From IMG/VR virus record IMGVR_UViG_3300037067_004861: a stretch of 64,000 bases of DNA. One strand, 5' to 3'. The notes under the pieces are model-generated. The model was given only the letters and a program-made list of their open reading frames with translations. It was not told the origin of the DNA and did no database searches. A program made the position numbers and the translations under genes. Below, piece by piece: positions 1 to 64,000 of this stretch (within the stretch, counting starts at the first letter, position 1; each line of letters begins with the position of its first letter). This DNA comes from a virus. Taxonomy: Duplodnaviria; Heunggongvirae; Uroviricota; Caudoviricetes.

Positions 1-65
1 GGCTATGCAATAGCTGCATTCGTTATAATTCTGGCAATTGACGTTAGCCATGCTCTTGCCTCTTA

Positions 66-312
66 TGATTGTAGTATCCCTGATTGTAGTATCCCTGATT
101 GTAGTATCCCTGATTGTAGTATCCCTGGTTGTAGTATCCCTGATTGTAGTATCCCTGATTGTAGTATCCCTGATTGTAGTATCCCTGATTGTAGTATCCC
201 TGGTTGTAGTATCCCTGATTGTAGTATCCCTGATTGTAGTATCCCTGATTGTAGTATCCCTGATTGTAGTATCCCTGGTTGTAGTATCCCTGGTTGTAGT
301 ATCAGGGAGTCC
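66..312. repeat. Tandem array of a 15-bp unit (gattgtagtatccct, with a G variant ggttgtagtatccct), about 16 copies arranged in a 75-bp higher-order period (DDDDG x3)
   Basis: Direct reading; ORFs 38..340(+) and 63..359(-) are periodic translations of this array. Confidence 0.9.
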
Positions 313-317
313 GGGAA

Positions 318-345
318 TCCTGGAATCCTGGAATCACTGATTCCT
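318..345. promoter_or_regulatory. Cluster of GGAATCC / GAATCAcTGATTC half-sites; member of the palindromic motif family GGAATCC-N-GGATTCC
   Basis: ggaatcctggaatcctggaatcactgattcc; related palindromes at 988, 1111, 4351 and 4946. Confidence 0.4.
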
Positions 346-514
346 AGAGGGTGACGCATACCTTGGCGTAGAAGCCCTCGCGTTCATCGTCTCCCTCTTG
401 ATAGGGGTCGATGATGAAACGAGAGGGGCCAGCCAACCACACTCCAACACCGCGTTGCAGTTCTTGACTGAGAACGGCGGCTGCCCGCCTAGCCTCATCA
501 TAGGTAGCGTACAT
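344..514 (-). CDS. Small hypothetical protein (about 56 aa); ends ...VTL* with GTCACCCTCTAGGA at the gene junction
   Basis: ATG at 514 preceded by aggagg-like RBS (ctaggaggaaagacc); same strand as neighbours; below the 60-aa ORF-track cutoff. Confidence 0.3.
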   Translation of the reverse strand: MYATYDEARRAAAVLSQELQRGVGVWLAGPSRFIIDPYQEGDDEREGFYAKVCVTL

Positions 515-525
515 GGTCTTTCCTC

Positions 526-855
526 CTAGAGGGTGACACGCAGGACGCCACCGTTAGGGCTATCGCTCAGAGCAATCATGGCGTATCGGCGTTGTCTACG
601 TTTGAAGTAGGCTATGGCCCGTTCGATCGTCCAGGGCTCCTGGAGCGGGATGCGGTAACTCTTGGGGCCGGCCTCAAGGATCATCGTGTTGGCTGTAACG
701 GTTGCGTTCATCGTAGTGCCCTCCAAGATAGACGTACTAACGGAAGAGGTGGTCGTTCCTAGCAAAAAAGGAAGCTTGGGCCCGTTTCTCTTCGGCACGC
801 AGGTATCGGGGAATCCTAGATTCACGACGTCGCTCGGGCAAGTAGCGGGCGACAA
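526..855 (-). CDS. Hypothetical protein; C-terminus ...RVTL*; stop is followed by a GGAGG RBS for the 344..514 ORF
   Basis: ORF track; GC-rich block; start uncertain (alternative frame 737..901 encodes a 54-aa membrane peptide coupled by ATGA to 898..1131). Confidence 0.35.
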   Translation of the reverse strand: MSPATCPSDVVNLGFPDTCVPKRNGPKLPFLLGTTTSSVSTSILEGTTMNATVTANTMILEAGPKSYRIPLQEPWTIERAIAYFKRRQRRYAMIALSDSPNGGVLRVTL

Positions 856-897
856 CCAAAGCTAGGACAGCCAAGATAGCGGAGACGGTCAAAGTAG

Positions 898-1131
898 TCA
901 TGGTTTGTCCTCCCTTTCTACTTCAACTATACCACGGAATCGGTGGTTGTCAAGTCTTTTTAAGAAAGAAAAGGATTTTAATATCCAAGAATCCGGGAAT
1001 CCCGGATTCTTTACAATCCTAGGCATGGGTGGATTGTTGTCGATCCATCCGGTGCAACCAGTCAAATCTTGGCAACCTATGCAACCTATGCAATCGGTGC
1101 AATCTCCACAATCCAGGATTCCCGGCTTCAC
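898..1131 (-). CDS. Cys-rich protein with CGDCTDCIGCIGC...GCTGWIDNNPP motif; related to 1468..1722 and 9517..9768; GTG start
   Basis: Shares the G[KC]TG[WY]xxNxPP tail with the other Cys-rich ORFs. The C-terminal 40 aa read through the palindromic DNA motif, so the reading frame or extent is doubtful. Confidence 0.3.
   Translation of the reverse strand: MKPGILDCGDCTDCIGCIGCQDLTGCTGWIDNNPPMPRIVKNPGFPDSWILKSFSFLKRLDNHRFRGIVEVEREDKP
988..1012. promoter_or_regulatory. Perfect 12-1-12 palindrome AAGAATCCGGGA-a-TCCCGGATTCTT; candidate operator
   Basis: Direct reading; belongs to the GGAATCC-N-GGATTCC motif family. Confidence 0.45.
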
Positions 1132-1411
1132 GGTTACATGCGTTTCTCGATTACACGCATCTTTGACGCTATTTTAATTGCTTCTTTTTTTCAAAAATGG
1201 CGAATCTTTGGGAATCCTTCGTAGCTGATTCCTGTTGAACGTCGCTAACGAGGCGACGGAGGGCCACTAATTCCTCAAGGCCCTGGGCCAAGCCCGCCCA
1301 GGTAGCTTGGCGAGGAGGAAGAGAGCAGACACGTTCGATGCGTTTACTGTCAATCATGGTACCCTCTCCCCTTCTACTCAACTCTACCACATTGCCCAGC
1401 CTTGTCAAGGA

Positions 1412-1435
1412 TATTCTGATAAAAATATCAGAATA
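1412..1435. promoter_or_regulatory. 10-4-10 palindrome TATTCTGATA-aaaa-TATCAGAATA next to a TTGACA hexamer
   Basis: Direct reading; intergenic between 1169..1408 and 1468..1722. Confidence 0.35.
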
Positions 1436-1467
1436 TCACAACCCAGGTTGCTATTATGACAATAATA

Positions 1468-1722
1468 TCATTTCCGTGGTTTGTTCCGATAGTAGCCCGT
1501 CTTGCCAACCAGCTCAAAACATTCGGCACAATCGACACAATCCACACAATCCTCACAGTCACTGCAGAAGTCACAATTGGTACATCTCTTGCATCGCTCA
1601 CTTTTGCTACAAAGTGTGCAATCCGTACAATCCCTACAACTAACACAACCAGCACAATTCTCGCAGTCCCCACAATACTGCGAATCCGGACAATCGAGAC
1701 ATTTGATATTAGTATCAGACAT
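1468..1722 (-). CDS. Cysteine-rich repeat protein, (DCxxC)n, about 24 Cys in 84 aa; C-terminal GKTGYYRNKPRK
   Basis: ORF track; CxxC periodicity every 3 residues; paralog of 9517..9768. Confidence 0.55.
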   Translation of the reverse strand: MSDTNIKCLDCPDSQYCGDCENCAGCVSCRDCTDCTLCSKSERCKRCTNCDFCSDCEDCVDCVDCAECFELVGKTGYYRNKPRK

Positions 1723-1786
1723 GGTACAATCCGTAAACAGAGAAAGAGGGGCAGCCTAGGTTTCCTAGGCTGCCCCTCCGAATGGG

Positions 1787-2821
1787 TTAGGCGTTGACTA
1801 CCTCTTTCGAGGCTTCCATAGCCTCCTGCAGAAGGGTATCAATCTCAACGTCGCCAACGTGTCGGCGGAGAGTGGCGAGGGCCGACGCCGCAATCTCCAA
1901 GGAGACGGCGTAATCGTCACAATCCGTCAACGTCTCCCCGCCCTGCCCGGTTGCCGCCAAGAGGACTCTCTTGACAATCTCCGATCGGGCCGTTTGGCCA
2001 CGGTCAACCGCCTGCTTGGGGGTAAGGCTCTTGGCCGTCTGGGTGGCCTCGTCCCCCTTGTCCTTGGGGGACATCACCTCATCCCACGCTACACGGAATA
2101 GGGGGCCGTCGCCCGCCGGGTAGTTAGCGTATTCCTTGCCAAACACGCCGAACAGACCGTTGATCTTCTGCCATTGCATCGGTGTGGATTTTGGCGAATA
2201 CACCGCTTTTTCCATTTCCGATTGAACGAATTGGGGCAGCCGGGCCAGGTTGGCACGAATCTGCACATAGCTCCGATTGGGGGCACCGGGGGTTTTGCCT
2301 TTGGTGTGGAAGATGCCGAGGATAGTGGCAATCTCCGCCTGCCCCTCTCCGATGCCAACAAGCTGCCGGATAGCCAAAAACTGGCTCCACTGGTCCAACG
2401 GCTCCCGGTCGGCGGCTGGGTCGTGGTCGATCCGGAGTCGGGTTTCCTCCGCTTCGGTGAGGCCCTTGTAAACGATACAGGGCACCTTCCCACCACCCAG
2501 AACCTCGGCGTAGGTGCCGGGCTCATTGTCCCGCAAAAATTGCAGGCTCTTGGCCCTCCGGTTGCCCCTCAAAACGAGATACTGGCCGTCGCTCTTCTCA
2601 CTCACCATAAGCGTCGAATCGGGCTGCCAGCCGTGCCTCTTGATGAGGTCGATCATGCCGGGAAGGTTGTAATTACGCTCGTCTCGGGGGTTGCCCCCGA
2701 AAATGAGGGCGTCAACCGGAACAAGCGTCGTCGTCTGCTTAGCCATTTCAATCACTCCAAACAAAACAAAGGGAACAAGGGGAACAAAGGGGAGAGGAAT
2801 GATATTATAATCAATCCTCAA
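1787..2821 (-). CDS. ParB-like N-terminal (sulfiredoxin-fold) nuclease-domain protein; likely true start at Met26 (about nt 2746, MAKQTTT)
   Basis: LVLRGNRR motif (ParB GxxRxxA box); GC-rich codon usage unlike most of the window; promoter-like TGATTATAATATC at 2800. Confidence 0.6.
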   Translation of the reverse strand: MRIDYNIIPLPFVPLVPFVLFGVIEMAKQTTTLVPVDALIFGGNPRDERNYNLPGMIDLIKRHGWQPDSTLMVSEKSDGQYLVLRGNRRAKSLQFLRDNEPGTYAEVLGGGKVPCIVYKGLTEAEETRLRIDHDPAADREPLDQWSQFLAIRQLVGIGEGQAEIATILGIFHTKGKTPGAPNRSYVQIRANLARLPQFVQSEMEKAVYSPKSTPMQWQKINGLFGVFGKEYANYPAGDGPLFRVAWDEVMSPKDKGDEATQTAKSLTPKQAVDRGQTARSEIVKRVLLAATGQGGETLTDCDDYAVSLEIAASALATLRRHVGDVEIDTLLQEAMEASKEVVNA

Positions 2822-3023
2822 ATTGCTGTATATCCTTACAAACGATCAGAACGTAAGAGGCCACGTATCCGAAAGCCGCCGATGCCAGGGCACGGAAGGG
2901 GTCAAAATCATTGTGAACGGCACTAACCGCGAAAACCGTCGACAACAGAGCAAACGGAAGAGTCGCCAAAATCGAGATAACCTGCATTGTCGGCCTCACT
3001 AGGAAAAGTGATACTATTGTCAA
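2811..3023 (-). CDS. Small hydrophobic hypothetical protein (two predicted TM segments)
   Basis: ORF track; minus-strand array. Confidence 0.35.
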   Translation of the reverse strand: MTIVSLFLVRPTMQVISILATLPFALLSTVFAVSAVHNDFDPFRALASAAFGYVASYVLIVCKDIQQFED

Positions 3024-3220
3024 TTGTTATCCTCACCAGTCACAACCCGGATAACCGGATGCCCATCGTCGAGCACGCCACTGGCAACAGAGGCTTGGCT
3101 AAGGCCGGCTGCAAATAGATCATCATCGGTATCATCCATGGAAACCGTTACAGTGCAGTCCAATTGCCACGGTTGCAACAATTGCAACGCCGAGAGTAGT
3201 TCGCGGTAGGTTGGCAACAC
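3020..3220 (-). CDS. Small acidic hypothetical protein
   Basis: ORF track; lies downstream of a consensus promoter at 3271..3298; 4-nt start/stop overlap with 2811..3023. Confidence 0.4.
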   Translation of the reverse strand: MLPTYRELLSALQLLQPWQLDCTVTVSMDDTDDDLFAAGLSQASVASGVLDDGHPVIRVVTGEDNN

Positions 3221-3270
3221 TTTCCGATACCCCTCTTGTGGGTGGTGTGGTAACTCTCGGCCTCTACTCC

Positions 3271-3298
3271 ATTATACCATGGCCTGGCATCGTGTCAA
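3271..3298 (-). promoter_or_regulatory. Sigma70-type promoter on the minus strand: TTGACA-16 nt-TATAAT
   Basis: Reverse complement reads ttgacacgatgccaggccatggtataat, with both hexamers consensus; upstream of 3020..3220. Confidence 0.65.
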
Positions 3299-3329
3299 GA
3301 GGAATTGTAAAGATTCCAGGAACCACCCA

Positions 3330-3668
3330 TTAGAGGGGTAGTTCTTCCACCAGCCACGAACTACTATCCTGATCGTAGGAACCGTTTTGATCCCCATGAT
3401 TGACAGCGTCGTAATTGCCGCGAAGAACGGAATCCCGGGCCTCATCGCTATGAGTGGCATAAACTGTGTAAACGGAATAACTCACACTTGGAACCGACAC
3501 GATGAAGCGCCTGAGTCCGGCAGCCTTGGCGAACCTCTCGGGGACGAACCGTGGGTTGGCTATCGAGGCCACGTCCATCACGGCATCGGCAATTGCCTGT
3601 TTGTTCATTTTATCCGGTTCATCCAGGATAATCCGAGCAAACTGCACTAAGTCTTTTTTCGTTAGCAT
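3330..3668 (-). CDS. Hypothetical protein (112 aa)
   Basis: ORF track. Confidence 0.4.
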   Translation of the reverse strand: MLTKKDLVQFARIILDEPDKMNKQAIADAVMDVASIANPRFVPERFAKAAGLRRFIVSVPSVSYSVYTVYATHSDEARDSVLRGNYDAVNHGDQNGSYDQDSSSWLVEELPL

Positions 3669-3672
3669 AGGT

Positions 3673-3948
3673 TCACTCCATATATTCGGAAGAATTGAGT
3701 GAGGCCGTTAAAGTCGCTACATCCGGAACCTTGAGAATCAAGAACCGCTCGATGTCCAGGGGCGACCATTCCTCGCCGGTGGCATCCTCAGTGATAGCCT
3801 GCACATTCCGCAAACCATGCAGCATCACTACAACCCTCAATGCCTCGCCGAGGGTCATGGACTCGATGGTGTGGGTGCTCTCGGCACCGGGCTGTTTGAG
3901 AGCGGAGCGGGATCGTTGGACGCGAAGAGAGAACCGTTGCAACGTCAT
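3673..3948 (-). CDS. Hypothetical protein (91 aa)
   Basis: ORF track; lies downstream of the promoter at 3999..4027. Confidence 0.4.
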   Translation of the reverse strand: MTLQRFSLRVQRSRSALKQPGAESTHTIESMTLGEALRVVVMLHGLRNVQAITEDATGEEWSPLDIERFLILKVPDVATLTASLNSSEYME

Positions 3949-3998
3949 CGTAGATCATCCTAGGATATGAGGAAGAGGGTGTTTGCCCCGACACCACT

Positions 3999-4027
3999 AT
4001 CCTACCATGGCTAGGGCCAGGTGTCAA
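3999..4027 (-). promoter_or_regulatory. Sigma70-type promoter on the minus strand: TTGACA-17 nt-TAGGAT; paralogous to the promoter at 3271..3298 (shared ACCATGGC...GTGTCAAGA context)
   Basis: Reverse complement reads ttgacacctggccctagccatggtaggat. Confidence 0.55.
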
Positions 4028-4081
4028 GAAGAAAACCGGTGGAATTGTTTGTTTCGATTCTAAGGGCAGTATATTCTACAG

Positions 4082-4172
4082 CCAGGTGCCAGGTGCCAGG
4101 TGTCCGGTGTCCGGTGTCCGGTGTCCGGTGTCCGGTGTCCGGTGTCCGGTGTCCGGTGTCCGGTGTCCGGTG
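4082..4172. repeat. Heptamer tandem repeat: (ccaggtg)x3 then (tccggtg) about x10
   Basis: Direct reading; ORF 4021..4479 is its translation artefact. Confidence 0.9.
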
Positions 4173-4220
4173 GGATTATGACAACATAGGTTTGATATTT
4201 TACACACCCTTTAGCGGGGT

Positions 4221-4350
4221 AGGGATTGTAACAATAATAGGGATTGTAACAACAATAGGGATTGTAACAATAATAGGGATTGTAACAATAATAATGATTT
4301 TAAGGATTGTAGTGATTTTAAGGATTATTACGGTTATTACGGTTGATTTT
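4221..4350. repeat. 18-bp tandem repeats (agggattgtaacaataat, x4) followed by shorter gattttaaggatt and ttattacgg repeats
   Basis: Direct reading. Confidence 0.85.
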
Positions 4351-4372
4351 AGAATCCAGGATTCACTGATTC

Positions 4373-4476
4373 CTATACGCACACCTACCCCGGCGCTCCC
4401 GGGCAGAACGAGAATCGTACTTTCAAAGCATAACTATACGCACACCTACCCCGGCGCTCCCGGGCAGAACGAGAAT
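4373..4476. repeat. Two copies of a 43-bp direct repeat (tatacgcacacctaccccggcgctcccgggcagaacgagaat), each holding a CCCGG-cgctc-CCGGG hairpin, separated by about 20 nt
   Basis: Direct reading. Confidence 0.85.
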
Positions 4477-4718
4477 TGAAAATGTAAAGAAAATGATGAT
4501 TTTGAAAATTGATTTTCAAATCATAATGTCATAATAATGAGAACACTATTGGACAATGGTTAATCTCTTATGACGCTAGAACGCCGTCTCACGCCCTCCA
4601 ACGCCCCAATGGCTCCCAAGACCAAAATGGGAAATGGGCTCCCTAGGCACGCAGCTAGGGCCCTTAAAAGGGAATCCGTAGCCGTGGCCACGGAAGCCGC
4701 GAGGGGTAGCCGGGAAGT

Positions 4719-4812
4719 CCATAAATAATAATACTTTTTCCTATTCCCCTATAGGGCATTTTTATTAGAAAGAGCCCTATAGGGGAATAGGAAAAAGTAT
4801 TATTATTTATGG
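4719..4812. repeat. Perfect inverted repeat with 38-bp arms (ccataaataataatactttttcctattcccctatagggc) and a 17-nt spacer; cruciform or hairpin-forming
   Basis: Right arm 4774..4812 is the exact reverse complement of left arm 4719..4756. Confidence 0.9.
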
Positions 4813-4945
4813 AGAGGCTAAGTCTAGGCTACGGCTAGACTTACGGAATTATACTGTTTTTATGTCCACCTTCACATAACTATTGTCCAATAGTGAACTC
4901 ATCATTATTTGGCCTTTTAGAGCTTTTTAGAGCTTTTAACGAAAA

Positions 4946-4974
4946 GCAGGAATCCAGGATTCCTGGATTCCTGC
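4946..4974. promoter_or_regulatory. Palindrome gcaGGAATCCaGGATTCCtggattcctgc; strongest copy of the GGAATCC-N-GGATTCC motif
   Basis: Direct reading. Confidence 0.45.
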
Positions 4975-4994
4975 AACAATTAAACTAAGAATTA

Positions 4995-5354
4995 TTAAAC
5001 AATTCTTTTCGTCAGCTCAGGAAGTGCAACCTCAGTAATAAGATTATTCTCAACTAGGAGGTCAACAATCTCAATGGCTACGCCGTCAACAAACGCTTCT
5101 TCATTAAGAACCACTTCTTTTAAAAGCATGGGGTTGCGATCCAAGACTCCGTGAATCAACTCGTGGATCAAGGATTCAAGGATGCACCGATTCGGTTGCT
5201 CAGTACATACTCTAATGGTCCTGCTATTATAATCAATATAACCTAAGTACTTCTTGTCTTCACAGTTAATAACCGTGGGTACTTCAGCACTCTGAGCCAC
5301 ATATTCAATAGTGTAATCCACACCCCTAATAGTAATAGCAGTAGGTAGTTTCAT
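4995..5354 (-). CDS. Putative zinc metallopeptidase (HExxH: LIHELIHGV), ImmA/IrrE- or SprT-like
   Basis: HELIH motif in a 119-aa protein. Confidence 0.4.
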   Translation of the reverse strand: MKLPTAITIRGVDYTIEYVAQSAEVPTVINCEDKKYLGYIDYNSRTIRVCTEQPNRCILESLIHELIHGVLDRNPMLLKEVVLNEEAFVDGVAIEIVDLLVENNLITEVALPELTKRIV

Positions 5355-5395
5355 AATTATTCTTTATCCTGTTTTGATACTATTATTATTATTTC

Positions 5396-5668
5396 TTATT
5401 TAATGTTCTTTACGAAATCAGTAATCATTGGAACCAATGATGTTAGGCCACCACTAAAATACATGGCTGCAATTACTACGGCAATCACTGCCAGTGAAAT
5501 GAAACTCCATTTCCTTTCCTTGGCTACCGTAGCACGGGCTTCAACAATAGCCTTACGGCCTTCTAACCTTGTCTTCATACGCTCTGTCCGTATTGTTGAA
5601 AACTTTTTATCTGTTTTTACAGCATCATTGTCTTCACTCTTGGATCGACGATTCCTAAAAATTCCCAT
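5396..5668 (-). CDS. Hypothetical protein with basic N-terminus and a C-terminal TM segment
   Basis: ORF track. Confidence 0.4.
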   Translation of the reverse strand: MGIFRNRRSKSEDNDAVKTDKKFSTIRTERMKTRLEGRKAIVEARATVAKERKWSFISLAVIAVVIAAMYFSGGLTSLVPMITDFVKNIK

Positions 5669-5695
5669 TTGCTTTTCCTTGTTAATTACTTACTT

Positions 5696-5872
5696 TTAAG
5701 AAACAAAAGACTCTGCTTCCCACCAATCCCCGCAATAGCCATTATAATAGCGATACTGGATGGTAGCAAATTCCAGCCACCTCCAATCGTCTTTTAAACA
5801 TAAGGGAAGAAATAAGAACCTTCTCCTGATTTTAATATCTCCACACTTTAGTGGTTCATATTTGTATCTCAT
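5696..5872 (-). CDS. Small hypothetical protein (58 aa), paralog of 5936..6106 (MRYKYEP...GDIKIRRRFLFLP...)
   Basis: Manual translation; the two ORFs align (GDIKIR.rFLFLPL.L.d.W.WL.F.TI.YRYY.GY.G.WW.AE); below the ORF-track cutoff. Confidence 0.4.
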   Translation of the reverse strand: MRYKYEPLKCGDIKIRRRFLFLPLCLKDDWRWLEFATIQYRYYNGYCGDWWEAESFVS

Positions 5873-5877
5873 AGTTT

Positions 5878-5952
5878 TCTTAAACCTTAAACCTTAAACC
5901 TTAAACCTTAAACCTTAAACCTTAAACCTTAAACCTTAAACCTTAAACCTTA
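5878..5952. repeat. Heptamer tandem repeat (aacctta), about 10 copies; overlaps the 3' end and stop of ORF 5936..6106
   Basis: Direct reading; a shorter copy sits at 6106..6125. Confidence 0.9.
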
Positions 5953-6106
5953 AAACTGTCTCGGCGTTCCAATAGTTTCCGCTATAACCTTCGTAATAAC
6001 GATACAGAATCGTTACAAACTGCAGCCACCACCATTTACCATCTAAATACAGTGGTAAGAACAGGAACTTATCCCTGATTTTAATATCACCGTCTTTGTA
6101 TTTCAT
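5936..6106 (-). CDS. Small hypothetical protein (56 aa), paralog of 5696..5872
   Basis: Manual translation MKYKDGDIKIRDKFLFLPLYLDGKWWWLQF... Confidence 0.4.
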   Translation of the reverse strand: MKYKDGDIKIRDKFLFLPLYLDGKWWWLQFVTILYRYYEGYSGNYWNAETVLRFKV

Positions 6107-6122
6107 TCTTAATCCTTAAACC

Positions 6123-6503
6123 TTAATCCATAATCCTGGGACCATTGGCTACGTCATTATATTCCACTAACTTATAGAGCTTGGTGTTACCCTTATTATG
6201 GCTTTTCAAATACTCTTCGGTAAGAGCAGATGCCTCTTCATAATCGTTACCTCGCCATATACAAACACCGTCTTCATTAGTAATAACGTAATTATTGCTT
6301 TCTATTTTAAGATTCCGATGATCCACTACCTTAGCGTAACAGGTTTCCATGGTAATATTGGCCTCTGAGAAGACTGCCTCTAGGCTAGCATCAGCACATG
6401 CCTGCCCGAAACTATCGTAGAGGTGGATAGCTAATGTACTCTTACTAAAATAGTCACGAACTATTACGGCATAAGTCTTACCATTATTATGCCTGTCTTT
6501 CAT
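6123..6503 (-). CDS. Hypothetical protein (126 aa)
   Basis: ORF track; 4-nt overlap with the GNAT gene. Confidence 0.45.
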   Translation of the reverse strand: MKDRHNNGKTYAVIVRDYFSKSTLAIHLYDSFGQACADASLEAVFSEANITMETCYAKVVDHRNLKIESNNYVITNEDGVCIWRGNDYEEASALTEEYLKSHNKGNTKLYKLVEYNDVANGPRIMD

Positions 6504-6955
6504 AAGTACACTCCTCTTTCAAAGACATAGCCGTCGCGCCCATCCGGATAGAGATTTGATCTAACGCTAACGGCGTTCCATCCCCAAGATTGCAACCACG
6601 GGATGTTGTTGTTCTCTTCATGGACTACCATGAAAAGCTGCTTAATCTTCTGCTGCTGAGCGACTCTAAGAAGATCACGATGAAGCGTAGAGCCGTGACC
6701 TTTATTCCGATATTGCTTAGCAACACACAGTTTATGAATGTGTAAAGCTATAGCTTTGTTATTAACAGTTATTACCTGATAGGAACTGAAACCAATAACA
6801 CCAAAACTATGCCTCTCTAGAGTATTATTCTCCAAGACACGGACTTTCAAATCCCCCAGATCAGCCCAAGAATTCTCCCACCATGGAAACTTGTAGCTCT
6901 CCCTATCTATCTCTTCGAGATACGGGATATGGTGGGGTTTGAAATCTGTAACCAT
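6500..6955 (-). CDS. GNAT-family N-acetyltransferase
   Basis: Acetyl-CoA binding motif QYRNKGHGSTLHRDLL (Q/RxxGxG/A). Confidence 0.6.
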   Translation of the reverse strand: MVTDFKPHHIPYLEEIDRESYKFPWWENSWADLGDLKVRVLENNTLERHSFGVIGFSSYQVITVNNKAIALHIHKLCVAKQYRNKGHGSTLHRDLLRVAQQQKIKQLFMVVHEENNNIPWLQSWGWNAVSVRSNLYPDGRDGYVFERGVYL

Positions 6956-6985
6956 ATTCTTTTCTTCTTATGATATTCTTTTCTT

Positions 6986-7159
6986 TTAATCTGAGAACGG
7001 GAAGAAGAAGTAATTGAAAACACTACCTATTGTCACACCACAAAGCATCCCATTAATGGTTGGCCAGGATAGTTCCCCTCGCAGCAGGTAAAAGCCGCAG
7101 CCACATAACACCACGGAGAACAACGCAATCGGTAGAATAGTTAGTAGTTTCTTATTCAT
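6986..7159 (-). CDS. Small membrane or lipoprotein-like protein (57 aa; signal-peptide-like N-terminus, VVLCGCG)
   Basis: Manual translation; below the ORF-track cutoff. Confidence 0.3.
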   Translation of the reverse strand: MNKKLLTILPIALFSVVLCGCGFYLLRGELSWPTINGMLCGVTIGSVFNYFFFPFSD

Positions 7160-7162
7160 TTT

Positions 7163-7232
7163 CTTGCCTTCTTAATCTTGCCTTCTTAATCTTGCCTTCT
7201 TAATCTTGCCTTCTTAATCTTGCCTTCTTAAT
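7163..7232. repeat. 14-bp tandem repeat (cttgccttcttaat) x5; overlaps the 3' end of ORF 7200..7511
   Basis: Direct reading. Confidence 0.9.
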
Positions 7233-7511
7233 CTGATCTTTGTTTTCAAAATCCTGATAATAATAGATTTTACCGTTTTCGTCCTTAATATAACCGGCTT
7301 CCGGAAATTCAAATACTCTTCCATCTTCTAGAGCCCCGGCGTCTTGGTACAATTCCGCAAGAAGTTTACTAATCTTCTTAATCTTTGATTTTAACATCTT
7401 GTCGTCAGCTAGAATATGATCTACGATCTCTCTTTCAAAGATATCCATAACAAGATAAGCACGGTCGGTCATCTCGTGATAGTGCCATCTATCTAGTGGT
7501 GTTTTATTCAT
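7200..7511 (-). CDS. Hypothetical protein; C-terminus is encoded by the tandem repeat
   Basis: ORF track. Confidence 0.4.
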   Translation of the reverse strand: MNKTPLDRWHYHEMTDRAYLVMDIFEREIVDHILADDKMLKSKIKKISKLLAELYQDAGALEDGRVFEFPEAGYIKDENGKIYYYQDFENKDQIKKARLRRQD

Positions 7512-7521
7512 ATTTCTTCTT

Positions 7522-7704
7522 TCAACGATCTTGGATGTTTGGTATGTACACGTCTCCTGACGTTTCGCAATTAGGACATATGATATTATAATCTACAGCC
7601 TGGGTGCCTAGTGGTATCTCCACTTGTGAGCGTCGGTGACAGTTTGAGCAGCCTATAACCATGGAATAAGTAGTCTTTACTTCTTTCGGCTTCTTAAAGA
7701 ACAT
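7522..7704 (-). CDS. Small zinc-ribbon protein (CSNCH...CPNCE)
   Basis: Two CxxC pairs. Confidence 0.4.
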   Translation of the reverse strand: MFFKKPKEVKTTYSMVIGCSNCHRRSQVEIPLGTQAVDYNIICPNCETSGDVYIPNIQDR

Positions 7705-7710
7705 ATTTTA

Positions 7711-8652
7711 TTATCCCCTAGTCATGTCATTAAAGAGCTGGTCATCGCCGTTATCCGTAATAGAACTGTCCAAAGCTAGGCATCGTGCAGCGCTTTCCTC
7801 TTCTGATAAATCCCTGAAAATCCAACCACTCAGAATCACGTCCCAAGCATTGCTTATGTTAATGAACAATGCGTCTTGGTATTCCGGTGATATCCGCAGC
7901 CGATGGGTTGCGAACCGCAGCCGGGAGGCCGGACCACATATCTGGTCAATACCCGTAATCATGTCCGGCGATCCAATTGGCTCGCCAAGAAGCCATGAAT
8001 AAATAGACAACTGGTCCGCCCAGCCCCTATCCCCGTCTTCTAGGTGCATGGCGATATTGATATAAACGCCACGAACCTTTTGGAGATGGCAGTCCTTATG
8101 AATCTTGTAATCCACGCCGCCGTTTTCACGGAGCTTCACGAAGCCACGCATAGGACTCTTTAACGAATTACTACAGTAGCCGTTGACTTTCCAATCATAA
8201 ATGACCCGAGCCCCGTCTTCATTGATAAAGAAAATATCAGGCTTACCTAAGAGAGGCACACCCTCGATATCTCCCTTGATACTAAACTCGAATCGAGGAG
8301 GCCCGACTGCGGCCTCTAGCTCCAAAAGTAAGTCTGCTAGACACCCCGTGTTCTTATAGGCTTCAAAGACCTTCTTGCCTTCTTCCCACGCCCACGTCCT
8401 GTTATGTTCCTCGACTTGGGAATTGAAAATATCCTTGAGCGCGTATCCGTGACTCTCGGCTTCCGCGGCTCCGAACAGCTTTGTATAAAGGTAACTTTTG
8501 ACGTAGGCGTCGAACGCACTACCAATACTCATTGGCTTAGTTTGCGGTTCTCTTGGCGACCGCACGTCGCTAAGGTATCTACTATAAAAGAGTTCAATAT
8601 CATCGTAGAACAGCTTAACGCTGGTTGGACTCATGTATTCCGGAAGTCTCAT
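7711..8652 (-). CDS. PD-(D/E)XK superfamily nuclease (RecB/Cas4/phage-exonuclease-like)
   Basis: Motifs IGSAFDAYVK ... GKPDIFFINEDGARVIYDWK (D...D/ExK). Confidence 0.5.
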   Translation of the reverse strand: MRLPEYMSPTSVKLFYDDIELFYSRYLSDVRSPREPQTKPMSIGSAFDAYVKSYLYTKLFGAAEAESHGYALKDIFNSQVEEHNRTWAWEEGKKVFEAYKNTGCLADLLLELEAAVGPPRFEFSIKGDIEGVPLLGKPDIFFINEDGARVIYDWKVNGYCSNSLKSPMRGFVKLRENGGVDYKIHKDCHLQKVRGVYINIAMHLEDGDRGWADQLSIYSWLLGEPIGSPDMITGIDQICGPASRLRFATHRLRISPEYQDALFINISNAWDVILSGWIFRDLSEEESAARCLALDSSITDNGDDQLFNDMTRG

Positions 8653-8680
8653 AATTATTATGCTTTCTTTTTATGCTTTC

Positions 8681-8827
8681 TTATAGGGAATAGTTGAGAG
8701 TTCTACGGACAATGTATCCTATGAGAGCAAATGGACTTAAAAGTATCACCCCTACTATCACTATTGGGCTTATAAAGATAAGAACACCTATGCCAAGATA
8801 ACCTAGGAAACGGTCAAAATTATTCAT
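8681..8827 (-). CDS. Small membrane peptide (48 aa); ATGA start/stop overlap with 8824..9060
   Basis: Manual translation. Confidence 0.3.
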   Translation of the reverse strand: MNNFDRFLGYLGIGVLIFISPIVIVGVILLSPFALIGYIVRRTLNYSL

Positions 8828-9060
8828 GCTTGCTCTATGGATAGTGTACTCTTAATCAGGAAGGCACCGGTCATATCTGTATCATAATCTTTATTATTAT
8901 CATTCTCCGGAACTATACTAGCAATATAGACGTTACAGCCCCAGTAGTATCGGCATTCATCCCAATCAAAAGTTAAAAACTCTAAACCCCTATCGCCCCA
9001 TCGGGCATAATGATAGTTAGTTAATGTGAATGGCTTCATAGTGTTAAAAATCTCTCCCAC
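8824..9060 (-). CDS. Hypothetical protein
   Basis: ORF track. Confidence 0.4.
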   Translation of the reverse strand: MGEIFNTMKPFTLTNYHYARWGDRGLEFLTFDWDECRYYWGCNVYIASIVPENDNNKDYDTDMTGAFLIKSTLSIEQA

Positions 9061-9245
9061 CTATCAATAATACGCTCCGTATCTTCGGTGATAGGACCGG
9101 GCTCCCTGTCAGCATAGGCGACTTCATCGGGGACAGCCGTAACTACAATCCCTCCGGGCTTGATAATCGTACAATTACTTCCAGGAATCTCCAACTTCGC
9201 TAATAGGGTTAGGAGATTTCGCTTACTTAGAAGGACGTGATCCAT
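9036..9245 (-). CDS. Hypothetical protein
   Basis: ORF track; TGATTATAATATC motif immediately upstream (9247..9260). Confidence 0.4.
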   Translation of the reverse strand: MDHVLLSKRNLLTLLAKLEIPGSNCTIIKPGGIVVTAVPDEVAYADREPGPITEDTERIIDRWERFLTL

Positions 9246-9278
9246 GATTATAATATCCTATTACACCTTATGATAGTT

Positions 9279-9500
9279 TTACAACTCTGTGATTTTAAGA
9301 TCAATCTTTACAATACGCATCTGCTTCTTGACATCCGGATTATAGAAATAGTTGTCATTAAGACCCCGGAGATGTTCTATTTTCTCTTTTATAGCTCTCT
9401 CACTAGGTTCTAGTTCCATTTTATATGGAGAACACATATATAAGTCAGTATAGCCTTCATGGAATAGAAAGGCATCACCCACCATTATTGTGTACATCAT
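9279..9500 (-). CDS. Hypothetical protein
   Basis: ORF track. Confidence 0.4.
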   Translation of the reverse strand: MMYTIMVGDAFLFHEGYTDLYMCSPYKMELEPSERAIKEKIEHLRGLNDNYFYNPDVKKQMRIVKIDLKITEL

Positions 9501-9516
9501 ATTACCTTTTAAAGGC

Positions 9517-9768
9517 TTACTCTTCCGGAGGCTTATTATTCACCCACCCTGTTTTCCCGCATAGTCCACTACAGTTCTTGCAGCAGTCACAGTCTTCACA
9601 GGAGTCACAGCTTACACAATCGCGACATTCGATGCAGTCGAAGCAAAGGCAGCAATCGTCGCAATTACGGCAACTGTTGCAGTCAACACAATGTGTACAC
9701 TCTTCACAGTCATAGCATGATAGGCAATGCCTACAGTATCGACACCCTTGACAGTCATTATTAAACAT
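9517..9768 (-). CDS. Cysteine-rich repeat protein (CxxC)n, about 26 Cys in 83 aa; C-terminal GKTGWVNNKPPEE
   Basis: Paralog of 1468..1722. Confidence 0.55.
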   Translation of the reverse strand: MFNNDCQGCRYCRHCLSCYDCEECTHCVDCNSCRNCDDCCLCFDCIECRDCVSCDSCEDCDCCKNCSGLCGKTGWVNNKPPEE

Positions 9769-9792
9769 AATTATAACCTTTATTTTTTGATT

Positions 9793-9936
9793 TTAATAGC
9801 AGAGGAACACGACAAGAAGAATGGTTATTAACAATATGGGATGTGGACGATTACAGCACTTGGGACAATCACAGCTTTTGGGACAAATACTGCAGTCCTC
9901 ATAATTACAACAATTACTGCAACAATTATTGTACAT
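9793..9936 (-). CDS. Small Cys-rich peptide (47 aa; CC pairs, then a hydrophobic C-terminal anchor)
   Basis: Manual translation MYNNCCSNCCNYEDCSICPKSCDCPKCCNRPHPILLITILLVVFLCY. Confidence 0.3.
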   Translation of the reverse strand: MYNNCCSNCCNYEDCSICPKSCDCPKCCNRPHPILLITILLVVFLCY

Positions 9937-9946
9937 AATTTTTATT

Positions 9947-10177
9947 TTACTTTCTAACCGCGAAGTCAAGGAAAAAGGTATCCAATCTCTCCCCCTCCGG
10001 AGTCCAGAACTCCATCATCCCGTTGATATAATCTAAACTAATCGAGGGAACCTTGTCTCCAACAATATAATCATGGTTATTGCCCTCTAATGCAGTTTTG
10101 AGAGTACAATCAAGATAATTGTAGCAAAGCTCGTCGATTAGTTCACACTCTTTGGAAGTGAAAAGCTTATCTAGCAT
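9947..10177 (-). CDS. Hypothetical protein, paralog of 10223..10441 (M[LI]DKLFT...)
   Basis: ORF track; N- and C-terminal similarity between the pair. Confidence 0.4.
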   Translation of the reverse strand: MLDKLFTSKECELIDELCYNYLDCTLKTALEGNNHDYIVGDKVPSISLDYINGMMEFWTPEGERLDTFFLDFAVRK

Positions 10178-10222
10178 AGCCTTATCCTTATTTTTAATCT
10201 TTGATATTAGTCGATGATATTT

Positions 10223-10441
10223 TTAGTCGATGATATTCAACTCAATCTTTGATCTCTTCAAGACTATGCCCTCATTACCACAGAATTCGAGGATTCCATT
10301 TTCATAGTCTACGTTAATCGAGGCAACAACGTAACCCTTCTTGAATCCACTAACGTCCTTTAATAGAGTACAACTGTAGAACGAGAATAGGCAAATACCG
10401 TGCTGGCCCCAGTCATCCCAAGTAAATAGTTTGTCTATCAT
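10223..10441 (-). CDS. Hypothetical protein, paralog of 9947..10177
   Basis: ORF track. Confidence 0.4.
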   Translation of the reverse strand: MIDKLFTWDDWGQHGICLFSFYSCTLLKDVSGFKKGYVVASINVDYENGILEFCGNEGIVLKRSKIELNIID

Positions 10442-10445
10442 AGTC

Positions 10446-10790
10446 TTATTTCCATTCTGTTCTTACCTTGAAAGCAAGAATCTTATCATCTAGCTTTATG
10501 TGAGAAGTGGTATCCCAACCTAATATCAGAATCTTCAACAACCATATACATAAACTGAAAATATCGTTCTCATTCAAAAACACAAGAAGAAGATTATCCT
10601 CATGCTCTTCAAGTCTCGAACCACCCACATCCGGGATGATATTAATATCCTTGTAAATTCCTAAACAGGGATAACCAAGGGAAACTAGTTTATAAGTAAT
10701 AAAACGATTTAGCATATTTGCAGCAATGGCCCTATCCATTGTGATTTTAAGAGTCTTTCCATAGTCTTCAATAGCAGTAACGGTATTCAT
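10446..10790 (-). CDS. Hypothetical protein
   Basis: ORF track. Confidence 0.4.
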   Translation of the reverse strand: MNTVTAIEDYGKTLKITMDRAIAANMLNRFITYKLVSLGYPCLGIYKDINIIPDVGGSRLEEHEDNLLLVFLNENDIFSLCIWLLKILILGWDTTSHIKLDDKILAFKVRTEWK

Positions 10791-10794
10791 TTTA

Positions 10795-11022
10795 TTATTT
10801 TACTTTCACAACTAAACCATTAACTATTGTCACTTGGGCATACCAGGAATGCGGAGCAGGGTACCATGGACCCTCGACTGCTACTGTACCATGATTGTTA
10901 CTATTATTATCAGAACCATTATTATAGTTTAATGGTCCAGGTTGGTAAACCCGTACTTCTTCACCGGAAGCCACGGCTTCTTTCAACGCTTTCTTCGTTT
11001 TGAAATTCTTAGTGCAGTACAT
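10795..11022 (-). CDS. Hypothetical protein (75 aa; Asn/Gly-rich middle)
   Basis: ORF track. Confidence 0.4.
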   Translation of the reverse strand: MYCTKNFKTKKALKEAVASGEEVRVYQPGPLNYNNGSDNNSNNHGTVAVEGPWYPAPHSWYAQVTIVNGLVVKVK

Positions 11023-11467
11023 TTAAAACACTCCTTGGCAGATGCTTAATTAGATAACGTGCTAATTTGTAGTCCAACACGGCGGAGCAATGCGGACATT
11101 TATAGCAGGGCTCTCGTTTATCGCATGTGCAAGGCGTATGGTAAGCCAGGACATACACATCCCTAACATTGTGCGAATAGTAAGGAGAATGGTAATGGGC
11201 AGCCGCGATACGTGTGGCTAAACTATATTTCTTGGCCAAGCGTGGGGAGATTTTAAGATCAATTCTCGTTGGCTCCAAGAGCAGACGCAGGTGCTCCTCC
11301 GCGTCTTCGAGGAGACTTGTAATACACTTGTATTTCTCCTGCTTTATGAAATCCTCGGAATCGCGGAATCCTAGATTCCTGTTGACCATACGCATTGTAA
11401 ACTCGGAGCCAAGAAAAAAGAAGAAATTGAGATGACATAAGGCATAGCGTTTAACTAAATCATTCAT
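11009..11467 (-). CDS. Hypothetical protein with C-terminal Cys/His cluster (HTPCTCDKREPCYKCPHC)
   Basis: ORF track. Confidence 0.4.
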   Translation of the reverse strand: MNDLVKRYALCHLNFFFFLGSEFTMRMVNRNLGFRDSEDFIKQEKYKCITSLLEDAEEHLRLLLEPTRIDLKISPRLAKKYSLATRIAAAHYHSPYYSHNVRDVYVLAYHTPCTCDKREPCYKCPHCSAVLDYKLARYLIKHLPRSVLNVLH

Positions 11468-11669
11468 AGTAGTGCAGCCCTAATCTAGCTAGTCGGATTA
11501 AAATCTCCATGTCCACGGCATCGAAACCATAGACTATCTTATTCCTAGCGGAGTCAATATCCATACCCTCAGTGAATACAGAGTTAAAATGCTCCTTTTG
11601 TCGTGGCGTATAGTATCCATAGACTTGTTGCAGCCACCACTTCTCTTCTTGAAGCTGTTGGTTATTCAT
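11460..11669 (-). CDS. Hypothetical protein
   Basis: ORF track; TGATTATAATATC motif upstream (11683..11696). Confidence 0.4.
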   Translation of the reverse strand: MNNQQLQEEKWWLQQVYGYYTPRQKEHFNSVFTEGMDIDSARNKIVYGFDAVDMEILIRLARLGLHYYE

Positions 11670-11689
11670 CTTGTTATAACAACCTTTGA

Positions 11690-12478
11690 TTATAATATCC
11701 TCGCTGCCTTATTCGTCCAAGAATACGTCAATTCTCCATTAGGCCAGAAGATCAGTTGACGCTGTTTCCGAGGATTCACGGATTCGGTGAGGCAATTACT
11801 CACGGCGACGTTGTATCCTTGGTAATTATAAACACGGAGACCGTAATCGTACTCCAATAACAAATCCGCATAACCCTCTAAACAGTCTCTAAGCCAATCT
11901 AATGAAGAATGGAACTCCGTGGCATGACTTACTTCACGGAAGGTCGACTGCATGACTCCGGGAGTCGTGATAACATTAACCATATCCCCTAAATTAGTGA
12001 CGCCACCTTTAACCACGGTGACGTTAAGACGCACAGCCAAGCCAGCCTTGTTAGCATAAGCAATGACCTTACGATAGTCATAGTCTTCCGGGAGACCCAT
12101 TAACTGATTATTGATTATATTATCGGGATGGGCGATAGATAGGCAAAGCGTAGTGAGACCGTTCTCTTCTAATTGTGCAACTCCGGCTTCTGATAATAGG
12201 GCCCCGTTAGTCATTAACTCAATGAAGTCAAAGCGGTAACGATGCAATCGTTCCGTGTACTCTACTAAGAGGTCCCAATGCAGCGTCGGCTCACCTTTTC
12301 CGGTGAGAATCGCGGTATCCGTGATTCTATTAGCCCAGGCACAAACCCTATTGAAGCGGTGCCAATTGGGGGTTAATGTAAGATCGAAATTGGTTTTAGT
12401 TCTCTTGGCTATGCACCAAGGGCAGGAGGCGTTGCACTTCTTATCCCCAACGACAACGGAGAAAGTATCGAAATTCAT
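11690..12478 (-). CDS. Radical SAM enzyme (small; QueE-, NrdG- or PflA-activase-like)
   Basis: N-terminal CNASCPWC (CX3CX2C) and GKGEPTLH (GGEP-like) motifs. Confidence 0.6.
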   Translation of the reverse strand: MNFDTFSVVVGDKKCNASCPWCIAKRTKTNFDLTLTPNWHRFNRVCAWANRITDTAILTGKGEPTLHWDLLVEYTERLHRYRFDFIELMTNGALLSEAGVAQLEENGLTTLCLSIAHPDNIINNQLMGLPEDYDYRKVIAYANKAGLAVRLNVTVVKGGVTNLGDMVNVITTPGVMQSTFREVSHATEFHSSLDWLRDCLEGYADLLLEYDYGLRVYNYQGYNVAVSNCLTESVNPRKQRQLIFWPNGELTYSWTNKAARIL

Positions 12479-12635
12479 ATTGTTACCTTATTTCTTATTC
12501 TCTGATAGACTTATCAAGTAAGCCATTCCAAGTAAAAATAGTGCCACAGAGGATAATACAATCGGTGTACCGAACACATTTTGCAGAACCAAAAGACCTT
12601 TAATGAGCATGATCTTATTATCCTTATAATTAAAA

Positions 12636-12720
12636 GCCTGGGGCAGGAGTCGAACCTGCTAATCCGCACTGGATGCAAGCAGAGCCAGCACGAGCGTGTC
12701 CCGTCCACAACCGCCCAGGC
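12636..12720 (-). tRNA. Non-canonical 85-nt tRNA-like element, copy 1: perfect 7-bp acceptor stem and a canonical T-arm (GCAGG-TTCGACT-CCTGC), but the D and anticodon arms do not fold canonically
   Basis: Hand folding; identical to 13193..13277; sits inside a roughly 120-bp direct repeat. Confidence 0.4.
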
Positions 12721-12737
12721 GATATCTTAGTAATCTA

Positions 12738-12953
12738 TTATCTTTGTATCCTATTGACAGTATGAATATAGTATTCTGCACCAGTATTAGTTACTATGGC
12801 CCTCATGGTGTCAAGATTCACTTTAACATCTATCTCTGAGGGACCAAAATATTGACTCTTAATAATAAGCTTGATATCCTCTTCATCCGTAGCAAAATCT
12901 TCTAATACATCATCGAAATATGGACCTAATGTCACAAGATAAACAGTATTCAT
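12738..12953 (-). CDS. Hypothetical protein (71 aa) flanked by the two tRNA-like repeats
   Basis: ORF track. Confidence 0.4.
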   Translation of the reverse strand: MNTVYLVTLGPYFDDVLEDFATDEEDIKLIIKSQYFGPSEIDVKVNLDTMRAIVTNTGAEYYIHTVNRIQR

Positions 12954-13192
12954 AGTAATACACTTGTCCTTATTAATTACTCCTTAATTATTCTATTCTT
13001 TCTAAGATATAAATACCTAAGCCTGCCGTCAGAGAATCCTTGAGCTTTTCGTATAGTTCCTTGTTGCAATTAAGGCAAAGGGTCAGGGTTTCACACATAT
13101 TGATTCCATAAGTGACTCTAACCACGGATTCATGGTTTCTGCAGATTTGGCAAAGCATCCTATTATCCTATGATCTTACCCTATAATTAAAA

Positions 13193-13277
13193 GCCTGGGG
13201 CAGGAGTCGAACCTGCTAATCCGCACTGGATGCAAGCAGAGCCAGCACGAGCGTGTCCCGTCCACAACCGCCCAGGC
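13193..13277 (-). tRNA. Non-canonical 85-nt tRNA-like element, copy 2 (identical to 12636..12720)
   Basis: Exact duplicate including the flanking ttatcct...ataattaaaagcc and gatatcttagtaatctatt. Confidence 0.4.
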
Positions 13278-13283
13278 GATATC

Positions 13284-13532
13284 TTAGTAATCTATTTCTT
13301 GGTATTTAGGACGCATACGATTTAGACAACCACAATACGGACATGGGATGCCTATATGTTTGTCTACTAATGTACCCCTTGGAATACATAGATTGATGTT
13401 ATGTGTACAATTAGTGCAGTAGCATTTAGCTTTATAAGTCTTGGATTTGGATTTGGTTAATAGTGTTATTAGAATTTGCATAATCACTATCATCACGAAA
13501 ATGATAAGGAAACCAATATCGGAGTATGTCAT
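13284..13532 (-). CDS. Small membrane protein with zinc-finger-like Cys pairs (CYCTNC...CPYCGC)
   Basis: ORF track. Confidence 0.4.
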   Translation of the reverse strand: MTYSDIGFLIIFVMIVIMQILITLLTKSKSKTYKAKCYCTNCTHNINLCIPRGTLVDKHIGIPCPYCGCLNRMRPKYQEIDY

Positions 13533-13543
13533 AATGTTTTACT

Positions 13544-13897
13544 TTATGCTATATGTGGAGTAGGAGGATTACCGTCTAACACTGTTTGAACGGTACGTGT
13601 AACATCACGGATTCTCGTATCCCTCTCTTCTCGGAGGGCATTCTTCAACCCGTCCCAAGCCTCCTCAACTGTTGGGAACAGTAGCTCCGGTGATTTATAG
13701 TAATCATTATGGCAGGCCCCTGTGACAAGGATTTTATTATCAACTACCTTTTTGTATATTACCTCAAATATCTTACACGTGACCCTATTATTAGACATGA
13801 AATCATAATAATAGCCGTAGAGAGTAACACCCGGCGTTAGATGACCGTTGCCTTGACCGCATGTCGGACAGTATTTAACGAAGTCTGAAAGTTTCAT
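13544..13897 (-). CDS. Hypothetical protein, member of a 3-gene tandem paralog family (with 13910..14227 and 14241..14546)
   Basis: Shared pattern: YTY.F.I...N.....YK..FKE........G......P..LF.T.EEAW.GLK.AL...R..RI. Confidence 0.5.
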   Translation of the reverse strand: MKLSDFVKYCPTCGQGNGHLTPGVTLYGYYYDFMSNNRVTCKIFEVIYKKVVDNKILVTGACHNDYYKSPELLFPTVEEAWDGLKNALREERDTRIRDVTRTVQTVLDGNPPTPHIA

Positions 13898-13909
13898 GGT
13901 TTTAATACC

Positions 13910-14227
13910 TTATACCAATACCAACGGCATAGTAGAGTTACTTACTACCCTATCAATTGCATCCGAAATATCCTTGATTCTAATAACCTTTAGTCCTAGA
14001 AGGGCTATTTTCAATTCCTCCCAAGCTCCCTCTGGTGTCCCAAACAATAGTGACGGGCTGTAATACCGAATAACTCCCCTATTGACACAAGAAATAATAC
14101 CCTTGTATTCCTCTTTAAAGAAAACCTTGTACAAGTAATATACTACACAATTATTATCTAGAATTTTATATTCATATGTGTACAGTGCCGCACCATTATC
14201 CATATTAACGAAGTCAGTTAGTTTCAT
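13910..14227 (-). CDS. Hypothetical protein, paralog family member
   Basis: See 13544..13897. Confidence 0.5.
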   Translation of the reverse strand: MKLTDFVNMDNGAALYTYEYKILDNNCVVYYLYKVFFKEEYKGIISCVNRGVIRYYSPSLLFGTPEGAWEELKIALLGLKVIRIKDISDAIDRVVSNSTMPLVLV

Positions 14228-14240
14228 AGTTTTAATCCTA

Positions 14241-14546
14241 TTATTTTAATCCTAATACTTCTGGCATCGGGCCATCCACAATACTCTTAATATCCTCCAA
14301 GATACCCCTGATCCTATTATCTCTTTCCTTTAGGGCGGCTAGTTTCAAACCCTCCCAAGCTTCCTCTGGTGTTAGGAATAACATCTCTGGTTCTAGATGC
14401 CAATCATAATAACCATTAAAGACAATAATGCGATTGCCAAGCTGCTCTTTAAATGTCACCTTGTATAGGTTACATACATTATGGCCTATGATATCAAAAT
14501 CATAGGTATACAATATAGTGCCTGGAGGTTTATTAACGAAAATCAT
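14241..14546 (-). CDS. Hypothetical protein, paralog family member
   Basis: See 13544..13897. Confidence 0.5.
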   Translation of the reverse strand: MIFVNKPPGTILYTYDFDIIGHNVCNLYKVTFKEQLGNRIIVFNGYYDWHLEPEMLFLTPEEAWEGLKLAALKERDNRIRGILEDIKSIVDGPMPEVLGLK

Positions 14547-14746
14547 TTGAATACTACTACCTCTGTAACGGGATCGGTTGTATAGGTACTATTGTCTTCA
14601 AAAGTAAAGACCGCTGGCTCTTTTAATTGTAATGGATCAACGTTTCTGAGAATATAATCTTTAGTCACTACATCCGTGTAAACAATGAGTCTATTATCAA
14701 ACAATATGAATATCGCTCCGCACTCAGTTCTGAAGATTACTACCAT
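14543..14746 (-). CDS. Hypothetical protein
   Basis: ORF track; 4-nt overlap with the upstream gene. Confidence 0.35.
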   Translation of the reverse strand: MVVIFRTECGAIFILFDNRLIVYTDVVTKDYILRNVDPLQLKEPAVFTFEDNSTYTTDPVTEVVVFK

Positions 14747-15290
14747 TGTTCATAATAGTTTCTTTGTTTAGGCCAACATGAATCAGGCATCGACCCCTAC
14801 TGAAATCCGTTAGCTGTGCTCGCTCGACCAGGACGCCATACGTCCGCAGGCTCTTCTTCACTTCCCTAGTTAGGTGACTGGTGATTTTCTGCCTGTCCTC
14901 TTGGATTTGGGCTAGCGTATGCGAGGTAATGAACTCACAGAGCACAGCTAGAGTTTCGTCGACGATAGCATTATCAACGTCGTTAGTGTCTACTAGGGAC
15001 TTCTCCGCGTCATCGACGATATACCTAACCATGCAGCCAACGGCTACGCTAATACCATCCTTAGTGGTTAGAGTCTGGGTAGCTAGATTCACGGTCTGCC
15101 TGTTCGCAGCCCGGTGGTATAGGACTGACCAAAACGGCCAATACCATATGATTCCAGGCTCTAGGACAATAATGATGTTACCTCTTTTGATAATAACACC
15201 AACATCGACCTTCTCTAGATGGTACCACGTAGGTATTAGGCTGCCTAATACCTCCATCAGCTTACTAACCCATCCGAATAAGTTTTCCAT
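14724..15290 (-). CDS. SPFH/band-7 (stomatin/prohibitin-like) domain protein
   Basis: VIIKRGNIIIVLEPGIIWYWPF...TKDGISVAVGCMVRYIVDD matches the SPFH core pattern. Confidence 0.45.
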   Translation of the reverse strand: MENLFGWVSKLMEVLGSLIPTWYHLEKVDVGVIIKRGNIIIVLEPGIIWYWPFWSVLYHRAANRQTVNLATQTLTTKDGISVAVGCMVRYIVDDAEKSLVDTNDVDNAIVDETLAVLCEFITSHTLAQIQEDRQKITSHLTREVKKSLRTYGVLVERAQLTDFSRGRCLIHVGLNKETIMNNGSNLQN

Positions 15291-15292
15291 AG

Positions 15293-15613
15293 TTATTTCC
15301 TAATCCATACAGCCCCAGAAATAGTGTAGCCTAATGTCTTTAGATAATCGTCTACACGATCATACATGGGGCTGTTTGATATATAAATCTGTTTTGGGAG
15401 AAAAGGCTCCGCCATTTTTAGGGTATACAGAATCGTCCCACGAGCCAAATGCCCCGGAAAAGCTAGGGAATCAAAAGTCATGTATTCCAAGCACTTAACA
15501 AGTAAGTCTATGGAATCCGTTTTTATACACCCCTTGTCAGGATTATGGAATTGCAGTAGGAACATAGTTAGTCTTCTTGTTCGTGCTTGTGGGTGTGATA
15601 GTATTTTTGACAA
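15293..15613 (-). CDS. Hypothetical protein
   Basis: ORF track. Confidence 0.4.
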   Translation of the reverse strand: MSKILSHPQARTRRLTMFLLQFHNPDKGCIKTDSIDLLVKCLEYMTFDSLAFPGHLARGTILYTLKMAEPFLPKQIYISNSPMYDRVDDYLKTLGYTISGAVWIRK

Positions 15614-15876
15614 GCAATATCATAACCATCCCAGTTATCTACTCCCGCTGCCTCCAAGCAAGTAAGAAAGGAATCCCTGTCAAGAAGATGCTCATACATT
15701 TCTTTAGTGATGGAAACTATCATAGCTCATACCCCTTATATCTGTTGTAGCCAGGCTTACAGTCCAGGCATTTCTTACCTTTCCTACGCTCGAATCGGGC
15801 CTTCCAGCGTTTCAACCACCAATGATATGACTTAGTATGTCTTCCTTGGTAACAGATACCACTAGCGTCGGCCTTC

Positions 15877-16188
15877 TCATTCTTTGCCATAATCCACGGC
15901 CCTGAACTCATAATGACTACTTTGATTTTTGATTAGAATCCTTAAAGCCTCGTCTCTAGCCTTTTTACTCTTATATGTTTTCCATATACCCCAGTCCTTA
16001 TGGAATAGGAAAGACCAAGTGCTTTTACGGGCTTTGCACTCTATTCCCCAAACCTTCTTAATTTTCTTTTTATTAGAGGGTGGCTTCTTATTAGGCTTAT
16101 CCTCTTCACTTTCCCACGATGAAACAGGCATACCAAACTCCATTATCTGCCAGAACCATGGCACAACCATAGTATTTGCACTCACCAT
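15877..16188 (-). CDS. Hypothetical basic protein
   Basis: ORF track. Confidence 0.35.
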   Translation of the reverse strand: MVSANTMVVPWFWQIMEFGMPVSSWESEEDKPNKKPPSNKKKIKKVWGIECKARKSTWSFLFHKDWGIWKTYKSKKARDEALRILIKNQSSHYEFRAVDYGKE

Positions 16189-16612
16189 TAACTATGGACC
16201 AATGCCCCTTGGACTTCTTCCATGATTTATACATTTCCTCAGCAGCGTCTTTCTGATTCTGCTTAGGCCAACTCTCGTTTGCGGCCTCCTCGAATCCTTG
16301 ACAGTCCTTAACTGTATCTCTTAGACGGGAGACACGGAGGGCCCATCCTTGGTGCCCTTGCCTTTGTACTTTGGCTTGATAGGCCGCGTGAGCCTCGGCC
16401 TCTTTTTGGAGAATAGGATGTTGCCTACCACTAACCGGACTATTAACACCGATTAGGTGCCCAGCTACCATTAACTCTTCATTAGGAGTGAGAATCGCGG
16501 AGACTATAATTAGTGATATTAAAATCATGGATTCTCCAAATCTTGTGCTTCGACCGCGTTCTTCATTAGTGTATAGACTATAATCCCAGTAAGGGCAGCC
16601 CGCTCTCCGCAT
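16106..16612 (-). CDS. Possible CAP/SCP (PR-1-like) domain protein with an N-terminal TM segment
   Basis: GHWSIVNGECKYYGCAMV...GVWYACFIVGK resembles the CAP1/CAP2 motifs; weak. Confidence 0.3.
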   Translation of the reverse strand: MRRAGCPYWDYSLYTNEERGRSTRFGESMILISLIIVSAILTPNEELMVAGHLIGVNSPVSGRQHPILQKEAEAHAAYQAKVQRQGHQGWALRVSRLRDTVKDCQGFEEAANESWPKQNQKDAAEEMYKSWKKSKGHWSIVNGECKYYGCAMVLADNGVWYACFIVGK

Positions 16613-16749
16613 CTAGTTTGAACATCCGCTATATATTTGAATAAGGTAGGCTGCTCTGCGGCCAGCTTATTGATAGCAGAAACGAAATAATCCTTCTCAT
16701 TAGATGCAATAACAGACCAGATATGATCTACGGTTATGGTGGGCAACAT
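16525..16749 (-). CDS. Hypothetical protein, paralog of 16752..17009
   Basis: Shared PTIT..H...........AI.....Q....KY......F..L...A.EA..LE pattern. Confidence 0.4.
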   Translation of the reverse strand: MLPTITVDHIWSVIASNEKDYFVSAINKLAAEQPTLFKYIADVQTRCGERAALTGIIVYTLMKNAVEAQDLENP

Positions 16750-16751
16750 TA

Positions 16752-17009
16752 TTAATCTTCCTCTAACTCTGCGGCTTCGATAGCATTAACTAATAGTTGA
16801 TAGAACAAGGCACAGATAGTAATATCTTCAACAGCCGTTGGCGATTGCGTTCGGAGCATATCAAAGAAGTATGGCTGACTCGTAATAAATGTCTTGATCT
16901 CGTACTCTTGTTCATCAATAGTCCTGGTAGAGGCTAGGAACGCTGCCATATGTTCTCTAGTGATAGTAGGAATATTCATTATTATCCTTGTTCTTATTTT
17001 ATCCTTCAA
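16752..17009 (-). CDS. Hypothetical protein, paralog of 16525..16749
   Basis: ORF track. Confidence 0.4.
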   Translation of the reverse strand: MKDKIRTRIIMNIPTITREHMAAFLASTRTIDEQEYEIKTFITSQPYFFDMLRTQSPTAVEDITICALFYQLLVNAIEAAELEED

Positions 17010-17069
17010 TAATTACACGGAGTAAGTATCCTAGGGCCACGGAAGCAAGAATTTCAAGTAATAGAATTA

Positions 17070-18137
17070 TCATTCTTCACCCCGGATTCTCCAAAACCTG
17101 GCTTCCTTTGGAATGCCGTCGTCACTTAGCTCTCGATACTTGAACTCAATCGTCGTACCTCGCGGATACAAGGGATGGGTGACGTATTCCGGAGCCACCA
17201 CACCAGGGAAGTCCACAGCGAGTCTTGTATAGTCAGGATTGTTGAAGGCACGTTGCTGGTGAGTGAATCCTGAGAGCTTCAATTTCTTGCCATTAAAATC
17301 AATTATCAAGGCCCCCATTAGTCCTAGTAACTGACCGGTTTTACCTTCTTCACCAAAAGTATATCCCGTGACAACGCCGTCAGCGGTGTCCCATGGCTTG
17401 TACTTTAACAGATTATGACTGCGTTCCGGGAGCCATTGACTCTCGGGTCGCCGCAGCATTACACCTTCACCCCCGGCTTCTAAGTAACCATTAAGATAGT
17501 TCTCCATCTCCTCGACTGCTTGAAGATGCTTAACGGCTAAACGCATTTGTGGAACCAAGGAAATAACACCACCAGGAAATAATGCTGACTTTTTTGAGAG
17601 CCATTGAAGCGTTGTCTCGAAACCCCAAGAAACGGAACTACCCTTGACTCCTCGCTCTTTCGCCCAAGGCAAGGCGTTTACCACTCGGAAAGAGTAGTCA
17701 TTTCTGATCTTAATATCACGACTCCGAAAGACGATTTCCGGGGACGGTGAGTCGAAGACCCTGTAGCCAACGCCCTGCCAATCGGCGTCGTTAGGCTCGA
17801 AATTGGCGATAGTCTTCCGGAGTGTTTGGAATCCTCGGATACCACCGTATAGCTCTCCATCTAACGTGATATCCGGTAGGTTATCAAGCCACCACTCTGG
17901 GGCGTGAATAACCTTGCCTGTTCGACTCCATAGCCCGGTAGCGATTACCTCGTCTACTAGACGACTGTCTTTGTAAGTATTGGCGTAAGGCACTTGTTCC
18001 GCAGGGACTCCGCGGCTGATCCCGCCATCCCAAAAGCATCGGGTGCCGTCGAGCTTCTCGGAGAGAAACCACCCTCCGATATTATTTTTACCTGGATTGA
18101 ACGTATGGGCCAACATTAGGTATTCACTTTTCGCCAT
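17070..18137 (-). CDS. ATP-dependent DNA ligase (compact, Chlorella-virus/T7-like); an RNA ligase cannot be excluded
   Basis: Motif I KLDGTR, III LDGEL, IV EGVMLR, V LLKYK. Confidence 0.6.
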   Translation of the reverse strand: MAKSEYLMLAHTFNPGKNNIGGWFLSEKLDGTRCFWDGGISRGVPAEQVPYANTYKDSRLVDEVIATGLWSRTGKVIHAPEWWLDNLPDITLDGELYGGIRGFQTLRKTIANFEPNDADWQGVGYRVFDSPSPEIVFRSRDIKIRNDYSFRVVNALPWAKERGVKGSSVSWGFETTLQWLSKKSALFPGGVISLVPQMRLAVKHLQAVEEMENYLNGYLEAGGEGVMLRRPESQWLPERSHNLLKYKPWDTADGVVTGYTFGEEGKTGQLLGLMGALIIDFNGKKLKLSGFTHQQRAFNNPDYTRLAVDFPGVVAPEYVTHPLYPRGTTIEFKYRELSDDGIPKEARFWRIRGEE

Positions 18138-18354
18138 AGTTAGCCTCGAAAACTTCTCTCATATTGGTTGTATAGGAAAGTACAACTTTTACCCAATAAG
18201 ATTGAGTATCACGATCAAAGAACCATCTATTTTTCTTACAATCTAAAATACGCTTTAGATAGAGAGGCTTAGAATTCACAGGAACTAGAAAATACTGCCT
18301 ATTCTCTTCAGAAATAGTATTTAAGGAATCCAACCACTTCGTGAATTTACTCAT
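18124..18354 (-). CDS. Hypothetical protein, paralog of 18347..18523 (MSKF.eWLDSL.TI.E)
   Basis: ORF track. Confidence 0.4.
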   Translation of the reverse strand: MSKFTKWLDSLNTISEENRQYFLVPVNSKPLYLKRILDCKKNRWFFDRDTQSYWVKVVLSYTTNMREVFEANYGEK

Positions 18355-18523
18355 TGCTCACCCAATATGATTGTGTGTCACTATCATAGAACCATTTATT
18401 ATCAGGGCAGTTTAAAACCATTTTCCGGAAGAATGGATTAGAGGTTGCTGGTATTTGGAGATAACTCTTACCATTCTCGATAATAGTATCTAGGGAGTCC
18501 AACCACTCGGAGAATTTACTCAT
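18347..18523 (-). CDS. Small hypothetical protein (58 aa), paralog of 18124..18354
   Basis: Manual translation MSKFSEWLDSLDTIIENGKSYLQIPATSNPFFRKMVLNCPDNKWFYDSDTQSYWVSNE. Confidence 0.35.
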   Translation of the reverse strand: MSKFSEWLDSLDTIIENGKSYLQIPATSNPFFRKMVLNCPDNKWFYDSDTQSYWVSNE

Positions 18524-18740
18524 TAGTGTCCTTTATGAAGTAAGCCTGCTTAAAAGCATTGTATTCCATTGCAAAATCACAGTCGAGACACACAACCAAT
18601 CGACTTCGGCGTGTTATGATTTTCTTATCACCAATCGCCGTGTACTTACCATCCTTGGTTAAGGAGAAATCTTGAGCCGTTATCTCACCAAAAACTTTAT
18701 CCTGGAGTCTGGTAGAATTACAACGTGGGCAGGTCTTCAT
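18516..18740 (-). CDS. Zinc-ribbon protein (CPRCNS...CLDCDF)
   Basis: Paralog of 18892..19080. Confidence 0.4.
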   Translation of the reverse strand: MKTCPRCNSTRLQDKVFGEITAQDFSLTKDGKYTAIGDKKIITRRSRLVVCLDCDFAMEYNAFKQAYFIKDTNE

Positions 18741-18891
18741 TTTAATTCCTATTATCTACTTATAGACCAAGTAAATTCGTCTCTCATAATCATAGACTTT
18801 AGCAGTCACACAAGGTAGAATTTCTTGGCCATTAAGATATACTTCGTAATCCTCTAGGTTAGGAATAACCTGAAGCCACTCCAACAGTTCT

Positions 18892-19080
18892 TTACCGGTC
18901 ATTATCATCCTCCAGGAAACTAGCGGATACTACGAAATTGCATTTAGCACAAGAGACTATCTGCGTTGCTTTCTGTGTAACAACAGGCTTGCCAATAACG
19001 GTTTCAGTAATCTCTTGTCGTGTGACCTTGCCGAACAGTGTATATAAGAGTGTGGGGCATTTACAGTGTGGGCAGATCAT
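18892..19080 (-). CDS. Zinc-ribbon protein (CPHCKC...CAKCNF)
   Basis: ORF track. Confidence 0.4.
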   Translation of the reverse strand: MICPHCKCPTLLYTLFGKVTRQEITETVIGKPVVTQKATQIVSCAKCNFVVSASFLEDDNDR

Positions 19081-19236
19081 TACATACCCACTAGTTGCTG
19101 GAGTATCTTGTTTAATTCTAATTGGAGAACAAGATCAGGAGTATTGTAGGATTCACAGTTTAATTCCCGTAGGAGCTTCAACAGCCGATACTTCTTCTCT
19201 TGAATCTCTCCTAGCAACCGTGAAGCCTCTTCCAAT

Positions 19237-19551
19237 TTAGGGTTCTGTGTGAGCATAGTGATGGATATCCATTAAAAGGTCTTCATTATCATTGATTTCA
19301 TTATCAATTTTGGAGATAATCCACTCTTTCCAATCGTCATGGTCCCAGAACCATTCTGCCGGAATCCGGGACTCCCCGAACTCAACATAATTGAAAGAGT
19401 AGTCGAGGATTATTATTTCATCGTCTAGGGGCGGTGTAGTATTATCGCCCTTGTCCCCAGGGATGACAGTGTAGATTATATCCAGTGGTATACGGCATTG
19501 CCAACCGATATAGATATCGTGCGTATAGGTGCCTATCATTTTACTACCCAT
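19237..19551 (-). CDS. Hypothetical acidic protein
   Basis: ORF track. Confidence 0.4.
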   Translation of the reverse strand: MGSKMIGTYTHDIYIGWQCRIPLDIIYTVIPGDKGDNTTPPLDDEIIILDYSFNYVEFGESRIPAEWFWDHDDWKEWIISKIDNEINDNEDLLMDIHHYAHTEP

Positions 19552-19835
19552 GAAACTTCACATTCGATATAAGTAGCCACTGGAGACGGGATAATATGAT
19601 TGTATTGATTACAGAATTGCTCAACGGCGAAACGATGATTCTCTTCCATGGTCATGTCATCGTTATAGTGTGTAACCACGTACCTATTACCTAGACCGGT
19701 GGCAATGATTTTAGCATCAAAGGTTGGGGTTGGCGGTCGGTATACAGTTCTGAGTTCAAACATCCTCGACTCCACAGATAGTGCAGAAACGATATGGTAT
19801 TTCGTAAATCCCGTAGTATACTTGTCCCCAAACAT
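19536..19835 (-). CDS. Hypothetical protein
   Basis: ORF track. Confidence 0.4.
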   Translation of the reverse strand: MFGDKYTTGFTKYHIVSALSVESRMFELRTVYRPPTPTFDAKIIATGLGNRYVVTHYNDDMTMEENHRFAVEQFCNQYNHIIPSPVATYIECEVSWVVK

Positions 19836-20076
19836 GTGGGCATCGTTTTATTAGGTGGTGCTGCTCTTTCCGCAATTCTCTTAACTGATTATTGTAATTT
19901 ACTTTAACCTCATCTATTTGGAGACGTATACTACGCAGCCTTTTCTTAATAGTCTCTGGTTTTAAAGTCTTTTTATTATTCATTTTGTTATTATTCATTT
20001 TATTATTATTCATTTTATTACCCACAATGCACCTCACAGTCCCCACAGATAGCACAATAGGTGTATTCTGCATCAA
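19756..20076 (-). CDS. Hypothetical protein, 3-gene paralog family (KTLKPETI.rRi..L...; C-terminal RC.H...CxICG zinc finger); N-terminal MNNNK repeats come from a 15-bp DNA repeat
   Basis: Aligned with 20018..20245 and 20254..20547. Confidence 0.45.
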   Translation of the reverse strand: MMQNTPIVLSVGTVRCIVGNKMNNNKMNNNKMNNKKTLKPETIKKRLRSIRLQIDEVKVNYNNQLRELRKEQHHLIKRCPHVWGQVYYGIYEIPYRFCTICGVEDV

Positions 20077-20245
20077 TGAATTTAATAGTTTTTAGAATGT
20101 GATTGCATCGTTGCTGTATCGCTGTGATTTCCATCTCAAGATCATTGTCGACTTTATGGTAGGCTTCTTTGGCTAGGTATCTTTGCTGTTGTAATTCCTT
20201 GATACGTCGACTAATAGTCTCTGGCTTTAACATATTATTTTTCAC
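20018..20245 (-). CDS. Hypothetical protein, paralog family member
   Basis: See 19756..20076. Confidence 0.45.
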   Translation of the reverse strand: MKNNMLKPETISRRIKELQQQRYLAKEAYHKVDNDLEMEITAIQQRCNHILKTIKFIDAEYTYCAICGDCEVHCG

Positions 20246-20253
20246 TACCTATG

Positions 20254-20547
20254 TTAGTCACTATAATTTAGCTGCCTGTGGCCATAGATAGTGCAAACGG
20301 TAAACACCGCACCCACAGATAGTGCAGAAGTGTCTAACGAATGGTTACACCGTTGCCGCAAAGCTTCGATTTTATTGTCAATATCTTTGGCAATCTTAAA
20401 ATGTGTATCGTTGTTACAGATTGCTTGCTTGTATAACTTTTGGATACGTCGCCTAATAGTCTCTGGCTTCAAAGTCTTATTATTAGGCATTAATATCCTC
20501 TTCCAGTACATTCTCAACGACGGCTTCGATATCAACCCACATTCCAC
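20254..20547 (-). CDS. Hypothetical protein, paralog family member
   Basis: See 19756..20076. Confidence 0.45.
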   Translation of the reverse strand: MECGLISKPSLRMYWKRILMPNNKTLKPETIRRRIQKLYKQAICNNDTHFKIAKDIDNKIEALRQRCNHSLDTSALSVGAVFTVCTIYGHRQLNYSD

Positions 20548-21127
20548 TACTTTCCTCTTCCCAATAGATGTTACTACGCTCCCGGACCTTCTCGAAGAGA
20601 CTCCTTAAATCATCACTTTCGATATTAAGATCAAGATCATAATCCAACTTCTTTTCCAAAGCCTTCAAGAAGTCATGCCTAACCCAATTCTCCCAAGCCT
20701 CATCCTGTGCGTCCAAACACATTCCGCCGTAAAGCATTTCATCCAGAAGAGGATAGCTAAGTAGGGCTTCGATGCGGCTGATTATAAGATCAAAATCTCC
20801 CCGCGGGCACGTCAGTAGTTTACCCAATTCGATAAAGACCGTGGAACTACCCCAACCACCTTCGCAAGGATGCACGAAATCATAAACCTCGAACTCATAC
20901 AGAATAGCCTCAGAATTGGATCGCTCAACAATGGAGCCACCGTAATCGGAGAAGGAAGTATAGGGCACCTGAACTAGGATATTATCATAATCCTTATCGA
21001 ATAATAGATTATGATTACAGGGTGCTAGCTCTGAGAAGTGCAGGGCGCAAATGTCTTCTAACTTGTCAATACCTATGTAGCGTTGCAGAGTTAGATTTAA
21101 ATCGAGAATCTTTTCTAAGCGTGTCAT
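20483..21127 (-). CDS. Hypothetical protein (214 aa)
   Basis: ORF track. Confidence 0.45.
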   Translation of the reverse strand: MTRLEKILDLNLTLQRYIGIDKLEDICALHFSELAPCNHNLLFDKDYDNILVQVPYTSFSDYGGSIVERSNSEAILYEFEVYDFVHPCEGGWGSSTVFIELGKLLTCPRGDFDLIISRIEALLSYPLLDEMLYGGMCLDAQDEAWENWVRHDFLKALEKKLDYDLDLNIESDDLRSLFEKVRERSNIYWEEESSGMWVDIEAVVENVLEEDINA

Positions 21128-21360
21128 AGTCCTCTCTCCTTGATTATATTCTCAATGCTGTCGGGTTCAAATGCCATGGAGTCATCATCCACTAAAATGT
21201 ATTCCACTACCTCTTGTCTTGCTTCTACTAGGGACACATCGTCTCCTGGATAGTTCTCATATGTGAGTTTAAAATCTCTTAATGCCTCCCGGAGATGGGT
21301 TGGAGGGTAGTACGTAATCAGTTTTTTATTGCGGTAGAGGGAGTATCCAAAGACTGTCAT
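21124..21360 (-). CDS. Hypothetical protein
   Basis: ORF track; 4-nt overlap. Confidence 0.4.
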   Translation of the reverse strand: MTVFGYSLYRNKKLITYYPPTHLREALRDFKLTYENYPGDDVSLVEARQEVVEYILVDDDSMAFEPDSIENIIKERGL

Positions 21361-21370
21361 AGTTTAATCC

Positions 21371-21538
21371 TTATTGCTCAATCCTGGTTAGGGACAGGGT
21401 AAGATTGGCTTCAGGATAAGCATTCTCCCACATCCTCCAATCCTGGATTGCTTGCCCCAAGGTATCATAGTAATAACGCAAGGTGCGTTTAGAGAGATTG
21501 ATTCTAAGGGTATACTCTGTATCAGAGTTTTTAATCAT
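21371..21538 (-). CDS. Small hypothetical protein (55 aa), paralog of 21542..21682 (shared WENAYPEA)
   Basis: Manual translation. Confidence 0.3.
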   Translation of the reverse strand: MIKNSDTEYTLRINLSKRTLRYYYDTLGQAIQDWRMWENAYPEANLTLSLTRIEQ

Positions 21539-21541
21539 AGT

Positions 21542-21682
21542 TCAATCCTTTAATAGGGCAAGGCTTGCTTCAGGATAAGCATTCTCCCATCCCAACCATT
21601 CGTCGATAGCCTGTTCCAAGGTCTCATAGTCACGGTTTATGGTGAGTTTATCAAGACTAATTCTGAGGATATATTGCGTCAT
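21542..21682 (-). CDS. Small hypothetical protein (46 aa), paralog of 21371..21538
   Basis: Manual translation. Confidence 0.3.
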   Translation of the reverse strand: MTQYILRISLDKLTINRDYETLEQAIDEWLGWENAYPEASLALLKD

Positions 21683-21692
21683 AATTTAATAC

Positions 21693-22001
21693 TCATAGTT
21701 CCGGCCTAGTTTTGTTTCGGTAGGCTACAGCTAGACCCTGCTTAATAGCCTTCTTCTTCGCGGCTTCCCTTGATGACTTGCTTCCCGGAGTATAGGTGTA
21801 CTTGGCCCCGCTTGTTCCCCACTGGTAGGCGGGCTTACCGTCTTTAGTTGTTCGATGTACTGGCATGGTTATCCTAGCGGAAAGTGAAAAGACCAACTTG
21901 AGGTTTATTATCAAAATCCAAGTCGAAGAAGGCTTTGGCAAAGATTCGATTGAACTCTTCAAAGGATAGTGTCCTGTTCTTTCCGACTTGCACGGGGGCA
22001 T
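21693..22001 (-). CDS. Hypothetical protein; the conserved core probably starts at internal Met (MPVHRTTKDGKPAYQWG...)
   Basis: ORF track. Confidence 0.35.
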   Translation of the reverse strand: MPPCKSERTGHYPLKSSIESLPKPSSTWILIINLKLVFSLSARITMPVHRTTKDGKPAYQWGTSGAKYTYTPGSKSSREAAKKKAIKQGLAVAYRNKTRPEL

Positions 22002-22152
22002 AGGATAAGAAGATATCGCCGTTATCCTCTAGACGGATTTGGATTTTAGGAGCACAGTCTCCGGAATCCACGTAGAAACGATCCAATGGATACTTAATCT
22101 CTGCTCGGATAGGTTCTGACCAAGCACTACTATCAAAGGCTTCTGGGTTCAT
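21874..22152 (-). CDS. Hypothetical protein
   Basis: ORF track. Confidence 0.4.
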   Translation of the reverse strand: MNPEAFDSSAWSEPIRAEIKYPLDRFYVDSGDCAPKIQIRLEDNGDIFLSYAPVQVGKNRTLSFEEFNRIFAKAFFDLDFDNKPQVGLFTFR

Positions 22153-22408
22153 TATTATCTTCTCTTAGGATTCGGCTATAGTATTCCTCGGCTATTGGAT
22201 CAATAGCCTCATTTTCGGCAATGATTTTATTATCCTTGAGCAAGGCTACCTTGACTTCCAATTCATGGTGATAGTCACATAGCTCATAGTATTTGTTGAG
22301 GGCATCAACATAGCTGTTAAAATCAAAAGTAGTGATATCGTCTTTGGACCAACCCACCTTAACTTGGTAGGACTTCTTCATTATTATTACCCCTGATAGT
22401 ATACTCAA
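22133..22408 (-). CDS. Hypothetical protein
   Basis: ORF track. Confidence 0.4.
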   Translation of the reverse strand: MSILSGVIIMKKSYQVKVGWSKDDITTFDFNSYVDALNKYYELCDYHHELEVKVALLKDNKIIAENEAIDPIAEEYYSRILREDNNEPRSL

Positions 22409-22649
22409 TCCTACCGTAATTGGTCATAGCGTCTTCAATTGCACCAAGACCCCTCCTTAAATAGAAATCTCTCTCACCATCATCAAAGAAACCATCGCCA
22501 TCTATATAGGAGCAAAACACCTCTACTCCCTTATATTCAGCACTATAGTAGCCATGCCTAACACGCATGTATCCAATCTCTTCCCCATCTAGATAAACGT
22601 CGTATTGCTCTGGCCATGCACGAGATGTTTGTACTAATTCAAATTTCAC
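22359..22649 (-). CDS. Hypothetical protein
   Basis: ORF track. Confidence 0.4.
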   Translation of the reverse strand: MKFELVQTSRAWPEQYDVYLDGEEIGYMRVRHGYYSAEYKGVEVFCSYIDGDGFFDDGERDFYLRRGLGAIEDAMTNYGRIEYTIRGNNNEEVLPS

Positions 22650-22909
22650 TGTAATACCTCTACTTCAATAGTGCCCGTTGGCAGAATAGTGGCAAAGAAT
22701 TCGGGGTTGTTTTTCTGTAAATATCTTAATGCAAAGACTCTGAGATTACCATCAATAATAGTCAAATCCTTAGTGACGCAAACCCTATGATACTTGCTCC
22801 AATCATCATCCCACCCATAAGTTAGAATAGATTTTAAGATTGGTTCGTGTAGTTTTATTTCCCGTAAAGAGTATGGATTAAAAGACAACCCATCAATGTG
22901 AATCTTCAT
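22646..22909 (-). CDS. Hypothetical protein
   Basis: ORF track. Confidence 0.4.
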   Translation of the reverse strand: MKIHIDGLSFNPYSLREIKLHEPILKSILTYGWDDDWSKYHRVCVTKDLTIIDGNLRVFALRYLQKNNPEFFATILPTGTIEVEVLQ

Positions 22910-22933
22910 CTTACCCTGCCTTTAAAATCATAA

Positions 22934-23007
22934 TGAGCCCGGCGGGACTTGAACCCGCGGTCTACGGATTAAAAGTCCATTGCTTTCCCAAACTAAGCTA
23001 CAGGCTC
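22934..23007 (-). tRNA. tRNA-Lys (anticodon UUU)
   Basis: Hand-folded cloverleaf: acceptor GAGCCTG/CGGGCTC, D-stem GCTT/AAGC, anticodon arm ATGGA-CTTTTAA-TCCGT, T-arm GCGGG-TTCAAGT-CCCGC. Confidence 0.8.
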
Positions 23008-23019
23008 TTATAGTTATAG

Positions 23020-23568
23020 TCAGAGTTCACCGTGTTCGGCTAAGAGTTTCTTGGCCGCAGCTATTTCCCGAACCATGTTCATACGTTCTTGAATATTTTT
23101 CAAAGCAAGTTTAGATTCATGGATTCGTGTAATATCATCTTCGGTAAGAAGGTTCATATTGCTTAGGTCATCAATTGATAGTGGTCGTGAAACTTCATAT
23201 TGTTCACCATATGACTCATCCATGGTAGATGTAAAATATGTGTTATCACTAAAAACAAGAATACACTGTGGTGTATATAGTTCAATAACTTTGGCTATAA
23301 TTGTTTTACCAACACAAGTGTGAGTGTAAGTAAAACGTGATAGGATTTCTAGTTCAACAATACTGCCACCCCCAGTTGTTAAATAAGAAGTAACGTCTGC
23401 TACTTCAACAGTAGCTTTACGTTGATTAATAGGCTCCCTTCGGTAGGGTGCGTAATCTGATACTATAATCTCAGGATTAATTTGTTCAATAGTACAATCC
23501 ATGAAAGCCTTGAATCTCCGCCCTTCGATCTCAACTACCTTACCACTCCGTACAAGCATTGGTTTCAT
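23020..23568 (-). CDS. Hypothetical protein (182 aa)
   Basis: ORF track. Confidence 0.45.
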   Translation of the reverse strand: MKPMLVRSGKVVEIEGRRFKAFMDCTIEQINPEIIVSDYAPYRREPINQRKATVEVADVTSYLTTGGGSIVELEILSRFTYTHTCVGKTIIAKVIELYTPQCILVFSDNTYFTSTMDESYGEQYEVSRPLSIDDLSNMNLLTEDDITRIHESKLALKNIQERMNMVREIAAAKKLLAEHGEL

Positions 23569-23609
23569 CGTTATACTTTCTTAAAATAATTAGCTTTAAG
23601 ACTTTGTAG

Positions 23610-23873
23610 TCAGGAAACTTTAAAATCCACAGCCAGTTCTTTTAGAGTAATAGCATCCTCTAATAGACTCGCTGCTTCCTGTTCTTTCTGAGTTGCCTTT
23701 CGGAGAAGCCATGCTCTGCAGAAGATATTAAGATCATCTAGGCTATCAAAAACCCATGTTCCATAATACTCAGTCCTAGTTAAATTGGAGATTGTGAGGA
23801 TATATTTCCAATTCTTTTGGATTATAAGTTTATAATCCAACCTGGTTAGTTCATGGTAGGTCATTAGAAACAC
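23610..23873 (-). CDS. Hypothetical protein
   Basis: ORF track. Confidence 0.4.
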   Translation of the reverse strand: MFLMTYHELTRLDYKLIIQKNWKYILTISNLTRTEYYGTWVFDSLDDLNIFCRAWLLRKATQKEQEAASLLEDAITLKELAVDFKVS

Positions 23874-24067
23874 TCATTGTGATAGGTTGCCCAGGCATCG
23901 TCATAATACTCACAGACTCTGTTGTAACAATCTTCACATGATTCTTGGTAATTGAGAATATCCTCAACGTAGCAGGTATTCAAACGTCTTATACCTACAT
24001 CCCTACGATAGCACCCACAAAATGGACATTTTCGCCATCCCAAAAGTTTTAGTATAAGGTTAATCAT
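23864..24067 (-). CDS. Small Cys-rich protein (CPFCGC...CEDCYNRVC)
   Basis: ORF track. Confidence 0.4.
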   Translation of the reverse strand: MINLILKLLGWRKCPFCGCYRRDVGIRRLNTCYVEDILNYQESCEDCYNRVCEYYDDAWATYHNECF

Positions 24068-24261
24068 AGTAGTGCCAAGAATCCCATAATCCCAAGAGCA
24101 CCGAACATAAGGGACGCCCAGAAATAGACTTGCTCACCCGTGGCTCCTAGTTCATAGATAGCAACCCCGGTAACAAGGAAATTGTAGGCGATCATCATAC
24201 AGATATAGATTGTGGTGAGCATGTTAAATATCCTGTTGGCTTTCATAGTGACATTCGTCAC
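24064..24261 (-). CDS. Small membrane protein (two predicted TM segments)
   Basis: ORF track. Confidence 0.4.
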   Translation of the reverse strand: MTNVTMKANRIFNMLTTIYICMMIAYNFLVTGVAIYELGATGEQVYFWASLMFGALGIMGFLALL

Positions 24262-24649
24262 AAATTATGTAGAGTGTATGGTCGTCATGTATCTCATCGG
24301 CAAATGGATCGACTCGTGGAATCTCCTCGTCACCACTCACTTCGTTCTCACAGAAATAACAAGTACCATTGGGACCGGACAACACCTCTTCCATATTATC
24401 CTCAACTACTGAGTCCTCAACTAGGATAGTAAGCTCAGTGGCAAGGCCATGGCACCGAAAATCCCTAGGGATATCCAGAGAATCCTCACCACGTAACTGG
24501 GACGACAATGATTTTATAATCTGTAAAGCCTCGTCGTTAGTTACCTCAAGAACACCAACCTTATTGTTTCCAAACTGTTGTATGTCAATCTGCATTTGTT
24601 CTGACCGTTTCAAAGGTTGTTTTGATTTTATACTCAACGAGACTGACAA
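24224..24649 (-). CDS. Acidic hypothetical protein with a C-terminal CxxC...CxxC
   Basis: ORF track. Confidence 0.4.
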   Translation of the reverse strand: MSVSLSIKSKQPLKRSEQMQIDIQQFGNNKVGVLEVTNDEALQIIKSLSSQLRGEDSLDIPRDFRCHGLATELTILVEDSVVEDNMEEVLSGPNGTCYFCENEVSGDEEIPRVDPFADEIHDDHTLYIICDECHYESQQDI

Positions 24650-24811
24650 CTAACTCATTATTGTACTTATTGATACTTATTAGATGCCTATAGTGCTTAT
24701 AAGCTTCCTCATAATGATTACCAAAATCAACGTCATCAGTCCCGGTTAGACTGACTAAATAACCAACAGTACATAGGTTCACCATAATAAGTCCTATTTA
24801 GTAGTTCCTAT

Positions 24812-25087
24812 TTAGTAAAGGTCCGCTTCACTTGCATCACACTCATCACAGGACGGTTGATGGAAAAGACATTGGGTCAAGCAGTACTCTTCCGTAACAT
24901 TACGTTGGACCATCGAACAGTAGAACAACATAGTAATCAGTCCTGAGTAAAAGAAAGAAAATGTAGCGAGCCCGATTACTCTTGTCTTTATAAGACCCAT
25001 TCTAAAAGATTTTAGACGGGTGACAAGACCCACGACCGTTGTATAGGTACGGGCTGAGCGGGGCAATATTATTGGTTTGTGGCACAT
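24812..25087 (-). CDS. Hypothetical membrane protein
   Basis: ORF track. Confidence 0.35.
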   Translation of the reverse strand: MCHKPIILPRSARTYTTVVGLVTRLKSFRMGLIKTRVIGLATFSFFYSGLITMLFYCSMVQRNVTEEYCLTQCLFHQPSCDECDASEADLY

Positions 25088-25153
25088 ACGCCTTTATCAA
25101 ACCTCAACAACGATCATACTCGCTGTATGCTGCCGCTACATTATTTTAGGATA

Positions 25154-25378
25154 TCAAATATCTGTGAAACTAATCTCCATTTTCTTAATCACACCACTAC
25201 TCTTAATAGTCCCACATAGTGGGGTCTCAGAACAGGTTGGATCATTAAGGAACTCTTCAATATCTTTAAGATTCTTCCACCAAGCAATTGCATCAGGAAA
25301 GAAGACAGAGCATAATGAGTAATCACCATCATCAAAATTGAGATAATATCCGTCAACCATTATGATATAGTATGTCAT
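25154..25378 (-). CDS. Hypothetical protein
   Basis: ORF track. Confidence 0.4.
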   Translation of the reverse strand: MTYYIIMVDGYYLNFDDGDYSLCSVFFPDAIAWWKNLKDIEEFLNDPTCSETPLCGTIKSSGVIKKMEISFTDI

Positions 25379-25395
25379 GTTATTACCTTATAATT

Positions 25396-25773
25396 TTAAA
25401 TTAGAAACTCCGCTACTTCACAGAGTAGACTCTTGTTGGTTTGGCTGGCCCGGACGACGCGGAGACTCTTAACTTTGACAGTATTATCAGTGATGGGGCA
25501 CCGTCGGAGAACCTCAGCCCGTGCTTTCGGCATAAGGATACATTTCAAGCCAAGATGTGTAAGATGCTCCGAATCCTGGAGACGCCATTCTGGTTCAATT
25601 TCCGTGATTTCCGGAACGAAGGCCCTACCATAAATAAAGGGAGGCTTGTTCTCCGTAACCTCTACCGTGAGTATGGCTTCACCATTCATCGCCGTGAGAA
25701 TACTATCAACGGCTGGCACGGTAGACAATACATTGCGGTACTTCTCAGACCAATCACTTAGACTCATTTTCAT
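25396..25773 (-). CDS. Hypothetical protein
   Basis: ORF track. Confidence 0.4.
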   Translation of the reverse strand: MKMSLSDWSEKYRNVLSTVPAVDSILTAMNGEAILTVEVTENKPPFIYGRAFVPEITEIEPEWRLQDSEHLTHLGLKCILMPKARAEVLRRCPITDNTVKVKSLRVVRASQTNKSLLCEVAEFLI

Positions 25774-26302
25774 ATCTCCTAGCTAGTCTCTGACGAATCT
25801 TGGATACTTCACTTCGCGTTATCTTCAACGTCTTGGCTGTTTGGGTATCGGTGAGCCCGGAACGCCGGCACTCCACCACAGATCGTTCAATAGGGAGTCG
25901 GATAATAGCATCAATCGTGTCCTCGAACTCCAACTCATCGAATGGATTCGCGGATGCAATATCCTCTTCTATTGAAGAATACTTGAAATTAGCCTTGCGT
26001 TTCGGTGTCCGGATAGCAGCATTATTATGGATGGCTTGACAACAAGCGTCCTTAATCATGCTGCATAGGTATGATGTGATATTTCTATCATTACGTAGTT
26101 TGTGAACGGCTCGCACTAATCCTAGAGTCGCGGAATCCAGCATCTCCTCGTAGTCGTGCGTGAACCGGGAGTAGTATTCCGAGAACCTAAGAACATATGG
26201 CATATGACATAGGATAAGGGCGTCATAGTTTTCACTGTTCTTATATTCGATTAAAATATCATCGCTTGGGTGTGGCGGAAAAGTCACGTTTTCGTACATC
26301 AC
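25754..26302 (-). CDS. Sigma-70 family RNA polymerase sigma factor (phage-encoded; ECF-like, regions 2 and 4)
   Basis: Region 2: YEEMLDSATLGLVRAVHKL...SYLCSMIKDACCQAI. Region 4 HTH: LTDTQTAKTLKITRSEVSKIRQRLARR. Confidence 0.6.
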   Translation of the reverse strand: MMYENVTFPPHPSDDILIEYKNSENYDALILCHMPYVLRFSEYYSRFTHDYEEMLDSATLGLVRAVHKLRNDRNITSYLCSMIKDACCQAIHNNAAIRTPKRKANFKYSSIEEDIASANPFDELEFEDTIDAIIRLPIERSVVECRRSGLTDTQTAKTLKITRSEVSKIRQRLARRYENESK

Positions 26303-26428
26303 TATTTTCCTTGTTATTATCCTTACTGTTATTCTTATCTGATAGACGAATTCGGTAGCTACGTGATTTTAATAGCGCCTCACCCTCTTTCATGGCCTTC
26401 TCGTCTAACTCCGTCCACTCGTATGCCA

Positions 26429-26698
26429 TTATTGATCCTCTATTCTTACCATCGTCTTACAGTCTTCGGGGATAGTGAACGCCTCGAAAATCTTACCACG
26501 TACCCCAGTCTTAGGTCGGTCCCTTATTGCCTTCATTAAGGACTTGTTACTGAATCCTAGTGGTATGGCGGGTCCGGCGTAGGTGGCATTATAACCATCG
26601 CTCTTGTATTGCCCGCACGACAAGCCACATTTACAGTGTCGGATTTCATAATCACATTTAACCACATCATGGCATTCGCTGCAATAGAATAACTTCAT
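26429..26698 (-). CDS. Zinc-finger protein (CSECH...CDYEIRHCKC)
   Basis: ORF track. Confidence 0.4.
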   Translation of the reverse strand: MKLFYCSECHDVVKCDYEIRHCKCGLSCGQYKSDGYNATYAGPAIPLGFSNKSLMKAIRDRPKTGVRGKIFEAFTIPEDCKTMVRIEDQ

Positions 26699-26707
26699 TA
26701 TTATACC

Positions 26708-27394
26708 TTATACCTCTGCCAGAACTTCAAATTCCTTGCAACGCCACTTATCCCCGGCCCTATGGATATCTGTCTTCTTCGTCCTAACCTTGATAATGGG
26801 GCCACGAGAATTGGTGTTTGACTCTTGAAATTTCAAGACCATGGCAACCGTAGGGTAAAGATAGAGGCCAGGATGGCATTCGGTCTTGCAGGTGGAGAAA
26901 TATGGAGCCTTTACTTTATCTCCAACACTATAGCTACCACTATTCAAACGCCTTTTAGAGCGATAACCGATAATATAATCACCATCCTCCTTGAATCCTC
27001 TGTAATCTGTGTTTAATGTGTTCCTGGGATCAAGAGCAGTATGGTTGATGTTGGCCTCAGTGAGATTAATATCATAGAGGTCCGTTTCTTGCAGATAGGC
27101 TCCTTGGAGATTGGCTCCATGGAGGTTAGCTTCCCATAGATATGCGTATAGGAGATTAGTACCTTGGAGATTGGCCCCTGGGAACTGGGACTGCATTAGT
27201 ACAGCTCCTTGGAGATTGGCTCCTTGAAGATTGGCTCCTTGGAGATTGGCTCTTCGGAGATCGGCTTCTCGAAGATTGGCGCCTCGGAGATCGGCTTCCC
27301 GGAGATCGGCCTCATAGAGATTAGCTCTTTCTCCACCTTCTCTATCTTGTAGCCAAAGACTATGCTTTTCCAGGGCGACTTTAATATCAATCAT
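26708..27394 (-). CDS. Pentapeptide-repeat protein with a conserved unrecognised C-terminal domain (paralog 1 of 3)
   Basis: A(D/N)LxxA(N/D)L repeats; C-terminal DYRGFKEDGDYIIGYRSKRRL...TECHPGLYLYPT...KWRCKEFEVLAE is shared with 27408..28148 and 28599..29399. Confidence 0.7.
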   Translation of the reverse strand: MIDIKVALEKHSLWLQDREGGERANLYEADLREADLRGANLREADLRRANLQGANLQGANLQGAVLMQSQFPGANLQGTNLLYAYLWEANLHGANLQGAYLQETDLYDINLTEANINHTALDPRNTLNTDYRGFKEDGDYIIGYRSKRRLNSGSYSVGDKVKAPYFSTCKTECHPGLYLYPTVAMVLKFQESNTNSRGPIIKVRTKKTDIHRAGDKWRCKEFEVLAEV

Positions 27395-27407
27395 GGCTTA
27401 ACCCTTA

Positions 27408-28148
27408 TTATTCATACTCTGCCAGAACTTCAAACTCCTTGCAACGCCACTTCTTACCAGCCTTATGAATATCTGTCTTCTTCGTTCTTACCACAATTAT
27501 AGGGCCCCAAGAATTGGGATTTCCTCTTTGAAAGTTCAATACCATCTCTATTGTAGGGTAGAGATAAAGGCCCGGATGGCATTCTGTCGTACAGGTGGAG
27601 AAGTAAGGGGCTTTTACTTTCTCTCCGATACTGTAGTGACCACTATTCAAACGCCTTTTCGTCCGGTATCCGATAATATAATCACCATCCTCCTTGAAGC
27701 CTTTATATTCCATATTCAAGGTATTTCTTGGGTCCAGAACAGTACCGGTGATCCTGGCCCTGGTGAGATTAGTTCCGTAGAGGTCAGTTTCCTGTAAACA
27801 GGCTCCTTGGAGATTGGCTTCAGAGAGGTCAGCTCCCGATAGATGTGCGTATAGGAGATTTGCCCATTGAAGGTTGTTTTCTCGAAGGTTGGCCTGCATT
27901 AAGTAGGCTCCGCTGAGTGAGGCTCCTTTGAAATTAGCTACTTGAAGATCGGCCCCATGGAATGTAGCATAGGAAAGATTAGCATATTGTAGGTTGGCAC
28001 CACGTAGGTCGGCTTTGGTGAGATCAGCATTTTGAAGGTCAGCTTCGCGGAGATCGGCTCCTAGGAAATTTGCTCGCTCTCCGTCCGGATCACCGTGAAG
28101 CCACTTCCTATGGGAATCTAGAATGCCTTTAATAGTGATATCAATCAT
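27408..28148 (-). CDS. Pentapeptide-repeat protein with the same C-terminal domain (paralog 2 of 3)
   Basis: See 26708..27394. Confidence 0.7.
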   Translation of the reverse strand: MIDITIKGILDSHRKWLHGDPDGERANFLGADLREADLQNADLTKADLRGANLQYANLSYATFHGADLQVANFKGASLSGAYLMQANLRENNLQWANLLYAHLSGADLSEANLQGACLQETDLYGTNLTRARITGTVLDPRNTLNMEYKGFKEDGDYIIGYRTKRRLNSGHYSIGEKVKAPYFSTCTTECHPGLYLYPTIEMVLNFQRGNPNSWGPIIVVRTKKTDIHKAGKKWRCKEFEVLAEYE

Positions 28149-28151
28149 AAT

Positions 28152-28493
28152 TTAACCTTTAAAATCAATTACACCGTACTCAGAGTTGGTGATAGTGTAA
28201 TAGCAACGTCGGACGCCAACCATTTGCATAAATGATCGGCAGGTCCGACAGGGTGTCGCATTAGCGTAGTCACCATTCTTTAGGACACGGACGACATAAA
28301 CAATAGAACCCTTATCCAACTTCCTGCACAATCGGGCTTCGGCATGAGCCTGCGGTTCCGGATATCGGCAAGGCAGATTAGTTGATTTTACTATCGTTCC
28401 ATCGGCCCTAAGTCCCACGGCTCCGATACAATATCTCCTGATATCATTCTTTTTGATAGCAATACGTTCGGCTAATCGGAACATGCGTTTCAT
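28152..28493 (-). CDS. Cytidine/deoxycytidylate deaminase-fold zinc enzyme (CDA, dCMP-deaminase or TadA-like; 113 aa)
   Basis: Zinc-binding motifs HAE and PCxxC (HAEARL...ATPCRTCRSF). Confidence 0.6.
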   Translation of the reverse strand: MKRMFRLAERIAIKKNDIRRYCIGAVGLRADGTIVKSTNLPCRYPEPQAHAEARLCRKLDKGSIVYVVRVLKNGDYANATPCRTCRSFMQMVGVRRCYYTITNSEYGVIDFKG

Positions 28494-28518
28494 GGTTGTA
28501 TATCTTTAATAGTAAAAG

Positions 28519-28591
28519 TAGGACGGGAAGGAATCGAACCTTCGGCCACGACTTTATAAGAATCGCACTCTAACCACTGAGTTACCGTCCC
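28519..28591 (-). tRNA. tRNA-Ile (anticodon UAU)
   Basis: Hand fold: acceptor GGGACGG/CCGTCCT (G1-U72), D-stem ACTC/GAGT, anticodon arm CGATT-CTTATAA-AGTCG, T-arm GAAGG-TTCGATT-CCTTC. Confidence 0.75.
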
Positions 28592-28598
28592 ATTCCTT

Positions 28599-29399
28599 TT
28601 AGTATTCTGTCTCGGACAGGACTTCAAACTCCTTGCAACGCCACTTGTCTCCCGCCCTATGAATATCCGTCTTCTTGGCTTTCACTTTAATGATAGGACC
28701 TGCTAGGGAGGTACTGTGGGTATACATAAAGTTTAATACCATTTGAACCGTGGGGTAGAGGTAAAGACCTGGATGGCATGGAGAAAAGCTAATAGAGAAG
28801 TAAGGTGACGTAACTTTCTCCCCGACTGTGTATTCCCCATCGTTCATAAGACGCCTTTTCGTCCTGTATCCGATAATATAATCACCGTCCTCCTCAAATC
28901 CTTTGTAGTCTCTATTAGGCGTATTACTTGGATTGAGACAAGTGCGGATGAGATCGGCTCCTTCTAGATCAGCCCCATAGAGGGCAGTCTCAGAGAGAGC
29001 AGCCCAACGGAGATCGGCTCTTTGGAGATGGGCATTTTGAAGGTCAGCTTCTCGGAGATCGGCTCCTTGGAGATTGGCTCCTTGGAGATCGGCTCCTTGG
29101 AGATTGGCGTAACATAGTTTTGCATGTTGTAGATTCGCTTTTTGGAGACAGGCATATTTAAGATTGGCTTCTCGGAGATCGGCTTCTTGTAGATTGGCTC
29201 CTTGGAGATTAGCGTGACATAGGGTGTTCCCTCTTAAACTAGCATAAGAGAGATTGACTCCTGGAAGATCGGACCCATTTAGAATGACTCCTTGGAAATT
29301 TGCTCTTTCTCCACCCTCTATATTCTTGAGCCAAAGACTGTGCTTTTCCACGGTGGTTTTAATATCAATCATTGTATTTCCTAAATTAGAGTTATCCAT
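28599..29399 (-). CDS. Pentapeptide-repeat protein with the same C-terminal domain (paralog 3 of 3)
   Basis: See 26708..27394. Confidence 0.7.
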   Translation of the reverse strand: MDNSNLGNTMIDIKTTVEKHSLWLKNIEGGERANFQGVILNGSDLPGVNLSYASLRGNTLCHANLQGANLQEADLREANLKYACLQKANLQHAKLCYANLQGADLQGANLQGADLREADLQNAHLQRADLRWAALSETALYGADLEGADLIRTCLNPSNTPNRDYKGFEEDGDYIIGYRTKRRLMNDGEYTVGEKVTSPYFSISFSPCHPGLYLYPTVQMVLNFMYTHSTSLAGPIIKVKAKKTDIHRAGDKWRCKEFEVLSETEY

Positions 29400-29587
29400 A
29401 TATAGGGTTCCCCACCATTAAACTCACCGTGCATGATTCGTGATATTTGAGCCCCTTTTCTGGCTTTTGAAATAAGGTAATCACCCACTCTTGGGGCAGT
29501 TACAAACTTGGAGGGCCACTCCTCTTCATTCAATCGGTCATCATTAGAATGATAATAATACGTTCTCATTTCAGTTCTCCGGCTCAC
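29381..29587 (-). CDS. Hypothetical protein
   Basis: ORF track. Confidence 0.35.
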   Translation of the reverse strand: MSRRTEMRTYYYHSNDDRLNEEEWPSKFVTAPRVGDYLISKARKGAQISRIMHGEFNGGEPYIWITLI

Positions 29588-29614
29588 AAAATAAAATCAA
29601 TGATAATAAAATCA

Positions 29615-29652
29615 ATCATCGCATGGATCAAATATATGACCCATGCGATGAT
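29615..29652. promoter_or_regulatory. 12-bp-arm inverted repeat ATCATCGCATGG-13 nt-CCATGCGATGAT in AT-rich intergenic DNA; GATATTATTATCA motif follows directly
   Basis: Direct reading. Confidence 0.4.
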
Positions 29653-29666
29653 ATTATTATCAATTT

Positions 29667-29820
29667 CTAGTTTTCCGTAAAATCAATATCATCCTCCAAG
29701 TGTTGGATTTTGCGGCACAACGCAATAGCCTCGACCTTCTCTCTGCTTGTCAACTTATCCTTCTCCATTATCTCTGCTAGCCTAGTTTCATACGCTTTCA
29801 ATTCGGCAATTCGATCCATG
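29667..29820 (-). CDS. Small coiled-coil protein (about 50 aa), minus strand (MDRIAELKAYETRLAEIMEKDKL...)
   Basis: Manual translation; preferred over the plus-strand ORF 29710..29898 because it matches the local gene orientation. Confidence 0.3.
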
Positions 29821-29974
29821 GCAGTAACCTCTTGTGGGTGGCCGGGGCTATACCACTATATTACCATGGATTCGCGGAATCTAGGGAGAAAACTATGAAG
29901 ATTATGGATTATAGGATTTTGATATTGATATTACTATAATCGGAATAATGATATTATTATCAAAAATAATATTA

Positions 29975-30439
29975 TCAAACTAAAACTAAATTGAACCTCC
30001 AGAATATTTGAATATTGATTTTACAATCATCTAGAGGGTAGATTCGTCCCTGTGGGTCATATATCTTCCCCTCTTCATGATTCCAGGCTACCGCGTGCCA
30101 ATAGGTCCGAGCCTTACCGCATAGGATACCATCACAACACTTCAAATGATTATGAAATCTATTCTCATCGAATTGGAGAACAAATTCATCATCTCCATAG
30201 ACAGTCTGGACCGGCCTTGGCTCTATGGGTGTTACCGCGAACCCACGAGCCAAAGCTATATCTATAATCTCTTGAGTATGGAATCCTTTTCTCTGGGCCG
30301 GTCCTTTGAGATCAGGATGAATAATCTCACTACCGTCGTGTCCTACTGTCGCTATTAACTCTTCTACCGCCACACCCATGACCATAGCAGCAGCGGTAAT
30401 ACTGCAAGACCAACTATTTGGTTGTTTTAGTAGAAGCAT
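29975..30439 (-). CDS. Papain-like cysteine peptidase (C39-like fold)
   Basis: NSWSCSITAAAMV (Cys box) and WHAVAWNHEEGKIYDPQG (His box). Confidence 0.45.
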   Translation of the reverse strand: MLLLKQPNSWSCSITAAAMVMGVAVEELIATVGHDGSEIIHPDLKGPAQRKGFHTQEIIDIALARGFAVTPIEPRPVQTVYGDDEFVLQFDENRFHNHLKCCDGILCGKARTYWHAVAWNHEEGKIYDPQGRIYPLDDCKINIQIFWRFNLVLV

Positions 30440-30462
30440 AGCTTATTTTAATCCTATTAGGA

Positions 30463-30942
30463 TTACTCTTCTTTAGTTTCCAGATCATCAATTGATAATT
30501 CAATCAGATTCGTCACATACTTATAAACGCTTTTCGGCACGTTACAGCCGATTACTGTGACATTAATCCCAAGATTACCCAGTTTCTTGTAGAGAGGTAT
30601 TAAATCGGGATTCGAGGAGCAAATGATTACATTATCAATTGAGTGATCGTTTACCCCGGTCAACACGTCCGTGGCTACCCCGACACCCCACGAGCATCGT
30701 TGAATCTTGCGATCTCCGATATTAAGAGTATAGGGCTTCTTGTATTTCGTAATGAAGCCCAACGACCGCAGATAGTGAATAAACGGTGAAGCCTCATTCT
30801 CGGATTGGCAACCATAAGCGATAGCCAGGGTTAGGTTCTCGCACCGTTCCTTCAAGAGAACATAGTTTAGTTTCCCTACTCCGAACTTCTTTTGTAGTTT
30901 GAAATAGAGATCACTGATATCAACATACAGACCGGTCTTCAT
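30463..30942 (-). CDS. NYN/LabA-like (PIN-fold) domain protein
   Basis: LYVDISDLYF ... VGVATDVL ... VIICSSNPDLIPLYKKLGNLGINVTVIG pattern. Confidence 0.45.
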   Translation of the reverse strand: MKTGLYVDISDLYFKLQKKFGVGKLNYVLLKERCENLTLAIAYGCQSENEASPFIHYLRSLGFITKYKKPYTLNIGDRKIQRCSWGVGVATDVLTGVNDHSIDNVIICSSNPDLIPLYKKLGNLGINVTVIGCNVPKSVYKYVTNLIELSIDDLETKEE

Positions 30943-31705
30943 TTCTTAATTCCTCTGCTATAGCTACTGAGTTTGAAGTGCCAATAATATCAGCACCGGC
31001 GTCAATGAAAAGTTTTAATTGCGAAGCCGTTTTAATACCACCGGCGGCCTTGATTTTAAAATCATCAGCCCTATTCCAGTGTCGGAGATTATCCCATAGT
31101 CTTACAGTTGGTAATGTGGCACCACTCTTACCCCACCCCGTTGAGGTCTTGATTGCATAGGCACCGCTATCATAAACTATATGCCAAGCATCCTCTAGTT
31201 CTGTTGTGGTTAGGAGACACTCTTCAACAATAATCTTAACTCTAACACCGTGGACATTAGCCTCATCGACTAACTCCGCTAAGTCTTCGGCTAAGAAACG
31301 TGGACGCCTATCCTTGAAATCTCCTATATTCCAAACTACATCGACTTCATTGGCCCCATCCCCGATTGCATCAGCTACCTCACGTAGTTTAGCCGTTTGG
31401 GTAGAATACCCAAGAGGGAAGCCAATAACTGTAGCAATAAGAAGATCATAATCACTATATCTTACTGCATAATCTACTTTGGTGGGTGGGATACATATCC
31501 CACGGAAACCATATTTCTTGCACTCATCAATGAGTCTATCAATATCCTTCTCTGTGGTATCCGGTCGTAGTAGAGTATGGTCAATTCTGTCAAGCATTCT
31601 GTTCTCCGAAGAAAAGTGATATTTCTTGTTCTGCATTCTCCGTGGATGCGTGGATGCAATTATACCGACACGGTAGTGTGGCAAAGTCATGTCGTATAAC
31701 AGCAA
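30920..31705 (-). CDS. deoC: Deoxyribose-phosphate aldolase (DeoC); likely true start at Met37 (about nt 31597), 4 nt after the ndk stop
   Basis: IDHTLLRP...CIPP...TVIGFPLGYSTQ...EVDVVWNIG...IKTSTGWG...IKAAGGIK are the DeoC class I aldolase motifs. Confidence 0.7.
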   Translation of the reverse strand: MLLYDMTLPHYRVGIIASTHPRRMQNKKYHFSSENRMLDRIDHTLLRPDTTEKDIDRLIDECKKYGFRGICIPPTKVDYAVRYSDYDLLIATVIGFPLGYSTQTAKLREVADAIGDGANEVDVVWNIGDFKDRRPRFLAEDLAELVDEANVHGVRVKIIVEECLLTTTELEDAWHIVYDSGAYAIKTSTGWGKSGATLPTVRLWDNLRHWNRADDFKIKAAGGIKTASQLKLFIDAGADIIGTSNSVAIAEELRNEDRSVC

Positions 31706-31979
31706 CTATCTCACGAACTGCGTATACCGCGTCCTCACCGACAACTACTAAGCCAAGTAATGGGGCGCTAAGCATAAAGATTTTATTATCATCATAAACC
31801 ATATCCCCATGTAATCGAAGATGTGGATACATCTTACCGTACCACTCATCATCTTTTTGGAGGAGAGCGGCACCTGTTATCCGCAGATACTTGTCCTCTA
31901 TTCTACTAATAATCCGCCCAATAAGACCACGCTCTTGGGCGTCTGGTTTTATAATCACTAGCGTTCGTTCGACTGACAT
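31590..31979 (-). CDS. ndk: Nucleoside diphosphate kinase
   Basis: TLVIIKPDAQERGLIGRIISRIE and NCIHASTENAEQEISLFF (active-site His). Confidence 0.7.
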   Translation of the reverse strand: MSVERTLVIIKPDAQERGLIGRIISRIEDKYLRITGAALLQKDDEWYGKMYPHLRLHGDMVYDDNKIFMLSAPLLGLVVVGEDAVYAVREIVAVIRHDFATLPCRYNCIHASTENAEQEISLFFGEQNA

Positions 31980-32548
31980 TTCTTTCTCTCTATATATTTT
32001 TGTATCAATTTTATAACATCAATAGCATCGTCGATAGCGTTGTGTTGGACTATGGGTGGCATTTCAGCTCTAAGTTGACACGTCTTCATATCCGGAACAA
32101 CATATCCATCTACTTCTTGGTTCCAGTATAACATACCGGGATCGAGGATTCGGTGTCTCCAGGCTATAATATCATTCCAACCGGGCATTTTCTCCAGGAA
32201 TCGTGCGTCGAAAGTCCCATAGTTCTTCCCAGCGATAGTTATTTTGTCCTTGCTTCCCAAGCCATTGTTTTCTAGGAAACCTCGGAATCGAGGAGCCAAC
32301 TCTTCTGGCTTCAAGTAGTGATGTGACCAGTTCGCGTCCTTCAATGCTATATGCTTTAGTATTGCGGAGTTCATCTGCAAGGCATATGTGTCACCGACTA
32401 CCGGCTCATTGATTATATAAGCAGCGAAGATTGGTAGGTCATCGAGATACTTACTGCCATCATAGATTACCGCACCGAACTCTAGTATTTGACAGTAATC
32501 TGGATTAAGACCAGTAGTCTCTAAGTCTATGCTAACGTAGTTTATCAT
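31958..32548 (-). CDS. DEDDh 3'-5' exonuclease (DnaQ/epsilon-like)
   Basis: Exo I SIDLETTGL; Exo III HNAIDDAIDV. Confidence 0.6.
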   Translation of the reverse strand: MINYVSIDLETTGLNPDYCQILEFGAVIYDGSKYLDDLPIFAAYIINEPVVGDTYALQMNSAILKHIALKDANWSHHYLKPEELAPRFRGFLENNGLGSKDKITIAGKNYGTFDARFLEKMPGWNDIIAWRHRILDPGMLYWNQEVDGYVVPDMKTCQLRAEMPPIVQHNAIDDAIDVIKLIQKYIERKKCQSNER

Positions 32549-32809
32549 TTATCTCTCAGCCGTTAAGAGGAGCCAAAGTGGGTCACTAGCTTCAACAATA
32601 TGGGCCAACCGCCCAGAGTCTTTCGCTGCATTCTCTACCCTATGCCTATTCGCAGCATGGAAGGGTAGGTTATATATGTGTTCGTTAGTCTTGAGTTTAT
32701 AATCAATTGTGGCCAACTCATAGCCTAAAACGAAACATTGGGGTTTAGAATAATCAACTAGCTCGTCGTTATCTATACAGAAGGATTTTATTAGTCTGAA
32801 GGATTTCAT
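32549..32809 (-). CDS. Hypothetical protein
   Basis: ORF track. Confidence 0.35.
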   Translation of the reverse strand: MKSFRLIKSFCIDNDELVDYSKPQCFVLGYELATIDYKLKTNEHIYNLPFHAANRHRVENAAKDSGRLAHIVEASDPLWLLLTAER

Positions 32810-33150
32810 TTATTCATATCCGGGATTTTTAGGAACTGATACCAATTCGGGTAGGTGAATAGCTTCTGATACTCTTTCTCCGTCGCCGCTGTTAATATCC
32901 ATATCCCTACCCCAGCAGCAGTCATTCTTGGGAACGTCTCTAGCTGCGCGGCAGTGAACCTATAGTGTTCTGGATTCTTAACCTCAACCCACCGACTACC
33001 GTAGCGTTTCTGGGCGATATAGAGATCAGGCATCCCCGTTTGGAATGTGGAGCCATGGATTACTTTAACAAACCAGTCCCGCTCTTTCAAGAATTTAATA
33101 AGGGCTAATTGAATCTTTGCTTCCGGCCCCTTCTTATGAATTACAGCCAT
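32806..33150 (-). CDS. VRR-NUC domain nuclease
   Basis: GMPDLYIAQKRYGSRWVEVK ... QLETF (PD-(D/E)XK of the VRR-NUC type). Confidence 0.5.
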   Translation of the reverse strand: MAVIHKKGPEAKIQLALIKFLKERDWFVKVIHGSTFQTGMPDLYIAQKRYGSRWVEVKNPEHYRFTAAQLETFPRMTAAGVGIWILTAATEKEYQKLFTYPNWYQFLKIPDMNK

Positions 33151-33379
33151 TTTCTTTACCTGTTACTTTGGCTAGAGCAATAAGTCTAAGAGCCGTAGTA
33201 AGATATTCATCCCTAGCCATACTGTCGTCACAACCCTCAGCTAGGAGGAGTAGTTCCCTAGCCCTTGTGATATAGTAGAGAGGATAGCCAACATCCGCCA
33301 CCACACTCATCACCCCGTATTTCGGATCAAAGATTCCATCTCTAAGGGCAGACGCTATTTTAGTTTTCGTTGGTTTCAT
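33134..33379 (-). CDS. Hypothetical protein
   Basis: ORF track. Confidence 0.4.
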   Translation of the reverse strand: MKPTKTKIASALRDGIFDPKYGVMSVVADVGYPLYYITRARELLLLAEGCDDSMARDEYLTTALRLIALAKVTGKENGCNS

Positions 33380-33398
33380 TAGTTATTCTCTATTCCTA

Positions 33399-33647
33399 TT
33401 AGTTATTCTCTATTCTCAGGATATCAGAATCAATGAATCCTATTTGTTGTAGCTTTCCTAATACCTTTTTAATGGCTTTGGATAGGGTTCTGGATTTGAC
33501 GTTGAAGGTTAAACATAACCTACCAGCACGTTGGTGGACATAGATATTATCATCAAACTCGGCTATACGCTCCACCATCTTAACATTATATTGGAATAAA
33601 TCAATTAGAGTGATAGTTAAATCAAAATCTATTTTCATGGTCTGCAC
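33399..33647 (-). CDS. Hypothetical protein
   Basis: ORF track. Confidence 0.4.
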   Translation of the reverse strand: MQTMKIDFDLTITLIDLFQYNVKMVERIAEFDDNIYVHQRAGRLCLTFNVKSRTLSKAIKKVLGKLQQIGFIDSDILRIENN

Positions 33648-34030
33648 ATACCTTGAGTTTGTGAATTATCCTCTTCCTCTTCGACAACCTTATTGGGACC
33701 AAAAAGCTTCGGCCTCTTATTTCTCCAGGCTAGTAGCAAGGCTTTACCATATTCTTCAATGAGTTCTTGCTCTTTGAGCCCCTCGATTCCATAGATTTTG
33801 TAGCGTTCCCACGTTTCAGCCGAAACTAGTTTCCAGATGTTATAGACGTTCTTATAGTCATCGGACATATATAAGTCATGGAGCCAGTCAAACGCCTTCG
33901 AGCATGTATCAATACGGAAGCGACCGCTCTTCATATTGACTTGACTAGCAGGAATCTTAGCGGCGAGAAGCACGGGACGCATCTTGTCGAGAAGAGAGGT
34001 AATCGTATCACGGGTATCCGGGGCCACCAT
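33635..34030 (-). CDS. Hypothetical protein
   Basis: ORF track. Confidence 0.4.
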   Translation of the reverse strand: MVAPDTRDTITSLLDKMRPVLLAAKIPASQVNMKSGRFRIDTCSKAFDWLHDLYMSDDYKNVYNIWKLVSAETWERYKIYGIEGLKEQELIEEYGKALLLAWRNKRPKLFGPNKVVEEEEDNSQTQGMCRP

Positions 34031-34031
34031 C

Positions 34032-34370
34032 CTATTTTCCTTCCTTTTTTGTTTTGATTGCTTTTATCAATTCTTCTTTCCACATACGACTATAATTCGG
34101 TATATGCAGACGAGAAGCAATACGTCTTAATTCACGGGCTGTCAGACTCTCGTACTCACCGGAGTAAATGAGATTAGCCCACTCTCGTATACTATCAGGC
34201 TGTATTCTCTTGAAATACCGAAACACTTCTTTCCGCTGTTCCTTTGTGGCCTTTGTCCACGCTATCATAAACATTTCACTATTGACCAAGCGTTCTTGAT
34301 TCCGCAAATCCAGCAACTTCTTGTGATGAACGATTTTAATATCATCAGCCGTGATTCGTTCGATTCTCAT
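34032..34370 (-). CDS. Hypothetical protein with a C-terminal Rho_N/SAP-like motif (LRRIASRLHIPNYSRMWKEELIKAI)
   Basis: ORF track; motif read by eye. Confidence 0.4.
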   Translation of the reverse strand: MRIERITADDIKIVHHKKLLDLRNQERLVNSEMFMIAWTKATKEQRKEVFRYFKRIQPDSIREWANLIYSGEYESLTARELRRIASRLHIPNYSRMWKEELIKAIKTKKEGK

Positions 34371-34627
34371 TAGCGGTATCCATCAAAAATATAAGTATAG
34401 GGTTTACCAGTATTCTTCTTATAAACGCACTCATGTCTTGGCAATATACTACATGGTTCAATACACTCGGATACAATTGGTCTAGTTGAATATTTGGAGT
34501 AGAATATCAATTCCGGAAGATATCCTGGTAGTATTATAATTTGACCATCCTTAGGTCCACCTAATAACTGTACTTCCATAAGTTGCCTATGATAATATGA
34601 TATTAAAAGCATAATAATAAAAGCCAC
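34370..34627 (-). CDS. Hypothetical protein
   Basis: ORF track. Confidence 0.35.
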   Translation of the reverse strand: MAFIIMLLISYYHRQLMEVQLLGGPKDGQIIILPGYLPELIFYSKYSTRPIVSECIEPCSILPRHECVYKKNTGKPYTYIFDGYR

Positions 34628-34694
34628 CGGTAGGAATTGAACCTACAACCTGTTGATTACAAATCAACTCCTCTACCTATTGAGGTACAGTGGC
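34622..34694 (-). tRNA. tRNA-Thr (anticodon UGU)
   Basis: Hand fold: acceptor GCCACTG/CGGTGGC, D-stem CCTC/GAGG, anticodon arm GTTGA-TTTGTAA-TCAAC, T-arm GTAGG-TTCAATT-CCTAC. Confidence 0.8.
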
Positions 34695-34695
34695 A

Positions 34696-34767
34696 CTGTG
34701 CGGCCAGGACTTGAACCTGGAATCAACTGCTTAACAGGCAGATGCTTAACCATTAAGCTACCGCACA
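34696..34767 (-). tRNA. tRNA-Asn (anticodon GUU)
   Basis: Hand fold: acceptor TGTGCGG/CCGCACA, D-stem GCTT/AAGC, anticodon arm TCTGC-CTGTTAA-GCAGT, T-arm CCAGG-TTCAAGT-CCTGG. Confidence 0.75.
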
Positions 34768-35058
34768 AACTAATTTTTGTGTCGCACCTAGTCCAAATAC
34801 AATTGACTGATATATCATATCATAATATTGGTAAAATGTAAAGAAAAACTTTTCTTTTGGGTTAAGATCTTTTAAGAGTGAGTTCACTACTAATTTTAGA
34901 TTATTTTTTTCTATTTCAAAATCCTCCTGAGGTATCCATTCTACTATGTGTCCATAAAATCCTACAGGTGGTCTTGGGAATAGTGATAGGGACACAAAAA
35001 TAGATTTAAACTCTAACTCTGTATACACAATGGCAAAAGCATCTACCATAGTAATCAT
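34753..35058 (-). CDS. Hypothetical protein (3' end overlaps tRNA-Asn by about 15 nt)
   Basis: ORF track. Confidence 0.35.
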   Translation of the reverse strand: MITMVDAFAIVYTELEFKSIFVSLSLFPRPPVGFYGHIVEWIPQEDFEIEKNNLKLVVNSLLKDLNPKEKFFFTFYQYYDMIYQSIVFGLGATQKLVCAVA

Positions 35059-35067
35059 GGCTGCCCC

Positions 35068-35292
35068 TTACACCGTTACAATGTGGTCTGTCACTGTTCT
35101 TAATAACCAACCGTCTGCATTAAACCAATGAATTAGTACCGTATTGTCGCTATGGCAAATTTCAATAACATTGCTGAGTGGGTCATTATCCACCCTGAAT
35201 GTTTGTTTACTCATTTTAGGATACGTCGATTCAAATATTTCAGTATATCCTAGACTCTTACAATACTCATAAACAATGTCTTTAGTGGTCAT
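35068..35292 (-). CDS. Hypothetical protein
   Basis: ORF track. Confidence 0.4.
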   Translation of the reverse strand: MTTKDIVYEYCKSLGYTEIFESTYPKMSKQTFRVDNDPLSNVIEICHSDNTVLIHWFNADGWLLRTVTDHIVTV

Positions 35293-35606
35293 GGCTGCTC
35301 CTGGGCGTCCTGAGCTAAAAGAACTTTAATATCATCTTGGATATATAAACCAAATATGTATTTGCTACCAGGCTTTAGTATTCTAAATATAGCTATTAGC
35401 GCCTGATCTAAATTCATTCTTTCTACCTGGGGATCATTGCTAATTCTCCAGGCTACATTTCGGCAATAATTCCAGAAATCTGATTTAGGGACTCTTTTAA
35501 ATACGTAAATGGCCTCACAATTGGAATCAGATAATAACATTTGATAAAGTGTGCTAAAAGTATCTAACATAGTTACCCCTTTAATGCTTAGGAGGAATCC
35601 AACCAA
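35289..35606 (-). CDS. Hypothetical protein
   Basis: ORF track. Confidence 0.4.
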   Translation of the reverse strand: MVGFLLSIKGVTMLDTFSTLYQMLLSDSNCEAIYVFKRVPKSDFWNYCRNVAWRISNDPQVERMNLDQALIAIFRILKPGSKYIFGLYIQDDIKVLLAQDAQEQP

Positions 35607-35889
35607 ACTCTTTAATTGGTTTTAAAATCAAAACATGGTAATTATAGTTACCATACAACGTATAGCATTCAATCTTGAATTTCTGATCCAGTTGTATTGT
35701 GTTGACAAGATTACGGAGATTGCGCATCGTGTTATCTTCTGTATGTTGGGAACAAGCAAACATACAGCTAATAGTTCCCCTTAAACTTATAGGGGCGGAG
35801 ATTTTACTCTCAATTATCTCAACGCAATCAACATAATCTTCTAAATAGTCATGGACAGTTTTCACGAATTCACTATGGTAGTCTATCAT
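35581..35889 (-). CDS. Hypothetical protein
   Basis: ORF track. Confidence 0.4.
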   Translation of the reverse strand: MIDYHSEFVKTVHDYLEDYVDCVEIIESKISAPISLRGTISCMFACSQHTEDNTMRNLRNLVNTIQLDQKFKIECYTLYGNYNYHVLILKPIKEFGWIPPKH

Positions 35890-35903
35890 TATTTTCTAAT
35901 TCC

Positions 35904-38183
35904 TTATTTATCACCCCAACTTGCTCTATATGTTTTCCAATCCATGCCAATAAGTGGTACGATCGGCCTATAGCTTTCTACCACTGTATGTACAATCTCT
36001 TTCACTTCATCTACCTTAGATGGGTCTACGGGAGTCAATACTTCATCATGGATATTCATTGGCTGTACTAGCCACTTATGCACGCCATAAGGCTGTACGT
36101 CCCATACTCTACGTTGCAGTTCTTTAGTTATTCCCGCTCCTGTGGATTGGATTTCGTGATTAGCCGCCGCCCGCATATTGCTTGCTTGGATATTAAAAGC
36201 AGAAGCGAACAACGCGGATTGTGCTGCCCCCGCTACCGTCTGCATCCTATCGCGGCGTTTCACTTTCAACTTAATGAATTTCCAGCCTTTCGGTGGGTTC
36301 TGGGCTAGATTAAATAGCTCCTTACATATCCTGTTCTCAAGAGTGAAATAACGCGGGAAACCAAGAAGACTCTCAATGTAATCGGAAGGCTCTGCCCATA
36401 TGACTGCCGAACCAATACCGCCCGGCTGCCGCATAGAGCAGAACATATCGAAAATTCGTTGTCTTGCTTTGGCGATTCCAGGATATCGTTTGGCGAAACT
36501 CTCGTAGGCTTTATTGGCAGTCTCGGCATCAATATGTAGCCGGTTCTCTAGTGTCTGGGCGTTACCGCCGTAATTCATGGCAAAAATACCGCTCTTACCC
36601 GCCTTATACATATCGTTTTCAGTCTTCTCTGATTTGAGTATATCCTCATAAGAGAAACCAGGAAACAGTTCTTGGGCGAATAGGCCGTGGATTTTAAGCC
36701 GGGTCTTCCCGTCTTTGCAGTCCTTGCAACCTTTTCCCTCGCATTTTGGGCAGTCAATCTCCGTTAGTAGGTCTTCACGTAGTTTGGGGTCTTTATACAC
36801 GGCCTCACTGATTGCTACCTCGAAACTATCGAAGTCCCCACCGCATAGTATGTGTCCATTATCGGCTAACGGGAAGCACTCTCTTATCTCTTTCACCCCT
36901 TTAATACCTTGGGGGTTCAAACCATCGGCACCACTCATCCGCCCGGACAGGGCACCGATAGCCTTGAAGGAGGCATGGAACCGTTCGGATTTGATAAGTT
37001 TATCAAAAAGCTCAATCTCTTTATCAGCGCCACGGGCATCCAAGACTTCTTGAGCCCGCTTCGCGGCGACGGTGTTTCCTTTCCACTCCGAGATAGATTT
37101 AAGAACCTTTTCCCCAGTGCCTTCCTTGTCGATAGTGACCATGGCTTCCGCAGCGGACATTACCTCACGGAGATAACCTTTCACCGCGTTAGGGGCGGTC
37201 TTGACGCTACCGCGCTTAGCTATGGCTAAATCCCTTTGCTTCTTTAAGCCCTCGACATCCAACTTATAACCCCGCCACCGCACGGCACCAATCATGCAAG
37301 CCAATTCAGAGTCAGTATCTCCGGGTTCGGGAGACTCGAAAAACTTGTATAAGTCTCTTGTGTAGACAATATCGTTAGCTGCGTATTTCCGGGCTAGATC
37401 ACTATAAGCCCAGTGATTGATATGGTGATGGATTACTTCCGGCCAGGCGCCCTTCCAATTGCTCTTGTTGCCAACGGCATTGGCGAAAGGAGCATAACCT
37501 AATTCCACTGGATTCCAATGCTCATTGACTCCAATATCAACTAGCTTCAAGATCAAGTCTTCCTTGACTCCTAGAGCATGTTGAGCCAGATTCTTCAATG
37601 ACCCTGAGGCACTGAATTTGAGAACAATATCTTTGAAGTCCGGGTCCACGTCGCCATTAGGCAGTTCTAAATCCCTGATCTGCCATTGTGGTGCGTACTT
37701 GTCCTTCCGACGTGAGAAATAGATTCCATCCAGTTCAATCCTGTCTTCTAGTTCATTACGCAGTAACGTAGCCAAACAGGTGGGGACTCTTTTCACACGT
37801 ATATCACTACGCTCCATTAAACTCTGATATGGACCCTTCCTAGCCCATAACATAACGTCACATGCTCTTTTCGGCTTCAAGCAGACATTGCTACCGCGAG
37901 CCTTGTATTCCAATTCCGCGATATACTCGATATTGTCTTCCGGGATGATATTATAATCATCAGCCAGAACGAAGGTGGTATAGGCTTTATACAAATGGTA
38001 CCAGTCGAACGCCAGATTGAAGCCACACACATCCTGTTGTGCTAACCACTCCAATAAATCTATACTCTCACTTATAGGATGACGCCAAAACTCCCACATT
38101 TTAATATCACCATCGTCTTCGGCGTATTGCAGTAATACGACGAAACTATGGAGGCCGCAGGTTTCGGTGTCAAGGTATATCAT
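35904..38183 (-). CDS. Family-A DNA polymerase with an N-terminal 3'-5' exonuclease domain
   Basis: Exo I YLDTETCGL; motif A CGGDFDSFEVAI; motif B KAGKSGIFAMNYGG; motif C MNIHDEVL. Confidence 0.8.
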   Translation of the reverse strand: MIYLDTETCGLHSFVVLLQYAEDDGDIKMWEFWRHPISESIDLLEWLAQQDVCGFNLAFDWYHLYKAYTTFVLADDYNIIPEDNIEYIAELEYKARGSNVCLKPKRACDVMLWARKGPYQSLMERSDIRVKRVPTCLATLLRNELEDRIELDGIYFSRRKDKYAPQWQIRDLELPNGDVDPDFKDIVLKFSASGSLKNLAQHALGVKEDLILKLVDIGVNEHWNPVELGYAPFANAVGNKSNWKGAWPEVIHHHINHWAYSDLARKYAANDIVYTRDLYKFFESPEPGDTDSELACMIGAVRWRGYKLDVEGLKKQRDLAIAKRGSVKTAPNAVKGYLREVMSAAEAMVTIDKEGTGEKVLKSISEWKGNTVAAKRAQEVLDARGADKEIELFDKLIKSERFHASFKAIGALSGRMSGADGLNPQGIKGVKEIRECFPLADNGHILCGGDFDSFEVAISEAVYKDPKLREDLLTEIDCPKCEGKGCKDCKDGKTRLKIHGLFAQELFPGFSYEDILKSEKTENDMYKAGKSGIFAMNYGGNAQTLENRLHIDAETANKAYESFAKRYPGIAKARQRIFDMFCSMRQPGGIGSAVIWAEPSDYIESLLGFPRYFTLENRICKELFNLAQNPPKGWKFIKLKVKRRDRMQTVAGAAQSALFASAFNIQASNMRAAANHEIQSTGAGITKELQRRVWDVQPYGVHKWLVQPMNIHDEVLTPVDPSKVDEVKEIVHTVVESYRPIVPLIGMDWKTYRASWGDK

Positions 38184-38186
38184 AGT

Positions 38187-38510
38187 TTACTTCTTTAGTT
38201 GCTTGTACTTCTCAGCGAAAAGTTCGGATTGCAGCGAGAAAACTAGTTCACTCATTTGCTGATTCTGTTTATCCATGAGACTCAGTTTAGTCTGTAGATC
38301 GGCGTTCATCACCCTAATCTCGTTGGCTCGATCTATAATCTGTTGGCATCTTGCATCAGCTTCCTGTAACTTAATGAGACACAATTTCACACTCTCAGAT
38401 TGATTATGGAGCGTGTCCACAGTGATATAGGAAACAGATAGACAAGCAATAAAGATAACGATAATCATAAGTCGTTGGAACATAGTTTCCCTTTCTTTCT
38501 TTTCTTTCAA
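38187..38510 (-). CDS. Membrane-anchored coiled-coil protein (N-terminal TM plus coiled coil; i-spanin- or FtsL-like topology)
   Basis: ORF track; topology read from the sequence. Confidence 0.35.
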   Translation of the reverse strand: MKEKKERETMFQRLMIIVIFIACLSVSYITVDTLHNQSESVKLCLIKLQEADARCQQIIDRANEIRVMNADLQTKLSLMDKQNQQMSELVFSLQSELFAEKYKQLKK

Positions 38511-38716
38511 TCCCAGGAGTCAATAATAAGAATATCATCTACCCAAAATATGAAACCAAACCACTGGACCCACATAGCCGAACGTATCGTTTTACTTTTA
38601 ACATCCAAGTAGGTAGCTCCATAGGTCCATGGATACAGTTGTTGTAAGCACCATAGAGTCTTTGAGTTACTCCGTATATAAGATAGGTGCCTTAGGAATT
38701 TTTTAAATTCGGACAT
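38507..38716 (-). CDS. Hypothetical protein
   Basis: ORF track. Confidence 0.35.
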   Translation of the reverse strand: MSEFKKFLRHLSYIRSNSKTLWCLQQLYPWTYGATYLDVKSKTIRSAMWVQWFGFIFWVDDILIIDSWD

Positions 38717-38718
38717 TT

Positions 38719-39543
38719 CTAAACCTCTACATCCTCGAAAGGCAACACATAAGGGATACCCTTATCCCGTGCGGCCCGTTTGATATCAAAATATAAGTCA
38801 GCACTACTGATATTACCGTTCGCCCAGGCCAGGGCTCGTGTAACTAAACTATAACCAAGCGTATCCCCGATATGCTTTATCATATCCTGTACTGTCGATA
38901 CGGATTGACGTTTCTTGACGAAGGGGCGTTGGGCTGGCTTCTTCCCAACATCCAAACCCTTTTGCCCATTAAGAAGTGAAGTCTTGATTTTCCTAACAGC
39001 CGCGTACTGATCGTCTGCACTGTCGAGAGTAGCTAATTGCCTAATCTGATATTGATTCAGAACACCAGCCGCGGCCTCCTCTTGAATCTCTTTCGGTAGT
39101 TTGAGTAAGTCTAAACGCACCTGTACCCAAGACCGTGACTTACCCAATTCTTTAGAAATTTGATCTTGAATTAGACCTAATCCCCTTAGTTTCTCTACCG
39201 CATGAGCCTCCTGCAGAATATTCAGTTCTTCGCGTTGCAGGTTCTCCGTGAGGTTGAGTAATCGGGCTTGTAGTTCGGATAACCCCGTCCGAATCATCGC
39301 TGGAATCTCAGTCTTCTTCAAGACGCGGCAGGCAGCGAACCGTCTGTGACCAGCAATGATTCTATAATCATAATTGGGTCCACTAGTTAGCGGTTGGACA
39401 GTAATAGGGAACTGTAGACCATTACGGTCTATGTCCTTGGCTAATTCGGAGACACTAAGTAAGGAGATAGTACCCCTGCAATTGAAATCACTATCACTAA
39501 AAATACGATTGATAGGTATGTTTTTTACTTGATAATCATCCAT
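38719..39543 (-). CDS. ParB-like nuclease-domain/HTH protein
   Basis: YRIIAGHRRFAA (ParB box) followed by an HTH region; adjacent to the DNA methyltransferase. Confidence 0.6.
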   Translation of the reverse strand: MDDYQVKNIPINRIFSDSDFNCRGTISLLSVSELAKDIDRNGLQFPITVQPLTSGPNYDYRIIAGHRRFAACRVLKKTEIPAMIRTGLSELQARLLNLTENLQREELNILQEAHAVEKLRGLGLIQDQISKELGKSRSWVQVRLDLLKLPKEIQEEAAAGVLNQYQIRQLATLDSADDQYAAVRKIKTSLLNGQKGLDVGKKPAQRPFVKKRQSVSTVQDMIKHIGDTLGYSLVTRALAWANGNISSADLYFDIKRAARDKGIPYVLPFEDVEV

Positions 39544-39742
39544 TGCTAATTCCTTGACATATTAGAATTACTATCCCAAGAGGATACATGAGTAGAGAAA
39601 TGAACCAGAGAAATATAAAGAAGTCCTCTACTCTTGTATCCTGGGTTGCCCAAGTAAGGACAGGTAGAATAAGCCAACTAAATGGGGGAGCAATAAATGT
39701 AATTGCCCCAAGGATACTACACATTGCTAATTCCCTAGTCAC
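39536..39742 (-). CDS. Small membrane protein
   Basis: ORF track. Confidence 0.35.
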   Translation of the reverse strand: MTRELAMCSILGAITFIAPPFSWLILPVLTWATQDTRVEDFFIFLWFISLLMYPLGIVILICQGISNG

Positions 39743-39773
39743 CGTTAGAAACTGGCTCTATCACGGGGCAACG

Positions 39774-40535
39774 TCATGCTCGGCTGATAGGAAGCCCGTG
39801 CTCCTCGGAGATGTTCCGGCAATAGGTGCTGTCCAGGTCGATCAGCGTGCATGACCGGCCGATTCGCTCGCAGACACGCAACGTCGTGCCGGTGCCGGCG
39901 AACGGGTCAATGACGGTGTCGCCCATCTTGGTGCTGAACAGCAAGCACCTTTCGACCAACCCCTCGTTAAGCTGTGTCGGGCACCATGGCCGGCGCTGCT
40001 TCGAGTTGCCGGTGACTCTCGGGAAGTCGAACACATCGCCCGGAACACGGCCTCGTGGATCAGCCCTCTTGTCTCCGTTCTCCTGCCGCCAGGAGGGCAC
40101 GCGAATGGCGTCGGGGTAGAACGCGGCATCGGGCCACCACAGACGAAGCAACGGGCGGTGGTTGTTCCCGAAGTCGTGATGGTTGTGCTGGCCGAACGTG
40201 AAGGTCTGGATGCAATTTTTGGCCGATAGTCGCGGGTTGGCTTTCAGTAGCCTCCAGACGATCATGCCCATGGCGAAACTCCACTTGGAGTTGTACGACA
40301 TCCACACCACGGGGGCCTTGCCAACGAACGCTTGAAGAAGCGTGTCGAGAAGATCAACATACTCATCGTCTGGCAGGTTGTCGTTGTGTTCGCTGTAGCC
40401 GAGCTTGATGTTGTCCGGCGGATCGGCGAAAATGCAATTCGCGTTCGGGATATGCTCAAGGACGTGAAGGCAATCGCCGTGGTAGAGATAGTGCATGATT
40501 AGTTTCCTAATTATCGAAACCCAGTAAGAGAGCAC
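39774..40535 (-). CDS. DNA methyltransferase (N6-adenine or N4-cytosine, beta class); conspicuously GC-rich gene
   Basis: Motif IV IFADPPDN precedes motif I IDPFAGTGTT; GC far above the surrounding genes, so the track shows many overlapping spurious ORFs. Confidence 0.7.
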   Translation of the reverse strand: MLSYWVSIIRKLIMHYLYHGDCLHVLEHIPNANCIFADPPDNIKLGYSEHNDNLPDDEYVDLLDTLLQAFVGKAPVVWMSYNSKWSFAMGMIVWRLLKANPRLSAKNCIQTFTFGQHNHHDFGNNHRPLLRLWWPDAAFYPDAIRVPSWRQENGDKRADPRGRVPGDVFDFPRVTGNSKQRRPWCPTQLNEGLVERCLLFSTKMGDTVIDPFAGTGTTLRVCERIGRSCTLIDLDSTYCRNISEEHGLPISRA

Positions 40536-40619
40536 ATACTAAGATAACAGTAGGAATAGATACTATAACGATACACGTAAAAACGAGTAGTGCAGTCTCT
40601 CCGTTATCTATTTTCATAG

Positions 40620-41795
40620 TCAATACTTCCTGTCTTTTAGGATTGTACCATAGCGTTTGGGGCCTAGGTGTTCCCTGTCGGAGCGTAACTTTACGTTAAG
40701 CCGCCAAGAGATTCCATGATCCTTATGTACGCCATGCACTAACTGTGATGGCTCCGAATAGCTAGACAAACTATTATAGACATATGGCGTCGTCGCCACC
40801 CACGTCCCGTTTAGGAGTGTCTCGCCATTAAGAGCGCTTTGCGTTGCGATATTGTGGAAGTGACCAAAACAATAGTAGTCAATACGCTTATCCATTGAGG
40901 AGTTAAGAGCGGTCAACCGTCGTGTCTTACGCTCGATACCATACCATGGGATGCCACTCCAGCTTTTAATATCATCTCCGTGGGCAACATGGAATCCGTG
41001 ACCCTCGATATCAAGATTCACACTGAAAGAATCCGGAATCAAGAAATCAACATTCTTTAAGTCTTGGCAATATGATTCCGCTATTCTCGCTACTAGATAG
41101 TCCCAGTTATCCGTGGGATTATTGTAGTCTTTCTTTATGGAACGGCGACCGTGATTACCGGGGACATAGACCACATGAATCTGTGGAAAATATGCCGCTA
41201 AATCCCTATACATAAGGGCGTGCATTTGTCCGATACCGTAGCAGTTATCGAACATATTACGATAGTAACTATGGTCCACCGACTTATGAATTTCACCGGA
41301 TGTATGATCCCCGTGAGCTAGTATATAAACCTCATGGAAGTCATAGTTTGATAATGTTTGCAGGGCGAATTTGATAACAGTATCAACATACGTCTCGGCC
41401 CGTCGAAGCATAATAGGGAAAGTCACCCGCTCAAGATTCCCTACTTGATGTGGCAGAACTAGTTCATCGGCGTGCTCATCCGTTAAATGGAGACATAGAG
41501 TCTCCGTAATCTTTTTTTCAACTAATTTGAATTTAGGGCATCCAGCCAATGGCTTAATAGGTTTGATAAGTTGTCGGGCTTCATCGGCGAGGGCAACGAA
41601 AACACTATTATCCCGTTGGGCAGCCTCATAGGCTTGCTTGTAGCGAGTACGATCGTCCTTCAGGGCGATATTCTCGGCCTCCAACTGTAAAATCTTTTTA
41701 TTAGTTGGATCGGCCTTAGCCTCTACCTTTTTAGCCTCTACCTTTTTAGTCATTGCTATTCCTAGTTTATATAGTTGGTGAAATCCGTGAACCAA
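40620..41795 (-). CDS. Calcineurin-like metallophosphoesterase (SbcD/Mre11- or phosphatase-like) with an N-terminal coiled coil
   Basis: LHLTDEHAD, ILAHGDHTSG, VPGNHG, HVAHGDD motifs. Confidence 0.55.
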   Translation of the reverse strand: MVHGFHQLYKLGIAMTKKVEAKKVEAKADPTNKKILQLEAENIALKDDRTRYKQAYEAAQRDNSVFVALADEARQLIKPIKPLAGCPKFKLVEKKITETLCLHLTDEHADELVLPHQVGNLERVTFPIMLRRAETYVDTVIKFALQTLSNYDFHEVYILAHGDHTSGEIHKSVDHSYYRNMFDNCYGIGQMHALMYRDLAAYFPQIHVVYVPGNHGRRSIKKDYNNPTDNWDYLVARIAESYCQDLKNVDFLIPDSFSVNLDIEGHGFHVAHGDDIKSWSGIPWYGIERKTRRLTALNSSMDKRIDYYCFGHFHNIATQSALNGETLLNGTWVATTPYVYNSLSSYSEPSQLVHGVHKDHGISWRLNVKLRSDREHLGPKRYGTILKDRKY

Positions 41796-42076
41796 TCATC
41801 AAAGGTTCGCTTATCAATCATACTATTACCATCGTCTTCATATCGTGTAACTAGATCAACTACTATAGTTTTAAACTCAGCTATATTTACAGGGATATCG
41901 TTTACGGAGTTGACCATTGACGCTAAGATATTAAAATCAAAATCACACATACATAATATCTTGTAGCATCGCGGGCAGATAGGACCATAATTAGTTTTAT
42001 GCACGTTATAGGTCTGAGTAATATTCTCAGTGTTTCCACAATATTTGCATTTCATTTTTCTTTCATATTCTTTCAT
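41762..42076 (-). CDS. Zinc-ribbon protein (CKYCGN...CPRC)
   Basis: ORF track. Confidence 0.4.
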   Translation of the reverse strand: MKEYERKMKCKYCGNTENITQTYNVHKTNYGPICPRCYKILCMCDFDFNILASMVNSVNDIPVNIAEFKTIVVDLVTRYEDDGNSMIDKRTFDDWFTDFTNYIN

Positions 42077-42082
42077 TTTCTT

Positions 42083-44389
42083 TTATTCTTTCTTTAGTTT
42101 CGACTTCAAATCCCCAAGAGTCAGAGATTGTAAATCCCTTTTCTGTTTAAGATTAGTTAGAACCAGTTCGTCCGTGGGGAGATGAATAAGATCAATAATA
42201 GTGGCTCCTCTATTCGTGTCCATTCCGATACGGTGGATTCGGTCTTCCGATTGGATACGTGATTCGCCATTAAAATCATTACTGTAATAGATAATAACGG
42301 GGGAGGCCGTTAGGGTTATACCCATCCCCGCCGCACCAGGTTGACCGATGAAAGCAATCCGTGGATACTTTTCCAGTTCGTCTTGGAAGTTGCTAAGCGG
42401 ATCACCGGGGATATTACTATGCCATCCACGCCCGTCAACCCTGATCCAGGCCCAACCATTGGCCTCACAAATCGCGACAATCCTGTCAACGCTGCCAGTG
42501 AAACCCCCATAGATGACAACTCGGCCAATCTCCATGTATTCATCGAGTAATTCGCACAATGCCTCTTCCTTTGGAGTCTCAATGAATTGAGCCGTGCGTT
42601 CGTGGACTTTCCGCGTCCCCTTACCGCCACAGCCATCACAATCCACATATTCGAGTTGATTTTGTAGATCAGTCTCGTTTGGCCGGGAATCCTCTGGCAG
42701 ATTGGCATTAAGCATCGGGTTCTTAATGGTGCCCTTGCCATTGCAAACAGGGCAGGTTTCCGTACCGACTTCTTTCTCAACATATTGGAAGCCATCGCTT
42801 AGTTCCCTCAATAATGTTAATCCCGCCACAACAGTATGGGATGTTTCAATGATAGTATTAGCAATATCAATGATAGACTGAGAGGGCGGGAGATTGATAA
42901 TTTTGTAGATTTTGTCAGGAAGGTCAATAAAATCCTTCTTGAACTGAACAAGAACCAACCCCTTCATACGCTCATGTAATTTGTAAACCTCGTTCTCCGA
43001 GGGCGTATATGGGTGGTCACAATCAGTGTGGTCATCATAGTAACCACCGCAGATGGAACACTTCTTTTCGTCATCAAGCCAAGAAACAATAGTTGGGTAA
43101 GCCTGCCCGAAAGCAGAGTCATTCTTTTTAATGATAGCTAAACGCTGCCTAAACTTATGGTAGTCGCCCTCTTTCAGGAAACCAGGACAAGCTATCTTGC
43201 ATTGTTGGAACCAGTCTGCCGGACTCTTTGGGGCAGGGGAACCAGTTAATAAGAGAATAAAAGCGGACTCTCCCCAGTAGTTTCTGACAATCTCTGCTAG
43301 TTCATAAGCAGCCACGGATCGTTGAGCCGTTGGGTTCTTTGTCCTAGATGATTCATCGAAGACAATACCCATTGGGATATCACAATCCCTAATGTGATTC
43401 TTACTGACTTTAACTAACTCATTGTAGGTTAATAGCCGTGGATTGATTTTACAATCCCAAACTTTGAACTCCCTGCTTACCCCTCTTAAAGCAGACCGTG
43501 GAGCAGCATACCACCAGTTAGGATTGCCAGACCGCTCCATTGCCTCGATCGTTGCCAAGGTTTTACCGCAGTTATGTACAACGATACCATTAGCAAGGAA
43601 ACTATGATATGGTTCTTCACAAACAATATCATAAACAGAGGAGTAACCAACTGGTTTCACAGATACAACGAAATCATAGTATAGTGTATGTTGGCTACTA
43701 TCATAGACATTCATACTTGTTCTTACTACATCACCAGGAACTAAATCCTTTGCTTCCTTGTATTCATCATAGTTAAAACTTATTTCATGGTCCGGTGTGA
43801 CACGCAGAACATATCCACGCTCGGTGGTTATTTCTACTACCTCCTTGAAACCCTTAAAAATTACGTCTTTAACATCAGCCTTGGCTCGTTTGCCTTGGCT
43901 GTCAAAAGTCCTAATTCTATATCTATTAGTATGGGCTTTCTGATGGAATAAGAAATTAAATTTCTCCAAAGTCCACTTAGCTACGTTAGTTTTATTTCCA
44001 CCAAAAATCTCTACTATCGCGGCTCCATCCACACACCCCATCTCACCAGCATAAACTACTTGCTTATAAGTAAGCATGAAGTCAGCGGCATAACGCTGAT
44101 TGATATACAACGGTCGGACATAATCATGTTGAATGATAGGCTTATCATATTTACCATAAACATCCACACCTTGAAGATATTTTAATCTAAAAGCATTATG
44201 ACTGGAGTTATTGATTCTCCATATCTTTCTTGGTGGGTCGTCATAACCACACCAGTGGGCACCATCCATAGATTTTATTTCAGCTATAAGTCCCTTATTA
44301 AAGGAGAATGTCACATAGATATAGTTGTCAACGTAATCTAATGACACTGGAAACTTATATTTACCAACCCTTAATTTAGTATTTATCAT
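42083..44389 (-). CDS. SNF2-family helicase/ATPase interrupted by a mini-intein in the Walker A motif
   Basis: N-extein ...AGEMG joins C-extein CGKTLATIE to give GEMGCGKT; DEAD-like FDES; LLLTGSPAPKS (SNF2 motif III); HRIGM (motif VI). Confidence 0.7.
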   Translation of the reverse strand: MINTKLRVGKYKFPVSLDYVDNYIYVTFSFNKGLIAEIKSMDGAHWCGYDDPPRKIWRINNSSHNAFRLKYLQGVDVYGKYDKPIIQHDYVRPLYINQRYAADFMLTYKQVVYAGEMGCVDGAAIVEIFGGNKTNVAKWTLEKFNFLFHQKAHTNRYRIRTFDSQGKRAKADVKDVIFKGFKEVVEITTERGYVLRVTPDHEISFNYDEYKEAKDLVPGDVVRTSMNVYDSSQHTLYYDFVVSVKPVGYSSVYDIVCEEPYHSFLANGIVVHNCGKTLATIEAMERSGNPNWWYAAPRSALRGVSREFKVWDCKINPRLLTYNELVKVSKNHIRDCDIPMGIVFDESSRTKNPTAQRSVAAYELAEIVRNYWGESAFILLLTGSPAPKSPADWFQQCKIACPGFLKEGDYHKFRQRLAIIKKNDSAFGQAYPTIVSWLDDEKKCSICGGYYDDHTDCDHPYTPSENEVYKLHERMKGLVLVQFKKDFIDLPDKIYKIINLPPSQSIIDIANTIIETSHTVVAGLTLLRELSDGFQYVEKEVGTETCPVCNGKGTIKNPMLNANLPEDSRPNETDLQNQLEYVDCDGCGGKGTRKVHERTAQFIETPKEEALCELLDEYMEIGRVVIYGGFTGSVDRIVAICEANGWAWIRVDGRGWHSNIPGDPLSNFQDELEKYPRIAFIGQPGAAGMGITLTASPVIIYYSNDFNGESRIQSEDRIHRIGMDTNRGATIIDLIHLPTDELVLTNLKQKRDLQSLTLGDLKSKLKKE
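43571..44035 (-). mobile_element. Mini-intein (about 155 aa, no endonuclease domain evident) within the SNF2 helicase P-loop
   Basis: Starts CVDGAAIVEIFGG (block A), TPDH (block B), ends FLANGIVVHN followed by Cys+1. Confidence 0.65.
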
Positions 44390-44922
44390 GCTTTATACTC
44401 TAGCAAAAAAGTTCCATCAGCTAGGTTTTTACGGCTGTAATTACTAAAGATATACTTAAAGCCGCATTGATTAAAGAATTCTAAAGCCTTATTAAAGATA
44501 TATCTTATTTCGACATCATGCTCAATATTATCAAGTGCAGCTATTACTGCGGTACGCCATTGTAATAACGTGCCGGATATATAGGCTACTCGTTTGTGGT
44601 CATTCCTAGCCGAAATGATATTAAGATCAGATAGCTCTGATAACTTTAGAAGAGTCGTCGGTGTGGTTGTCAGTATGAAACTAAAGAATAAGTGTCGTAG
44701 TGTCGTAGATGATTTTGATAATGTGTCTACTGATTTTAATATCTTTCCAACACGAAACTCATCTAACGATACTAGGAATTTGGCATAATCTGATAAGTGC
44801 TGACCATCAATATCAACACCGCGGGACGGACTATGGCCCGTTAAATCAGATATAATCTTTAGATATTCTCCCCACATTATGGAGGAGCCTGATATTGGTA
44901 TTATGTCTGATTTAAAAGTCAT
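44386..44922 (-). CDS. Hypothetical protein
   Basis: ORF track; ATGA overlap with the helicase gene. Confidence 0.4.
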   Translation of the reverse strand: MTFKSDIIPISGSSIMWGEYLKIISDLTGHSPSRGVDIDGQHLSDYAKFLVSLDEFRVGKILKSVDTLSKSSTTLRHLFFSFILTTTPTTLLKLSELSDLNIISARNDHKRVAYISGTLLQWRTAVIAALDNIEHDVEIRYIFNKALEFFNQCGFKYIFSNYSRKNLADGTFLLEYKA

Positions 44923-45000
44923 AGTAGAAATCCATAGTAAAAATCCATAAACAGCACTAAGGGCTACCTATAAAATAGATAGCCCTTAGTTCAAATATTA

Positions 45001-45639
45001 TTATCCTCGATTACTGGAATCGTCCACCGACTCTACCTCATTCTTGGGTGGGTTGCGGAACCGTTCTAGTTCTAGCGTCAACCGTGCCAAATCAGGTGGA
45101 GTTAATGGAGTCGAACATGGTAGTGAGACTGGACCATGCCACTTATACTTATCCTTCGTGATAACCTTGGATTTCAGTGTAATACCTTGTCGAAGGTATG
45201 GTTGCATCTTCTTCGATTCACGCCTTGCCGTCTTGCTACACATAAATAGTGTTGCATACTTATTTGGACCAGGTACGTAAACTAGGTACTCGGGACCAAA
45301 CATACATCCCGAATCCGGGACATCGGACTTAGCCATAATCTCCTTGAACAGAGCGACGGAGGTATCGTACTCTACGAGAACGGCGTCACCGCTTGAGTCA
45401 ACAGCCTTCGGCCGCCAATCCGCGAGAATAATATCAACTTCCGTACCCAAGTCAGTGATGACACTATCATCAACTAATCCCCAATGTCCAATAGGGATAA
45501 GACCGTCCGTGCAGGCACCAGACTTGGCACCGAACAACTGCAGACGTGAGGGGAAAGATGAACCTCCTGACGTTACATCTTCAAAGTTTGTGAGATTACT
45601 ATTATTTTCAAAGTCCTGTGGAATTAAGTCATTACCCAT
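45001..45639 (-). CDS. Hypothetical protein (212 aa)
   Basis: ORF track. Confidence 0.45.
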   Translation of the reverse strand: MGNDLIPQDFENNSNLTNFEDVTSGGSSFPSRLQLFGAKSGACTDGLIPIGHWGLVDDSVITDLGTEVDIILADWRPKAVDSSGDAVLVEYDTSVALFKEIMAKSDVPDSGCMFGPEYLVYVPGPNKYATLFMCSKTARRESKKMQPYLRQGITLKSKVITKDKYKWHGPVSLPCSTPLTPPDLARLTLELERFRNPPKNEVESVDDSSNRG

Positions 45640-45737
45640 ATGATTTTATTATCCTTGGTTTGTGTTAAAACGGCTCGCACCGTCCTTAATTAAGCACGGT
45701 GTGAGAACTCCTTCCACACATGGTGGTTGAGCTAAAG

Positions 45738-45773
45738 CCACACCGCCCCGCCCATACAGGCGGGGTAGTGTGG
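45738..45773. other. GC-rich imperfect palindrome CCACACCGCCCCGCC-catacag-GGCGGGGTAGTGTGG inside a roughly 180-bp GC-rich non-coding island; candidate parS-like site or structured RNA
   Basis: Direct reading; further hairpins at 45676..45702. Confidence 0.4.
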
Positions 45774-45821
45774 AAACTTGAAATACTTTCCAAAGTGTGC
45801 CATTACTGGCATGGAAAGTTA

Positions 45822-46769
45822 TTAACCCTCAAGTAGCTTCGCGGCTTCCGCAGCAGCCTCATCAGCACGCTTCTTGGCACGCTCAATTTGACGACGCTTC
45901 TTGGCATCCTCAACCTGGCGACGCTTCTCATTGTACTCAGCTTCCTGCTGGGCCAAGCTAATGGGGTCAAGATTAATGGCGAAAGCAACACCTAACCTAA
46001 ATCCATCAACGGCGGTGGTCGCACCGACCTGGTCGCACATCGCACGACCGACTTCACCCTGCTCCAACTCCGTCTTTAGCTCCGCCATCTTGCGGGCATG
46101 TGGGACTGGGGTAAACGAAGGAGCCGATGCCTCACGGCCTTCCTTGACTGCCTGTCGTAACTCAGCGATCCGAGCCTGCACCGTAGCCACGAACTCAGCC
46201 GGGGCCGTCGTCATCGCGGAATCAACAAAGTTAAGTTGCTCTTCCGGCGGGAGCTTAGCAAGAATGACGGCATTGCTAACTGTGATTTTACCATCATCCA
46301 CAAGAGGCTGGACCCGCTCATCCAACTTGAGCAGACCCAAACGCTGGCTGACCCATGACGAACTCTTGGCCAGATGTTGGGCCATCTCCGAAACCGTCAT
46401 GGTCGGATTGCTGGCGAAAATCCGTTGAAGTTGCTTCGTGTACTCAACGGGGCGAGTCTCAATCGTATGGATGTTAGCCATAATCTGAGCTTCGAGGACT
46501 TCGGAATCGTCTAGAGAGACGATGTTTACCGGAATCTCGTCGAGGCCAAGATCAAGAACAGCCGAGAATCGGTGAAGGCCATCAACTAACTCATAATACG
46601 AGATAGTGTCGCCATCAACCTCTTCCGTCTTGCTTCGCACGCTGATAGGATTCAACAGGCCACTACGGGCGATTGAATCACGAAGACCAACATAACCCTC
46701 CGACTCACTGTTCACGGCACGCAACGCAACTGGATTTTTCCGAATCTCGCTGACCTTAATAACACTCAT
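45822..46769 (-). CDS. ParB/Spo0J-like protein (nuclease/CTPase N-domain, HTH, basic C-terminus)
   Basis: YELVDGLHRFSA (ParB box); C-terminal KKRRQIERAKKRADE. Confidence 0.6.
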   Translation of the reverse strand: MSVIKVSEIRKNPVALRAVNSESEGYVGLRDSIARSGLLNPISVRSKTEEVDGDTISYYELVDGLHRFSAVLDLGLDEIPVNIVSLDDSEVLEAQIMANIHTIETRPVEYTKQLQRIFASNPTMTVSEMAQHLAKSSSWVSQRLGLLKLDERVQPLVDDGKITVSNAVILAKLPPEEQLNFVDSAMTTAPAEFVATVQARIAELRQAVKEGREASAPSFTPVPHARKMAELKTELEQGEVGRAMCDQVGATTAVDGFRLGVAFAINLDPISLAQQEAEYNEKRRQVEDAKKRRQIERAKKRADEAAAEAAKLLEG

Positions 46770-46846
46770 CTTAGAAACCTCTTTTAAAGAGAAAAGAAAA
46801 TGATTTTAGTCTCACTTACTAAAATCATACAATACACGGAGTTGAT

Positions 46847-47272
46847 AATAATATCAAAGATCGAAATGTCGAAATATCAATATCAAATGGCAATAATCAA
46901 TATCAAAATAAAACCTACATAAAAGCCCGGTAGCAATACATATAGGACATATACGCCTATACTGCGGCGTCAAAACCCATAAAATAAGAAAACCTTTTCC
47001 CCTTTCCCTACAGGGCCTTCTCCTCTTCAATTAGCCCCTGGGGCAGAATAGGAATAGTTTTCTTATTTTATTCGACCATACAACCGTTAGATACCCTATA
47101 TGTATACGTACCCCCAACTTACGAAAGGTTTGGGCATCCGGACGCCACAACACAACAATATAGATGAATAAGACTTCCATAAATGATATTGATTATTTCA
47201 ATTTGATTTTGATATTTTGGTTTTTCGTATTTTGATATTATTATCATTCCACCTATTAGTGATATTATTATC
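46847..47272. promoter_or_regulatory. Origin-like divergent intergenic region: AATATCAA/ATCAATATCA iterons (46847..46908), the same iterons inverted (47184..47240), central nested inverted repeats, 2x GATATTATTATCAT before the primase ATG
   Basis: Direct reading; lies between the parB-like gene and the primase-helicase gene. Confidence 0.55.
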
Positions 47273-50017
47273 ATGCCAACTAAAAGTAAAGCCATTTCCG
47301 CCTTCCTAAAATCACATACGCATAGTGATTTAGCAGCATTATACAACCTTGGGATGGAAGTCCAAGTTAATGTTGCGCAGGATTCGGGTGATCCCATAGA
47401 GGGAGAATCCGGCTATACAGGGCGGATGTGGAGAGGATATAGTGATGGCATCCAAACTTGGAAACCATTTCGTATACCATGGAATGCCAAAGTATCACCT
47501 GAGTATTCTGAGACTACTATCAAAAATGGAGTCGAGAGGCCAAAACAACTTACTTGGGATTTAGCCCAACATGCCGAAGGTATAGGAATGACCGGGTGGT
47601 GTTGGACTGAGCGCGTATCAAAGTGGGTTGCTTTCGATTTTGATAATATTGCCGCACACCCCTCTTCTGGTATTTCCGCTGCAGAATTACAGCAAATTCA
47701 AGAAGCCACCTGTAAGATACCGTGGATTACTATTAGGAAATCCACGAGTGGACAGGGATTGCATCTCTATGTGTTCCTAGATAATGTACCTACAGAAAAT
47801 CATACCGAACATGCAGCCTTAGCTAGAGCTATTCTAGGTAAGATGACAGCTACCACTGGCTTTGCTTTTGATAGTAAAGTCGATATCTGTGGTGGTAATA
47901 TGTGGGTATGGCACAGGAAGATGGCAGGCACGGATGGCCTTACCCCGATCAAGGTAGGCAGAACGCTGATTGATATTCCTGTCAATTGGAAAGACCATCT
48001 CCCTGTAATCCAAGGGAAACGACGTAAAAATCTCCCCCATTATGTGGAAGGACAAGACCTAGATCAGTTTGAACAACTCACCGGACAACGGCCGCGAGTG
48101 AAATTGGATGAAGGTCATAAGAAATTATTATCATATTTAGATGAAATTAAGGCACAGTGGTGGTATGATAATGATAATCATTTATTAGTCTGCCATACTT
48201 TCGATCTCAAACGTGCCCATGGCGAGTTAAAATTACGTGGTATTTTTGAGACTTTAGCTACAGGACATAGCGGTGCGGCTCAAGGAGCAGACCACAATTG
48301 TTTTTGTGCCCCCTTAGAACATCCAGAAGGAGCCTGGGTAGTGCGACGCTTCCATCCCGGGGAACAGGAACACCAAACATGGTCTCAGGATGTTTCTGGG
48401 TGGACTAAATGTTATTTTAACAGGGAACCTACGTTAGATACTGCCGCCCGTGCCTTCAAAGGAATCGAAGGTGAGCGGGGAGAATTCTTCTTCAATGACG
48501 CAAAAACCGCATCTACTGCTCTGCAAACCGTAGGAACCACTCTTAAACTACCGTCGTGGGCTGAGAATAGGGATACTATTATCAAACCACACAAGGACGG
48601 TAAGAGATTGATAGTCAAAATCAAAAGAGAAAGTACGGATAGATACGACGATATTGACGGTTGGAGAGAAGATAAGGGGTTTTGGACTAAGATTTTTGAC
48701 GCTAGATTAGCACAATCGGAGTCCTCGGAACCCCAGAATTATGATGGATTCATTAGACATATTGTGTCATGTGAGAGAAAAGATGCAGGTTGGTCTATTC
48801 GTTCTGAAAACCAATGGCATGATGAACCACTCACTCACATTAAATTAGCTCTTAAATCAGTTGGATTATCCGACCCCGATGTTAATAAGACATTAGGGAA
48901 CTGTATTTTGAATGGTTGGATTCTTGTTAATAAACCATTCCAACCAGAGTATCCCGGTAATCGTGAATGGAATAGAAACGCTGCCCAACTACGTTACACT
49001 CCGCAGCAAGAAGAACCATTTAAACACCCAACATGGGACCGTGTATTAAACCATGCGGGTTCTGGTTTTGATATTGCTATCAAACATGATGGTTGGTGTC
49101 AAGCCAATGGTATAAGTAATGGTGGTGATTATTTAAGATTGTGGGTTGCGTCATTAGTACAAGAACCCGCAGTACGGCTTCCTTATATTTTCTTATATAG
49201 TCCTGAACAAAAGACAGGTAAATCAACACTACACGAAGCCCTCCAACTTCTTGTAACCCGTGAAGGTTATATAAAGGTCAATCATGCCTTGTTGAGTGAG
49301 GGTGGTTTCAATGGTGAAATGGTTAGTGCCGTTTTATGTGCATTAGATGAGTGCGATTTACGCAAGAATAAACAAGCTAAGAATAGAATGAAGGATTGGG
49401 TTACGTCGCGTGATATCACAATCCATGCTAAAAATGGTACACCATATCTTATTCAAAACGTAACGCATTTTATCCATACTGGTAATGACCCTGCGGAATG
49501 TGATATTACCACTGGTGATACGCGAGTAAGTTTCAGTAGGGTTCCTATACTCAAAGCAGAAGAATTAATTCCAAGGGACACACTTTTCTCATTACTAGAA
49601 CGTGAAGCATCGGCCTTTATTGCTACACTATTGAAGGTAGAACTACCCCCATTAGTGGATAGGTTAGGTGTCCCAGTCATTGAGACATTGGAAAAGCGTA
49701 TTAGTGCCCAGTCTAATCAAGATGAGTTCCATACTTGGTTGGATGAATGTACCTTCCGAGTACCTGGGGAAAGCATTCGTTATAGTGACTTTTACGCGAA
49801 ATTCGTGAACTGGCTCGATCCATCAGATGCAATGAACTGGTCTAAGATTCGTGTTGGTAAGAATCTACCTACTGATTGCCCTAAAGGTCGGTTATCAGCG
49901 GACGGTAGTCAATACCATATTGCCAATATCTCTTTCACTGAACCAGTTCCACAACAACTAGCACAACCAAAATATGTCCTCCGTGGTGAAGTATTGGTAT
50001 TGGAGGATAAACTATGA
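47273..50017 (+). CDS. Bifunctional primase-polymerase / SF3 (D5/P4-alpha-like) helicase
   Basis: Prim-pol motif TSGQGLHLYVFL; Walker A SPEQKTGKST in the C-terminal half. Confidence 0.7.
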   Translation: MPTKSKAISAFLKSHTHSDLAALYNLGMEVQVNVAQDSGDPIEGESGYTGRMWRGYSDGIQTWKPFRIPWNAKVSPEYSETTIKNGVERPKQLTWDLAQHAEGIGMTGWCWTERVSKWVAFDFDNIAAHPSSGISAAELQQIQEATCKIPWITIRKSTSGQGLHLYVFLDNVPTENHTEHAALARAILGKMTATTGFAFDSKVDICGGNMWVWHRKMAGTDGLTPIKVGRTLIDIPVNWKDHLPVIQGKRRKNLPHYVEGQDLDQFEQLTGQRPRVKLDEGHKKLLSYLDEIKAQWWYDNDNHLLVCHTFDLKRAHGELKLRGIFETLATGHSGAAQGADHNCFCAPLEHPEGAWVVRRFHPGEQEHQTWSQDVSGWTKCYFNREPTLDTAARAFKGIEGERGEFFFNDAKTASTALQTVGTTLKLPSWAENRDTIIKPHKDGKRLIVKIKRESTDRYDDIDGWREDKGFWTKIFDARLAQSESSEPQNYDGFIRHIVSCERKDAGWSIRSENQWHDEPLTHIKLALKSVGLSDPDVNKTLGNCILNGWILVNKPFQPEYPGNREWNRNAAQLRYTPQQEEPFKHPTWDRVLNHAGSGFDIAIKHDGWCQANGISNGGDYLRLWVASLVQEPAVRLPYIFLYSPEQKTGKSTLHEALQLLVTREGYIKVNHALLSEGGFNGEMVSAVLCALDECDLRKNKQAKNRMKDWVTSRDITIHAKNGTPYLIQNVTHFIHTGNDPAECDITTGDTRVSFSRVPILKAEELIPRDTLFSLLEREASAFIATLLKVELPPLVDRLGVPVIETLEKRISAQSNQDEFHTWLDECTFRVPGESIRYSDFYAKFVNWLDPSDAMNWSKIRVGKNLPTDCPKGRLSADGSQYHIANISFTEPVPQQLAQPKYVLRGEVLVLEDKL

Positions 50018-50223
50018 ACCTGCAAAAGATTATAGAATCATTGAATCAATCCCAGCGGGCTCAATTAATGACGGCTTTCAACCATCATTTTACACAGCGT
50101 GTTGTCTTTCCAGATAACACATTTATTGGAGTTAATATCGTGCCCGGTCCTGATATTTTAATCACCGAGCAAACAGGGTGTTGGTCCATTGGTAAAATTC
50201 TGAGGAGAAAGCCGTGTCAATAA
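50014..50223 (+). CDS. Hypothetical protein
   Basis: ORF track; 4-nt overlap with the primase gene. Confidence 0.35.
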   Translation: MNLQKIIESLNQSQRAQLMTAFNHHFTQRVVFPDNTFIGVNIVPGPDILITEQTGCWSIGKILRRKPCQ

Positions 50224-50777
50224 TCTTAGGTATTGGTTATAAAAAAGGGTCAGGGAAGAATACCCTTGGTAAATTAATAAACACATATCTCCAACGATGT
50301 TGTGGAAAATGTGTTACTAAACAGGTATCCTTTGCAGAGAAACTAAAGGATATTAGTTACCAACTCTATGGATGGGCTGGTTTGAAGCGTGGGATATACT
50401 ATGAAACCCATTATGACGAGAAAGAAGTAGAACTACCACAACTTGATTTAACTCCAAGAGACATATGGATTGGCGTTGGTAATGGAATGCGTGGAGTTTA
50501 TACTGACACATGGATTAACTATGCCTTACATGGTGTCAAGGCAAACGTGGTCTTAATAACAGATATGGGTTTCACTAATGAAGCCACTGCTATTAAGAAG
50601 GCAGGTGGTTTCACCTGTAAAATTACTAGAGAAGGAATCCCAAGGGGCATGGATGCCCGTGAGACAGAGTTAGATTCATGGACTAATTGGGATTTTAAAA
50701 TCAATAACAATGGTGGACTAAGTGATCTAAATCATCAGGCAGAAGCGATAGGTAATTTTATCTTGGAGAAGATATGA
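50214..50777 (+). CDS. P-loop kinase, T4 gp1-like deoxynucleoside monophosphate kinase candidate
   Basis: GIGYKKGSGKNTL P-loop at the N-terminus. Confidence 0.5.
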   Translation: MSIILGIGYKKGSGKNTLGKLINTYLQRCCGKCVTKQVSFAEKLKDISYQLYGWAGLKRGIYYETHYDEKEVELPQLDLTPRDIWIGVGNGMRGVYTDTWINYALHGVKANVVLITDMGFTNEATAIKKAGGFTCKITREGIPRGMDARETELDSWTNWDFKINNNGGLSDLNHQAEAIGNFILEKI

Positions 50778-50980
50778 TCGAGAATAGACAGAAATTCATT
50801 TTAGTGGGTGGTCCATTCACTAGTGATATCCACTATATTAAGAACCCACCCAAAAAGTATGTGGTTCCGATGCCTACGAATCCCCACTACTATTTTGCAG
50901 TTTATATTGTCACAAGAGAGTATACTCGACTTGGCGAACGCATAGCTATTTTCTCCCACTGTAAGAAGAGACAACAATGA
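50774..50980 (+). CDS. Hypothetical protein
   Basis: ORF track. Confidence 0.3.
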   Translation: MIENRQKFILVGGPFTSDIHYIKNPPKKYVVPMPTNPHYYFAVYIVTREYTRLGERIAIFSHCKKRQQ

Positions 50981-51537
50981 ACAGAAACCGATTAGCCTAC
51001 ACCCGTGGCTACCTATGTGGGGCCATGGATCGAGTCCAAGACGGGGGTATTGGATGGCGAAAAGATATTCAACGAGTCTTCAAGAACTATAAAATCCAAT
51101 GGATGGACCCGTCCAATAAGCCAATAGATATTGGTATTGAAGACTTAGAGAATAGAGCCTACCGGCGTAAATGCAAGGAAGCCGGTAGATATGATATGGT
51201 TCAAACTGATATGAAAATCATTCGTTGCGTTGATCTCCGGATGGTTGATATCAGTGACTTCATCGTTGTCAATCTCGATACATCTGTACACGCTTGCGGG
51301 ACTTATGAAGAGTTGACTTGGGCTAATCGTGGAAAGAAACCAATCATAATTAGAGTAGAGCAGGGTAAGTCCGATTGTCCAGATTGGATTCTAGGAACCA
51401 TACCACATGAGATGATCTTCTCGACATGGGCCGAGGTATACTCTTATCTCAAGCATGTTGCCAGAGACGATTATTTCGAGACTTTCCGGCGGTGGTGTTT
51501 CTTTGACTTCCATGGAGAAAAAGAATGCAGTACCTAG
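50977..51537 (+). CDS. Nucleoside 2-deoxyribosyltransferase / DNPH1(Rcl)-like N-glycosidase-fold protein
   Basis: GYLCGAMD ... VVNLDTSVHACGTYEELTWANRGKKPII matches the NDT-fold motifs. Confidence 0.45.
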   Translation: MNRNRLAYTRGYLCGAMDRVQDGGIGWRKDIQRVFKNYKIQWMDPSNKPIDIGIEDLENRAYRRKCKEAGRYDMVQTDMKIIRCVDLRMVDISDFIVVNLDTSVHACGTYEELTWANRGKKPIIIRVEQGKSDCPDWILGTIPHEMIFSTWAEVYSYLKHVARDDYFETFRRWCFFDFHGEKECST

Positions 51538-52208
51538 GAGGCAAGTCTGCTATAGGTCGAGAAATAGCAGAGATAATAAAATCATATGCCTTCATAGATC
51601 AAACGATTTATGAACCCTTCTGTGGGGCTGCTAATGTTACGCAATATCTAGCCCCGTATAAAGTCGAGGCATCAGATATCCATAAGTCATTGATACTGTG
51701 CCTGCAAGCAGTGCAACAGGGGTGGCTACCGCCAACCTCTGTGTCAGAACAAGAATACAAAAGACTCCAAAATCTCGTTAAAGAAGGTGAGGAGTCCGCC
51801 CTTCTAGGATTCGTTGGATTCGCGTGCTCTTGGGGCGGTAAATGGTTTGACGGATATGCTCGCGGGCATAATAGGAACTATGCTGAGGGGTGTCAACACT
51901 CTCTTCTTAAACGTATAAAGAAATGTACAACCACGACTTTCACACATAAGAACTACCGTAATCTCAAGCCCAGTAACTCAGTAGTTTATTGCGACCCGCC
52001 ATATCGAGGCACCACTGGTTATGGTGGTGTATGGTGCCCAGTCACATTCTGGGAGACAATGAGGCAATGGTCGAGAACTAATAAGGTGCTTATTTCAGAG
52101 TATACGGCACCTGATGATTTTAAAATCATAGCCTCATTCTCACACGATTCCATGGATGGTTTAGCCTCTAAAACAGTTACCGAACATTTATTTAAGTATG
52201 GTGGATAA
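51525..52208 (+). CDS. dam: DNA adenine methyltransferase (Dam/D12 class)
   Basis: YLGGKS...IYEPFCGAANV (motif I) and VYCDPPY (DPPY motif IV). Confidence 0.7.
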   Translation: MQYLGGKSAIGREIAEIIKSYAFIDQTIYEPFCGAANVTQYLAPYKVEASDIHKSLILCLQAVQQGWLPPTSVSEQEYKRLQNLVKEGEESALLGFVGFACSWGGKWFDGYARGHNRNYAEGCQHSLLKRIKKCTTTTFTHKNYRNLKPSNSVVYCDPPYRGTTGYGGVWCPVTFWETMRQWSRTNKVLISEYTAPDDFKIIASFSHDSMDGLASKTVTEHLFKYGG

Positions 52209-52537
52209 TGAAGATACTATTAAAAGCAATATCCTGGGAGTTCGTATCTAATCTAATTTGTTTCTATTTAGCCTTTCTTATGTTTGGTAACTTCTATAGT
52301 TGTTTGATTTTCACTATCATCTGTATAGTTGTTAAGATACTGCTTTTCTGTCTCCACGAATTGTTGTGGAAAAAGGATATTTCAACACGCCAAGTATATG
52401 ATTACTTGACAGATTGTTTCTGGGAAGTAGCCTCAAGACCCCATAATACTTGTTTCTTGGAACTGCGTTTTAATGTACGTTTCCTAGAGTTCTTATCCGA
52501 AGTGTCCCGGTGTATGGGGAAAAAGATAAATGGCTAG
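52208..52537 (+). CDS. Small membrane protein (holin-like topology, unverified)
   Basis: ORF track; two or three hydrophobic segments. Confidence 0.35.
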   Translation: MKILLKAISWEFVSNLICFYLAFLMFGNFYSCLIFTIICIVVKILLFCLHELLWKKDISTRQVYDYLTDCFWEVASRPHNTCFLELRFNVRFLEFLSEVSRCMGKKING

Positions 52538-53138
52538 ATCATCCAAATATCTCTTCGGTAATTTATTGTGTGCTGTAGACGTGGAGACAACAGGTTTGGT
52601 GGCCGGTTATAATGATATCTGGCAGGTGTGCGTATTACCACTAACAAGCGATTGCACGCCAGCAAAAGACTGTATGCCCTTCTACATGAATATGAAGGTT
52701 AGGTATCCAGATCATATTGAACCTAAAGCCATTAAATTAAGCAAAACGAAGTTTGCTATAAGTCAACAATCCGCGATAGACCCATGGTCTTGCGCAGATT
52801 TATTTGACGAATGGTTTCAGAAATTAAACCTACCTTTTGGAAAGAAGATTGTACCATTAGCACAGAACTGGCCTTTCGACAGGGCCTTCATACAAGAATG
52901 GTTAGGTATTGAAACCTTCGATCAGTTCTTCTCTCCGCACTACCGTGATACAATGGCTGCCGCTATTTTCCTAACGGATATAGCGGATTTAAAGCAAGAA
53001 CCACAGTTCTTTATGAGATTCAATCTAGGTACGTTATGTGCTAGATTGGGTGTCACTAATTTATGTGCCCATGACGCCCTACAGGATTGCCTTGCTACAG
53101 CGGAAGTCTATAATAGACTTTTACGTTGGGCGGCATAA
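52530..53138 (+). CDS. DEDDh 3'-5' exonuclease (second copy)
   Basis: Exo I AVDVETTGL; Exo III CAHDALQDCL. Confidence 0.55.
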   Translation: MARSSKYLFGNLLCAVDVETTGLVAGYNDIWQVCVLPLTSDCTPAKDCMPFYMNMKVRYPDHIEPKAIKLSKTKFAISQQSAIDPWSCADLFDEWFQKLNLPFGKKIVPLAQNWPFDRAFIQEWLGIETFDQFFSPHYRDTMAAAIFLTDIADLKQEPQFFMRFNLGTLCARLGVTNLCAHDALQDCLATAEVYNRLLRWAA

Positions 53139-53154
53139 CATAATCTAAAACACA

Positions 53155-53197
53155 AAAACCGTACATCAGAAATTCTGATGTACGGTCTTTTTATTTA
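53155..53197. terminator. Bidirectional rho-independent terminator (accgtacatcagaa-a-ttctgatgtacggt hairpin with T-runs on both strands)
   Basis: Direct reading; separates the converging plus-strand operon and the minus-strand tail module. Confidence 0.7.
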
Positions 53198-53204
53198 AAA
53201 ACTT

Positions 53205-53381
53205 TTAATTAAAAGAGCGCAGTGTCTTAGCCAAAGCAATTTGTCGCTTGGTTGCGGTACTTACTCCTTTGGGTGGATTAGCCACATAAGCCGATACTGA
53301 CATACCAGCAGCCTTGGCCTTACGTGTTAATGCTCCGGGATGTTTGATAGCACCCTTAATCCAGTTCTTTTTCTTTGCCAT
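53205..53381 (-). CDS. Small basic protein (58 aa) MAKKKNWIKGAIKHPGALTRKAKAAGMS...
   Basis: Manual translation; below the ORF-track cutoff. Confidence 0.3.
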   Translation of the reverse strand: MAKKKNWIKGAIKHPGALTRKAKAAGMSVSAYVANPPKGVSTATKRQIALAKTLRSFN

Positions 53382-53418
53382 TTATTTTACCCTCTTATTT
53401 TACCTTTACTATTTTAAT

Positions 53419-54036
53419 TTACCATAGTTTCTTAGGACAGTTCTCTGTAGCCATAGCTATTTTGTTAAGTAAGGGGTACCCACTTGTTGTTACTGGACAT
53501 CCACAACCTTTACAAATGTCCTTCATTGGGTCACGCCAATCGCATTTCGCACAAAACGTCGTGCGTATATTATCAATGGCTTCTTGCGTCCGTGAGGGTC
53601 GTCCAGCGGCTATCCATTTCCTTACTGCAGTCTGATAGTTATTTATCCTAGTCAATAAGTTTGGCGCCTCCCCAGGAACTAACTCCTTACTCTCTCCATC
53701 CTTAACAGAGAGTAGATTATTATGTTGTGGACACCGATTACATTCTTTGATAGTAATATCTTTACGACTGCAGGTGCAGTGCGCCCTGAAACGTGTTAGT
53801 TCTTGTCGGCAAGCACAAGACCCAACTAAGTTCCCCCAGAATTCAGGTAGATTTTCATTATTAGCGGATATTATACTTTTAGTGGTAGTCTTTTTCGGGG
53901 ATTCTATTAAAGGAGCATCACTTATCTCACCGCTAACGGTGTCCCGGTAATAGACCGTTCGTTTACCAGCTTTTATTCGGACTATTCTTTGTCTGGCCAT
54001 ATTATATCTCCACTTCTTTTGAATTGAAGATTTCAC
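53419..54036 (-). CDS. Cys-rich protein (205 aa) at the distal end of the tail module
   Basis: ORF track; start may be the MARQ Met. Confidence 0.45.
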   Translation of the reverse strand: MKSSIQKKWRYNMARQRIVRIKAGKRTVYYRDTVSGEISDAPLIESPKKTTTKSIISANNENLPEFWGNLVGSCACRQELTRFRAHCTCSRKDITIKECNRCPQHNNLLSVKDGESKELVPGEAPNLLTRINNYQTAVRKWIAAGRPSRTQEAIDNIRTTFCAKCDWRDPMKDICKGCGCPVTTSGYPLLNKIAMATENCPKKLW

Positions 54037-57000
54037 CGTGGTTTGGTTCGGCTGAACTACCCGGACAAGTTACACAACCCTCTCCCTTTCCAGTGGGATC
54101 GGATATTGACTTCATCGAAGGCATACCATATACAGTAGGATAACCTACTTCAAATGCGGTACAACTCTCTTGTGTCAACTGCCATTCTCCTACGATCCTA
54201 TTATATGCCGCACAAGCCGAAGCAGCCGATCCATAAGTATAGTATCTATGGAATAATTGGCCCGTACAAGGTGCCTTACCCTTTCCTAGTTTACTACAAC
54301 CAAGACCACTACATGGGTGTATAAGAGTGGGTACAACTACTAAAACCGTTATTTCATAAATACAGCCAATACCCTCTTCTGGTTCTCCTGGATTATGATT
54401 ATTATCCGGTAGGTGTGTACTACTTGAAATATCCCCCTCTTTAGGATCGGGCAGTCTATATTGTGTGCGAGCCCCTTCATTGACTCTCCGCTGCAGTCGT
54501 TCAAACTCCTCGATCTCCGGGTCTTCGGGCTCGAAATCAATAATATCAGATATGTCACAGGTTATTACTGGTGTGGTATCACCGATATCAGATGGATAGT
54601 TGTCTCCAGAACTATAAATAATGGAGTTATCAATCACATACCCACTACGTAAAACGTGACCCTCTGGTGGTGTGATTATAAAATCATAACCAGCACCAGA
54701 GTATGGTTCATCTTCCTCAGTTGGGAATTTCGCTAGTTGGTTCTGCGCAGCCGGCCATGCCCAAATATATGGTGTCGTTGTTCCAGCCAGTAACGGTGTC
54801 CAACCAGTGAAATCTATCTTGTTATTTGACTCATCAAAAGTCATGGATGTTATGACACATTTACCAGTGAACACCGCTAGGTTTAATTGAACACAATCCA
54901 ATAAATCTAAATCCAGGTGTTTCATCGGGGTCGAGAACTCAACCGACTTCCATGAATTTGATTCTCTAATTAACCAGAAGGTTGCTGACTTTAGTATTGT
55001 ATCATAAGTATTCTGTGTATAGTAGTCATAACTTACTTCGTGCGTACCATACTTTTGTATATTATGTTTTAGAACTATCTTAGCATCCGTGGGTATATCC
55101 CTATCGACACCAGCCTCTTGTCTCTTCCAATTTATAATATGTTTAGTATTAAGGTCTTCACTCTCAGTATGTGTGATAAGGAAAGACTCGGCTATGATAT
55201 CCGTTTCCGTTAATGTCTTGACCACTGTTGGTTCTGCCGATAAGTACCGAATATACATTGTATTGTCACGGATATACACGGCACAACGACTCTGATGGGC
55301 GATATCCTTGATTAGGTCAAAGACATTCTTTCTTTCTTTAAGATAGAAGTTAGATGGATAGTTCGTTAAAGCAGTCTTCACGGAAGCAAAGGAAGTAGTA
55401 TCGGCGACTATGTTTGTGTACTTCGTAAGAATCCATTCAATAATGTCTACCGGATTCGGGCCCACCGAGGACGTGAAGGAAACATATAATTCATCCTCCC
55501 AGTCAGAATCAATCTGACTCAATTTCCTGGATAGACCTATTTCAACAACGTCATAGCCGATATAGTCAGTTTCATAGATTGTATAGTAATCTACTGGTAC
55601 TTCCAACAATAAACTACGACCGGTCTTGAATTTCTTGTAGGCAGCAACACTATTAACTGTCCCCGGCAATAGACTCACAATATACATGATCTCGGATTCA
55701 TTCTCTAGATATACTTCTGTGCCAGCAGGAATCCAGTGGAATTCTGCAGCCTTCATTTCATCATATAGTTTCTTTGATTCGGCGACACCCTCAACTAGAC
55801 GCCGCGTTGTACCGCCCTCGTCTAGGCAATCCGCTAATACGGTTTCCGGACCAGTCCACTTATAAGCCACTCCCTGTAGAAGAGGCAAGTGGTATCCCGC
55901 CGCGAGTATAGCATCTATTTGAACATCTGGATAGGCGTCAGCCGCATCATAGTTATAAGTTAATCTGCTCCATCCACCCTGATAGGGAAGCATACTACGT
56001 GTTACTGTGGTAGTTAGTTGATATAGTGGAATATCAACGCAACTCTGATGAATCCACTCCTCGTATTCCGGATGTTGTCTATCAATAATCGTGAAGACAT
56101 TACCACTGAATGTGCCTTTGAATTTCGCGCCATTAATATTGAGAGTAGTAATCTCGTTTTGAGGAAAATTCTCACCATTGACAATAGTAAGTGTTGTATG
56201 TTCATATAATTTCTGTTGTTCTTCTTGATAAAGAAGATTACAAATCTCATACATGCGGTTATCAACGCAATCCGTATCAATACCCGTACTTACTACCTCG
56301 GCCGTCTGTTGCCAATCCGCGGGTTCATATTTACCAGGTTGTGTTGAAGATTCCTGCCACTGGTCTTCCTCACCAAAAGGAATATCCCAACCATTTATTG
56401 GATTGCCATATGGCGTATCAATAGTTTGTGTTCCAGTAACAACTTCTGGACACATTATTTTTTGAGCTTGACAAATCCTATGAGGAAGAGTGAAATCACT
56501 GATTCCCTCCCCATAGAGAAGTGTACCACGTCTTGGTGAGGTCAGTTGTACTGCTTGCATATTGCAAACAGTGCCAAAAACTAATGGCCATACCTTACCA
56601 AGAGCCTCTTCCGGAATAGAAGGGAAATCCCCCTCCTCCATTGAGAATCCTACTTCAATATCATCGAACTGTGTAAGAACGGTGAAGGAGAGAGTGCGGG
56701 TACCTTCGGTCCATGTTATTGGACTGTGTATTTCTCCCTGATGCAGTAGGATTTTATAATCAAGTGGATGGCCATCAAATAGTAAGTAAATCCATACTTT
56801 TTTATGGTTAATATCAACTGAATCAATAATAGATTTTAATATACCAGCATGGTCATCTAAAGTTATTGTTAGATTCTGTGCCTCCGTTACTTCATCTACC
56901 GTTGTGGTGCAGGTAAGACCGGAGGCATCTATCAGTAGTGGGTAGGGATAATCCGCACCATCTATTTTCTTATCGGAATAAAGGATTTTAGAATCATTCC

Positions 57001-57085
57001 ACTCTACCTCTATGAGAATAGAGTATTCCTGCGCATAATTATTGTTGAGTCTACTCAATACTTGAGGAGATAGTTCTCGCATCAC
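54002..57085 (-). CDS. Large tail/baseplate structural protein (1027 aa; tail tip or hub candidate) with a Cys/Gly-rich C-terminus
   Basis: Size and position downstream of the tape-measure gene; no motif-level assignment. Confidence 0.5.
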   Translation of the reverse strand: MMRELSPQVLSRLNNNYAQEYSILIEVEWNDSKILYSDKKIDGADYPYPLLIDASGLTCTTTVDEVTEAQNLTITLDDHAGILKSIIDSVDINHKKVWIYLLFDGHPLDYKILLHQGEIHSPITWTEGTRTLSFTVLTQFDDIEVGFSMEEGDFPSIPEEALGKVWPLVFGTVCNMQAVQLTSPRRGTLLYGEGISDFTLPHRICQAQKIMCPEVVTGTQTIDTPYGNPINGWDIPFGEEDQWQESSTQPGKYEPADWQQTAEVVSTGIDTDCVDNRMYEICNLLYQEEQQKLYEHTTLTIVNGENFPQNEITTLNINGAKFKGTFSGNVFTIIDRQHPEYEEWIHQSCVDIPLYQLTTTVTRSMLPYQGGWSRLTYNYDAADAYPDVQIDAILAAGYHLPLLQGVAYKWTGPETVLADCLDEGGTTRRLVEGVAESKKLYDEMKAAEFHWIPAGTEVYLENESEIMYIVSLLPGTVNSVAAYKKFKTGRSLLLEVPVDYYTIYETDYIGYDVVEIGLSRKLSQIDSDWEDELYVSFTSSVGPNPVDIIEWILTKYTNIVADTTSFASVKTALTNYPSNFYLKERKNVFDLIKDIAHQSRCAVYIRDNTMYIRYLSAEPTVVKTLTETDIIAESFLITHTESEDLNTKHIINWKRQEAGVDRDIPTDAKIVLKHNIQKYGTHEVSYDYYTQNTYDTILKSATFWLIRESNSWKSVEFSTPMKHLDLDLLDCVQLNLAVFTGKCVITSMTFDESNNKIDFTGWTPLLAGTTTPYIWAWPAAQNQLAKFPTEEDEPYSGAGYDFIITPPEGHVLRSGYVIDNSIIYSSGDNYPSDIGDTTPVITCDISDIIDFEPEDPEIEEFERLQRRVNEGARTQYRLPDPKEGDISSSTHLPDNNHNPGEPEEGIGCIYEITVLVVVPTLIHPCSGLGCSKLGKGKAPCTGQLFHRYYTYGSAASACAAYNRIVGEWQLTQESCTAFEVGYPTVYGMPSMKSISDPTGKGEGCVTCPGSSAEPNHGEIFNSKEVEI

Positions 57086-57465
57086 TTTTCCTCAAAGGTT
57101 AAAGTAATATGGGTATATTCATCATTCTGTGGGCCAGATAGTTTTGCGAAGTCTGTAAAACTAAATGGATTAGAAGTAAAATATCCCGACCACGTTTTAC
57201 CTAGATGGTCCACTATTTTAACAGGAGAGGAATAGAAGACTTTAAAGAACGCCTTTAGTTCCAAGGCTTTCTCCAAGGATATCTTGAATCCCCACTGCAT
57301 ACGCTTACGTTTACCGCGACTCTTTTTTGTTGTATAAAGAGTACCATCCATACTCTTTAGAATCCCTACCTCACCAATTGTGTTAGTCTGGTCCCCTAAC
57401 TCGGGACTAGGTAGTACCGTAGTAATATATGGACCAGATAGGGGTGCCAATATTCTAAACATCAA
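57082..57465 (-). CDS. Tail-module protein (127 aa)
   Basis: ORF track; 4-nt overlap coupling. Confidence 0.45.
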   Translation of the reverse strand: MMFRILAPLSGPYITTVLPSPELGDQTNTIGEVGILKSMDGTLYTTKKSRGKRKRMQWGFKISLEKALELKAFFKVFYSSPVKIVDHLGKTWSGYFTSNPFSFTDFAKLSGPQNDEYTHITLTFEEK

Positions 57466-58906
57466 TCAGTTCCCCTACAGCAGTATTAGTAAGAGTCAAT
57501 GTTGTAGTGGCAATAGGATTATAAATTCCTATCACCGAAGTCGTGATTTCAAAATCAATAGTTTCTGTTAATGTTCGTACATAGTCTACCAGAGTCGAAG
57601 CACTATTAACCATATCCACATGATTGGCTTCGGGGTAGTAGTCAACTAGTTCACCCACGAAAGTAAATGAGAATGACCAGTTATGTTCATAGTTCTGGAT
57701 AGCAGAGTTCTCTCCACTAGAGATAACGCCATACCAAACACGGCCCTCCCAATCCGTTAATGATATCTCCTGACCCAGATAGTCATTGATAAAATCAATA
57801 ACGTCATCCACTTCGGTTTTTAGAAGACCAAAGAAATTAAGGGTCAGTGTATTTATTTTAGGCCAAATCGGATCGGCATAAATAATGAGTTCACCACCAC
57901 GAGTCTCTTGGTTAATTCTATTGAAGGCTAAGGCATCCTGATTATCCAGTTCCGGACCCCTCAACACTACCTCCGTTACGACTTCACCAACAGATGGGTA
58001 ACGTAGTGTAATACCATTACCACTCTCTTCTTGTTGTAGTGGCTCCGTTAAGGGAAGATCATCTAGAATAGATAATTCCGTAACCCCAAGGAATGGGTGG
58101 TATAAGTGTTGATAACAAGGATCATCAAGATAGTACGTAATAGCCTGACCAATACTTAAATCCTGGACCACCGTTTTATGGTAGGTTGTCTCCGTGTCAA
58201 GAGTGATATTAAAATCAATCTCCTGAACTGGTATCCCTCTTGTTTTGCCAACTAGAATTGATTGTGTGAAAACTAAAGTGCTGGTTGCAAGGGTGAGACG
58301 TTCGGCATCCGCTGTTAATACAAAACTCTGCAAAACACTGGAGAAATAAGCACGACCTGTTGTAGCCTCTAAATCTAGTGTCGTTACAACAGCAACAGGG
58401 AAATTCGTATTACGGCTGCTAACTGTGAAGTAAATTCTGTTAGAGGCATTGATATAGTAAGGTTGCTGTACCGCCACCGTTTGTGTCAGAACTAGATTTG
58501 TAGTGGCTGTCTTCCACCCTTCTATCTCTAATCCGATACTAAAATCAAGATCAGTGTTTACTACTTCTCTTTCATTAGGAAACCAAAAATAAGATGAATC
58601 AGTATCCACGTCCAAAGTAGTAATAGCTGATATACGTTGTCCAGAAAAACCATCGAAATCAAAACCAAGACTATTATTTACATAGACGTTGATTATCTTT
58701 ATTGCTGTTACAGTGGCCGTTACCACTAGGTCATTAGTTACGAAAGGTGGAGAAATAGCTTCTGTTAGAATTTCAACATATTGATTAGTAACTCTAAGAT
58801 TACCATCCTTATTTACTAATATATCAGCATATTGGGCAGTGGTCCTTAGTGAACCACTGCCCACAGCTAATACATCAACACATTGATTAGTGGCTCGGAG
58901 AACCAT
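57455..58906 (-). CDS. Tail structural protein (483 aa) with N-terminal repeats NQCVDVLAVG / NQYVEILTEA
   Basis: ORF track; sits in the tail module. Confidence 0.5.
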   Translation of the reverse strand: MVLRATNQCVDVLAVGSGSLRTTAQYADILVNKDGNLRVTNQYVEILTEAISPPFVTNDLVVTATVTAIKIINVYVNNSLGFDFDGFSGQRISAITTLDVDTDSSYFWFPNEREVVNTDLDFSIGLEIEGWKTATTNLVLTQTVAVQQPYYINASNRIYFTVSSRNTNFPVAVVTTLDLEATTGRAYFSSVLQSFVLTADAERLTLATSTLVFTQSILVGKTRGIPVQEIDFNITLDTETTYHKTVVQDLSIGQAITYYLDDPCYQHLYHPFLGVTELSILDDLPLTEPLQQEESGNGITLRYPSVGEVVTEVVLRGPELDNQDALAFNRINQETRGGELIIYADPIWPKINTLTLNFFGLLKTEVDDVIDFINDYLGQEISLTDWEGRVWYGVISSGENSAIQNYEHNWSFSFTFVGELVDYYPEANHVDMVNSASTLVDYVRTLTETIDFEITTSVIGIYNPIATTTLTLTNTAVGELIDV

Positions 58907-58908
58907 AA

Positions 58909-59925
58909 TTATCCAACCTTAATTCCAAACTCTGCGGCATTAAGACCAGTGATAGTCCAAGCCACAGTAGTAGCGGGATCAACCTCTGCTATTCGTTTCT
59001 TGTTTACATAATTCACCGAACCAATGACCTGAGCGGTATCATCATAGTTTGTAGAATTACTTCTAATAGTAGTCTTCAAACTATAGTTAGTGGCATCCGT
59101 TTCCTTACAACACGTATTAACTTGAATGCCGAAAATATCACCTACATCCGCAACATCATCATATGTGTACAAATCTAATTTATCCGTAGTATCACTTTCG
59201 ATATATGATGTATCATCATCAATAATATCTTCATTTGCGGCTGCATAATTACTACCACTTTTTGGCGTCCATTGTGTGGAGTTTCCTGCACCATCCGGAC
59301 GTATAGCAAGGACACGGCAGTTACCAAGGAAGTCATTATTTATGCTTCCTGCACCATCACAAATATATAAGTCATCAATACTCAGCGGGTATGTTGATTT
59401 AAAATAGATGTTATCATGGTAGGCAGATGCTGCCGGTTGGGTGTCAATCCCTGTGCCACTTAGGACAGTAGTACCACCAATCTTTAATTCATAACTACCG
59501 GTACTATTATCAGTAACAACTTTGAACTCAAGCCAATACCATGTATTGGGGGTTAATCCTAATGTTGCAGTGGAGGCTATAGTTGTGACACCCAATCGCA
59601 CGGATAGTTCACCAGTATCCAACCAACGAACACCCATACCATCTGTGGTACCAGTACGTAAAAGTAGAATATTATTGGCGCCACCACTACTAATTTTAAA
59701 AGCCAAACCAATAATAATAGTGGCATTCGTTGTTAATATAGGAGTGGATAATTCAATGGTAGAGGAAGCCAGTTCTATACAGTAACCAGCCAAACGTCCT
59801 GCCTCAATATCAATACCACTCTCTGTTACTGCATTATATCGACGACCCATCACTCCAGTTGGTGATGGGGCGCTTCCAGTTGACGTACCATATCCCTCAA
59901 AACCGTCAATCCATAATAGAGACAT
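58909..59925 (-). CDS. Tail structural protein (338 aa)
   Basis: ORF track. Confidence 0.5.
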   Translation of the reverse strand: MSLLWIDGFEGYGTSTGSAPSPTGVMGRRYNAVTESGIDIEAGRLAGYCIELASSTIELSTPILTTNATIIIGLAFKISSGGANNILLLRTGTTDGMGVRWLDTGELSVRLGVTTIASTATLGLTPNTWYWLEFKVVTDNSTGSYELKIGGTTVLSGTGIDTQPAASAYHDNIYFKSTYPLSIDDLYICDGAGSINNDFLGNCRVLAIRPDGAGNSTQWTPKSGSNYAAANEDIIDDDTSYIESDTTDKLDLYTYDDVADVGDIFGIQVNTCCKETDATNYSLKTTIRSNSTNYDDTAQVIGSVNYVNKKRIAEVDPATTVAWTITGLNAAEFGIKVG

Positions 59926-60423
59926 TTACGCACCTATTGTATAGGTTAGCTTAATTGTGTCGCCACTACCAGCATTGATAACCGAGGTCAGTAGGGCTGT
60001 TGCCCACAGTATTCCAGTCGTGCCACTCTTCGTGGCATTGGATGTTAGGAACACACCCCTAATAACGCAGGTGGCATTGATACTAAAATCAACGGTAGTA
60101 CCATTGGTCATCGCGCGTGTTGCAGCCGCGTCCGGAGTCCATGCGGGCCTGGCAGCCTCTGTATAGGTTACTAGTTCAAGCCAACCAGCATGACTAGCCA
60201 TTACATCGGCATCCGCTAGTCCTGTATAACTAGCATTATTGATTAGTCCTAGATACCATGTTGCTACTGGGGCACCACTTCGGAATTCAGTCTCTAAGAC
60301 GTGTTCGGCACCTTCATCTACAACACCATTTGGAAATGTCTGTGTGTTCTTTAAAACACCTTTCTCATCAAAATGTTGTAAAGTAAAAAGGCCCCTTGGT
60401 TTTAGTTTATTGGAAATACCCAT
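59926..60423 (-). CDS. Tail structural protein (165 aa), directly downstream of the tape-measure gene
   Basis: ORF track. Confidence 0.5.
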   Translation of the reverse strand: MGISNKLKPRGLFTLQHFDEKGVLKNTQTFPNGVVDEGAEHVLETEFRSGAPVATWYLGLINNASYTGLADADVMASHAGWLELVTYTEAARPAWTPDAAATRAMTNGTTVDFSINATCVIRGVFLTSNATKSGTTGILWATALLTSVINAGSGDTIKLTYTIGA

Positions 60424-60433
60424 TGTGACTCCT

Positions 60434-63400
60434 CTAACTTAGTTTTAACGTGTTACGTCGAATCTCTCTACGGATAACGGTAGCAACATTAAGAGCATCT
60501 TGTCTATTATTATTTGTTCCACTCATATTGACATTAATATCACCGACGTTTACTACCGGTCCACCGTTAGACTTGAATGAAGGACGCATCCCAGCATTCA
60601 TAGCAACTAGTTGAGTATAGAATTGTCTGGATGCCTTTGGATTAGCAATAAACTCTCCAGGACTCAACATAGCAGGTATTTTATCAGTACCTCTTGTGAA
60701 ACCACCGGAGGCCCGATATAATAATCCACCTAATTGTTTTCCCGTAGAAGTTTGAGCACTCGCCTGAGCTATAGCTTGTGCCGTAGCAACCGCCTGCGCA
60801 GAAACAGCTTGAAGAGCACCTATCATACTCTGCGCAGCAGCATTTACCGCACCGGCTCCAGCCGATGCACCACTTGCGATATTATTGTTTAAAGCAGACC
60901 CTACATTCTGACTAGATGTAATGTTTTTGGTTTCCCAAGACTTAATGGCTCCCTCGAATTGTTTGAGTCTCGACATTGCTGTCGATCCCACATCCATTTT
61001 CTCAGTTTCTTTGCCAATACGTCCTTGGGCCTCCGAGGCTTCCGTAGCTAAACCAATAAGTTCCCTAAGAACACTAGATTCATCGCCCTCCAGTAATCCA
61101 GAAAGATACCCAGAGAAGAGTCCCTTTTTCCCTCTAGCCTCACCAAAAGAATCAGCAATGGCACTTAAATCTTTGAGTTGTTGAGCAAATTCTACTGTAT
61201 CCGTTTGACCACTGCGCATGGACTCAAATAATTTAGCCACCCTATTATCTAGGTCTGTTATCAATGCACTACTATCAAAATCAATTGGTGTAACAAACTT
61301 AGTTTTCTCTAATTCAGCTCTAAGTCTATCACGTATGGTACCCTCACGCTCCAGGGTAGCATTTATCCGCTCTTGCTCTTCGCCTACGGTTTTTTGAGCG
61401 GTTGAGTAATCCCCTAGTTGTTGACCCAGAGTAGCCAATCTATTCTGTTGTTCAAATGGCGTCCCTGCCCCAACTAAGGAGTCAATAATGGGCTGCATTG
61501 ATTTAGAAGCACTAGCAGCGAAGGTTTGGAATCGTGCTTCAATTCGATCAATAGAGGCTATTGTGGCTTTCTCAAAAGTAGTTACCTGACCCGTAATAGG
61601 ATCGAAGAAGTTTATTCCAGAGACGCCACGAAACTCTTCCGTTAGTCCAAGAGCCTTTGCTAAACCACCCTTACCTTTTATGTTAGTTAGTTCTTCATCA
61701 ATAAGTTTAGCAATCTGTTTTAATTCTGCCTCAGCCTTAGCACGTTGCTCAGGATCAAGATTTATTAAACCACCAGCAGCGTCCTTGTCCATCTGCTCCA
61801 TTTTCTTACGCTGAGCAGTATACGTATCAATTAACGAATTAAGATAGGTCTTACTTTGTTGGATACTAGCTGATTCCTGTTTCGCTAGTTTACCCCTATT
61901 AATAATCTGTTGGCCAAGAGCTTTCTGAATATCAGCCTGTTGACGTAGAGAATTGCGGACGTTATCCTCAGCCTTTCTAACGAGATCAACATTCTTTATT
62001 TGATCTGCACTGCTTAGAGCGGTCTTCGCTTGCTCTTTAGCCTGTGTGGAATAATCCTTAGCCAGTTCCGTGTTTCCTTGACGGAAGGCCGCAATAGATT
62101 GTTGTTGTAGTCGCTGACTCTCAGCGATCCGTTTCTTTATTTGTTCGGCTTCTGATAGACTTCTAAGGGATCGTTCAAAATTGAAGTCTTTGAATTCAAA
62201 GAATAGGTCTTTCAATGCCTCGTTAATAGGCTTTAAAGCGCCATGTAAATCCTTAGTTTTGCTTATAAGATCATCGAAAGCACTAGTAACAGCATACTTA
62301 TTGAATGTGAAATTAATAGGAATGACGGTACTATCAGCGTCTTTAGCACGCATGATAATACTATCAAAGAAAGCGTTCGCCGCCGTACCACTCTCTTTAA
62401 GTTGATCTTTTAGACTATTGAATTGAATCTCTTCCAACTGTCCAGTAGTAGAGATCATCTCATTATAGAGTTTAGCACGATCTTGTAGATACTGTTGTAG
62501 TACGCTTAGTTGTTTTGAAGCACCCTCTTGAGCTGCCTCAATCTCCGCACGTACTGCAACGAGGTTTGCTTTATGTCGCGCCTCCGTTGATTTTATAATC
62601 TCATCATCCGCGGCTTTGGCAGCAGCAGATGCACGATTGTAGACGGCTTGCAAAGCCGCCACTGCTGCAAAGGCTATAGCCGCCCATGTTAGTGGGGACT
62701 TCATCAAAGACTTGAGAGCGTTCGTGGCATTAAGAAAAATACCACGTAAACCAGTCACTTGGAAAGTTAATATCCCTAGTGCCTGAGCAGTTTTATTTGC
62801 TGCTATTTGTGCTGTTGCAAAACCAGTAACCCAACTCTGGAATGTACCCTTAATTACTTTCGACGCAACATACCAAGTAGCCGTGGCAACAACTAACGCT
62901 TTGGTCATGGCCCCAATTGCCGCAGGAGCCCCACCAAAGAACTTAAAGAAGGTTAGACTATAGGCAGTAATATCCCGACCTATTTTGGTAAACGCAACGC
63001 TGACCTTATTTAATTCTATCTCTACTTGTTTGGCGTTCGTATTGAAAACAAGGGCTTTTGATTTCTCAAGAGTGCTAGCACTAGCTTCTTTAATTTGTTG
63101 TAGATAGGAGATATAGCGTTCGGCCGATTGTCCTGTTAAACCTAAAGCACCACGGATAGCACGGACACGACTATATAGTTCACCTAGTTCCGTAGCTGTA
63201 GCATTACTGCCCTCAGTAATCTTCGTTAAGAACCCCTGGAAACCATAAGCTTGTATACCAGCCTCAGAAGATGCGATACCTAATTCATCGAAACGTTGAC
63301 GTAAGGCTTCGGTAGGTTTAATTAATTTTAATTCAATGTTAGTGATTAGGGTATACGCTTCATTGTATTTAATACCACTGATAGTTAGTGTAGCTAGAGA

Positions 63401-63745
63401 AGCCGCCACTTCATCGAAATTAACCCCCAGTTCACTGCTTAAAGCAGTAACGCGACCAATTGTATCACCTAACTCTTGACCGCGAACACGGCCTAAGTCG
63501 ATCATTCGGAATAACTTACCAGATACCGTTTCGGCATCGGAAGCAGCCATGCCATAACTATTCATTACAGCAGAAAGCAAATTCACTGACGAACCAAGGT
63601 CAGTTACTGCCGCGATAGAAAAATCACTAGCTGTTTGCAATAAATTAAAAGTATCGGCGGCCCCCACTACCTGGTTGGATAGAATCTCATACGTACCTTC
63701 TGTAACCGCTTTTAGTGGTTGTCCAGTGGCCTCAGAGAAAGCCAT
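60434..63745 (-). CDS. Tail tape-measure protein; the open frame probably continues upstream past the window end, so it is partial
   Basis: More than 1100 aa, long coiled-coil Ala/Gln/Lys-rich body, TP901-type N-terminal core (SAVMNSYGMAASD...LGRVRGQELGDT). Confidence 0.75.
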   Translation of the reverse strand: MAFSEATGQPLKAVTEGTYEILSNQVVGAADTFNLLQTASDFSIAAVTDLGSSVNLLSAVMNSYGMAASDAETVSGKLFRMIDLGRVRGQELGDTIGRVTALSSELGVNFDEVAASLATLTISGIKYNEAYTLITNIELKLIKPTEALRQRFDELGIASSEAGIQAYGFQGFLTKITEGSNATATELGELYSRVRAIRGALGLTGQSAERYISYLQQIKEASASTLEKSKALVFNTNAKQVEIELNKVSVAFTKIGRDITAYSLTFFKFFGGAPAAIGAMTKALVVATATWYVASKVIKGTFQSWVTGFATAQIAANKTAQALGILTFQVTGLRGIFLNATNALKSLMKSPLTWAAIAFAAVAALQAVYNRASAAAKAADDEIIKSTEARHKANLVAVRAEIEAAQEGASKQLSVLQQYLQDRAKLYNEMISTTGQLEEIQFNSLKDQLKESGTAANAFFDSIIMRAKDADSTVIPINFTFNKYAVTSAFDDLISKTKDLHGALKPINEALKDLFFEFKDFNFERSLRSLSEAEQIKKRIAESQRLQQQSIAAFRQGNTELAKDYSTQAKEQAKTALSSADQIKNVDLVRKAEDNVRNSLRQQADIQKALGQQIINRGKLAKQESASIQQSKTYLNSLIDTYTAQRKKMEQMDKDAAGGLINLDPEQRAKAEAELKQIAKLIDEELTNIKGKGGLAKALGLTEEFRGVSGINFFDPITGQVTTFEKATIASIDRIEARFQTFAASASKSMQPIIDSLVGAGTPFEQQNRLATLGQQLGDYSTAQKTVGEEQERINATLEREGTIRDRLRAELEKTKFVTPIDFDSSALITDLDNRVAKLFESMRSGQTDTVEFAQQLKDLSAIADSFGEARGKKGLFSGYLSGLLEGDESSVLRELIGLATEASEAQGRIGKETEKMDVGSTAMSRLKQFEGAIKSWETKNITSSQNVGSALNNNIASGASAGAGAVNAAAQSMIGALQAVSAQAVATAQAIAQASAQTSTGKQLGGLLYRASGGFTRGTDKIPAMLSPGEFIANPKASRQFYTQLVAMNAGMRPSFKSNGGPVVNVGDINVNMSGTNNNRQDALNVATVIRREIRRNTLKLS

Positions 63746-64000
63746 GACTTGGTTGGCTAATCCCTCGAAGTCTCCCTGATACTTTTCACCGATAGTCTGG
63801 ATTTCAGCTAAATTGATTTCAAATTCACGAGCGGCTGTTGCGGCATCAACAAAGGCACTTGTTAAACTAGAAACTGCCTGGTGTATATACTGAATAGCAA
63901 AAATACGAACAACAGCCTGCCAACTAAGAATCGTGGATAAGAATGATTTCTTATTCTTTTCCGCAGTTTCTTCAATTACATTACCTAATTGCTGTTGTGT

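What the first reader, a model, noticed from the sequence alone, without database searches (positions are those of the whole stretch)
39774..40535. Compositionally foreign, GC-rich DNA methyltransferase next to a ParB-like gene
The methyltransferase (motif IV DPPD before motif I FAGTGTT) is far more GC-rich than its neighbours. This is evident from the run of overlapping stop-free spurious ORFs on both strands in the track. The contrast indicates recent acquisition from a high-GC donor. ParB-domain/methyltransferase pairings are a recurring phage anti-restriction theme; here the two genes are separate and compositionally discordant.
Basis: seen in the sequence. Interest (0 to 1): 0.55.

Follow-up and report, generated by a model that had tools for sequence, protein, structure and literature searches.

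The report
Foreign GC-rich methyltransferase gene in phage
A low-GC phage has picked up a single, intact DNA methyltransferase gene from the high-GC virus and prophage gene pool of Planctomycetota bacteria. It most likely marks the phage's own DNA against host restriction enzymes, which is an ordinary kind of gene capture, though this enzyme family has an unusual catalytic motif.

Summary
The ORF at 39774..40496 (-) has its likely start at ATG 40496; the GTG at 40535 only marks the longest possible ORF. It encodes a 240-aa beta-class N6/N4 DNA methyltransferase. Its GC is 0.59 and GC3 0.78, against 0.42 and 0.41 for 57 native ORFs (z = 5).

The edges of the GC-rich block coincide with the ORF. 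Six syntenic relatives of this phage keep phosphoesterase -> [0-5 small ORFs] -> ParB -> PolA, and none has a methyltransferase in that slot. In 66 other loci with homologs, gene GC tracks flank GC (r = 0.945); the window copy lies 8 SD off that line.

The window enzyme nests within a 54-61% GC clade of Planctomycetota prophages and phage-like contigs, with the best match at 70% aa identity. Horizontal acquisition from a high-GC donor is therefore well supported. "Recent" can only be read as "after the split from the sampled relatives".

Adjacency to ParB is coincidental: ParB is a core gene, and only 2 of 68 homolog loci have a ParB-like ORF nearby. The gene is an orphan with no nuclease partner, so it is probably anti-restriction.

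The one unusual point is that the catalytic tetrapeptide is DPPD rather than DPPY. This holds across a whole DxPD clade.

The parts
39774..40496 (-). Coding sequence of the acquired orphan DNA methyltransferase (240 aa, beta-class, PF01555, DxPD clade)
   Evidence: Pfam 83.3 bits. It is 100% identical to P0001. All 57 columns invariant across the 35 aligned family members are, by construction, present in it. AF2 model pLDDT 90, TM 0.80 to M.BceJIV. GC3 0.776, z = 5.
40497..40535 (-). Upstream extension of the maximal ORF (GTG 40535), probably not translated. It holds the AGGA ribosome-binding site and the end of o36.
   Evidence: Homolog N-termini align to the ATG at 40496. The gene caller's product P0001 is 240 aa. 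GC here is already native, 0.36-0.41.
40413..40424 (-). Motif IV tetrapeptide D25-P-P-D28 (GAT CCG CCG GAC)
   Evidence: Read from the sequence. It aligns to DPPY of CcrM and M.RsrI, is invariant in 35 homologs, and reads DxPD in every representative above about 40% identity except one (DPPT).
39882..39902 (-). Motif I, the SAM-binding loop F-A-G-T-G-T-T
   Evidence: Read from the sequence. It aligns to FFGVGTT of CcrM and FAGSGVT of M.RsrI.
40507..40617 (-). o36: AT-rich 36-aa hydrophobic ORF filling the slot upstream of the methyltransferase
   Evidence: Called as a gene in L043. No homolog in relatives or in PHROGs.
39536..39724 (-). o62: AT-rich 62-aa hydrophobic ORF between the methyltransferase and ParB
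   Evidence: ORF with ATG 39724. No homolog in relatives or in PHROGs.
39722..39734 (-). Copy 1 of the exact 13-nt direct repeat GGAATTAGCAATG (RBS + ATG of o62)
   Evidence: These are the only two exact copies in 64 kb.
39541..39553 (-). Copy 2 of the same 13-nt repeat (RBS + ATG of ParB)
38719..39543 (-). ParB-like core gene (downstream anchor of the variable slot)
   Evidence: ParB_N + HTH_ParB. Present at the same position in all six relatives.
40620..41753 (-). Calcineurin-like phosphoesterase/exonuclease core gene (upstream anchor of the variable slot)
   Evidence: phrog_284 exonuclease, 4.5e-36. Relatives share 59-69% identity and the same synteny.

Best explanation
The gene is a horizontally acquired, intact, orphan beta-class DNA amino-methyltransferase. 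It was inserted as a single-ORF cassette into a hypervariable accessory-gene slot, between the phosphoesterase and ParB core genes, in the replication module of an uncultured ~85-kb, 43% GC tailed phage.

The donor belonged to the high-GC (about 55-63%) phage and prophage gene pool of Planctomycetota (Pirellulales, Thermoguttaceae, Planctomycetaceae). There this methyltransferase family is common and matches its surroundings in composition.

Inferred mechanism: the gene is co-transcribed with the replication genes from its own Shine-Dalgarno site. The enzyme uses SAM to methylate an exocyclic amino group at a short recognition site on replicating phage DNA, probably N6 of adenine because the motif begins with Asp. 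Progeny genomes thereby resist a host restriction system of matching specificity. This would complement the strong avoidance of 6-bp palindromes seen across the genome.

Shown: gene identity, fold, intactness, compositional foreignness, absence from syntenic relatives, and donor clade. Inferred: activity, target base and site, anti-restriction role, and timing.
For: Identity and fold: Pfam PF01555, PHROG methyltransferase families, PDB sequence hits to CcrM, M.RsrI and M.BceJIV. The AF2 model has pLDDT 90 and Foldseek TM 0.80 to M.BceJIV, followed by M.RsrI, M.MboIIA and CcrM.

Intactness: the sequence carries all residues invariant in the 35-sequence alignment that includes it.

Foreignness: GC3 0.776 against 0.411 +/- 0.073. 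Per-codon log-likelihood (native minus donor-like codon usage) is -0.358, against +0.267 +/- 0.121 for native genes. GC3 is high along the whole gene, 0.74 in the first 100 codons and 0.81 in the rest. The GC edges are sharp and sit at the ORF ends.

Comparison with homologs: in 66 homolog loci the gene's GC tracks flank GC (r = 0.945, residual SD 0.021). The window copy is +0.173, or 8.1 SD.

Synteny: six relatives (L044, L045/46, L047/48, L080, L081, L082) keep phosphoesterase -> 0-5 unrelated small ORFs -> ParB -> PolA with no methyltransferase.

Donor: the NJ tree nests the window enzyme among L049-52, L053, L054, L061, L002, L024 and L060, all 54-61% GC. Twenty of 22 genome loci are Planctomycetota MAGs. 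L054 is a prophage with integrase, ligase, NT5C, MazG and an exonuclease.

Orphan status: the neighbours are two tiny hydrophobic ORFs with no nuclease domain.

Restriction pressure: 16 of 64 six-base palindromes are absent and 10 more occur at most twice in the 64 kb.

Assembly: the same gene with the same neighbours occurs on four contigs, with JGI, Logan and ENA listed as sources of the protein.
Against: No biochemical or methylome data exist for this clade, and no paper mentioning a DPPD motif was found. Motif IV lacks the aromatic fourth residue that canonical amino-methyltransferases use to stack the flipped base, so the activity or substrate could differ.

The nearest sampled homolog is only 70% identical, so the actual donor and the date of transfer are unknown. 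No insertion footprint brackets the cassette: there is no integrase, no HNH gene, and no repeats flanking the methyltransferase.

The host of the window phage is unknown, so the restriction system supposedly evaded is hypothetical.
Confidence: 0.8

Rival explanations
1. The enzyme is not a conventional anti-restriction adenine methylase. In this view the DxPD clade has altered chemistry or substrate, such as a different target atom or a non-canonical or hypermodified base, or it serves a regulatory or packaging role. The gene would still be horizontally acquired.
For: The fourth residue of motif IV is Asp in every representative down to about 38% identity except one (DPPT). The variants seen are DPPD, DIPD, DVPD, DSPD, DAPD and DFPD, with DPFD in L075. 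Canonical DPPY or DPPF returns at or below about 40% identity. In donor-type loci the family sits among nucleotide-pool genes: NT5C in 32 loci, plus MazG and dGTP_diPhyd_N.
Against: Overall fold, motif I, the HPTQ-type motif and the size all match DNA N6A/N4C methylases that act on ordinary DNA. The window phage shows no base-modification cluster next to the gene. The L049 ORF first suspected to be PurZ-like is a phosphoesterase.
Confidence: 0.15
2. The gene is an old, vertically inherited component of this phage lineage. Its high GC is intrinsic to the gene through selection or a local mutational regime, and the sampled relatives have lost it.
For: A conserved gene in the same window (g344, 1787..2746) has GC3 0.71 and donor-like codon usage. 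It is nevertheless present and GC-rich in relative L075 (0.544 against 0.41) and in L083 (0.544 against 0.51). A distant member of the methyltransferase family (38% identity) exists in relative L075.
Against: This would need six independent losses at one site. The family's GC tracks host GC everywhere else (r = 0.945), and the L075 copy has native GC (0.379) and lies at a different locus. The window enzyme nests deep inside the high-GC clade, far from L075. The excess is in GC3 rather than GC1 or GC2.
Confidence: 0.04
3. The feature is a metagenome assembly chimera, with a fragment of a high-GC organism spliced into the phage contig.
For: The contig is metagenomic, and the GC switch is abrupt.
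Against: Two breakpoints would have to bracket exactly one complete ORF, in the same orientation as its neighbours, with an RBS and 10-50 bp spacers. The same arrangement was read on four contigs, with JGI, Logan and ENA listed as sources of the protein.
Confidence: 0.02
4. The methyltransferase and the adjacent ParB form a functional two-gene module, a split version of the ParB-methyltransferase fusion proteins.
For: phrog_498 is a ParB-methyltransferase fusion family. The window methyltransferase matches its methylase part, and ParB1, ParB2 and g344 match its ParB part. Distant cultured-phage homologs (AcaML1 Gp25, WO, Porphyromonas phages) have CDSs that extend upstream of the methylase domain.
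Against: ParB1 occupies the same position in six relatives that have no methyltransferase. Only 2 of 68 loci with a homolog of this methyltransferase have any ParB-like ORF within 6-10 kb. The two genes differ in GC3 by 0.34.
Confidence: 0.04

Closest known systems
Beta-class DNA amino-methyltransferases with solved structures: M.BceJIV (8URK), M.RsrI (1EG2), M.MboIIA (1G60), CcrM (6PBD)
   Same: They share the single Rossmann-type domain with the permuted motif order IV...I, an FxGxG SAM loop, an HPTQ-like motif, and a size of about 240-280 aa. Foldseek gives TM 0.74-0.80 and E about 1e-15. HMMER E-values are 3.5e-13 to 1.5e-05.
   Different: Sequence identity is only 20-24%. Motif IV is DPPD instead of DPPY. 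There is no cognate endonuclease (unlike M.RsrI and M.MboIIA) and no C-terminal domain (unlike CcrM). The recognition site is unknown.
Orphan methyltransferases of phages used against host restriction (for example T4 or P1 Dam-type enzymes; from general knowledge)
   Same: It is a stand-alone methylase gene inside a phage replication or early module with no nuclease partner. The phage is visibly under restriction pressure, as its palindrome avoidance shows.
   Different: It belongs to a different class (beta rather than alpha) and to an uncharacterised DxPD clade. It is demonstrably xenologous to its carrier genome.
ParB-methyltransferase fusion proteins (PHROG phrog_498; AcaML1 Gp25, Wolbachia WO methylase, Porphyromonas phage methyltransferases)
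   Same: The methylase domain is homologous at 25-30% identity, and a ParB-like gene lies nearby.
   Different: There is no fusion. The ParB neighbour is a core gene of independent origin. The fusion proteins keep the canonical DPPY motif.
Phage 'moron' or accessory-gene slots (general concept)
   Same: A single foreign ORF sits between conserved core genes, at a position whose content differs in every relative.
   Different: No promoter or terminator of its own was detected; the scan stayed at background level. It appears to ride on the operon's transcript.

Membership tests
Pfam PF01555 N6_N4_Mtase (beta-class DNA amino-methyltransferases) | Profile score above the curated gathering threshold | tested here: met
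   83.3 bits against a cut-off of 26.7, covering profile positions 2-219 of 221.
Pfam PF01555 N6_N4_Mtase (beta-class DNA amino-methyltransferases) | Circularly permuted order: motif IV N-terminal, motif I (FxGxG) C-terminal | tested here: met
   DPPD at residues 25-28 and FAGTGTT at residues 199-205.
Pfam PF01555 N6_N4_Mtase (beta-class DNA amino-methyltransferases) | Catalytic tetrapeptide (D/N/S)-P-P-(Y/F/W/H) with an aromatic fourth residue | tested here: not met
   The fourth residue is Asp. It aligns to the Tyr of CcrM and M.RsrI, is invariant in 35 homologs, and reads DxPD across the clade, while DPPY or DPPF returns only at or below about 40% identity. I therefore file it as a divergent variant, not a canonical member.
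Pfam PF01555 N6_N4_Mtase (beta-class DNA amino-methyltransferases) | Three-dimensional fold of a beta-class DNA methyltransferase | tested here: met
   AF2 pLDDT 90.1 and pTM 0.88. Foldseek top hits are M.BceJIV, M.RsrI, M.MboIIA and CcrM, with TM up to 0.80.
Pfam PF01555 N6_N4_Mtase (beta-class DNA amino-methyltransferases) | SAM-dependent methylation of N6-adenine or N4-cytosine at a defined DNA site | not testable with these tools
   This needs expression plus SMRT or ONT methylome data or an in-vitro assay.
Restriction-modification system (Type II) | Cognate endonuclease gene adjacent to the methylase | tested here: not met
   The flanking ORFs are 36 and 62 aa, hydrophobic, and have no family hit. 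The next genes are ParB and a phosphoesterase that are conserved in relatives lacking the methylase.
ParB-methyltransferase fusion family (phrog_498) | ParB-like N-terminal domain fused to the methylase domain in one polypeptide | tested here: not met
   The 240-aa protein matches only positions 222-417 of the 633-position profile. ParB is a separate, core gene.
Horizontally acquired (xenologous) gene | Composition and codon usage deviate from the carrier genome and match a candidate donor pool | tested here: met
   z(GC3) = 5.0 and the codon log-likelihood favours donor-like usage. The gene lies 8.1 SD off the gene-versus-flank GC regression.
Horizontally acquired (xenologous) gene | Absent from the orthologous site in relatives of the carrier | tested here: met
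   Six syntenic relatives have no methyltransferase between the phosphoesterase and ParB genes.
Horizontally acquired (xenologous) gene | Phylogenetically nested inside the donor clade | tested here: met
   In the NJ tree rooted on L075, the window enzyme sits among 54-61% GC Planctomycetota and phage sequences. This is a distance tree only, with no support values.

The most novel reading that the evidence does not exclude
The DxPD clade comprises about 90 clusters at 50% identity with E <= 1e-30. In genomes, the DPPD core scanned here was found almost exclusively in Planctomycetota and their prophages. It may be a mechanistically distinct branch of the amino-methyltransferases. In it an invariant carboxylate replaces the base-stacking aromatic residue of motif IV, which could imply a different target atom or base, or a different way of holding the flipped base. 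Its capture by an unrelated low-GC phage would then mark that phage, and its relatives that carry a native DPFD version, as Planctomycetota-infecting. It would also point to a lineage-wide restriction or epigenetic system in these bacteria.
Probability: 0.15. Interest if true: 0.6.

Novelty: new variant of a known kind. Interest (0 to 1): 0.3.

Why it matters
As a case of gene transfer this is routine: phages often pick up orphan methylases. Its value is as a clean, well-controlled example, with one ORF, sharp edges, an empty site in six relatives, and an identified donor pool. It links an uncultured low-GC phage lineage ecologically to Planctomycetota viruses.

The more useful lead is enzymological. 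A large, conserved methyltransferase clade has Asp where every characterised amino-methyltransferase has an aromatic residue. A single expression and methylome experiment would show whether that changes the chemistry or the specificity.

Tried and rejected
- Megablast of 38500-42100 against 50,697 phage records gave no match, so no cultured relative is available.
- Single-protein scans of IMG/VR with the phosphoesterase and with ParB1 found no relatives. Relatives had to be reached through the protein database and contig look-ups.
- An exact 25-mer from the end of the phosphoesterase gene was scanned against JGI metagenome contigs, to look for near-identical strains with an empty site. There were no matches. 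The window's own contig is not in that collection, although the pattern was verified in the window.
- I tested whether homologous recombination through the phosphoesterase gene delivered the cassette, because donor-type phages also have a phosphoesterase upstream of the methylase. I rejected this: the two phosphoesterases share only 26% identity over 105 aa, and the 3' end of the window gene has native GC.
- I tested a Z-genome (PurZ/MazZ) link for the clade and rejected it. The 353-aa ORF next to the MazZ-like gene in L049 is a phosphoesterase, and no PurA-like gene was seen.
- I tried to guess the recognition site from palindrome statistics in the window against the relatives. The result was uninformative.
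- I asked whether the foreign ORF has been purged of the 26 palindromes the genome avoids. It has none. Codon-permuted versions average 5.1 with P(0) = 0.004, but 14 of 65 homolog genes also have none, so the test is inconclusive.
- The promoter and terminator scan around the gene stayed at background level.
- Literature searches for a DPPD motif or for Planctomycetes phage methylases found nothing relevant.

Full report
**1. The observation**

The ORF 39774..40535 (-) is real. Its maximal form starts at a GTG. The ATG at 40496 gives a 240-aa product identical to database protein P0001, aligns with the N-termini of all homologs (MxHxLIxGDC...), and has AGGA 9 nt upstream. Pfam places it in N6_N4_Mtase at 83.3 bits against a cut-off of 26.7.

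DPPD (residues 25-28, 40424..40413) precedes FAGTGTT (residues 199-205, 39902..39882).

The gene has GC 0.591 and GC3 0.776. Fifty-seven native ORFs of at least 100 aa give GC 0.420 +/- 0.045 and GC3 0.411 +/- 0.073, with a maximum GC3 of 0.560. That gives z = 3.8 for GC and z = 5.0 for GC3. GC1 (0.564 against 0.490) and GC2 (0.432 against 0.360) are only mildly raised. The difference therefore lies mainly at synonymous sites and reflects mutational history, not protein composition.

Six shadow ORFs of at least 50 aa overlap the gene on both strands. In 100-nt windows the GC drops from 0.53-0.67 to 0.36-0.42 within about 50 nt at each ORF end. GC3 is high along the whole gene: 0.74 in the first 100 codons and 0.81 in the rest. 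A ParB_N + HTH_ParB gene lies 230 bp downstream at 38719..39543.

**2. What the carrier is**

The window belongs to an uncultured phage whose contig is about 85 kb. It has no near match among 50,697 phage records.

The phosphoesterase gene next to the methylase has many 59-69% identical homologs on phage-sized contigs. Contig look-ups for six of these gave L044, L045/46, L047/48, L080, L081 and L082. All show one conserved replication module:

- DUF5906 primase (opposite strand)
- ParB-like 2
- two small genes
- SNF2 helicase
- phosphoesterase
- [slot]
- ParB-like 1
- small genes
- PolA
- NDK
- NYN

The slot between the phosphoesterase and ParB holds different content in each relative:

| Relative | Slot content |
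|---|---|
| L047 | nothing (genes abut, 1 bp apart) |
| L044 | one 52-aa ORF |
| L080 | one 59-aa ORF |
| L081 | two small ORFs |
| L045 | an endonuclease VII gene plus three small ORFs |
| L082 | five small ORFs |

None of these is a methyltransferase, and none resembles the window's o36 or o62. The window's slot holds o36, the methyltransferase and o62. The gene therefore occupies a hypervariable accessory slot and is unique to this phage among the seven genomes compared.

**3. Where the gene came from**

The protein has 1843 homologs in the large protein database. The best non-self hit is 70% identical.

Forty-two IMG/VR loci, three contig look-ups and 22 genome loci were collected. In these loci the gene's GC equals that of its flanks. 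Across 66 loci r = 0.945, slope 1.11 and residual SD 0.021. The largest other residual is 0.073 (L074). The window copy lies +0.173 above the line, or 8.1 SD.

Most carriers have 54-63% GC. Twenty of the 22 genome loci are Planctomycetota MAGs (Pirellulales, Thermoguttaceae, Planctomycetaceae, Phycisphaerae). The best are 70% (Pirellulales) and 69% (Thermoguttaceae) identical. L054 is clearly a prophage, with an integrase, ligase, NT5C, MazG, an exonuclease and a second methylase.

A neighbour-joining tree rooted on the most distant member places the window enzyme inside a group formed by L049-52, L053, L054, L061, L002, L024 and L060, all 54-61% GC. It lies far from the low-GC basal members.

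The window gene's codon usage fits donor-type genes better than native ones. The per-codon log-likelihood difference is -0.358, against +0.267 +/- 0.121 for native genes.

Apart from the methylase, these loci share essentially nothing with the window phage. A few carry a 46-53% identical PolA at a different relative position.

**4. Limits on "recent"**

The true donor is unsampled. The insertion postdates the split from relatives whose core proteins are about 59-69% identical, and that split is not necessarily recent in absolute terms.

The window also supplies a cautionary control. g344 (1787..2746, a third ParB-like protein) has GC3 0.71 and donor-like codon usage. Yet it is conserved in relatives and is GC-rich there too: 0.544 in L075, whose genome is 0.41, and 0.544 in L083, whose genome is 0.51. 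High GC can therefore persist in this lineage. For the methylase, the synteny and phylogeny carry the argument, not the GC alone.

A chimeric assembly is unlikely. Two breakpoints would have to frame exactly one co-oriented ORF, and the arrangement was read on four contigs, with three sources listed for the protein.

**5. What the protein is and how it probably works**

PDB sequence searches hit CcrM, M.RsrI, M.BceJIV, rotifer N4CMT, DpnA-like enzymes and M.MboIIA. An AlphaFold model built on 35 homologs has pLDDT 90.1. Its best Foldseek matches are M.BceJIV (TM 0.80), M.RsrI, M.MboIIA and CcrM. The window sequence shares every column that is invariant in the 35-sequence alignment.

There is no nuclease gene beside it, so it is an orphan. 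It points the same way as the replication genes, sits 10-50 bp from its neighbours, and has its own ribosome-binding site. No promoter or terminator stood out above background.

The genome is under visible restriction pressure. Sixteen of the 64 six-base palindromes are absent and ten more occur at most twice. The total is 597 observed against 895 expected.

The most likely role is therefore self-methylation of replicating phage DNA, to escape a host restriction enzyme of matching specificity. This is an inference. The target base and site could not be deduced.

**6. The unusual motif**

The fourth residue of motif IV, aromatic in all characterised amino-methyltransferases, is Asp here. It aligns to the Tyr of CcrM and M.RsrI and is invariant in 35 homologs.

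I ran an exhaustive HMMER search of 1.84 billion cluster representatives. It found 94 at E <= 1e-30 and 703 at E <= 1e-10. Every representative down to about 38% identity reads D-x-P-D except one (DPPT). The forms are DPPD, DIPD, DVPD, DSPD, DAPD and DFPD. DPPY and DPPF reappear only at or below about 40% identity.

L075 is a relative of the window phage. It carries a 38%-identical member with DPFD, native GC (0.379) and a different location. Distant cultured-phage homologs (AcaML1, WO, Porphyromonas and Microcystis phages) all have DPPY.

No paper mentioning this motif was found. I treat this as an uncharacterised variant clade. Whether it changes the chemistry is open.

**7. ParB**

ParB-methylase fusions are real. 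phrog_498 is such a family: the window methylase matches its methylase part, and all three ParB-like proteins of the window match its ParB part.

Here, though, ParB1 is a core gene present in all six relatives. An HMM built from this lineage's ParB proteins finds a ParB-like ORF near the methylase in only 2 of 68 homolog loci, L071 and L073. The adjacency is a by-product of where the variable slot lies.

**8. Verdict**

This is a well-supported but ordinary horizontal capture of an orphan methyltransferase by a phage, and the donor pool is identified. The enzyme belongs to an uncharacterised DxPD variant of a known family. Interest is modest, and the motif is the part worth an experiment.

Noticed in passing
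window 1-6000 (g344 at 1787..2746 -; arrays at 66-303, 4099-4172, 4220-4293, 5879-5954): A GC-rich island (GC 0.50-0.60) carries a third ParB-like gene whose only PHROG hit is the ParB part of the ParB-methylase fusion family. Four tandem-repeat arrays lie around it: one below it at 66-303 (15 nt x16) and three above it (GGTGTCC x10.6, 18 nt x4, CTTAAAC x11). The gene is conserved and GC-rich in relatives too (L075, L083), and in L075 it lies about 3.7 kb upstream of the terminase. It may be a centromere-like or packaging-related ParB with its binding repeats.
   Followed up: partly
whole window: There is strong avoidance of 6-bp palindromes. Sixteen of 64 are absent (for example ATCGAT, expected 14.6, and CTTAAG, expected 14.4) and 10 more occur at most twice; the total is 597 observed against 895 expected. 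The density of the 26 avoided sites is 0.22 per kb, against 0.8-2.8 per kb in relatives. GATC (0.54) and GCGC (0.43) are also depleted.
   Followed up: partly
window 42083..44389 (-): The SNF2-type helicase carries an intein (Pfam Intein_splicing). It is 768 aa, against 594-621 aa in relatives without the intein. Relative L047 has a larger version (842 aa) with an intein plus an HNH_3 domain.
   Followed up: no
L039-L041 (10001-11224); proteins P0065, P0085, P0088: Some DPPD-methylase homologs carry an in-frame HNH_3 endonuclease insertion of about 185 aa directly after the conserved 'RVPGDV'. Others (P0090, P0112, P0117, P0061) have short duplications at the same point, which look like footprints of a mobile endonuclease that targets this gene.
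   Followed up: partly
window 22934-23007, 28518-28591, 34622-34694, 34695-34768 (-): There are four tRNA genes: Lys-UUU, Ile-UAU, Thr-UGU and Asn-GUU. The first three read A-ending codons, which suggests that the host is richer in GC than the phage. That would be compatible with a Planctomycetota host.
   Followed up: no
window 39541-39553 and 39722-39734: An exact 13-nt direct repeat, GGAATTAGCAATG, forms the ribosome-binding site and start codon of both ParB1 and the small ORF o62. These are the only two exact copies in 64 kb. It may be a recombination footprint from the filling of the slot.
   Followed up: partly
L075 3577-4326: A relative of the window phage (85,961-nt contig, GC 0.41) carries its own distant member of the same methylase clade. 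It is 38% identical, has the motif DPFD and native GC of 0.379, and lies at a different site about 5.7 kb upstream of the g344 homolog. The window has no second copy.
   Followed up: yes
window 45822..46769 (-): The second ParB-like gene (ParB2) is moderately GC-rich (GC 0.534, GC3 0.56). Among the genes classed as native, it is the only one whose codon usage does not favour the native table. It is conserved in all relatives.
   Followed up: no
L074 6001-6723: The only other homolog locus with a noticeable GC mismatch (gene 0.58 against flank 0.50) is on a contig binned as Methanobacteriaceae. It could be another transfer or a binning error.
   Followed up: no

Follow-up and report, generated by a model that had tools for sequence, protein, structure and literature searches.

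A class 1 mini-intein within the Walker A motif of a probable SNF2-family helicase of a tailed phage

Inteins are known to settle in the P-loops of ATPases, and helicases of the SNF2/HepA type are among their described hosts. Novikova et al. (2016, PMC4760082) assign the DnaB-b, MCM-a, and RFC-S-a inteins to the P-loop (the exact residue aside), count SNF2/HepA among the top bacterial intein hosts, and give 15 inteins for HepA/COG0553. The "HEL related to HepA" of mycobacteriophage C1 has two inteins (PMC5050341), and splicing of the Snf2 intein of Deinococcus radiodurans has been demonstrated (Southworth and Perler, 2002, as cited in PMC11219805). With these SNF2/HepA precedents, in all of which the host is, as it probably is here, a SNF2/HepA-type superfamily II helicase, the host family is already a recognized intein target, phages included.

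The window analyzed here, a stretch of 64,000 nucleotides from a tailed phage, contains an open reading frame (Table 1) that runs through 768 codons with no internal stop, matches database protein P0001 exactly, and hits phrog_62 (DNA helicase) in PHROGs at 4e-38. The identical precursor was found on five contigs from independent sources, which rules out an assembly artefact. A first-pass annotation of this DNA had proposed an intein between GEMG and CGKT, and its boundaries proved exact to the base; the strand, which it had left unstated, is the minus strand. The Cys-Val-Asp-Gly start (block A), the TPDH block B, and the ...VVHN end followed by the +1 Cys all reappeared on re-translation, with the Cys1/HN/Cys+1 context intact, and the flanks (...VVYAGEMG / CGKTLATIE...; slashes mark extein-intein borders) rejoin as GEMG/CGKT once the insert is removed.

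Table 1. Positions of the precursor gene, its exteins, and the motifs of the intein in the window
Feature	Position	Strand	Details
Precursor ORF	42083..44389	minus	768 aa; SNF2-like SF2 helicase split by one intein
N-extein	44036..44389	minus	aa 1-118, ends ...VVYAGEMG
GEMG	44036..44047	minus	First half of Walker A / SNF2 motif I
Mini-intein	43571..44035	minus	Class 1, HINT fold; 465 nt, 155 aa, precursor aa 119-273
Cys1 codon	44033..44035	minus	Block A nucleophile
Block B, T80-P-D-H83 (TxxH)	43787..43798	minus	Intein aa 80-83
Short linker	43682..43720	minus	Intein aa ~106-118, at the HNH_3 position of related inteins
Blocks F + G	43571..43636	minus	VYDIVCEEPYHSFLANGIVVHN; D136 (F:4), H144, H154, N155
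H154-N155	43571..43576	minus	
C-extein	42083..43570	minus	aa 274-768 + stop
Cys+1 codon	43568..43570	minus	First codon of C-extein
CGKT	43559..43570	minus	Second half of Walker A

Motifs, profiles, and fold support the reading of the insert as a canonical class 1 intein, with matches far beyond chance. The alignment to Pfam intein models, a check suggested in the first-pass annotation, gave 48.6 bits with PF14890 (Intein_splicing; cut-off, 35.8; E, 1e-12), and the curated cut-offs of TIGR01445 (30.6; cut-off, 24.5) and TIGR01443 (28.7; cut-off, 15.6) were passed as well. When the intein profile was run against PDB sequences, the Ssp DnaB mini-intein 1mi8 (E, 2e-13), 4o1r (1.4e-12), and the Mtu RecA intein 3ifj (2.9e-12) were recovered, block B being aligned with the block B region (TANH) of Ssp DnaB. 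The AF2 model (pLDDT, 89.2; pTM, 0.84) is nearly all beta with a single short helix, as in the HINT horseshoe fold. A Foldseek search with this model was led by the Mtu RecA (3ifj, the best match), Npu DnaB, and Ssp DnaB inteins (E, 6e-11 to 5e-10), and the best 20 matches were inteins without exception (TMq, 0.77 to 0.83).

The set of class 1 catalytic residues is complete. Counted over the 136 inteins that share this junction, C1, T80, H83, and N155 were conserved throughout (136/136), D136 and H154 were found in 134 each, and the +1 residue was Cys in 124, Ser in 11, and Thr in 1; the block F His lies one residue earlier than in most members (HSF here versus RHF or RNF). Class 3 inteins are marked by Trp at B:12, Cys at F:4, and Thr at G:5 (WCT), usually without an N-terminal nucleophile. 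Since these positions hold Ile85, Asp136, and His154 here, and Cys1 is present, class 3 was rejected; in this respect the intein differs from that of D. radiodurans Snf2, which we take to be of class 3. A class 2 mechanism was rejected too. The single unbroken reading frame excluded a split intein. A full-length intein was likewise rejected, as the total of 155 aa showed no match to an endonuclease family in Pfam, NCBIfam, or PHROGs; the earlier description of an endonuclease-free insert of about this size thus stands, with a linker of approximately 13 aa (pLDDT below 50 at intein aa 111 to 114 in the AF2 model) at the place where relatives carry HNH_3. A six-frame translation of the window, searched with the family HMM, yielded no second copy.

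The intein also masks the identity of its host gene, the precursor being labeled as a hypothetical protein in a source database. Against the PF00176 threshold of 24.9 bits, the spliced extein scored 27.5 bits and the precursor before splicing only 20.4, so that the intein conceals the helicase and its recognition restores a core replication gene. PF00271 (Helicase_C) gave 20.9 bits against a cut-off of 23.5. In a phmmer search against PDB, aa 452 to 612 aligned to lobe 2 of ISW1, INO80, and SNF2 (E, 9e-12), and these matches to ISWI, INO80, and SNF2 ATPases, together with PF00176, bear out the SNF2-family host named in the first-pass annotation. Within the significant whole-protein match to ISW1, a weak N-lobe stretch (6.9 bits) aligns AGEMGCGKT with ADEMGLGKT and pairs the +1 Cys with the Leu of motif I (DEMGLGKT). 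The C-extein comprises the remaining SNF2 ATPase lobes and a zinc-finger-like CXXCXGXG insert. Taken together, these matches support a SNF2-family helicase as the probable host; the tailed phage for which it is likely a core replication gene is otherwise unclassified. No GenBank phage matched the 6-kb region in a megablast search; the phage is therefore not close to any deposited genome.

Comparison with intein-free homologs, also suggested at the outset, showed that the insertion is precise and its distribution among homologs patchy. Of the 120 closest extein homologs, about 109 lack exactly this segment, 10 have a homologous intein at this same P-loop junction, including four that carry an HNH endonuclease, and 1 has an intein elsewhere. 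The split of Walker A was visible in alignment A1 as a clean gap (EMG / xGK[TS]) in all seven sequences without a P-loop intein, the intein-free homologs (50 to 63% identity) reading ...EMG / [C/V/T]GK[T/S] and G118 of the N-extein being invariant; the exteins retain every invariant helicase residue of A1. At the +1 position, alleles lacking the intein show T, V, C, I, S, or L, and those bearing it show Cys (9/10) or Ser (1/10). The gene order primase(DUF5906)-ParB-x-x-helicase-...-ParB-PolA is common to the window (L001), an intein-free locus (L084), whose uninterrupted junction reads AQPGVGKT, and a locus with an HNH intein (L085).

In a profile search of public metagenomes, 130 cluster representatives reached E<=1e-30, and at E<=1e-10 the matches ran into the thousands. 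The junction G/C...HN/[CS]GK[ST] was shared by most of the 150 best profile matches, chiefly within SNF2 motif I but in some cases in PIF1, AAA, ResIII, or MCM-like ATPases, and G/CGK[TS] was one of the most populated junctions in this search. The window intein is thus an ordinary member of a large family that occupies the same spot in well over 100 other helicases and ATPases. P-loop inteins being known, as the first-pass annotation had acknowledged, its further remark that host and insertion point were worth documenting was overrated, because the junction is already heavily populated and SNF2/HepA is a listed host; taken singly, the locus adds another data point to the well-known preference of inteins for replication-ATPase P-loops. 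A tblastn search of GenBank phages with the intein and its flanks gave five weak matches, none in a SNF2 helicase, so that deposited phage genomes contain next to no members of this family; none of the known Snf2/HepA inteins surfaced there as a sequence relative. Genome contigs, scanned with the intein profile and generic C-terminal patterns, yielded 80 loci that were kept and no SNF2 P-loop case. Most of what that profile scan returned were bacterial DnaB, ThyX, RNR, and DnaE inteins.

In P0009, P0049, P0091, P0116, P0151, P0154, and others, HNH_3 lies between the splicing halves, occupying approximately 90 to 130 aa at the canonical position that the 13-aa linker takes in the window copy. 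Judged from these relatives, the window copy has probably lost HNH_3; no HNH remnant is visible in the linker, however, and it may therefore also descend from an ancestor that was a mini-intein all along. The inteins average 38% identity versus 60% for their exteins, with a weak rank correlation between the two (Spearman rho, 0.25; p, 0.09), and in one pair (P0005 and P0009) the exteins are 85% and the inteins 34% identical, one being a mini-intein and the other having HNH. From such comparisons we infer a history of homing for the window intein. Its GC content (37.2%, versus 43.7% for the host gene; GC3, 0.30 versus 0.44) is a weak sign of foreign origin, the dip falling at the 10th percentile of same-size windows.

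Of more value than the single locus is the observation that one HNH-associated lineage occupies an identical Walker A site in several ATPase families that are unrelated to one another, for the most part in metagenomic phages. We tentatively suggest, as a possibility still short of an expectation, that an HNH_3-associated phage lineage has specialized for DNA coding for the Walker A G/xGK[ST] and jumps between nonhomologous P-loop NTPases instead of spreading solely among the alleles of a single gene. Candidates for such jumps are SNF2, PIF1, AAA, ResIII/DEAD, MCM-like, and RecA-like NTPases. If true, this would be a prokaryotic-virus counterpart of the inter-P-loop transfers in the eukaryote Anaeramoeba (PMC10710043). 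More speculatively, endonuclease-free copies might be retained because splicing gates activation of the helicase.

The description that we consider very likely correct is that of a class 1 mini-intein in the Walker A motif of a SNF2 helicase, within a tailed-phage replication module, that would have lost its endonuclease and would still splice. Folding of the HINT domain after translation would be followed by attack of Cys1 on the Gly(-1) carbonyl (an N-S acyl shift, helped by block B Thr80 and His83), transfer of the N-extein to Cys+1 by trans-thioesterification, cyclization of Asn155 with the assistance of His154, which would release the intein, and an S-N shift to the native GEMG-CGKT peptide bond. 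The result would be a 613-aa helicase whose P-loop is intact, alongside the 155-aa intein in free form; before splicing, with 155 residues splitting the P-loop, no ATP binding is expected. Splicing is predicted here from sequence, and poor or conditional splicing occurs in some inteins despite intact motifs. The HNH_3-associated lineage would target G/xGK[ST] of P-loop ATPases, mostly phage SNF2 helicases, and the window copy, having presumably lost self-mobility along with its endonuclease, would be inherited with the gene and keep the homing site blocked against reinvasion.

Other explanations were weighed against this one. Some of the weaker matches were BIL/Hedgehog HINT structures (2lwy, E of 0.005, by profile; 1at0 and 6y75 by Foldseek), as might be expected of a BIL or other HINT autoprocessing domain that cleaves without ligating its flanks. 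True inteins scored many orders of magnitude better, however, and the insert ends in His-Asn followed by the Cys+1 nucleophile; BIL domains, moreover, are found in variable regions of nonconserved proteins, whereas this insert sits in a conserved catalytic motif that orthologs close perfectly. We therefore rejected such a domain, which strikes us as extremely improbable. Under the homing-cycle model, once the endonuclease has gone, splicing decays and the intein itself is eventually lost. An intein without an endonuclease could accordingly be a splicing-dead remnant, in a helicase gene that is a pseudogene or has been repurposed without ATPase activity, and the intein pseudogene Arth_1007 (PMC3196547) offers a precedent. 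Against this stand the intact catalytic residues, the confident and complete HINT fold of the model, the unbroken 768-codon frame, the invariant residues kept by the exteins, and the unchanged precursor on five contigs, and we think it quite improbable.

A less remote but still unlikely idea is that the intein, rather than being a purely selfish passenger, acts as a conditional posttranslational switch that sets when the phage helicase becomes active, splicing being held, for instance by zinc binding or by a disulfide of Cys1 with Cys+1 or Cys139, until the state of the infected cell allows it. The cysteines that it calls for are there (Cys1, Cys+1, and Cys139 in block F), and mini-inteins, though devoid of an endonuclease, still account for 35 of 135 family members. 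Redox- and zinc-dependent splicing is described for mycobacterial DnaB inteins (PMC6195587 and PMC7360933), and selective retention is argued by Novikova et al. (PMC4760082) to underlie P-loop clustering. However, of the 136 members, 71 have Cys and 64 have Met at position 139, an alternation that makes a buried hydrophobic position likelier than a conserved redox partner and led us to reject a catalytic or redox role of Cys139. In addition, approximately 90% of close orthologs function without any intein, so the helicase needs no such switch, and the sequence holds nothing that would separate regulated from constitutive splicing.

Among known systems, a natural class 1 mini-intein is best compared with the Ssp and Npu DnaB and Mtu RecA mini-inteins (1mi8, 4o1r, and 3ifj), which have the same fold (TMt, 0.87 to 0.90; rmsd, 2.1 to 2.8 Å), the same catalytic set (Cys1, TxxH, block F Asp, and His-Asn), a similar size, and hosts that are likewise replication or recombination ATPases. 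The near-likeness extends to blocks F and G, which read VFDLTVPGPHNFVANDIIVHN in a known solved mini-intein and VYDIVCEEPYHSFLANGIVVHN in the window intein; the 1mi8 construct presumably has Ala in place of Cys1. The window intein is nevertheless only about 21% identical to the DnaB and RecA mini-inteins and differs in host and site, the Ssp DnaB intein lying in motif H4 (RESG/SIEQD, as read from its flanks), outside the P-loop. The solved ones are, we assume, engineered deletions of endonuclease-bearing inteins, whereas the window intein is naturally small; as a natural class 1 mini-intein of 155 aa that combines Cys1 and Cys+1 with a Gly at -1, it is a candidate for protein engineering, although many such inteins exist.

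Closer in host and site are the HNH_3 inteins of metagenomic phage SNF2 helicases (for example, P0009, P0049, P0151, and P0154; L085 and L086), which, apart from their endonuclease, share a homologous splicing domain (34 to 37% identity), the identical G/CGK[TS] junction, the same class 1 residues, and the same type of host gene, in the case of P0049 within the same syntenic phage replication module. The GK/T P-loop inteins (PMC5050341) likewise interrupt Walker A in a replication or packaging ATPase; they occur in phages, are associated with homing endonucleases, and leave the host able to bind ATP only after splicing. Compared with these, the window intein lies three residues upstream (G/xGKT versus GK/T), and its +1 nucleophile therefore falls on a P-loop position that varies, being Leu in canonical SNF2 and T, V, or C in the window helicase family, rather than reusing the conserved Thr/Ser.

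Neither stops nor frameshifts interrupt the helicase precursor ORF, and its translation placed the insert, on the minus strand, exactly at the coordinates of the first-pass annotation. The residue context described there, with an initial Cys, a TPDH block, and a C-terminal end followed by Cys, was also retained (CVDGAAIVEI...LRVTPDHEIS...VYDIVCEEPYHSFLANGIVVHN). The insert is flanked by ...VVYAGEMG and CGKTLATIE, and without it the spliced product is 613 amino acids long, with a continuous Walker A motif, GEMGCGKT. Since the identical protein (P0001) was recorded on five contigs from JGI, ENA, and Logan assemblies, we ruled out an assembly artefact.

Coordinates of the helicase precursor, its intein, and the ParB-like genes in the window
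Feature	Position	Strand	Size	Remark
Helicase precursor ORF	44389 down to 42083	minus	768 codons	
Intein (precursor residues 119-273)	43571..44035	minus	465 nt, 155 residues	
ParB_N + HTH_ParB gene	38719..39543	minus		beside helicase region
ParB_N + HTH_ParB gene	45822..46769	minus		beside helicase region

The insert scored above the cut-offs of Pfam Intein_splicing (48.6 bits; gathering score, 35.8) and of NCBIfam intein_Nterm (30.6; cut-off, 24.5) and intein_Cterm (28.7; cut-off, 15.6). When a profile built from the window intein and nine homologs was run against PDB sequences, the best match among solved inteins was the Ssp DnaB mini-intein (1mi8; E = 2e-13), and Npu DnaB (4o1r), Mtu RecA (3ifj), and the phage-derived gp41-1 and NrdJ-1 inteins were matched as well. 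An AlphaFold2 model from the same alignment (pLDDT, 89.2; pTM, 0.84) was nearly all beta, with loop 111-114 as its sole disordered part. The top 20 Foldseek matches in the PDB were inteins only, and the model resembles the leading ones, from Mtu RecA, Npu DnaB, and Ssp DnaB (E = 6e-11 to 5e-10), which superpose at a TM score of 0.8 to 0.9 and an rmsd of 2 to 3 Å. The Pfam comparison that had been called for, together with the fold, thus bore out the proposed intein; since no endonuclease family was detected in its 155 residues by Pfam, NCBIfam, or PHROGs, its description as a mini-intein also stands.

Judged by its residues, the intein belongs to class 1, with Cys1, Thr80-x-x-His83 in block B, Asp136 in block F, penultimate His154, terminal Asn155, and a +1 Cys. 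All 136 inteins that our searches gathered at the same junction share Cys1, Thr80, His83, and Asn155; Asp136 occurs in 134 of them and His154 likewise in 134, and the +1 residue is Cys (124), Ser (11), or Thr (1). Class 3 inteins are recognized by Trp B:12, Cys F:4, and Thr G:5; these positions hold Ile85, Asp136, and His154 here, and class 3 was rejected. While the first ten sequences hinted at Cys139 as a family signature, the larger set had Cys in 71 cases and Met in 64; on account of this alternation, we ruled out a catalytic or redox residue and take the position to be a buried hydrophobic site.

The insertion is precise. Among the best 120 of 2,099 homologs of the spliced extein (E ≤ 1e-10), approximately 109, roughly 550 to 675 amino acids long, lack exactly this segment, and the gap in the alignment falls cleanly between ...EMG and [C/V/T]GK[T/S], confirming, by the suggested comparison with intein-free homologs, that the insert splits Walker A. 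In intein-free alleles the next residue is Thr, Val, Cys, Ile, Ser, or Leu, with Cys in the minority, whereas the ten intein-bearing alleles have Cys (nine) or Ser (one), as predicted from the need for a +1 nucleophile. The SNF2-family assignment of the host likewise held: the spliced extein passed the cut-off of SNF2-rel_dom (PF00176; 27.5 versus 24.9), although Helicase_C remained marginally below threshold, and phmmer matched PDB sequences of ISW1, INO80, SNF2, CHD, and related remodeler ATPases (best E = 9e-12). In a weak N-lobe stretch of the ISW1 match (6.9 bits), AGEMGCGKT aligns to ADEMGLGKT, so that the +1 Cys occupies the Leu position of canonical SNF2 motif I. PHROGs assigned the protein to phrog_62, DNA helicase. 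The unspliced precursor scored only 20.4 against PF00176, which means that the intein masks the helicase annotation; the database copy carries PF14890 alone and is named "hypothetical protein" by JGI.

Two further features of the helicase are unusual for a canonical SNF2 protein: a conserved, ~100-amino-acid domain at the N terminus, matched by no family, and a zinc-finger-like, DnaJ-like CXXCXGXG/CDGCGGKG motif pair (precursor residues ~545 to 590; spliced residues ~390 to 435) with weak matches to PF00684 and Lar and with C546, C549, C584, and C587 invariant in the alignment. A 938-amino-acid homolog without the P-loop intein (P0061) carries an intein with LAGLIDADG_3 at a second site (WWHQ|C...AHN|CEVGCPGF; alignment columns ~559 to 893), so inteins occupy two or more insertion points in this helicase family.

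No close GenBank relative of this tailed phage was found. Near the helicase lie genes for a DUF5906-type primase, two ParB-like proteins, an N6/N4 methyltransferase, a phrog_284 exonuclease, a family A DNA polymerase, and an ATP-dependent ligase, with a tape measure protein gene farther along. Two other loci share the gene order primase, ParB, two small genes, helicase, ..., ParB, PolA: L084, the contig of an intein-free ortholog (P0003), and L085, where the helicase (P0049) has an HNH-containing intein at the identical site. Given this common order, the intein is present in some orthologous genes of one phage group but not in others. The ParB duplication is also kept in both contigs.

Of ten P-loop inteins in close helicase homologs, six are mini-inteins (144 to 160 amino acids) and four contain HNH_3 between the splicing halves, at the position of the short disordered linker of the window intein. 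Mean identity was 38% for inteins versus 60% for the matching exteins, with weak correlation between the two (Spearman, 0.25; P = 0.09); most clearly, P0005 and P0009, one with a mini-intein and the other with HNH, share 85% of their extein but 34% of their intein residues. These identities are more easily reconciled with recurrent invasion or replacement than with strict co-descent. The low GC content of the window intein (37.2% versus 43.7%; GC3, 0.30 versus 0.44; 10th percentile among same-size windows) is only weakly in line with this. Two HNH-bearing P-loop inteins have noncanonical ends, IIVKN|C with penultimate Lys (P0091) and IVVAN|S with penultimate Ala and Ser+1 (P0116), and may splice less well or by a variant mechanism.

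We are confident in identifying the window intein as a class 1 mini-intein from a P-loop-targeting lineage associated with HNH_3. Its endonuclease would have been lost, and splicing would be required to restore the helicase Walker A. The intact residues, modeled fold, and host gene suggest that it is splicing competent; we regard a conditional-splicing switch as unlikely, a dead remnant as more unlikely still, and a cleavage-only HINT domain as highly improbable.

When 1.84 billion cluster representatives were searched exhaustively with the profile, the matches numbered 10,906 at E ≤ 1e-3 (inteins generally), 2,891 at E ≤ 1e-10, and 130 at E ≤ 1e-30; a word-indexed search with the 155-residue query missed the identical P0001, making its negatives unreliable for short domains. 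Most of the best 150 profile matches had the junction G|C...HN|[CS]GK[ST], the majority of these in textbook SNF2 motif I, LADEMG|CGKTIQ, in hosts with strong SNF2-rel_dom and Helicase_C matches and with HNH_3 within the larger inteins. The gene of one host (P0140) adjoins capsid, portal, and protease genes and is therefore also phage-borne. By size (35 of ≤200, 36 of 201 to 265, and 64 of >265 amino acids), about a quarter of this family is endonuclease-free, like the window intein. Close relatives (E ≤ 1e-30; junction G|[CS]GK[ST]; mostly with HNH_3) are found at this Walker A position in PIF1-like helicases (P0147 and P0174), AAA ATPases (PF00004; P0202 and P0204), ResIII/DEAD helicases (P0185, P0192, P0207, and P0238), and an MCM-like primase-helicase (P0181), which suggests that a single intein lineage hops between P-loops of nonhomologous ATPases.

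In GenBank, Salicola phage SCTP-2 gene 204 (MF360958.1; locus L002, 2327-4297), annotated "hypothetical protein," has two apparent inteins, FAGDSG|CLPED...IVSHN|SGKSF (Walker A) and ISGG|CLVAD...VVSHN|SGQIF, in what looks by its motifs like a RecA/Sak4-like ATPase. An 832-residue ORF of an unannotated human-gut phage scaffold (MT835601.1; locus L003, 980-3478) resembles a DnaE/PolIII-alpha fragment with an intein (...YSFNK|CVSF...ANGIVTCN|SHAAAY).

The first-pass annotation had considered the host and insertion point worth documenting, a view we do not share, with the same junction common among the best 150 matches and HepA hosts already known. P-loops of replication ATPases are known intein hot spots, and HepA (COG0553, SNF2 superfamily II helicase), with 15 inteins, is one of the 15 leading intein hosts in bacteria (PMC4760082); a mycobacteriophage "helicase related to HepA" also bears inteins (PMC5050341). 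The locus itself is ordinary for intein biology, and the breadth of one lineage over unrelated P-loop ATPases of uncultured phages is a mildly interesting by-product. In Anaeramoeba, a eukaryote, related inteins have been proposed to move between P-loops of nonhomologous proteins (PMC10710043), and splicing of the D. radiodurans Snf2 intein has been demonstrated (cited in PMC11219805). While the "classic" P-loop site lies between the invariant Lys and Thr (GK|T; PMC5050341), the window intein sits at G|CGKT, three residues farther upstream, a shift that alters the detail but not the kind of insertion.

Follow-up and report, generated by a model that had tools for sequence, protein, structure and literature searches.

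A mirror-symmetric spacer between divergent parB-like and primase-helicase genes, a candidate control hub and replication origin in an uncultured phage family

In the phage DNA analysed here (the window, a stretch of 64,000 nucleotides), the divergent genes for a ParB-like protein, ParB#1, and a primase-helicase are separated by a 503-bp spacer (46770-47272) whose repeat pattern is far beyond chance. The spacer would appear to be the hub from which the phage replication module is controlled and, most likely, the replication origin as well, a reading to which we give a probability of roughly 0.5; the same even odds apply to the region being an origin at all. The layout, with mirror-image arrays around a palindromic core that is flanked by replication genes, is conserved in the phage family, which favours an origin. 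That the spacer is an origin, and which protein binds it, we infer from sequence comparisons. The more unusual result is that the repeat word from which the arrays are built is also scattered in palindromic form over the whole genome.

Architecture of the spacer and its flanking genes

The half-site TGAT(A/T)T makes up seven 14-bp sites placed around a 278-bp core of nested palindromes (Table 1). Three sites on each side (L1 to L3 and R1 to R3) occupy exact mirror positions and the seventh, R4, lies on the primase ATG. Two forms can be distinguished: a dyad, TGAT-N6-ATCA, found at L3, R3 and R4, and a tandem half-site form, found at L1, L2, R1 and R2, which adjoins the core. The outer arms form an ungapped 63-nt inverted repeat that is 84% complementary, with identity at 41 of the 42 positions within sites and 12 of the 21 between them. 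When the whole spacer was compared with its own reverse complement, two runs gave z = 14.6 and 11.8 against shuffles, and the fold energy gave z = -11.3 for the + strand and -8.0 for the - strand. The site arrays have a G+C content of 20-30%, and in the spacer no discrete A+T-rich 13-mer-like element could be recognised. Hairpins local to each arm are weak in the window's spacer; they are strong in some relatives, L012 and L015 among them. Immediately 5' of the AAAGAGG ribosome-binding site of the parB-like gene there is a stem-loop.

Table 1. Positions of the genes, sites and repeats in the window
Feature	Position	Strand	Description
ParB#1, orphan ParB/Noc-like	45822..46769	-	Pfam ParB_N 8.6e-11, HTH_ParB 1.7e-11
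ParB#2, more canonical orphan ParB	38719..39543	-	GHRRFAA and ENLQRE boxes; conserved in the family
Primase-helicase	47273..50017	+	N-terminal archaeo-eukaryotic-type primase and superfamily-3 (D5/NrS-1-like) helicase
Stem-loop	46800..46828	-	perfect 11-bp stem, 7-nt loop; in the presumed parB-like mRNA leader
Site L3	46843..46856	-	dyad 14-mer (TGAT-N6-ATCA class), exact TGATATTATTATCA on - strand; mirror partner R3
Site L2	46872..46885	-	tandem half-site iteron, TGATATTGATATTT on - strand; one base different from mirror partner R2
Site L1	46892..46905	-	tandem half-site iteron, TGATATTGATTATT on - strand; identical to mirror partner R1
Site R1	47184..47197	+	tandem half-site iteron, TGATATTGATTATT
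Site R2	47204..47217	+	tandem half-site iteron, TGATTTTGATATTT
Site R3	47233..47246	+	dyad 14-mer, TGATATTATTATCA
Site R4	47260..47273	+	dyad 14-mer, TGATATTATTATCA; ends on the A of the primase ATG
Whole mirror-symmetric element	46843..47246	.	outer 63-nt arms 46843-46905 / 47184-47246
Inner nested inverted repeat	46929-46953 / 47088-47112		the 'catatagga...' pair, imperfect, 76% complementary
Inner nested inverted repeat	46979-46993 / 47057-47071		perfect, 15 nt; contains AAAATAAGAAAAC / GTTTTCTTATTTT
Central pyrimidine-rich tract	46990..47044	+ (primase-sense)	76% C+T in best 50-nt window
Second site cluster	29540..29985	.	dyads 29601, 29649, 29949; tandem sites 29678(-), 29920(+)

A sequence-only reading of this DNA had described iterons at 46847..46908, their reverse complement at 47184..47240, and inverted repeats between them. 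These elements are all present: AATATCAA starts at 46850, 46873, 46879 and 46899, a second iteron string, ATCAATATCA, at 46876 and 46896, TGATATTGAT at 47184, and TTGATATT at 47209 and 47232. Both inner inverted pairs were found, one perfect and the other imperfect (Table 1), and the central palindrome, GCCCCTGGGGC at 47034-47044, is the end of the pyrimidine tract. The two copies of GATATTATTATCAT said to abut the primase start lie at 47234-47247 and 47261-47274, the second of them holding the A and the T of the ATG (47273). The spacer is nevertheless more ordered than that description had it.

The flanking genes agree with their earlier assignment as a partition-like gene and a primase-helicase. 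Against the PDB, ParB#1 matches Spo0J (1vz0, 3.4e-16) as well as Noc and KorB, and it scores over the cutoff of the NCBIfam model parB_part (TIGR00180; 79.7 bits); its score with the Noc model, 80.8 bits, is far under the cutoff of 315. The matches of both ParB proteins, ParB#1 and ParB#2, to models and structures of Noc and KorB are weak. In ParB#1 a box of the GxxRxxA form is present (GLHRFSA), MANIH stands where ENLQR would be expected, and the recognition helix reads KSSSWVSQRL. By its matches and motifs the gene on the other side of the spacer can be taken to encode a genuine primase-helicase: it matches DUF5906 (7.7e-14), a helicase domain, the PHROG family 'DNA primase' (4.6e-21) and PDB entry 6k9c (6.9e-11, profile match), and its primase motifs D122-x-D124 and S157..G160.G162.H164 are invariant in 16 homologues. 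Its start codon can be regarded as fixed because the N-terminus, MPTK(S/T)EAI, is conserved. No DNA-binding domain was recognised in this protein, in which only ~28 residues are C-terminal to the helicase domain. The neighbouring ORFs are without a Pfam match.

Conservation in relatives and scatter over the genome

Divergent parB-like and ~900-aa primase-helicase genes with a spacer of 380-780 bp between them were found at 22 or more IMG/VR loci, the related loci all having been retrieved through ParB#1. Two-fold symmetry over the whole spacer is present in 12 of 18 non-redundant spacers (z = 4-20) and absent from the other six, and the arm sequences of the symmetric spacers differ from phage to phage. 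In 16 of the 18 the primase-sense strand carries a pyrimidine tract at the centre. Exact DnaA boxes, TTATCCACA, occur at 2-5 per spacer in 14 of 47 non-redundant related loci; 42 of them fall in the spacers (up to 700 nt upstream of parB, 27 kb in total) compared with 3 in 294 kb of flanking sequence, which makes them 152-fold denser in the spacers. These clusters belong to one sub-lineage, where they accompany primase-side arrays, and in L007 one of them abuts the primase ATG. The exact tandem form (GATTTGATT/AATCAAATC) was counted in 17 loci, with 33 copies in the spacers and none in the flanks.

Relatives of this phage are distant. A megablast search with 45800-50100 gave no match among 50,697 phage records, tblastn gave distant helicase and ParB matches only, and peptide-pattern searches of IMG/VR with the primase and with ParB#2 returned nothing, ParB#2 being found conserved by local tblastn in the loci already retrieved. 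The nearest relative from the metagenome and genome scans has at most 62% ParB identity, and a scan of 185,579 species genomes yielded a single relative, in a mis-binned metagenome-assembled genome. The contig itself traces to SRR18595300 in Logan. The relatives come from sediment and hypersaline metagenomes, so a cyanobacterial host, suggested by pentapeptide-repeat proteins and by tandem repeats of heptamers, is no more than a guess.

By investigating the distribution of the dyad within the window we found 43 occurrences of TGAT-N6-ATCA where 2.6 would be expected in 64 kb (z = 25), which makes it the top outlier among all combinations of a 4-mer inverted repeat and a spacer. Most copies are inside genes and the inner 6 bp are variable. 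Allowing up to two mismatches the 14-mer has 69 matches in the window (1.5 expected), and exact copies of TGATATTATTATCA are also found at 29649 and 29949. With respect to coding frame, the dyad is found more often than expected in frame 0 (57 versus 13.2) and in frame 2 (22 versus 3.5); since two frames are affected it must be selected as DNA, and a codon artefact was rejected. A role as a general promoter element was likewise rejected, with 15 of the 43 copies falling within -120..+10 of a predicted start compared with 10.4 expected (p = 0.11). The Fur box (7-1-7) and the FNR box (TTGAT-N4-ATCAA) were set aside because their spacing differs from that of the dyad. The sequence-only reading had allowed that its repeats might be common low-complexity motifs; the dyad form is indeed common across the genome, which in part tells against the origin reading, but it is a specific, selected motif and not low-complexity sequence.

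All the dyads of the relatives conform to GAT-N6/7-ATC, with a fourth base that depends on lineage (GATT or GATA versus GATG), and in 8 or more related lineages, which cover three motif classes, a copy of the lineage's own dyad adjoins the primase start or overlaps it. In the GATG lineage the recognition helix of ParB#1 has Q/E changed to G. The helix of ParB#1 thus changes with motif class and that of ParB#2 (SRGWVQVR) is constant across the classes, a correlation that rests on essentially one evolutionary event. Genome-wide enrichment of the dyad is weak in L017, L026 and L029, where both ParB genes are kept.

Exact tandem half-site copies in the window are confined to the spacer and one second cluster at 29.5-30.0 kb, where the arrays are inverted relative to each other around a 50-codon ORF and self-complementarity reaches z = 6.3. 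The non-coding region 4480-4994 contains a nested palindrome stronger than that of the spacer (z = 19), and within the region lies GACTTACGG, the inner motif best conserved among the relatives' spacers. The central ~95 nt of the spacer have one weak paralogue, at 4718-4813. These two repeat-rich non-coding regions, 4480-4994 and 29540-29985, could be true or additional origins.

Origin, operators and the binding protein

It would seem very likely that the arrays are protein-binding sites that act at the DNA level. The arms match at the sites and not between them, and there is no excess of G·U mismatches, which argues for protein-binding DNA and not RNA; over the 18 family spacers the arm mismatches comprise 400 of transversion type with 80 G·T on the + strand and 111 on the - strand, the random 2:1 ratio with no strand bias. 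Towards the parB-like gene the best predicted promoter is TCGACA-16-TATTAT on the - strand (46872 to 46845), with a -10 overlapping L3. On the other side, R3 reads directly as a TG-extended -10 (TGATATTAT) facing the primase gene, and the promoter scan gave TTATCA-16-TATTAT with a preceding TG at 47241-47268, overlapping R3 and R4. The predicted transcription starts would be near 46840(-) and 47248(+). Because they overlap -10-like elements and the primase ATG, the three gene-proximal sites resemble operators more than iterons of an origin.

One may imagine at these dyads a dimeric helix-turn-helix protein, encoded by the phage, that would repress both divergent genes. The best candidate is the adjacent orphan ParB/Noc-like protein, which would then resemble KorB on plasmid RK2; that ParB#1 is the binding protein is a tentative assignment, to which we give slightly less than an even chance. 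The inner tandem sites and the core would be the place where the DNA opens and where the primase-helicase may be loaded in both directions, and in the sub-lineage with primase-side DnaA boxes host DnaA would presumably take part in opening or loading. As they stand, the DnaA-box clusters of the relatives appear to be the best evidence for an origin, though they can alternatively be purely regulatory. In the window's own spacer no DnaA box was found, even with one mismatch.

Cumulative GC skew had been proposed as a check on the origin and is uninformative. Its turn at the spacer only follows the change in gene orientation, and it flips back at 53.3 kb; at four-fold sites no replication component was separable from transcription, and the sign is, if anything, wrong for an origin at the spacer. 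Phage genomes are often without replication-associated skew, so the missing switch is weak evidence against an origin.

The spacer might instead control transcription only, its sites being operators of a KorB-like global regulator for early expression of the parB-like and primase genes, with the origin elsewhere, perhaps within a gene or in one of the regions 4480-4994 and 29540-29985. The overlap of the dyads with -10-like elements and the primase ATG, the occurrence of the dyad throughout the genome, the silence of the skew and the stronger palindrome at 4480-4994 with its copy of GACTTACGG would all fit. What this leaves unexplained is the confinement of the tandem form to the spacer, the pile-up of DnaA boxes there and not elsewhere in the flanks, and the conservation between the promoters of a ~280-bp nested palindrome with an oriented pyrimidine tract, and we regard it as somewhat unlikely. 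We consider it unlikely that the primase-helicase is itself the site-specific initiator, in the manner of P4 alpha or an iteron-plasmid Rep, with monomers or hexamers on the tandem half-sites at the origin, dimers on the dyads repressing its own gene, the 29.5-30.0 kb cluster acting like P4 crr, and ParB uninvolved. Such an initiator would account for two site forms with different distributions, for the dyad kept on the primase start codon across lineages and for a second cluster with both forms 17 kb away, and the pairing of a primase with a superfamily-3 helicase is that of P4 alpha. The same pairing is found in pRN1 ORF904 (PMC4234260). Against this, the protein has no recognised DNA-binding domain, some 40 dyads inside genes would be of no obvious use to an initiator, and it is the recognition helix of ParB#1 that tracks motif class.

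The remaining alternatives have less to recommend them. A classical partition centromere (parS), by which the phage would be kept as a plasmid-prophage, is suggested by a ParB-family helix-turn-helix protein encoded beside palindromic sites in its own upstream region, and N15 and P1 provide precedents. A group of palindromic sites does lie upstream of parB, but the genome has ~40 others at scattered positions, and ~43 dispersed sites are unlike a centromere. Moreover, neither the ParA Walker-A motif KGGxGK[ST] nor the ParA-binding motif [LFI]G[KR]G[LFI] is found in any ORF of more than 80 aa in the 64 kb, and the species genomes contained just the one mis-binned relative. Because no ParA was found, a centromere is improbable. 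The sequence-only reading had offered an origin or a centromere-like site: the origin half gains from the conserved mirror layout, the DnaA boxes of the relatives and the tandem form confined to their spacers, and the centromere half, in the ParABS sense, is unsupported, neither ParA motif having been found in the 64 kb. The very low folding energy would be consistent with a structured RNA transcribed from the spacer, be it a leader or a long non-coding hairpin; since both strands fold, mismatches show neither G·U compatibility nor strand bias and arm identity is concentrated in the 14-mer sites and not along stems, we consider this very remote. Rfam gave no family match for 46000-48000 in permissive mode (E-values up to 1), and four tRNAs only for the whole window in gathering mode. 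The nested inverted repeats and the weak paralogue of the central ~95 nt might also suggest a foldback or MITE-like selfish insertion. This is just as remote: distant relatives have a symmetric spacer at the same position with different arm sequences, the flanks of 17 relatives hold no extra copies, and blastn gave no further copy in the window.

Implications and comparison with known systems

As an origin or operator region the spacer would be of an ordinary kind, though the phage family is new, and it would help in annotating these uncultured genomes and in building replicons from them. It is less ordinary that the origin 'iterons' would be the local tandem form of a dyad dense throughout the genome, in a family that always has two orphan ParB proteins. 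A bolder reading, speculative and in our view quite unlikely, is that the dyad GAT-N6/7-ATC, present once per 0.5-1.5 kb even inside genes, would be a genome-wide loading site for the orphan ParB/Noc-like protein, a 'whole-genome parS' that would coat, condense or mark the phage DNA. Its densest hub would be the origin and primase-helicase switch, and protein and site specificity would have drifted in step from lineage to lineage (GATT, GATA or GATG, with a spacer of 6 or 7). If a ParB clamp does load at the dyads, phage-wide coating or marking of DNA would join segregation, nucleoid occlusion and KorB-type silencing among the known uses of the ParB fold. For a genome-wide ParB site system in phages the literature yielded analogues only.

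Iteron-type theta origins with autoregulated initiators are known from lambda ori, P1 oriR, F ori2 and pSC101. As in these, the phage spacer has clustered short repeats beside a replication gene, by what may be an easily melted stretch, direct repeats at the presumed origin with inverted copies over a promoter as putative operator, and, in some members of the family, DnaA boxes. It differs in having two mirror-image arrays around a long nested palindrome instead of one direct array and a dyad form scattered genome-wide; the window's spacer is without a DnaA box and the initiator is a candidate only. Two separated clusters of the same initiator-binding repeats are found in phage P4 (ori and crr) and in SPP1 (oriL and oriR), and the window likewise has two repeat clusters on one replicon. 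The palindromic origins used by origin-binding helicases, the SV40 core origin and HSV oriL/oriS, are also two-fold symmetric, centred on an A+T-rich or strand-asymmetric stretch and placed between divergent genes, a layout that suits head-to-head loading of two helicase rings; these are eukaryotic viruses with unrelated sequences and the analogy is one of layout. The primase fused to a superfamily-3 helicase is shared with the pRN1 ORF904 replicon (PMC4234260) and with P4, although the C-terminal origin-binding domain of P4 alpha has no recognised counterpart in the phage protein.

In RSF1010 oriV, two inverted hairpin-forming repeats on opposite strands, the single-strand initiation sites ssiA and ssiB, allow the archaeo-eukaryotic-type primase RepB' to start in both directions, with iterons alongside (PMC8567376). 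The phage has the invariant primase motifs, the nested inverted repeats and the iterons. Its arms are longer and nested, however, with in-arm hairpins that are weak in the window and clear only in relatives, and primase and helicase are fused in one protein.

Noc and its binding sites in Bacillus form a further parallel, together with KorB. On plasmid RK2 KorB has 12 OB operators (PMC11790492). Common to these systems and the phage is an orphan ParB-family helix-turn-helix protein with many dispersed palindromic sites on its own replicon, including replication-gene promoters. In the phage there are at least 43 sites in 64 kb, compared with the 12 on RK2, and the majority are intragenic; the dyad varies in its inner 6 bp, ParB#1 lacks the ENLQR box and no KorA-like partner is known. 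Cluster O mycobacteriophages carry more than 30 copies of a 17-bp dyad, TGTTCGG-N3-CCGAACA (PMC4351075). There, too, the genome is peppered with a dyad-symmetric site, mostly off promoters, and a protein with a ParB-like domain is present and parA is not. The sequence is a different one and the hosts are unrelated, and the phage described here has a variable inner part and adds tandem forms specific to the spacer and a hub between replication genes. If ParB loading at the dyads were true, it would provide a testable explanation for the dispersed dyads of other phages such as these.

Organisation of the spacer and its flanking genes

The window is a segment of a tailed-phage genome that encodes a tape-measure protein, a family-A DNA polymerase, an SNF2 helicase with an intein, an exonuclease, a dNMP kinase, two DNA methyltransferases and four tRNAs. 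The SNF2-type helicase gene (42083-44389) is split by the intein (Intein_splicing, 1.1e-10) and one D12-class methyltransferase is at 51525-52208. No nucleotide match was found among 50,697 deposited phage genomes. Logan assemblies of SRR18595300 carry a protein identical to ParB#1, the product of the parB-like gene, on contigs of 45-200 kb.

The focal spacer (46770-47272) is the 503 bp of non-coding sequence between the divergent parB-like and primase-helicase genes. The best solved relative of ParB#1 is Spo0J (3.4e-16). The C-terminal half of the primase-helicase is a superfamily-3 helicase (DUF5906; PDB 6k9c from phage NrS-1, 6.9e-11 with the family profile), and the name is justified by the archaeo-eukaryotic primase motifs D-x-D and S..G.G.H, which are invariant in the N-terminal part of 16 of 16 aligned homologues. 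Its start codon is secure, since the N-terminus MPTK(S/T)EAI is conserved.

Features of the focal spacer and of related regions in the window
Feature	Position	Strand or direction	Sequence	Remarks
ParB#2	38719-39543	-		adjoins N6/N4 DNA methyltransferase 39774-40535; GHRRFAA and ENLQRE boxes, weak KorB match
parB-like gene (ParB#1)	45822-46769	leftward		left of focal spacer; ParB_N and HTH_ParB domains
L3	46843-46856	-	TGATATTATTATCA	dyad
L2	46872-46885	-	TGATATTGATATTT	tandem half-site
L1	46892-46905	-	TGATATTGATTATT	tandem half-site
Inner inverted repeat	46929-46953 / 47088-47112			inside site arrays
Inner inverted repeat	46979-46993 / 47057-47071			inside site arrays
R1	47184-47197	+	TGATATTGATTATT	tandem half-site
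R2	47204-47217	+	TGATTTTGATATTT	tandem half-site
R3	47233-47246	+	TGATATTATTATCA	dyad
R4	47260-47273	+	TGATATTATTATCA	dyad
Primase-helicase gene	47273-50017	rightward		914 aa; right of focal spacer; helicase and primase motifs
Outer arms of 4480-4994	4531-4562 / 4877-4908			
Hairpin	4718-4813			45-nt arms; within 4480-4994

All of the repeat strings quoted by the sequence-only reading are present where it placed them, and the spacer is more ordered than it described. Of the seven 14-bp sites, the four tandem sites adjoin the core and the three dyads adjoin the genes. The pairs L1/R1, L2/R2 and L3/R3 share a single centre at 47044.5, and the spacings between sites are also mirrored (20 and 29 bp). 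R4 is an additional copy that overlies the primase ATG, its final base being the A. The middle of the spacer holds a pyrimidine-rich tract and the palindrome GCCCCTGGGGC. Compared with shuffles, self-complementarity gave z = 14.6 and 11.8 in two computations, and the fold energy z = -11.3 and -8.0, one for each strand. A 27-nt direct repeat (47233-47286) duplicates the primase start region, with ATT in the upstream copy at the place of ATG in the downstream one.

Related loci (30 from IMG/VR and 38 from metagenomes) were gathered through ParB homologues of 46-62% identity, with one further relative on a species-genome-collection contig in a mis-binned metagenome-assembled genome. Wherever the sequence suffices, a primase-helicase homologue is divergent across a spacer of 380-780 bp. 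The spacers have a plan in common and not a sequence, with half-site repeats at both ends and long inverted arms within. The central pyrimidine-rich tract recurs in 16 of 18 family spacers, on the primase-sense strand, and two-fold symmetry of the whole spacer is significant in 12 of the 18 (z = 4-20), while the arm sequences vary among phages. A mobile foldback element is ruled out because the flanks of 17 relatives hold no extra copies of the inner part. One relative (L003) has ~530 extra bases between the spacer and the primase gene body (~4821-5350 in locus coordinates), encoding a Cys-rich, HNH-like ORF that is possibly a homing endonuclease insertion.

The way in which the arms agree speaks against reading the focal spacer as a structured RNA. 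In the 63-nt outer arms 41 of 42 positions agree within the 14-mers as against only 12 of 21 between them, which is the signature of selection on what would be binding sites. The arm mismatches in 18 non-redundant family spacers comprise 400 of transversion type and, as G·T, 80 for one strand and 111 for the other; this is the 2:1 ratio expected at random, and neither strand is preferred. There was no Rfam match to the focal spacer with E-values of up to 1 allowed.

The dyad across the genome and its candidate binders

The dyad, in which the half-sites are inverted, is the genome-wide form of the site. The exact 14-mer has five copies in the window, three in the focal spacer and the others at 29649 and 29949; allowing up to two mismatches gives 69 matches (54 positions, 42 of them intragenic) where 1.5 are expected. 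No other combination of 4-mer, spacer and reverse complement stands out as strongly as TGAT-N6-ATCA (43 observed, 2.6 expected, z = 25), which is spread evenly over 1-64000, mostly within genes (for example at 1417, 6076, 16514, 37946 and 58204). The minimal GAT-N6-ATC occurs 115 times against 25.7 expected, 12 of these within a tandem repeat at 66-303, where a 15-bp unit, TGATTGTAGTATCCC, is present 15.9 times and has the motif in every unit. Two reading frames show the enrichment (57 vs 13.2 expected and 22 vs 3.5 expected), which indicates that the dyad is selected at the DNA level. No preference for positions upstream of genes was found in the window (p = 0.11). The sequence-only reading had set its proposal against the repeats being low-complexity motifs common across the genome; common they are, but the motif is specific and selected rather than of low complexity.

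Relatives have versions of their own, even denser than in the window: TGAT-N6-ATCA in L006 and L030 (17-18 per 11-13 kb), GATG-N4-CATC in L005, L007, L008 and L018 (11-25 per 8-13 kb; up to 25 vs 0.9 expected) and GATT-N5-AATC in L021-L025 (15-19 per 9-13 kb). Lineage-specific versions include GATT-N4/5-AATC, and the form GAT-N6/7-ATC is common to all of them. In a few lineages (L017, L026, L029) the enrichment is weak. GATC is wholly absent from the TGAT-N6-ATCA-rich loci L006 and L030 (0 vs ~41 expected).

The phage encodes two ParB-family proteins, both conserved in the family: ParB#1, adjoining the focal spacer, and the more canonical orphan ParB#2, which in relatives keeps a position 4-5.5 kb downstream of ParB#1. 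The recognition helix of ParB#1 reads KSxxW(I/V)x(Q/E)RL in lineages of the GATT and GATA type, and in the GATG lineage the Q/E position is occupied by G, whereas the ParB#2 helix, SRGWVQVR, is identical in both groups. This variation with motif class favours ParB#1 over ParB#2 as the putative dyad binder, the link representing one evolutionary event among loci that were all found through ParB#1. The primase-helicase itself is another candidate, by analogy with P4 alpha, although no DNA-binding domain was recognised in it.

Probable operators and a candidate origin

The tandem form has two half-sites in direct repeat, TGATAT-TGAT in the window and GATT-T-GATT in most relatives. Exact GATTTGATT/AATCAAATC occurs 33 times in the 17 relatives' spacers examined and 0 times in the flanks of the same loci, the tandem form being confined to the spacer there. 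The window has a second cluster: besides L1, L2 and R1, exact TGATATTGATWWTW has copies at 29678 and 29920 and nowhere else.

On the - strand a promoter-like TCGACA-16-TATTAT ends in L3, and a promoter-like TG-extended -10 lies within R3 and R4. A dyad of the lineage's own type adjoins or overlaps the primase start codon in at least eight lineages, among which all three motif classes are represented. That this position is kept despite the change in sequence points to an operator role of the dyads at the primase gene, and for the sites next to the genes this role fits better than that of origin iterons. In iteron plasmids the origin has direct repeats and the promoter is covered by inverted ones; the split is the same here, with the tandem form at the core, the candidate origin, and dyads at the promoter-like elements.

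The proposal of an origin or centromere stands in part. For the core and tandem sites a putative replication origin is the best reading, with partial support. The best indirect case for a role of the arrays in initiation is a sub-lineage (L004, L005, L007, L008, L018, L020 and eight metagenome loci) in which each spacer has 2-5 perfect DnaA boxes (TTATCCACA), on the primase side in those examined (L007, L008, L018). These host-initiator site arrays stand where other phages have phage-specific arrays, with just one or two dyads left. Across 47 non-redundant loci, the 700-nt stretches upstream of parB (27 kb summed) contain 42 DnaA boxes and the other 294 kb contain 3, so that box density differs 152-fold. 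There is no DnaA box in the window's own focal spacer. GC skew, suggested as a check, changes sign at the focal spacer but does so again at 53.3 kb with the flip in gene orientation, and at four-fold-degenerate sites a replication component of the expected sign is absent. A ParABS centromere is unlikely, with no ParA Walker-A motif in the window and no ParA-binding motif in either ParB.

Other repeat regions and related systems

The same site vocabulary recurs 17 kb from the focal spacer, at 29540-29985, where dyad and tandem sites form inverted arrays flanking a 50-codon ORF (29667-29819; self-complementarity z = 6.3). A second large nested palindrome (4480-4994, z = 19) contains GACTTACGG, which relatives' spacers share more widely than any other inner motif, and the centre of its hairpin is ~70% similar to that of the focal spacer (z = 10-13 vs shuffles), a similarity that blastn does not report. 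By analogy with the P4 ori/crr and SPP1 oriL/oriR pairs, a second origin or an accessory site may lie in either of these regions.

Non-coding perfect short tandem arrays are present at 4099-4172 (GGTGTCC x10.6), 4220-4293 (18-mer x4.1), 5879-5954 (CTTAAAC x10.9) and 7162-7234 (14-mer x5.2). Three paralogous genes for pentapeptide-repeat-like proteins (26708-29399; phrog_7713) have a DNA periodicity of 15 and 45 bp. Where gene blocks converge, the spacer at 53139-53418 shows strong self-complementarity (z = 9.3) and probably acts as a terminator in both directions.

Iteron origins with autoregulated initiators would be among the systems closest to the focal spacer. So would RSF1010 oriV, which has inverted ssiA/ssiB primase sites (PMC8567376), KorB together with the OB operators (PMC11790492), Noc and the sites that it binds, and the Cluster O mycobacteriophages, with dispersed dyads that are unexplained (PMC4351075).
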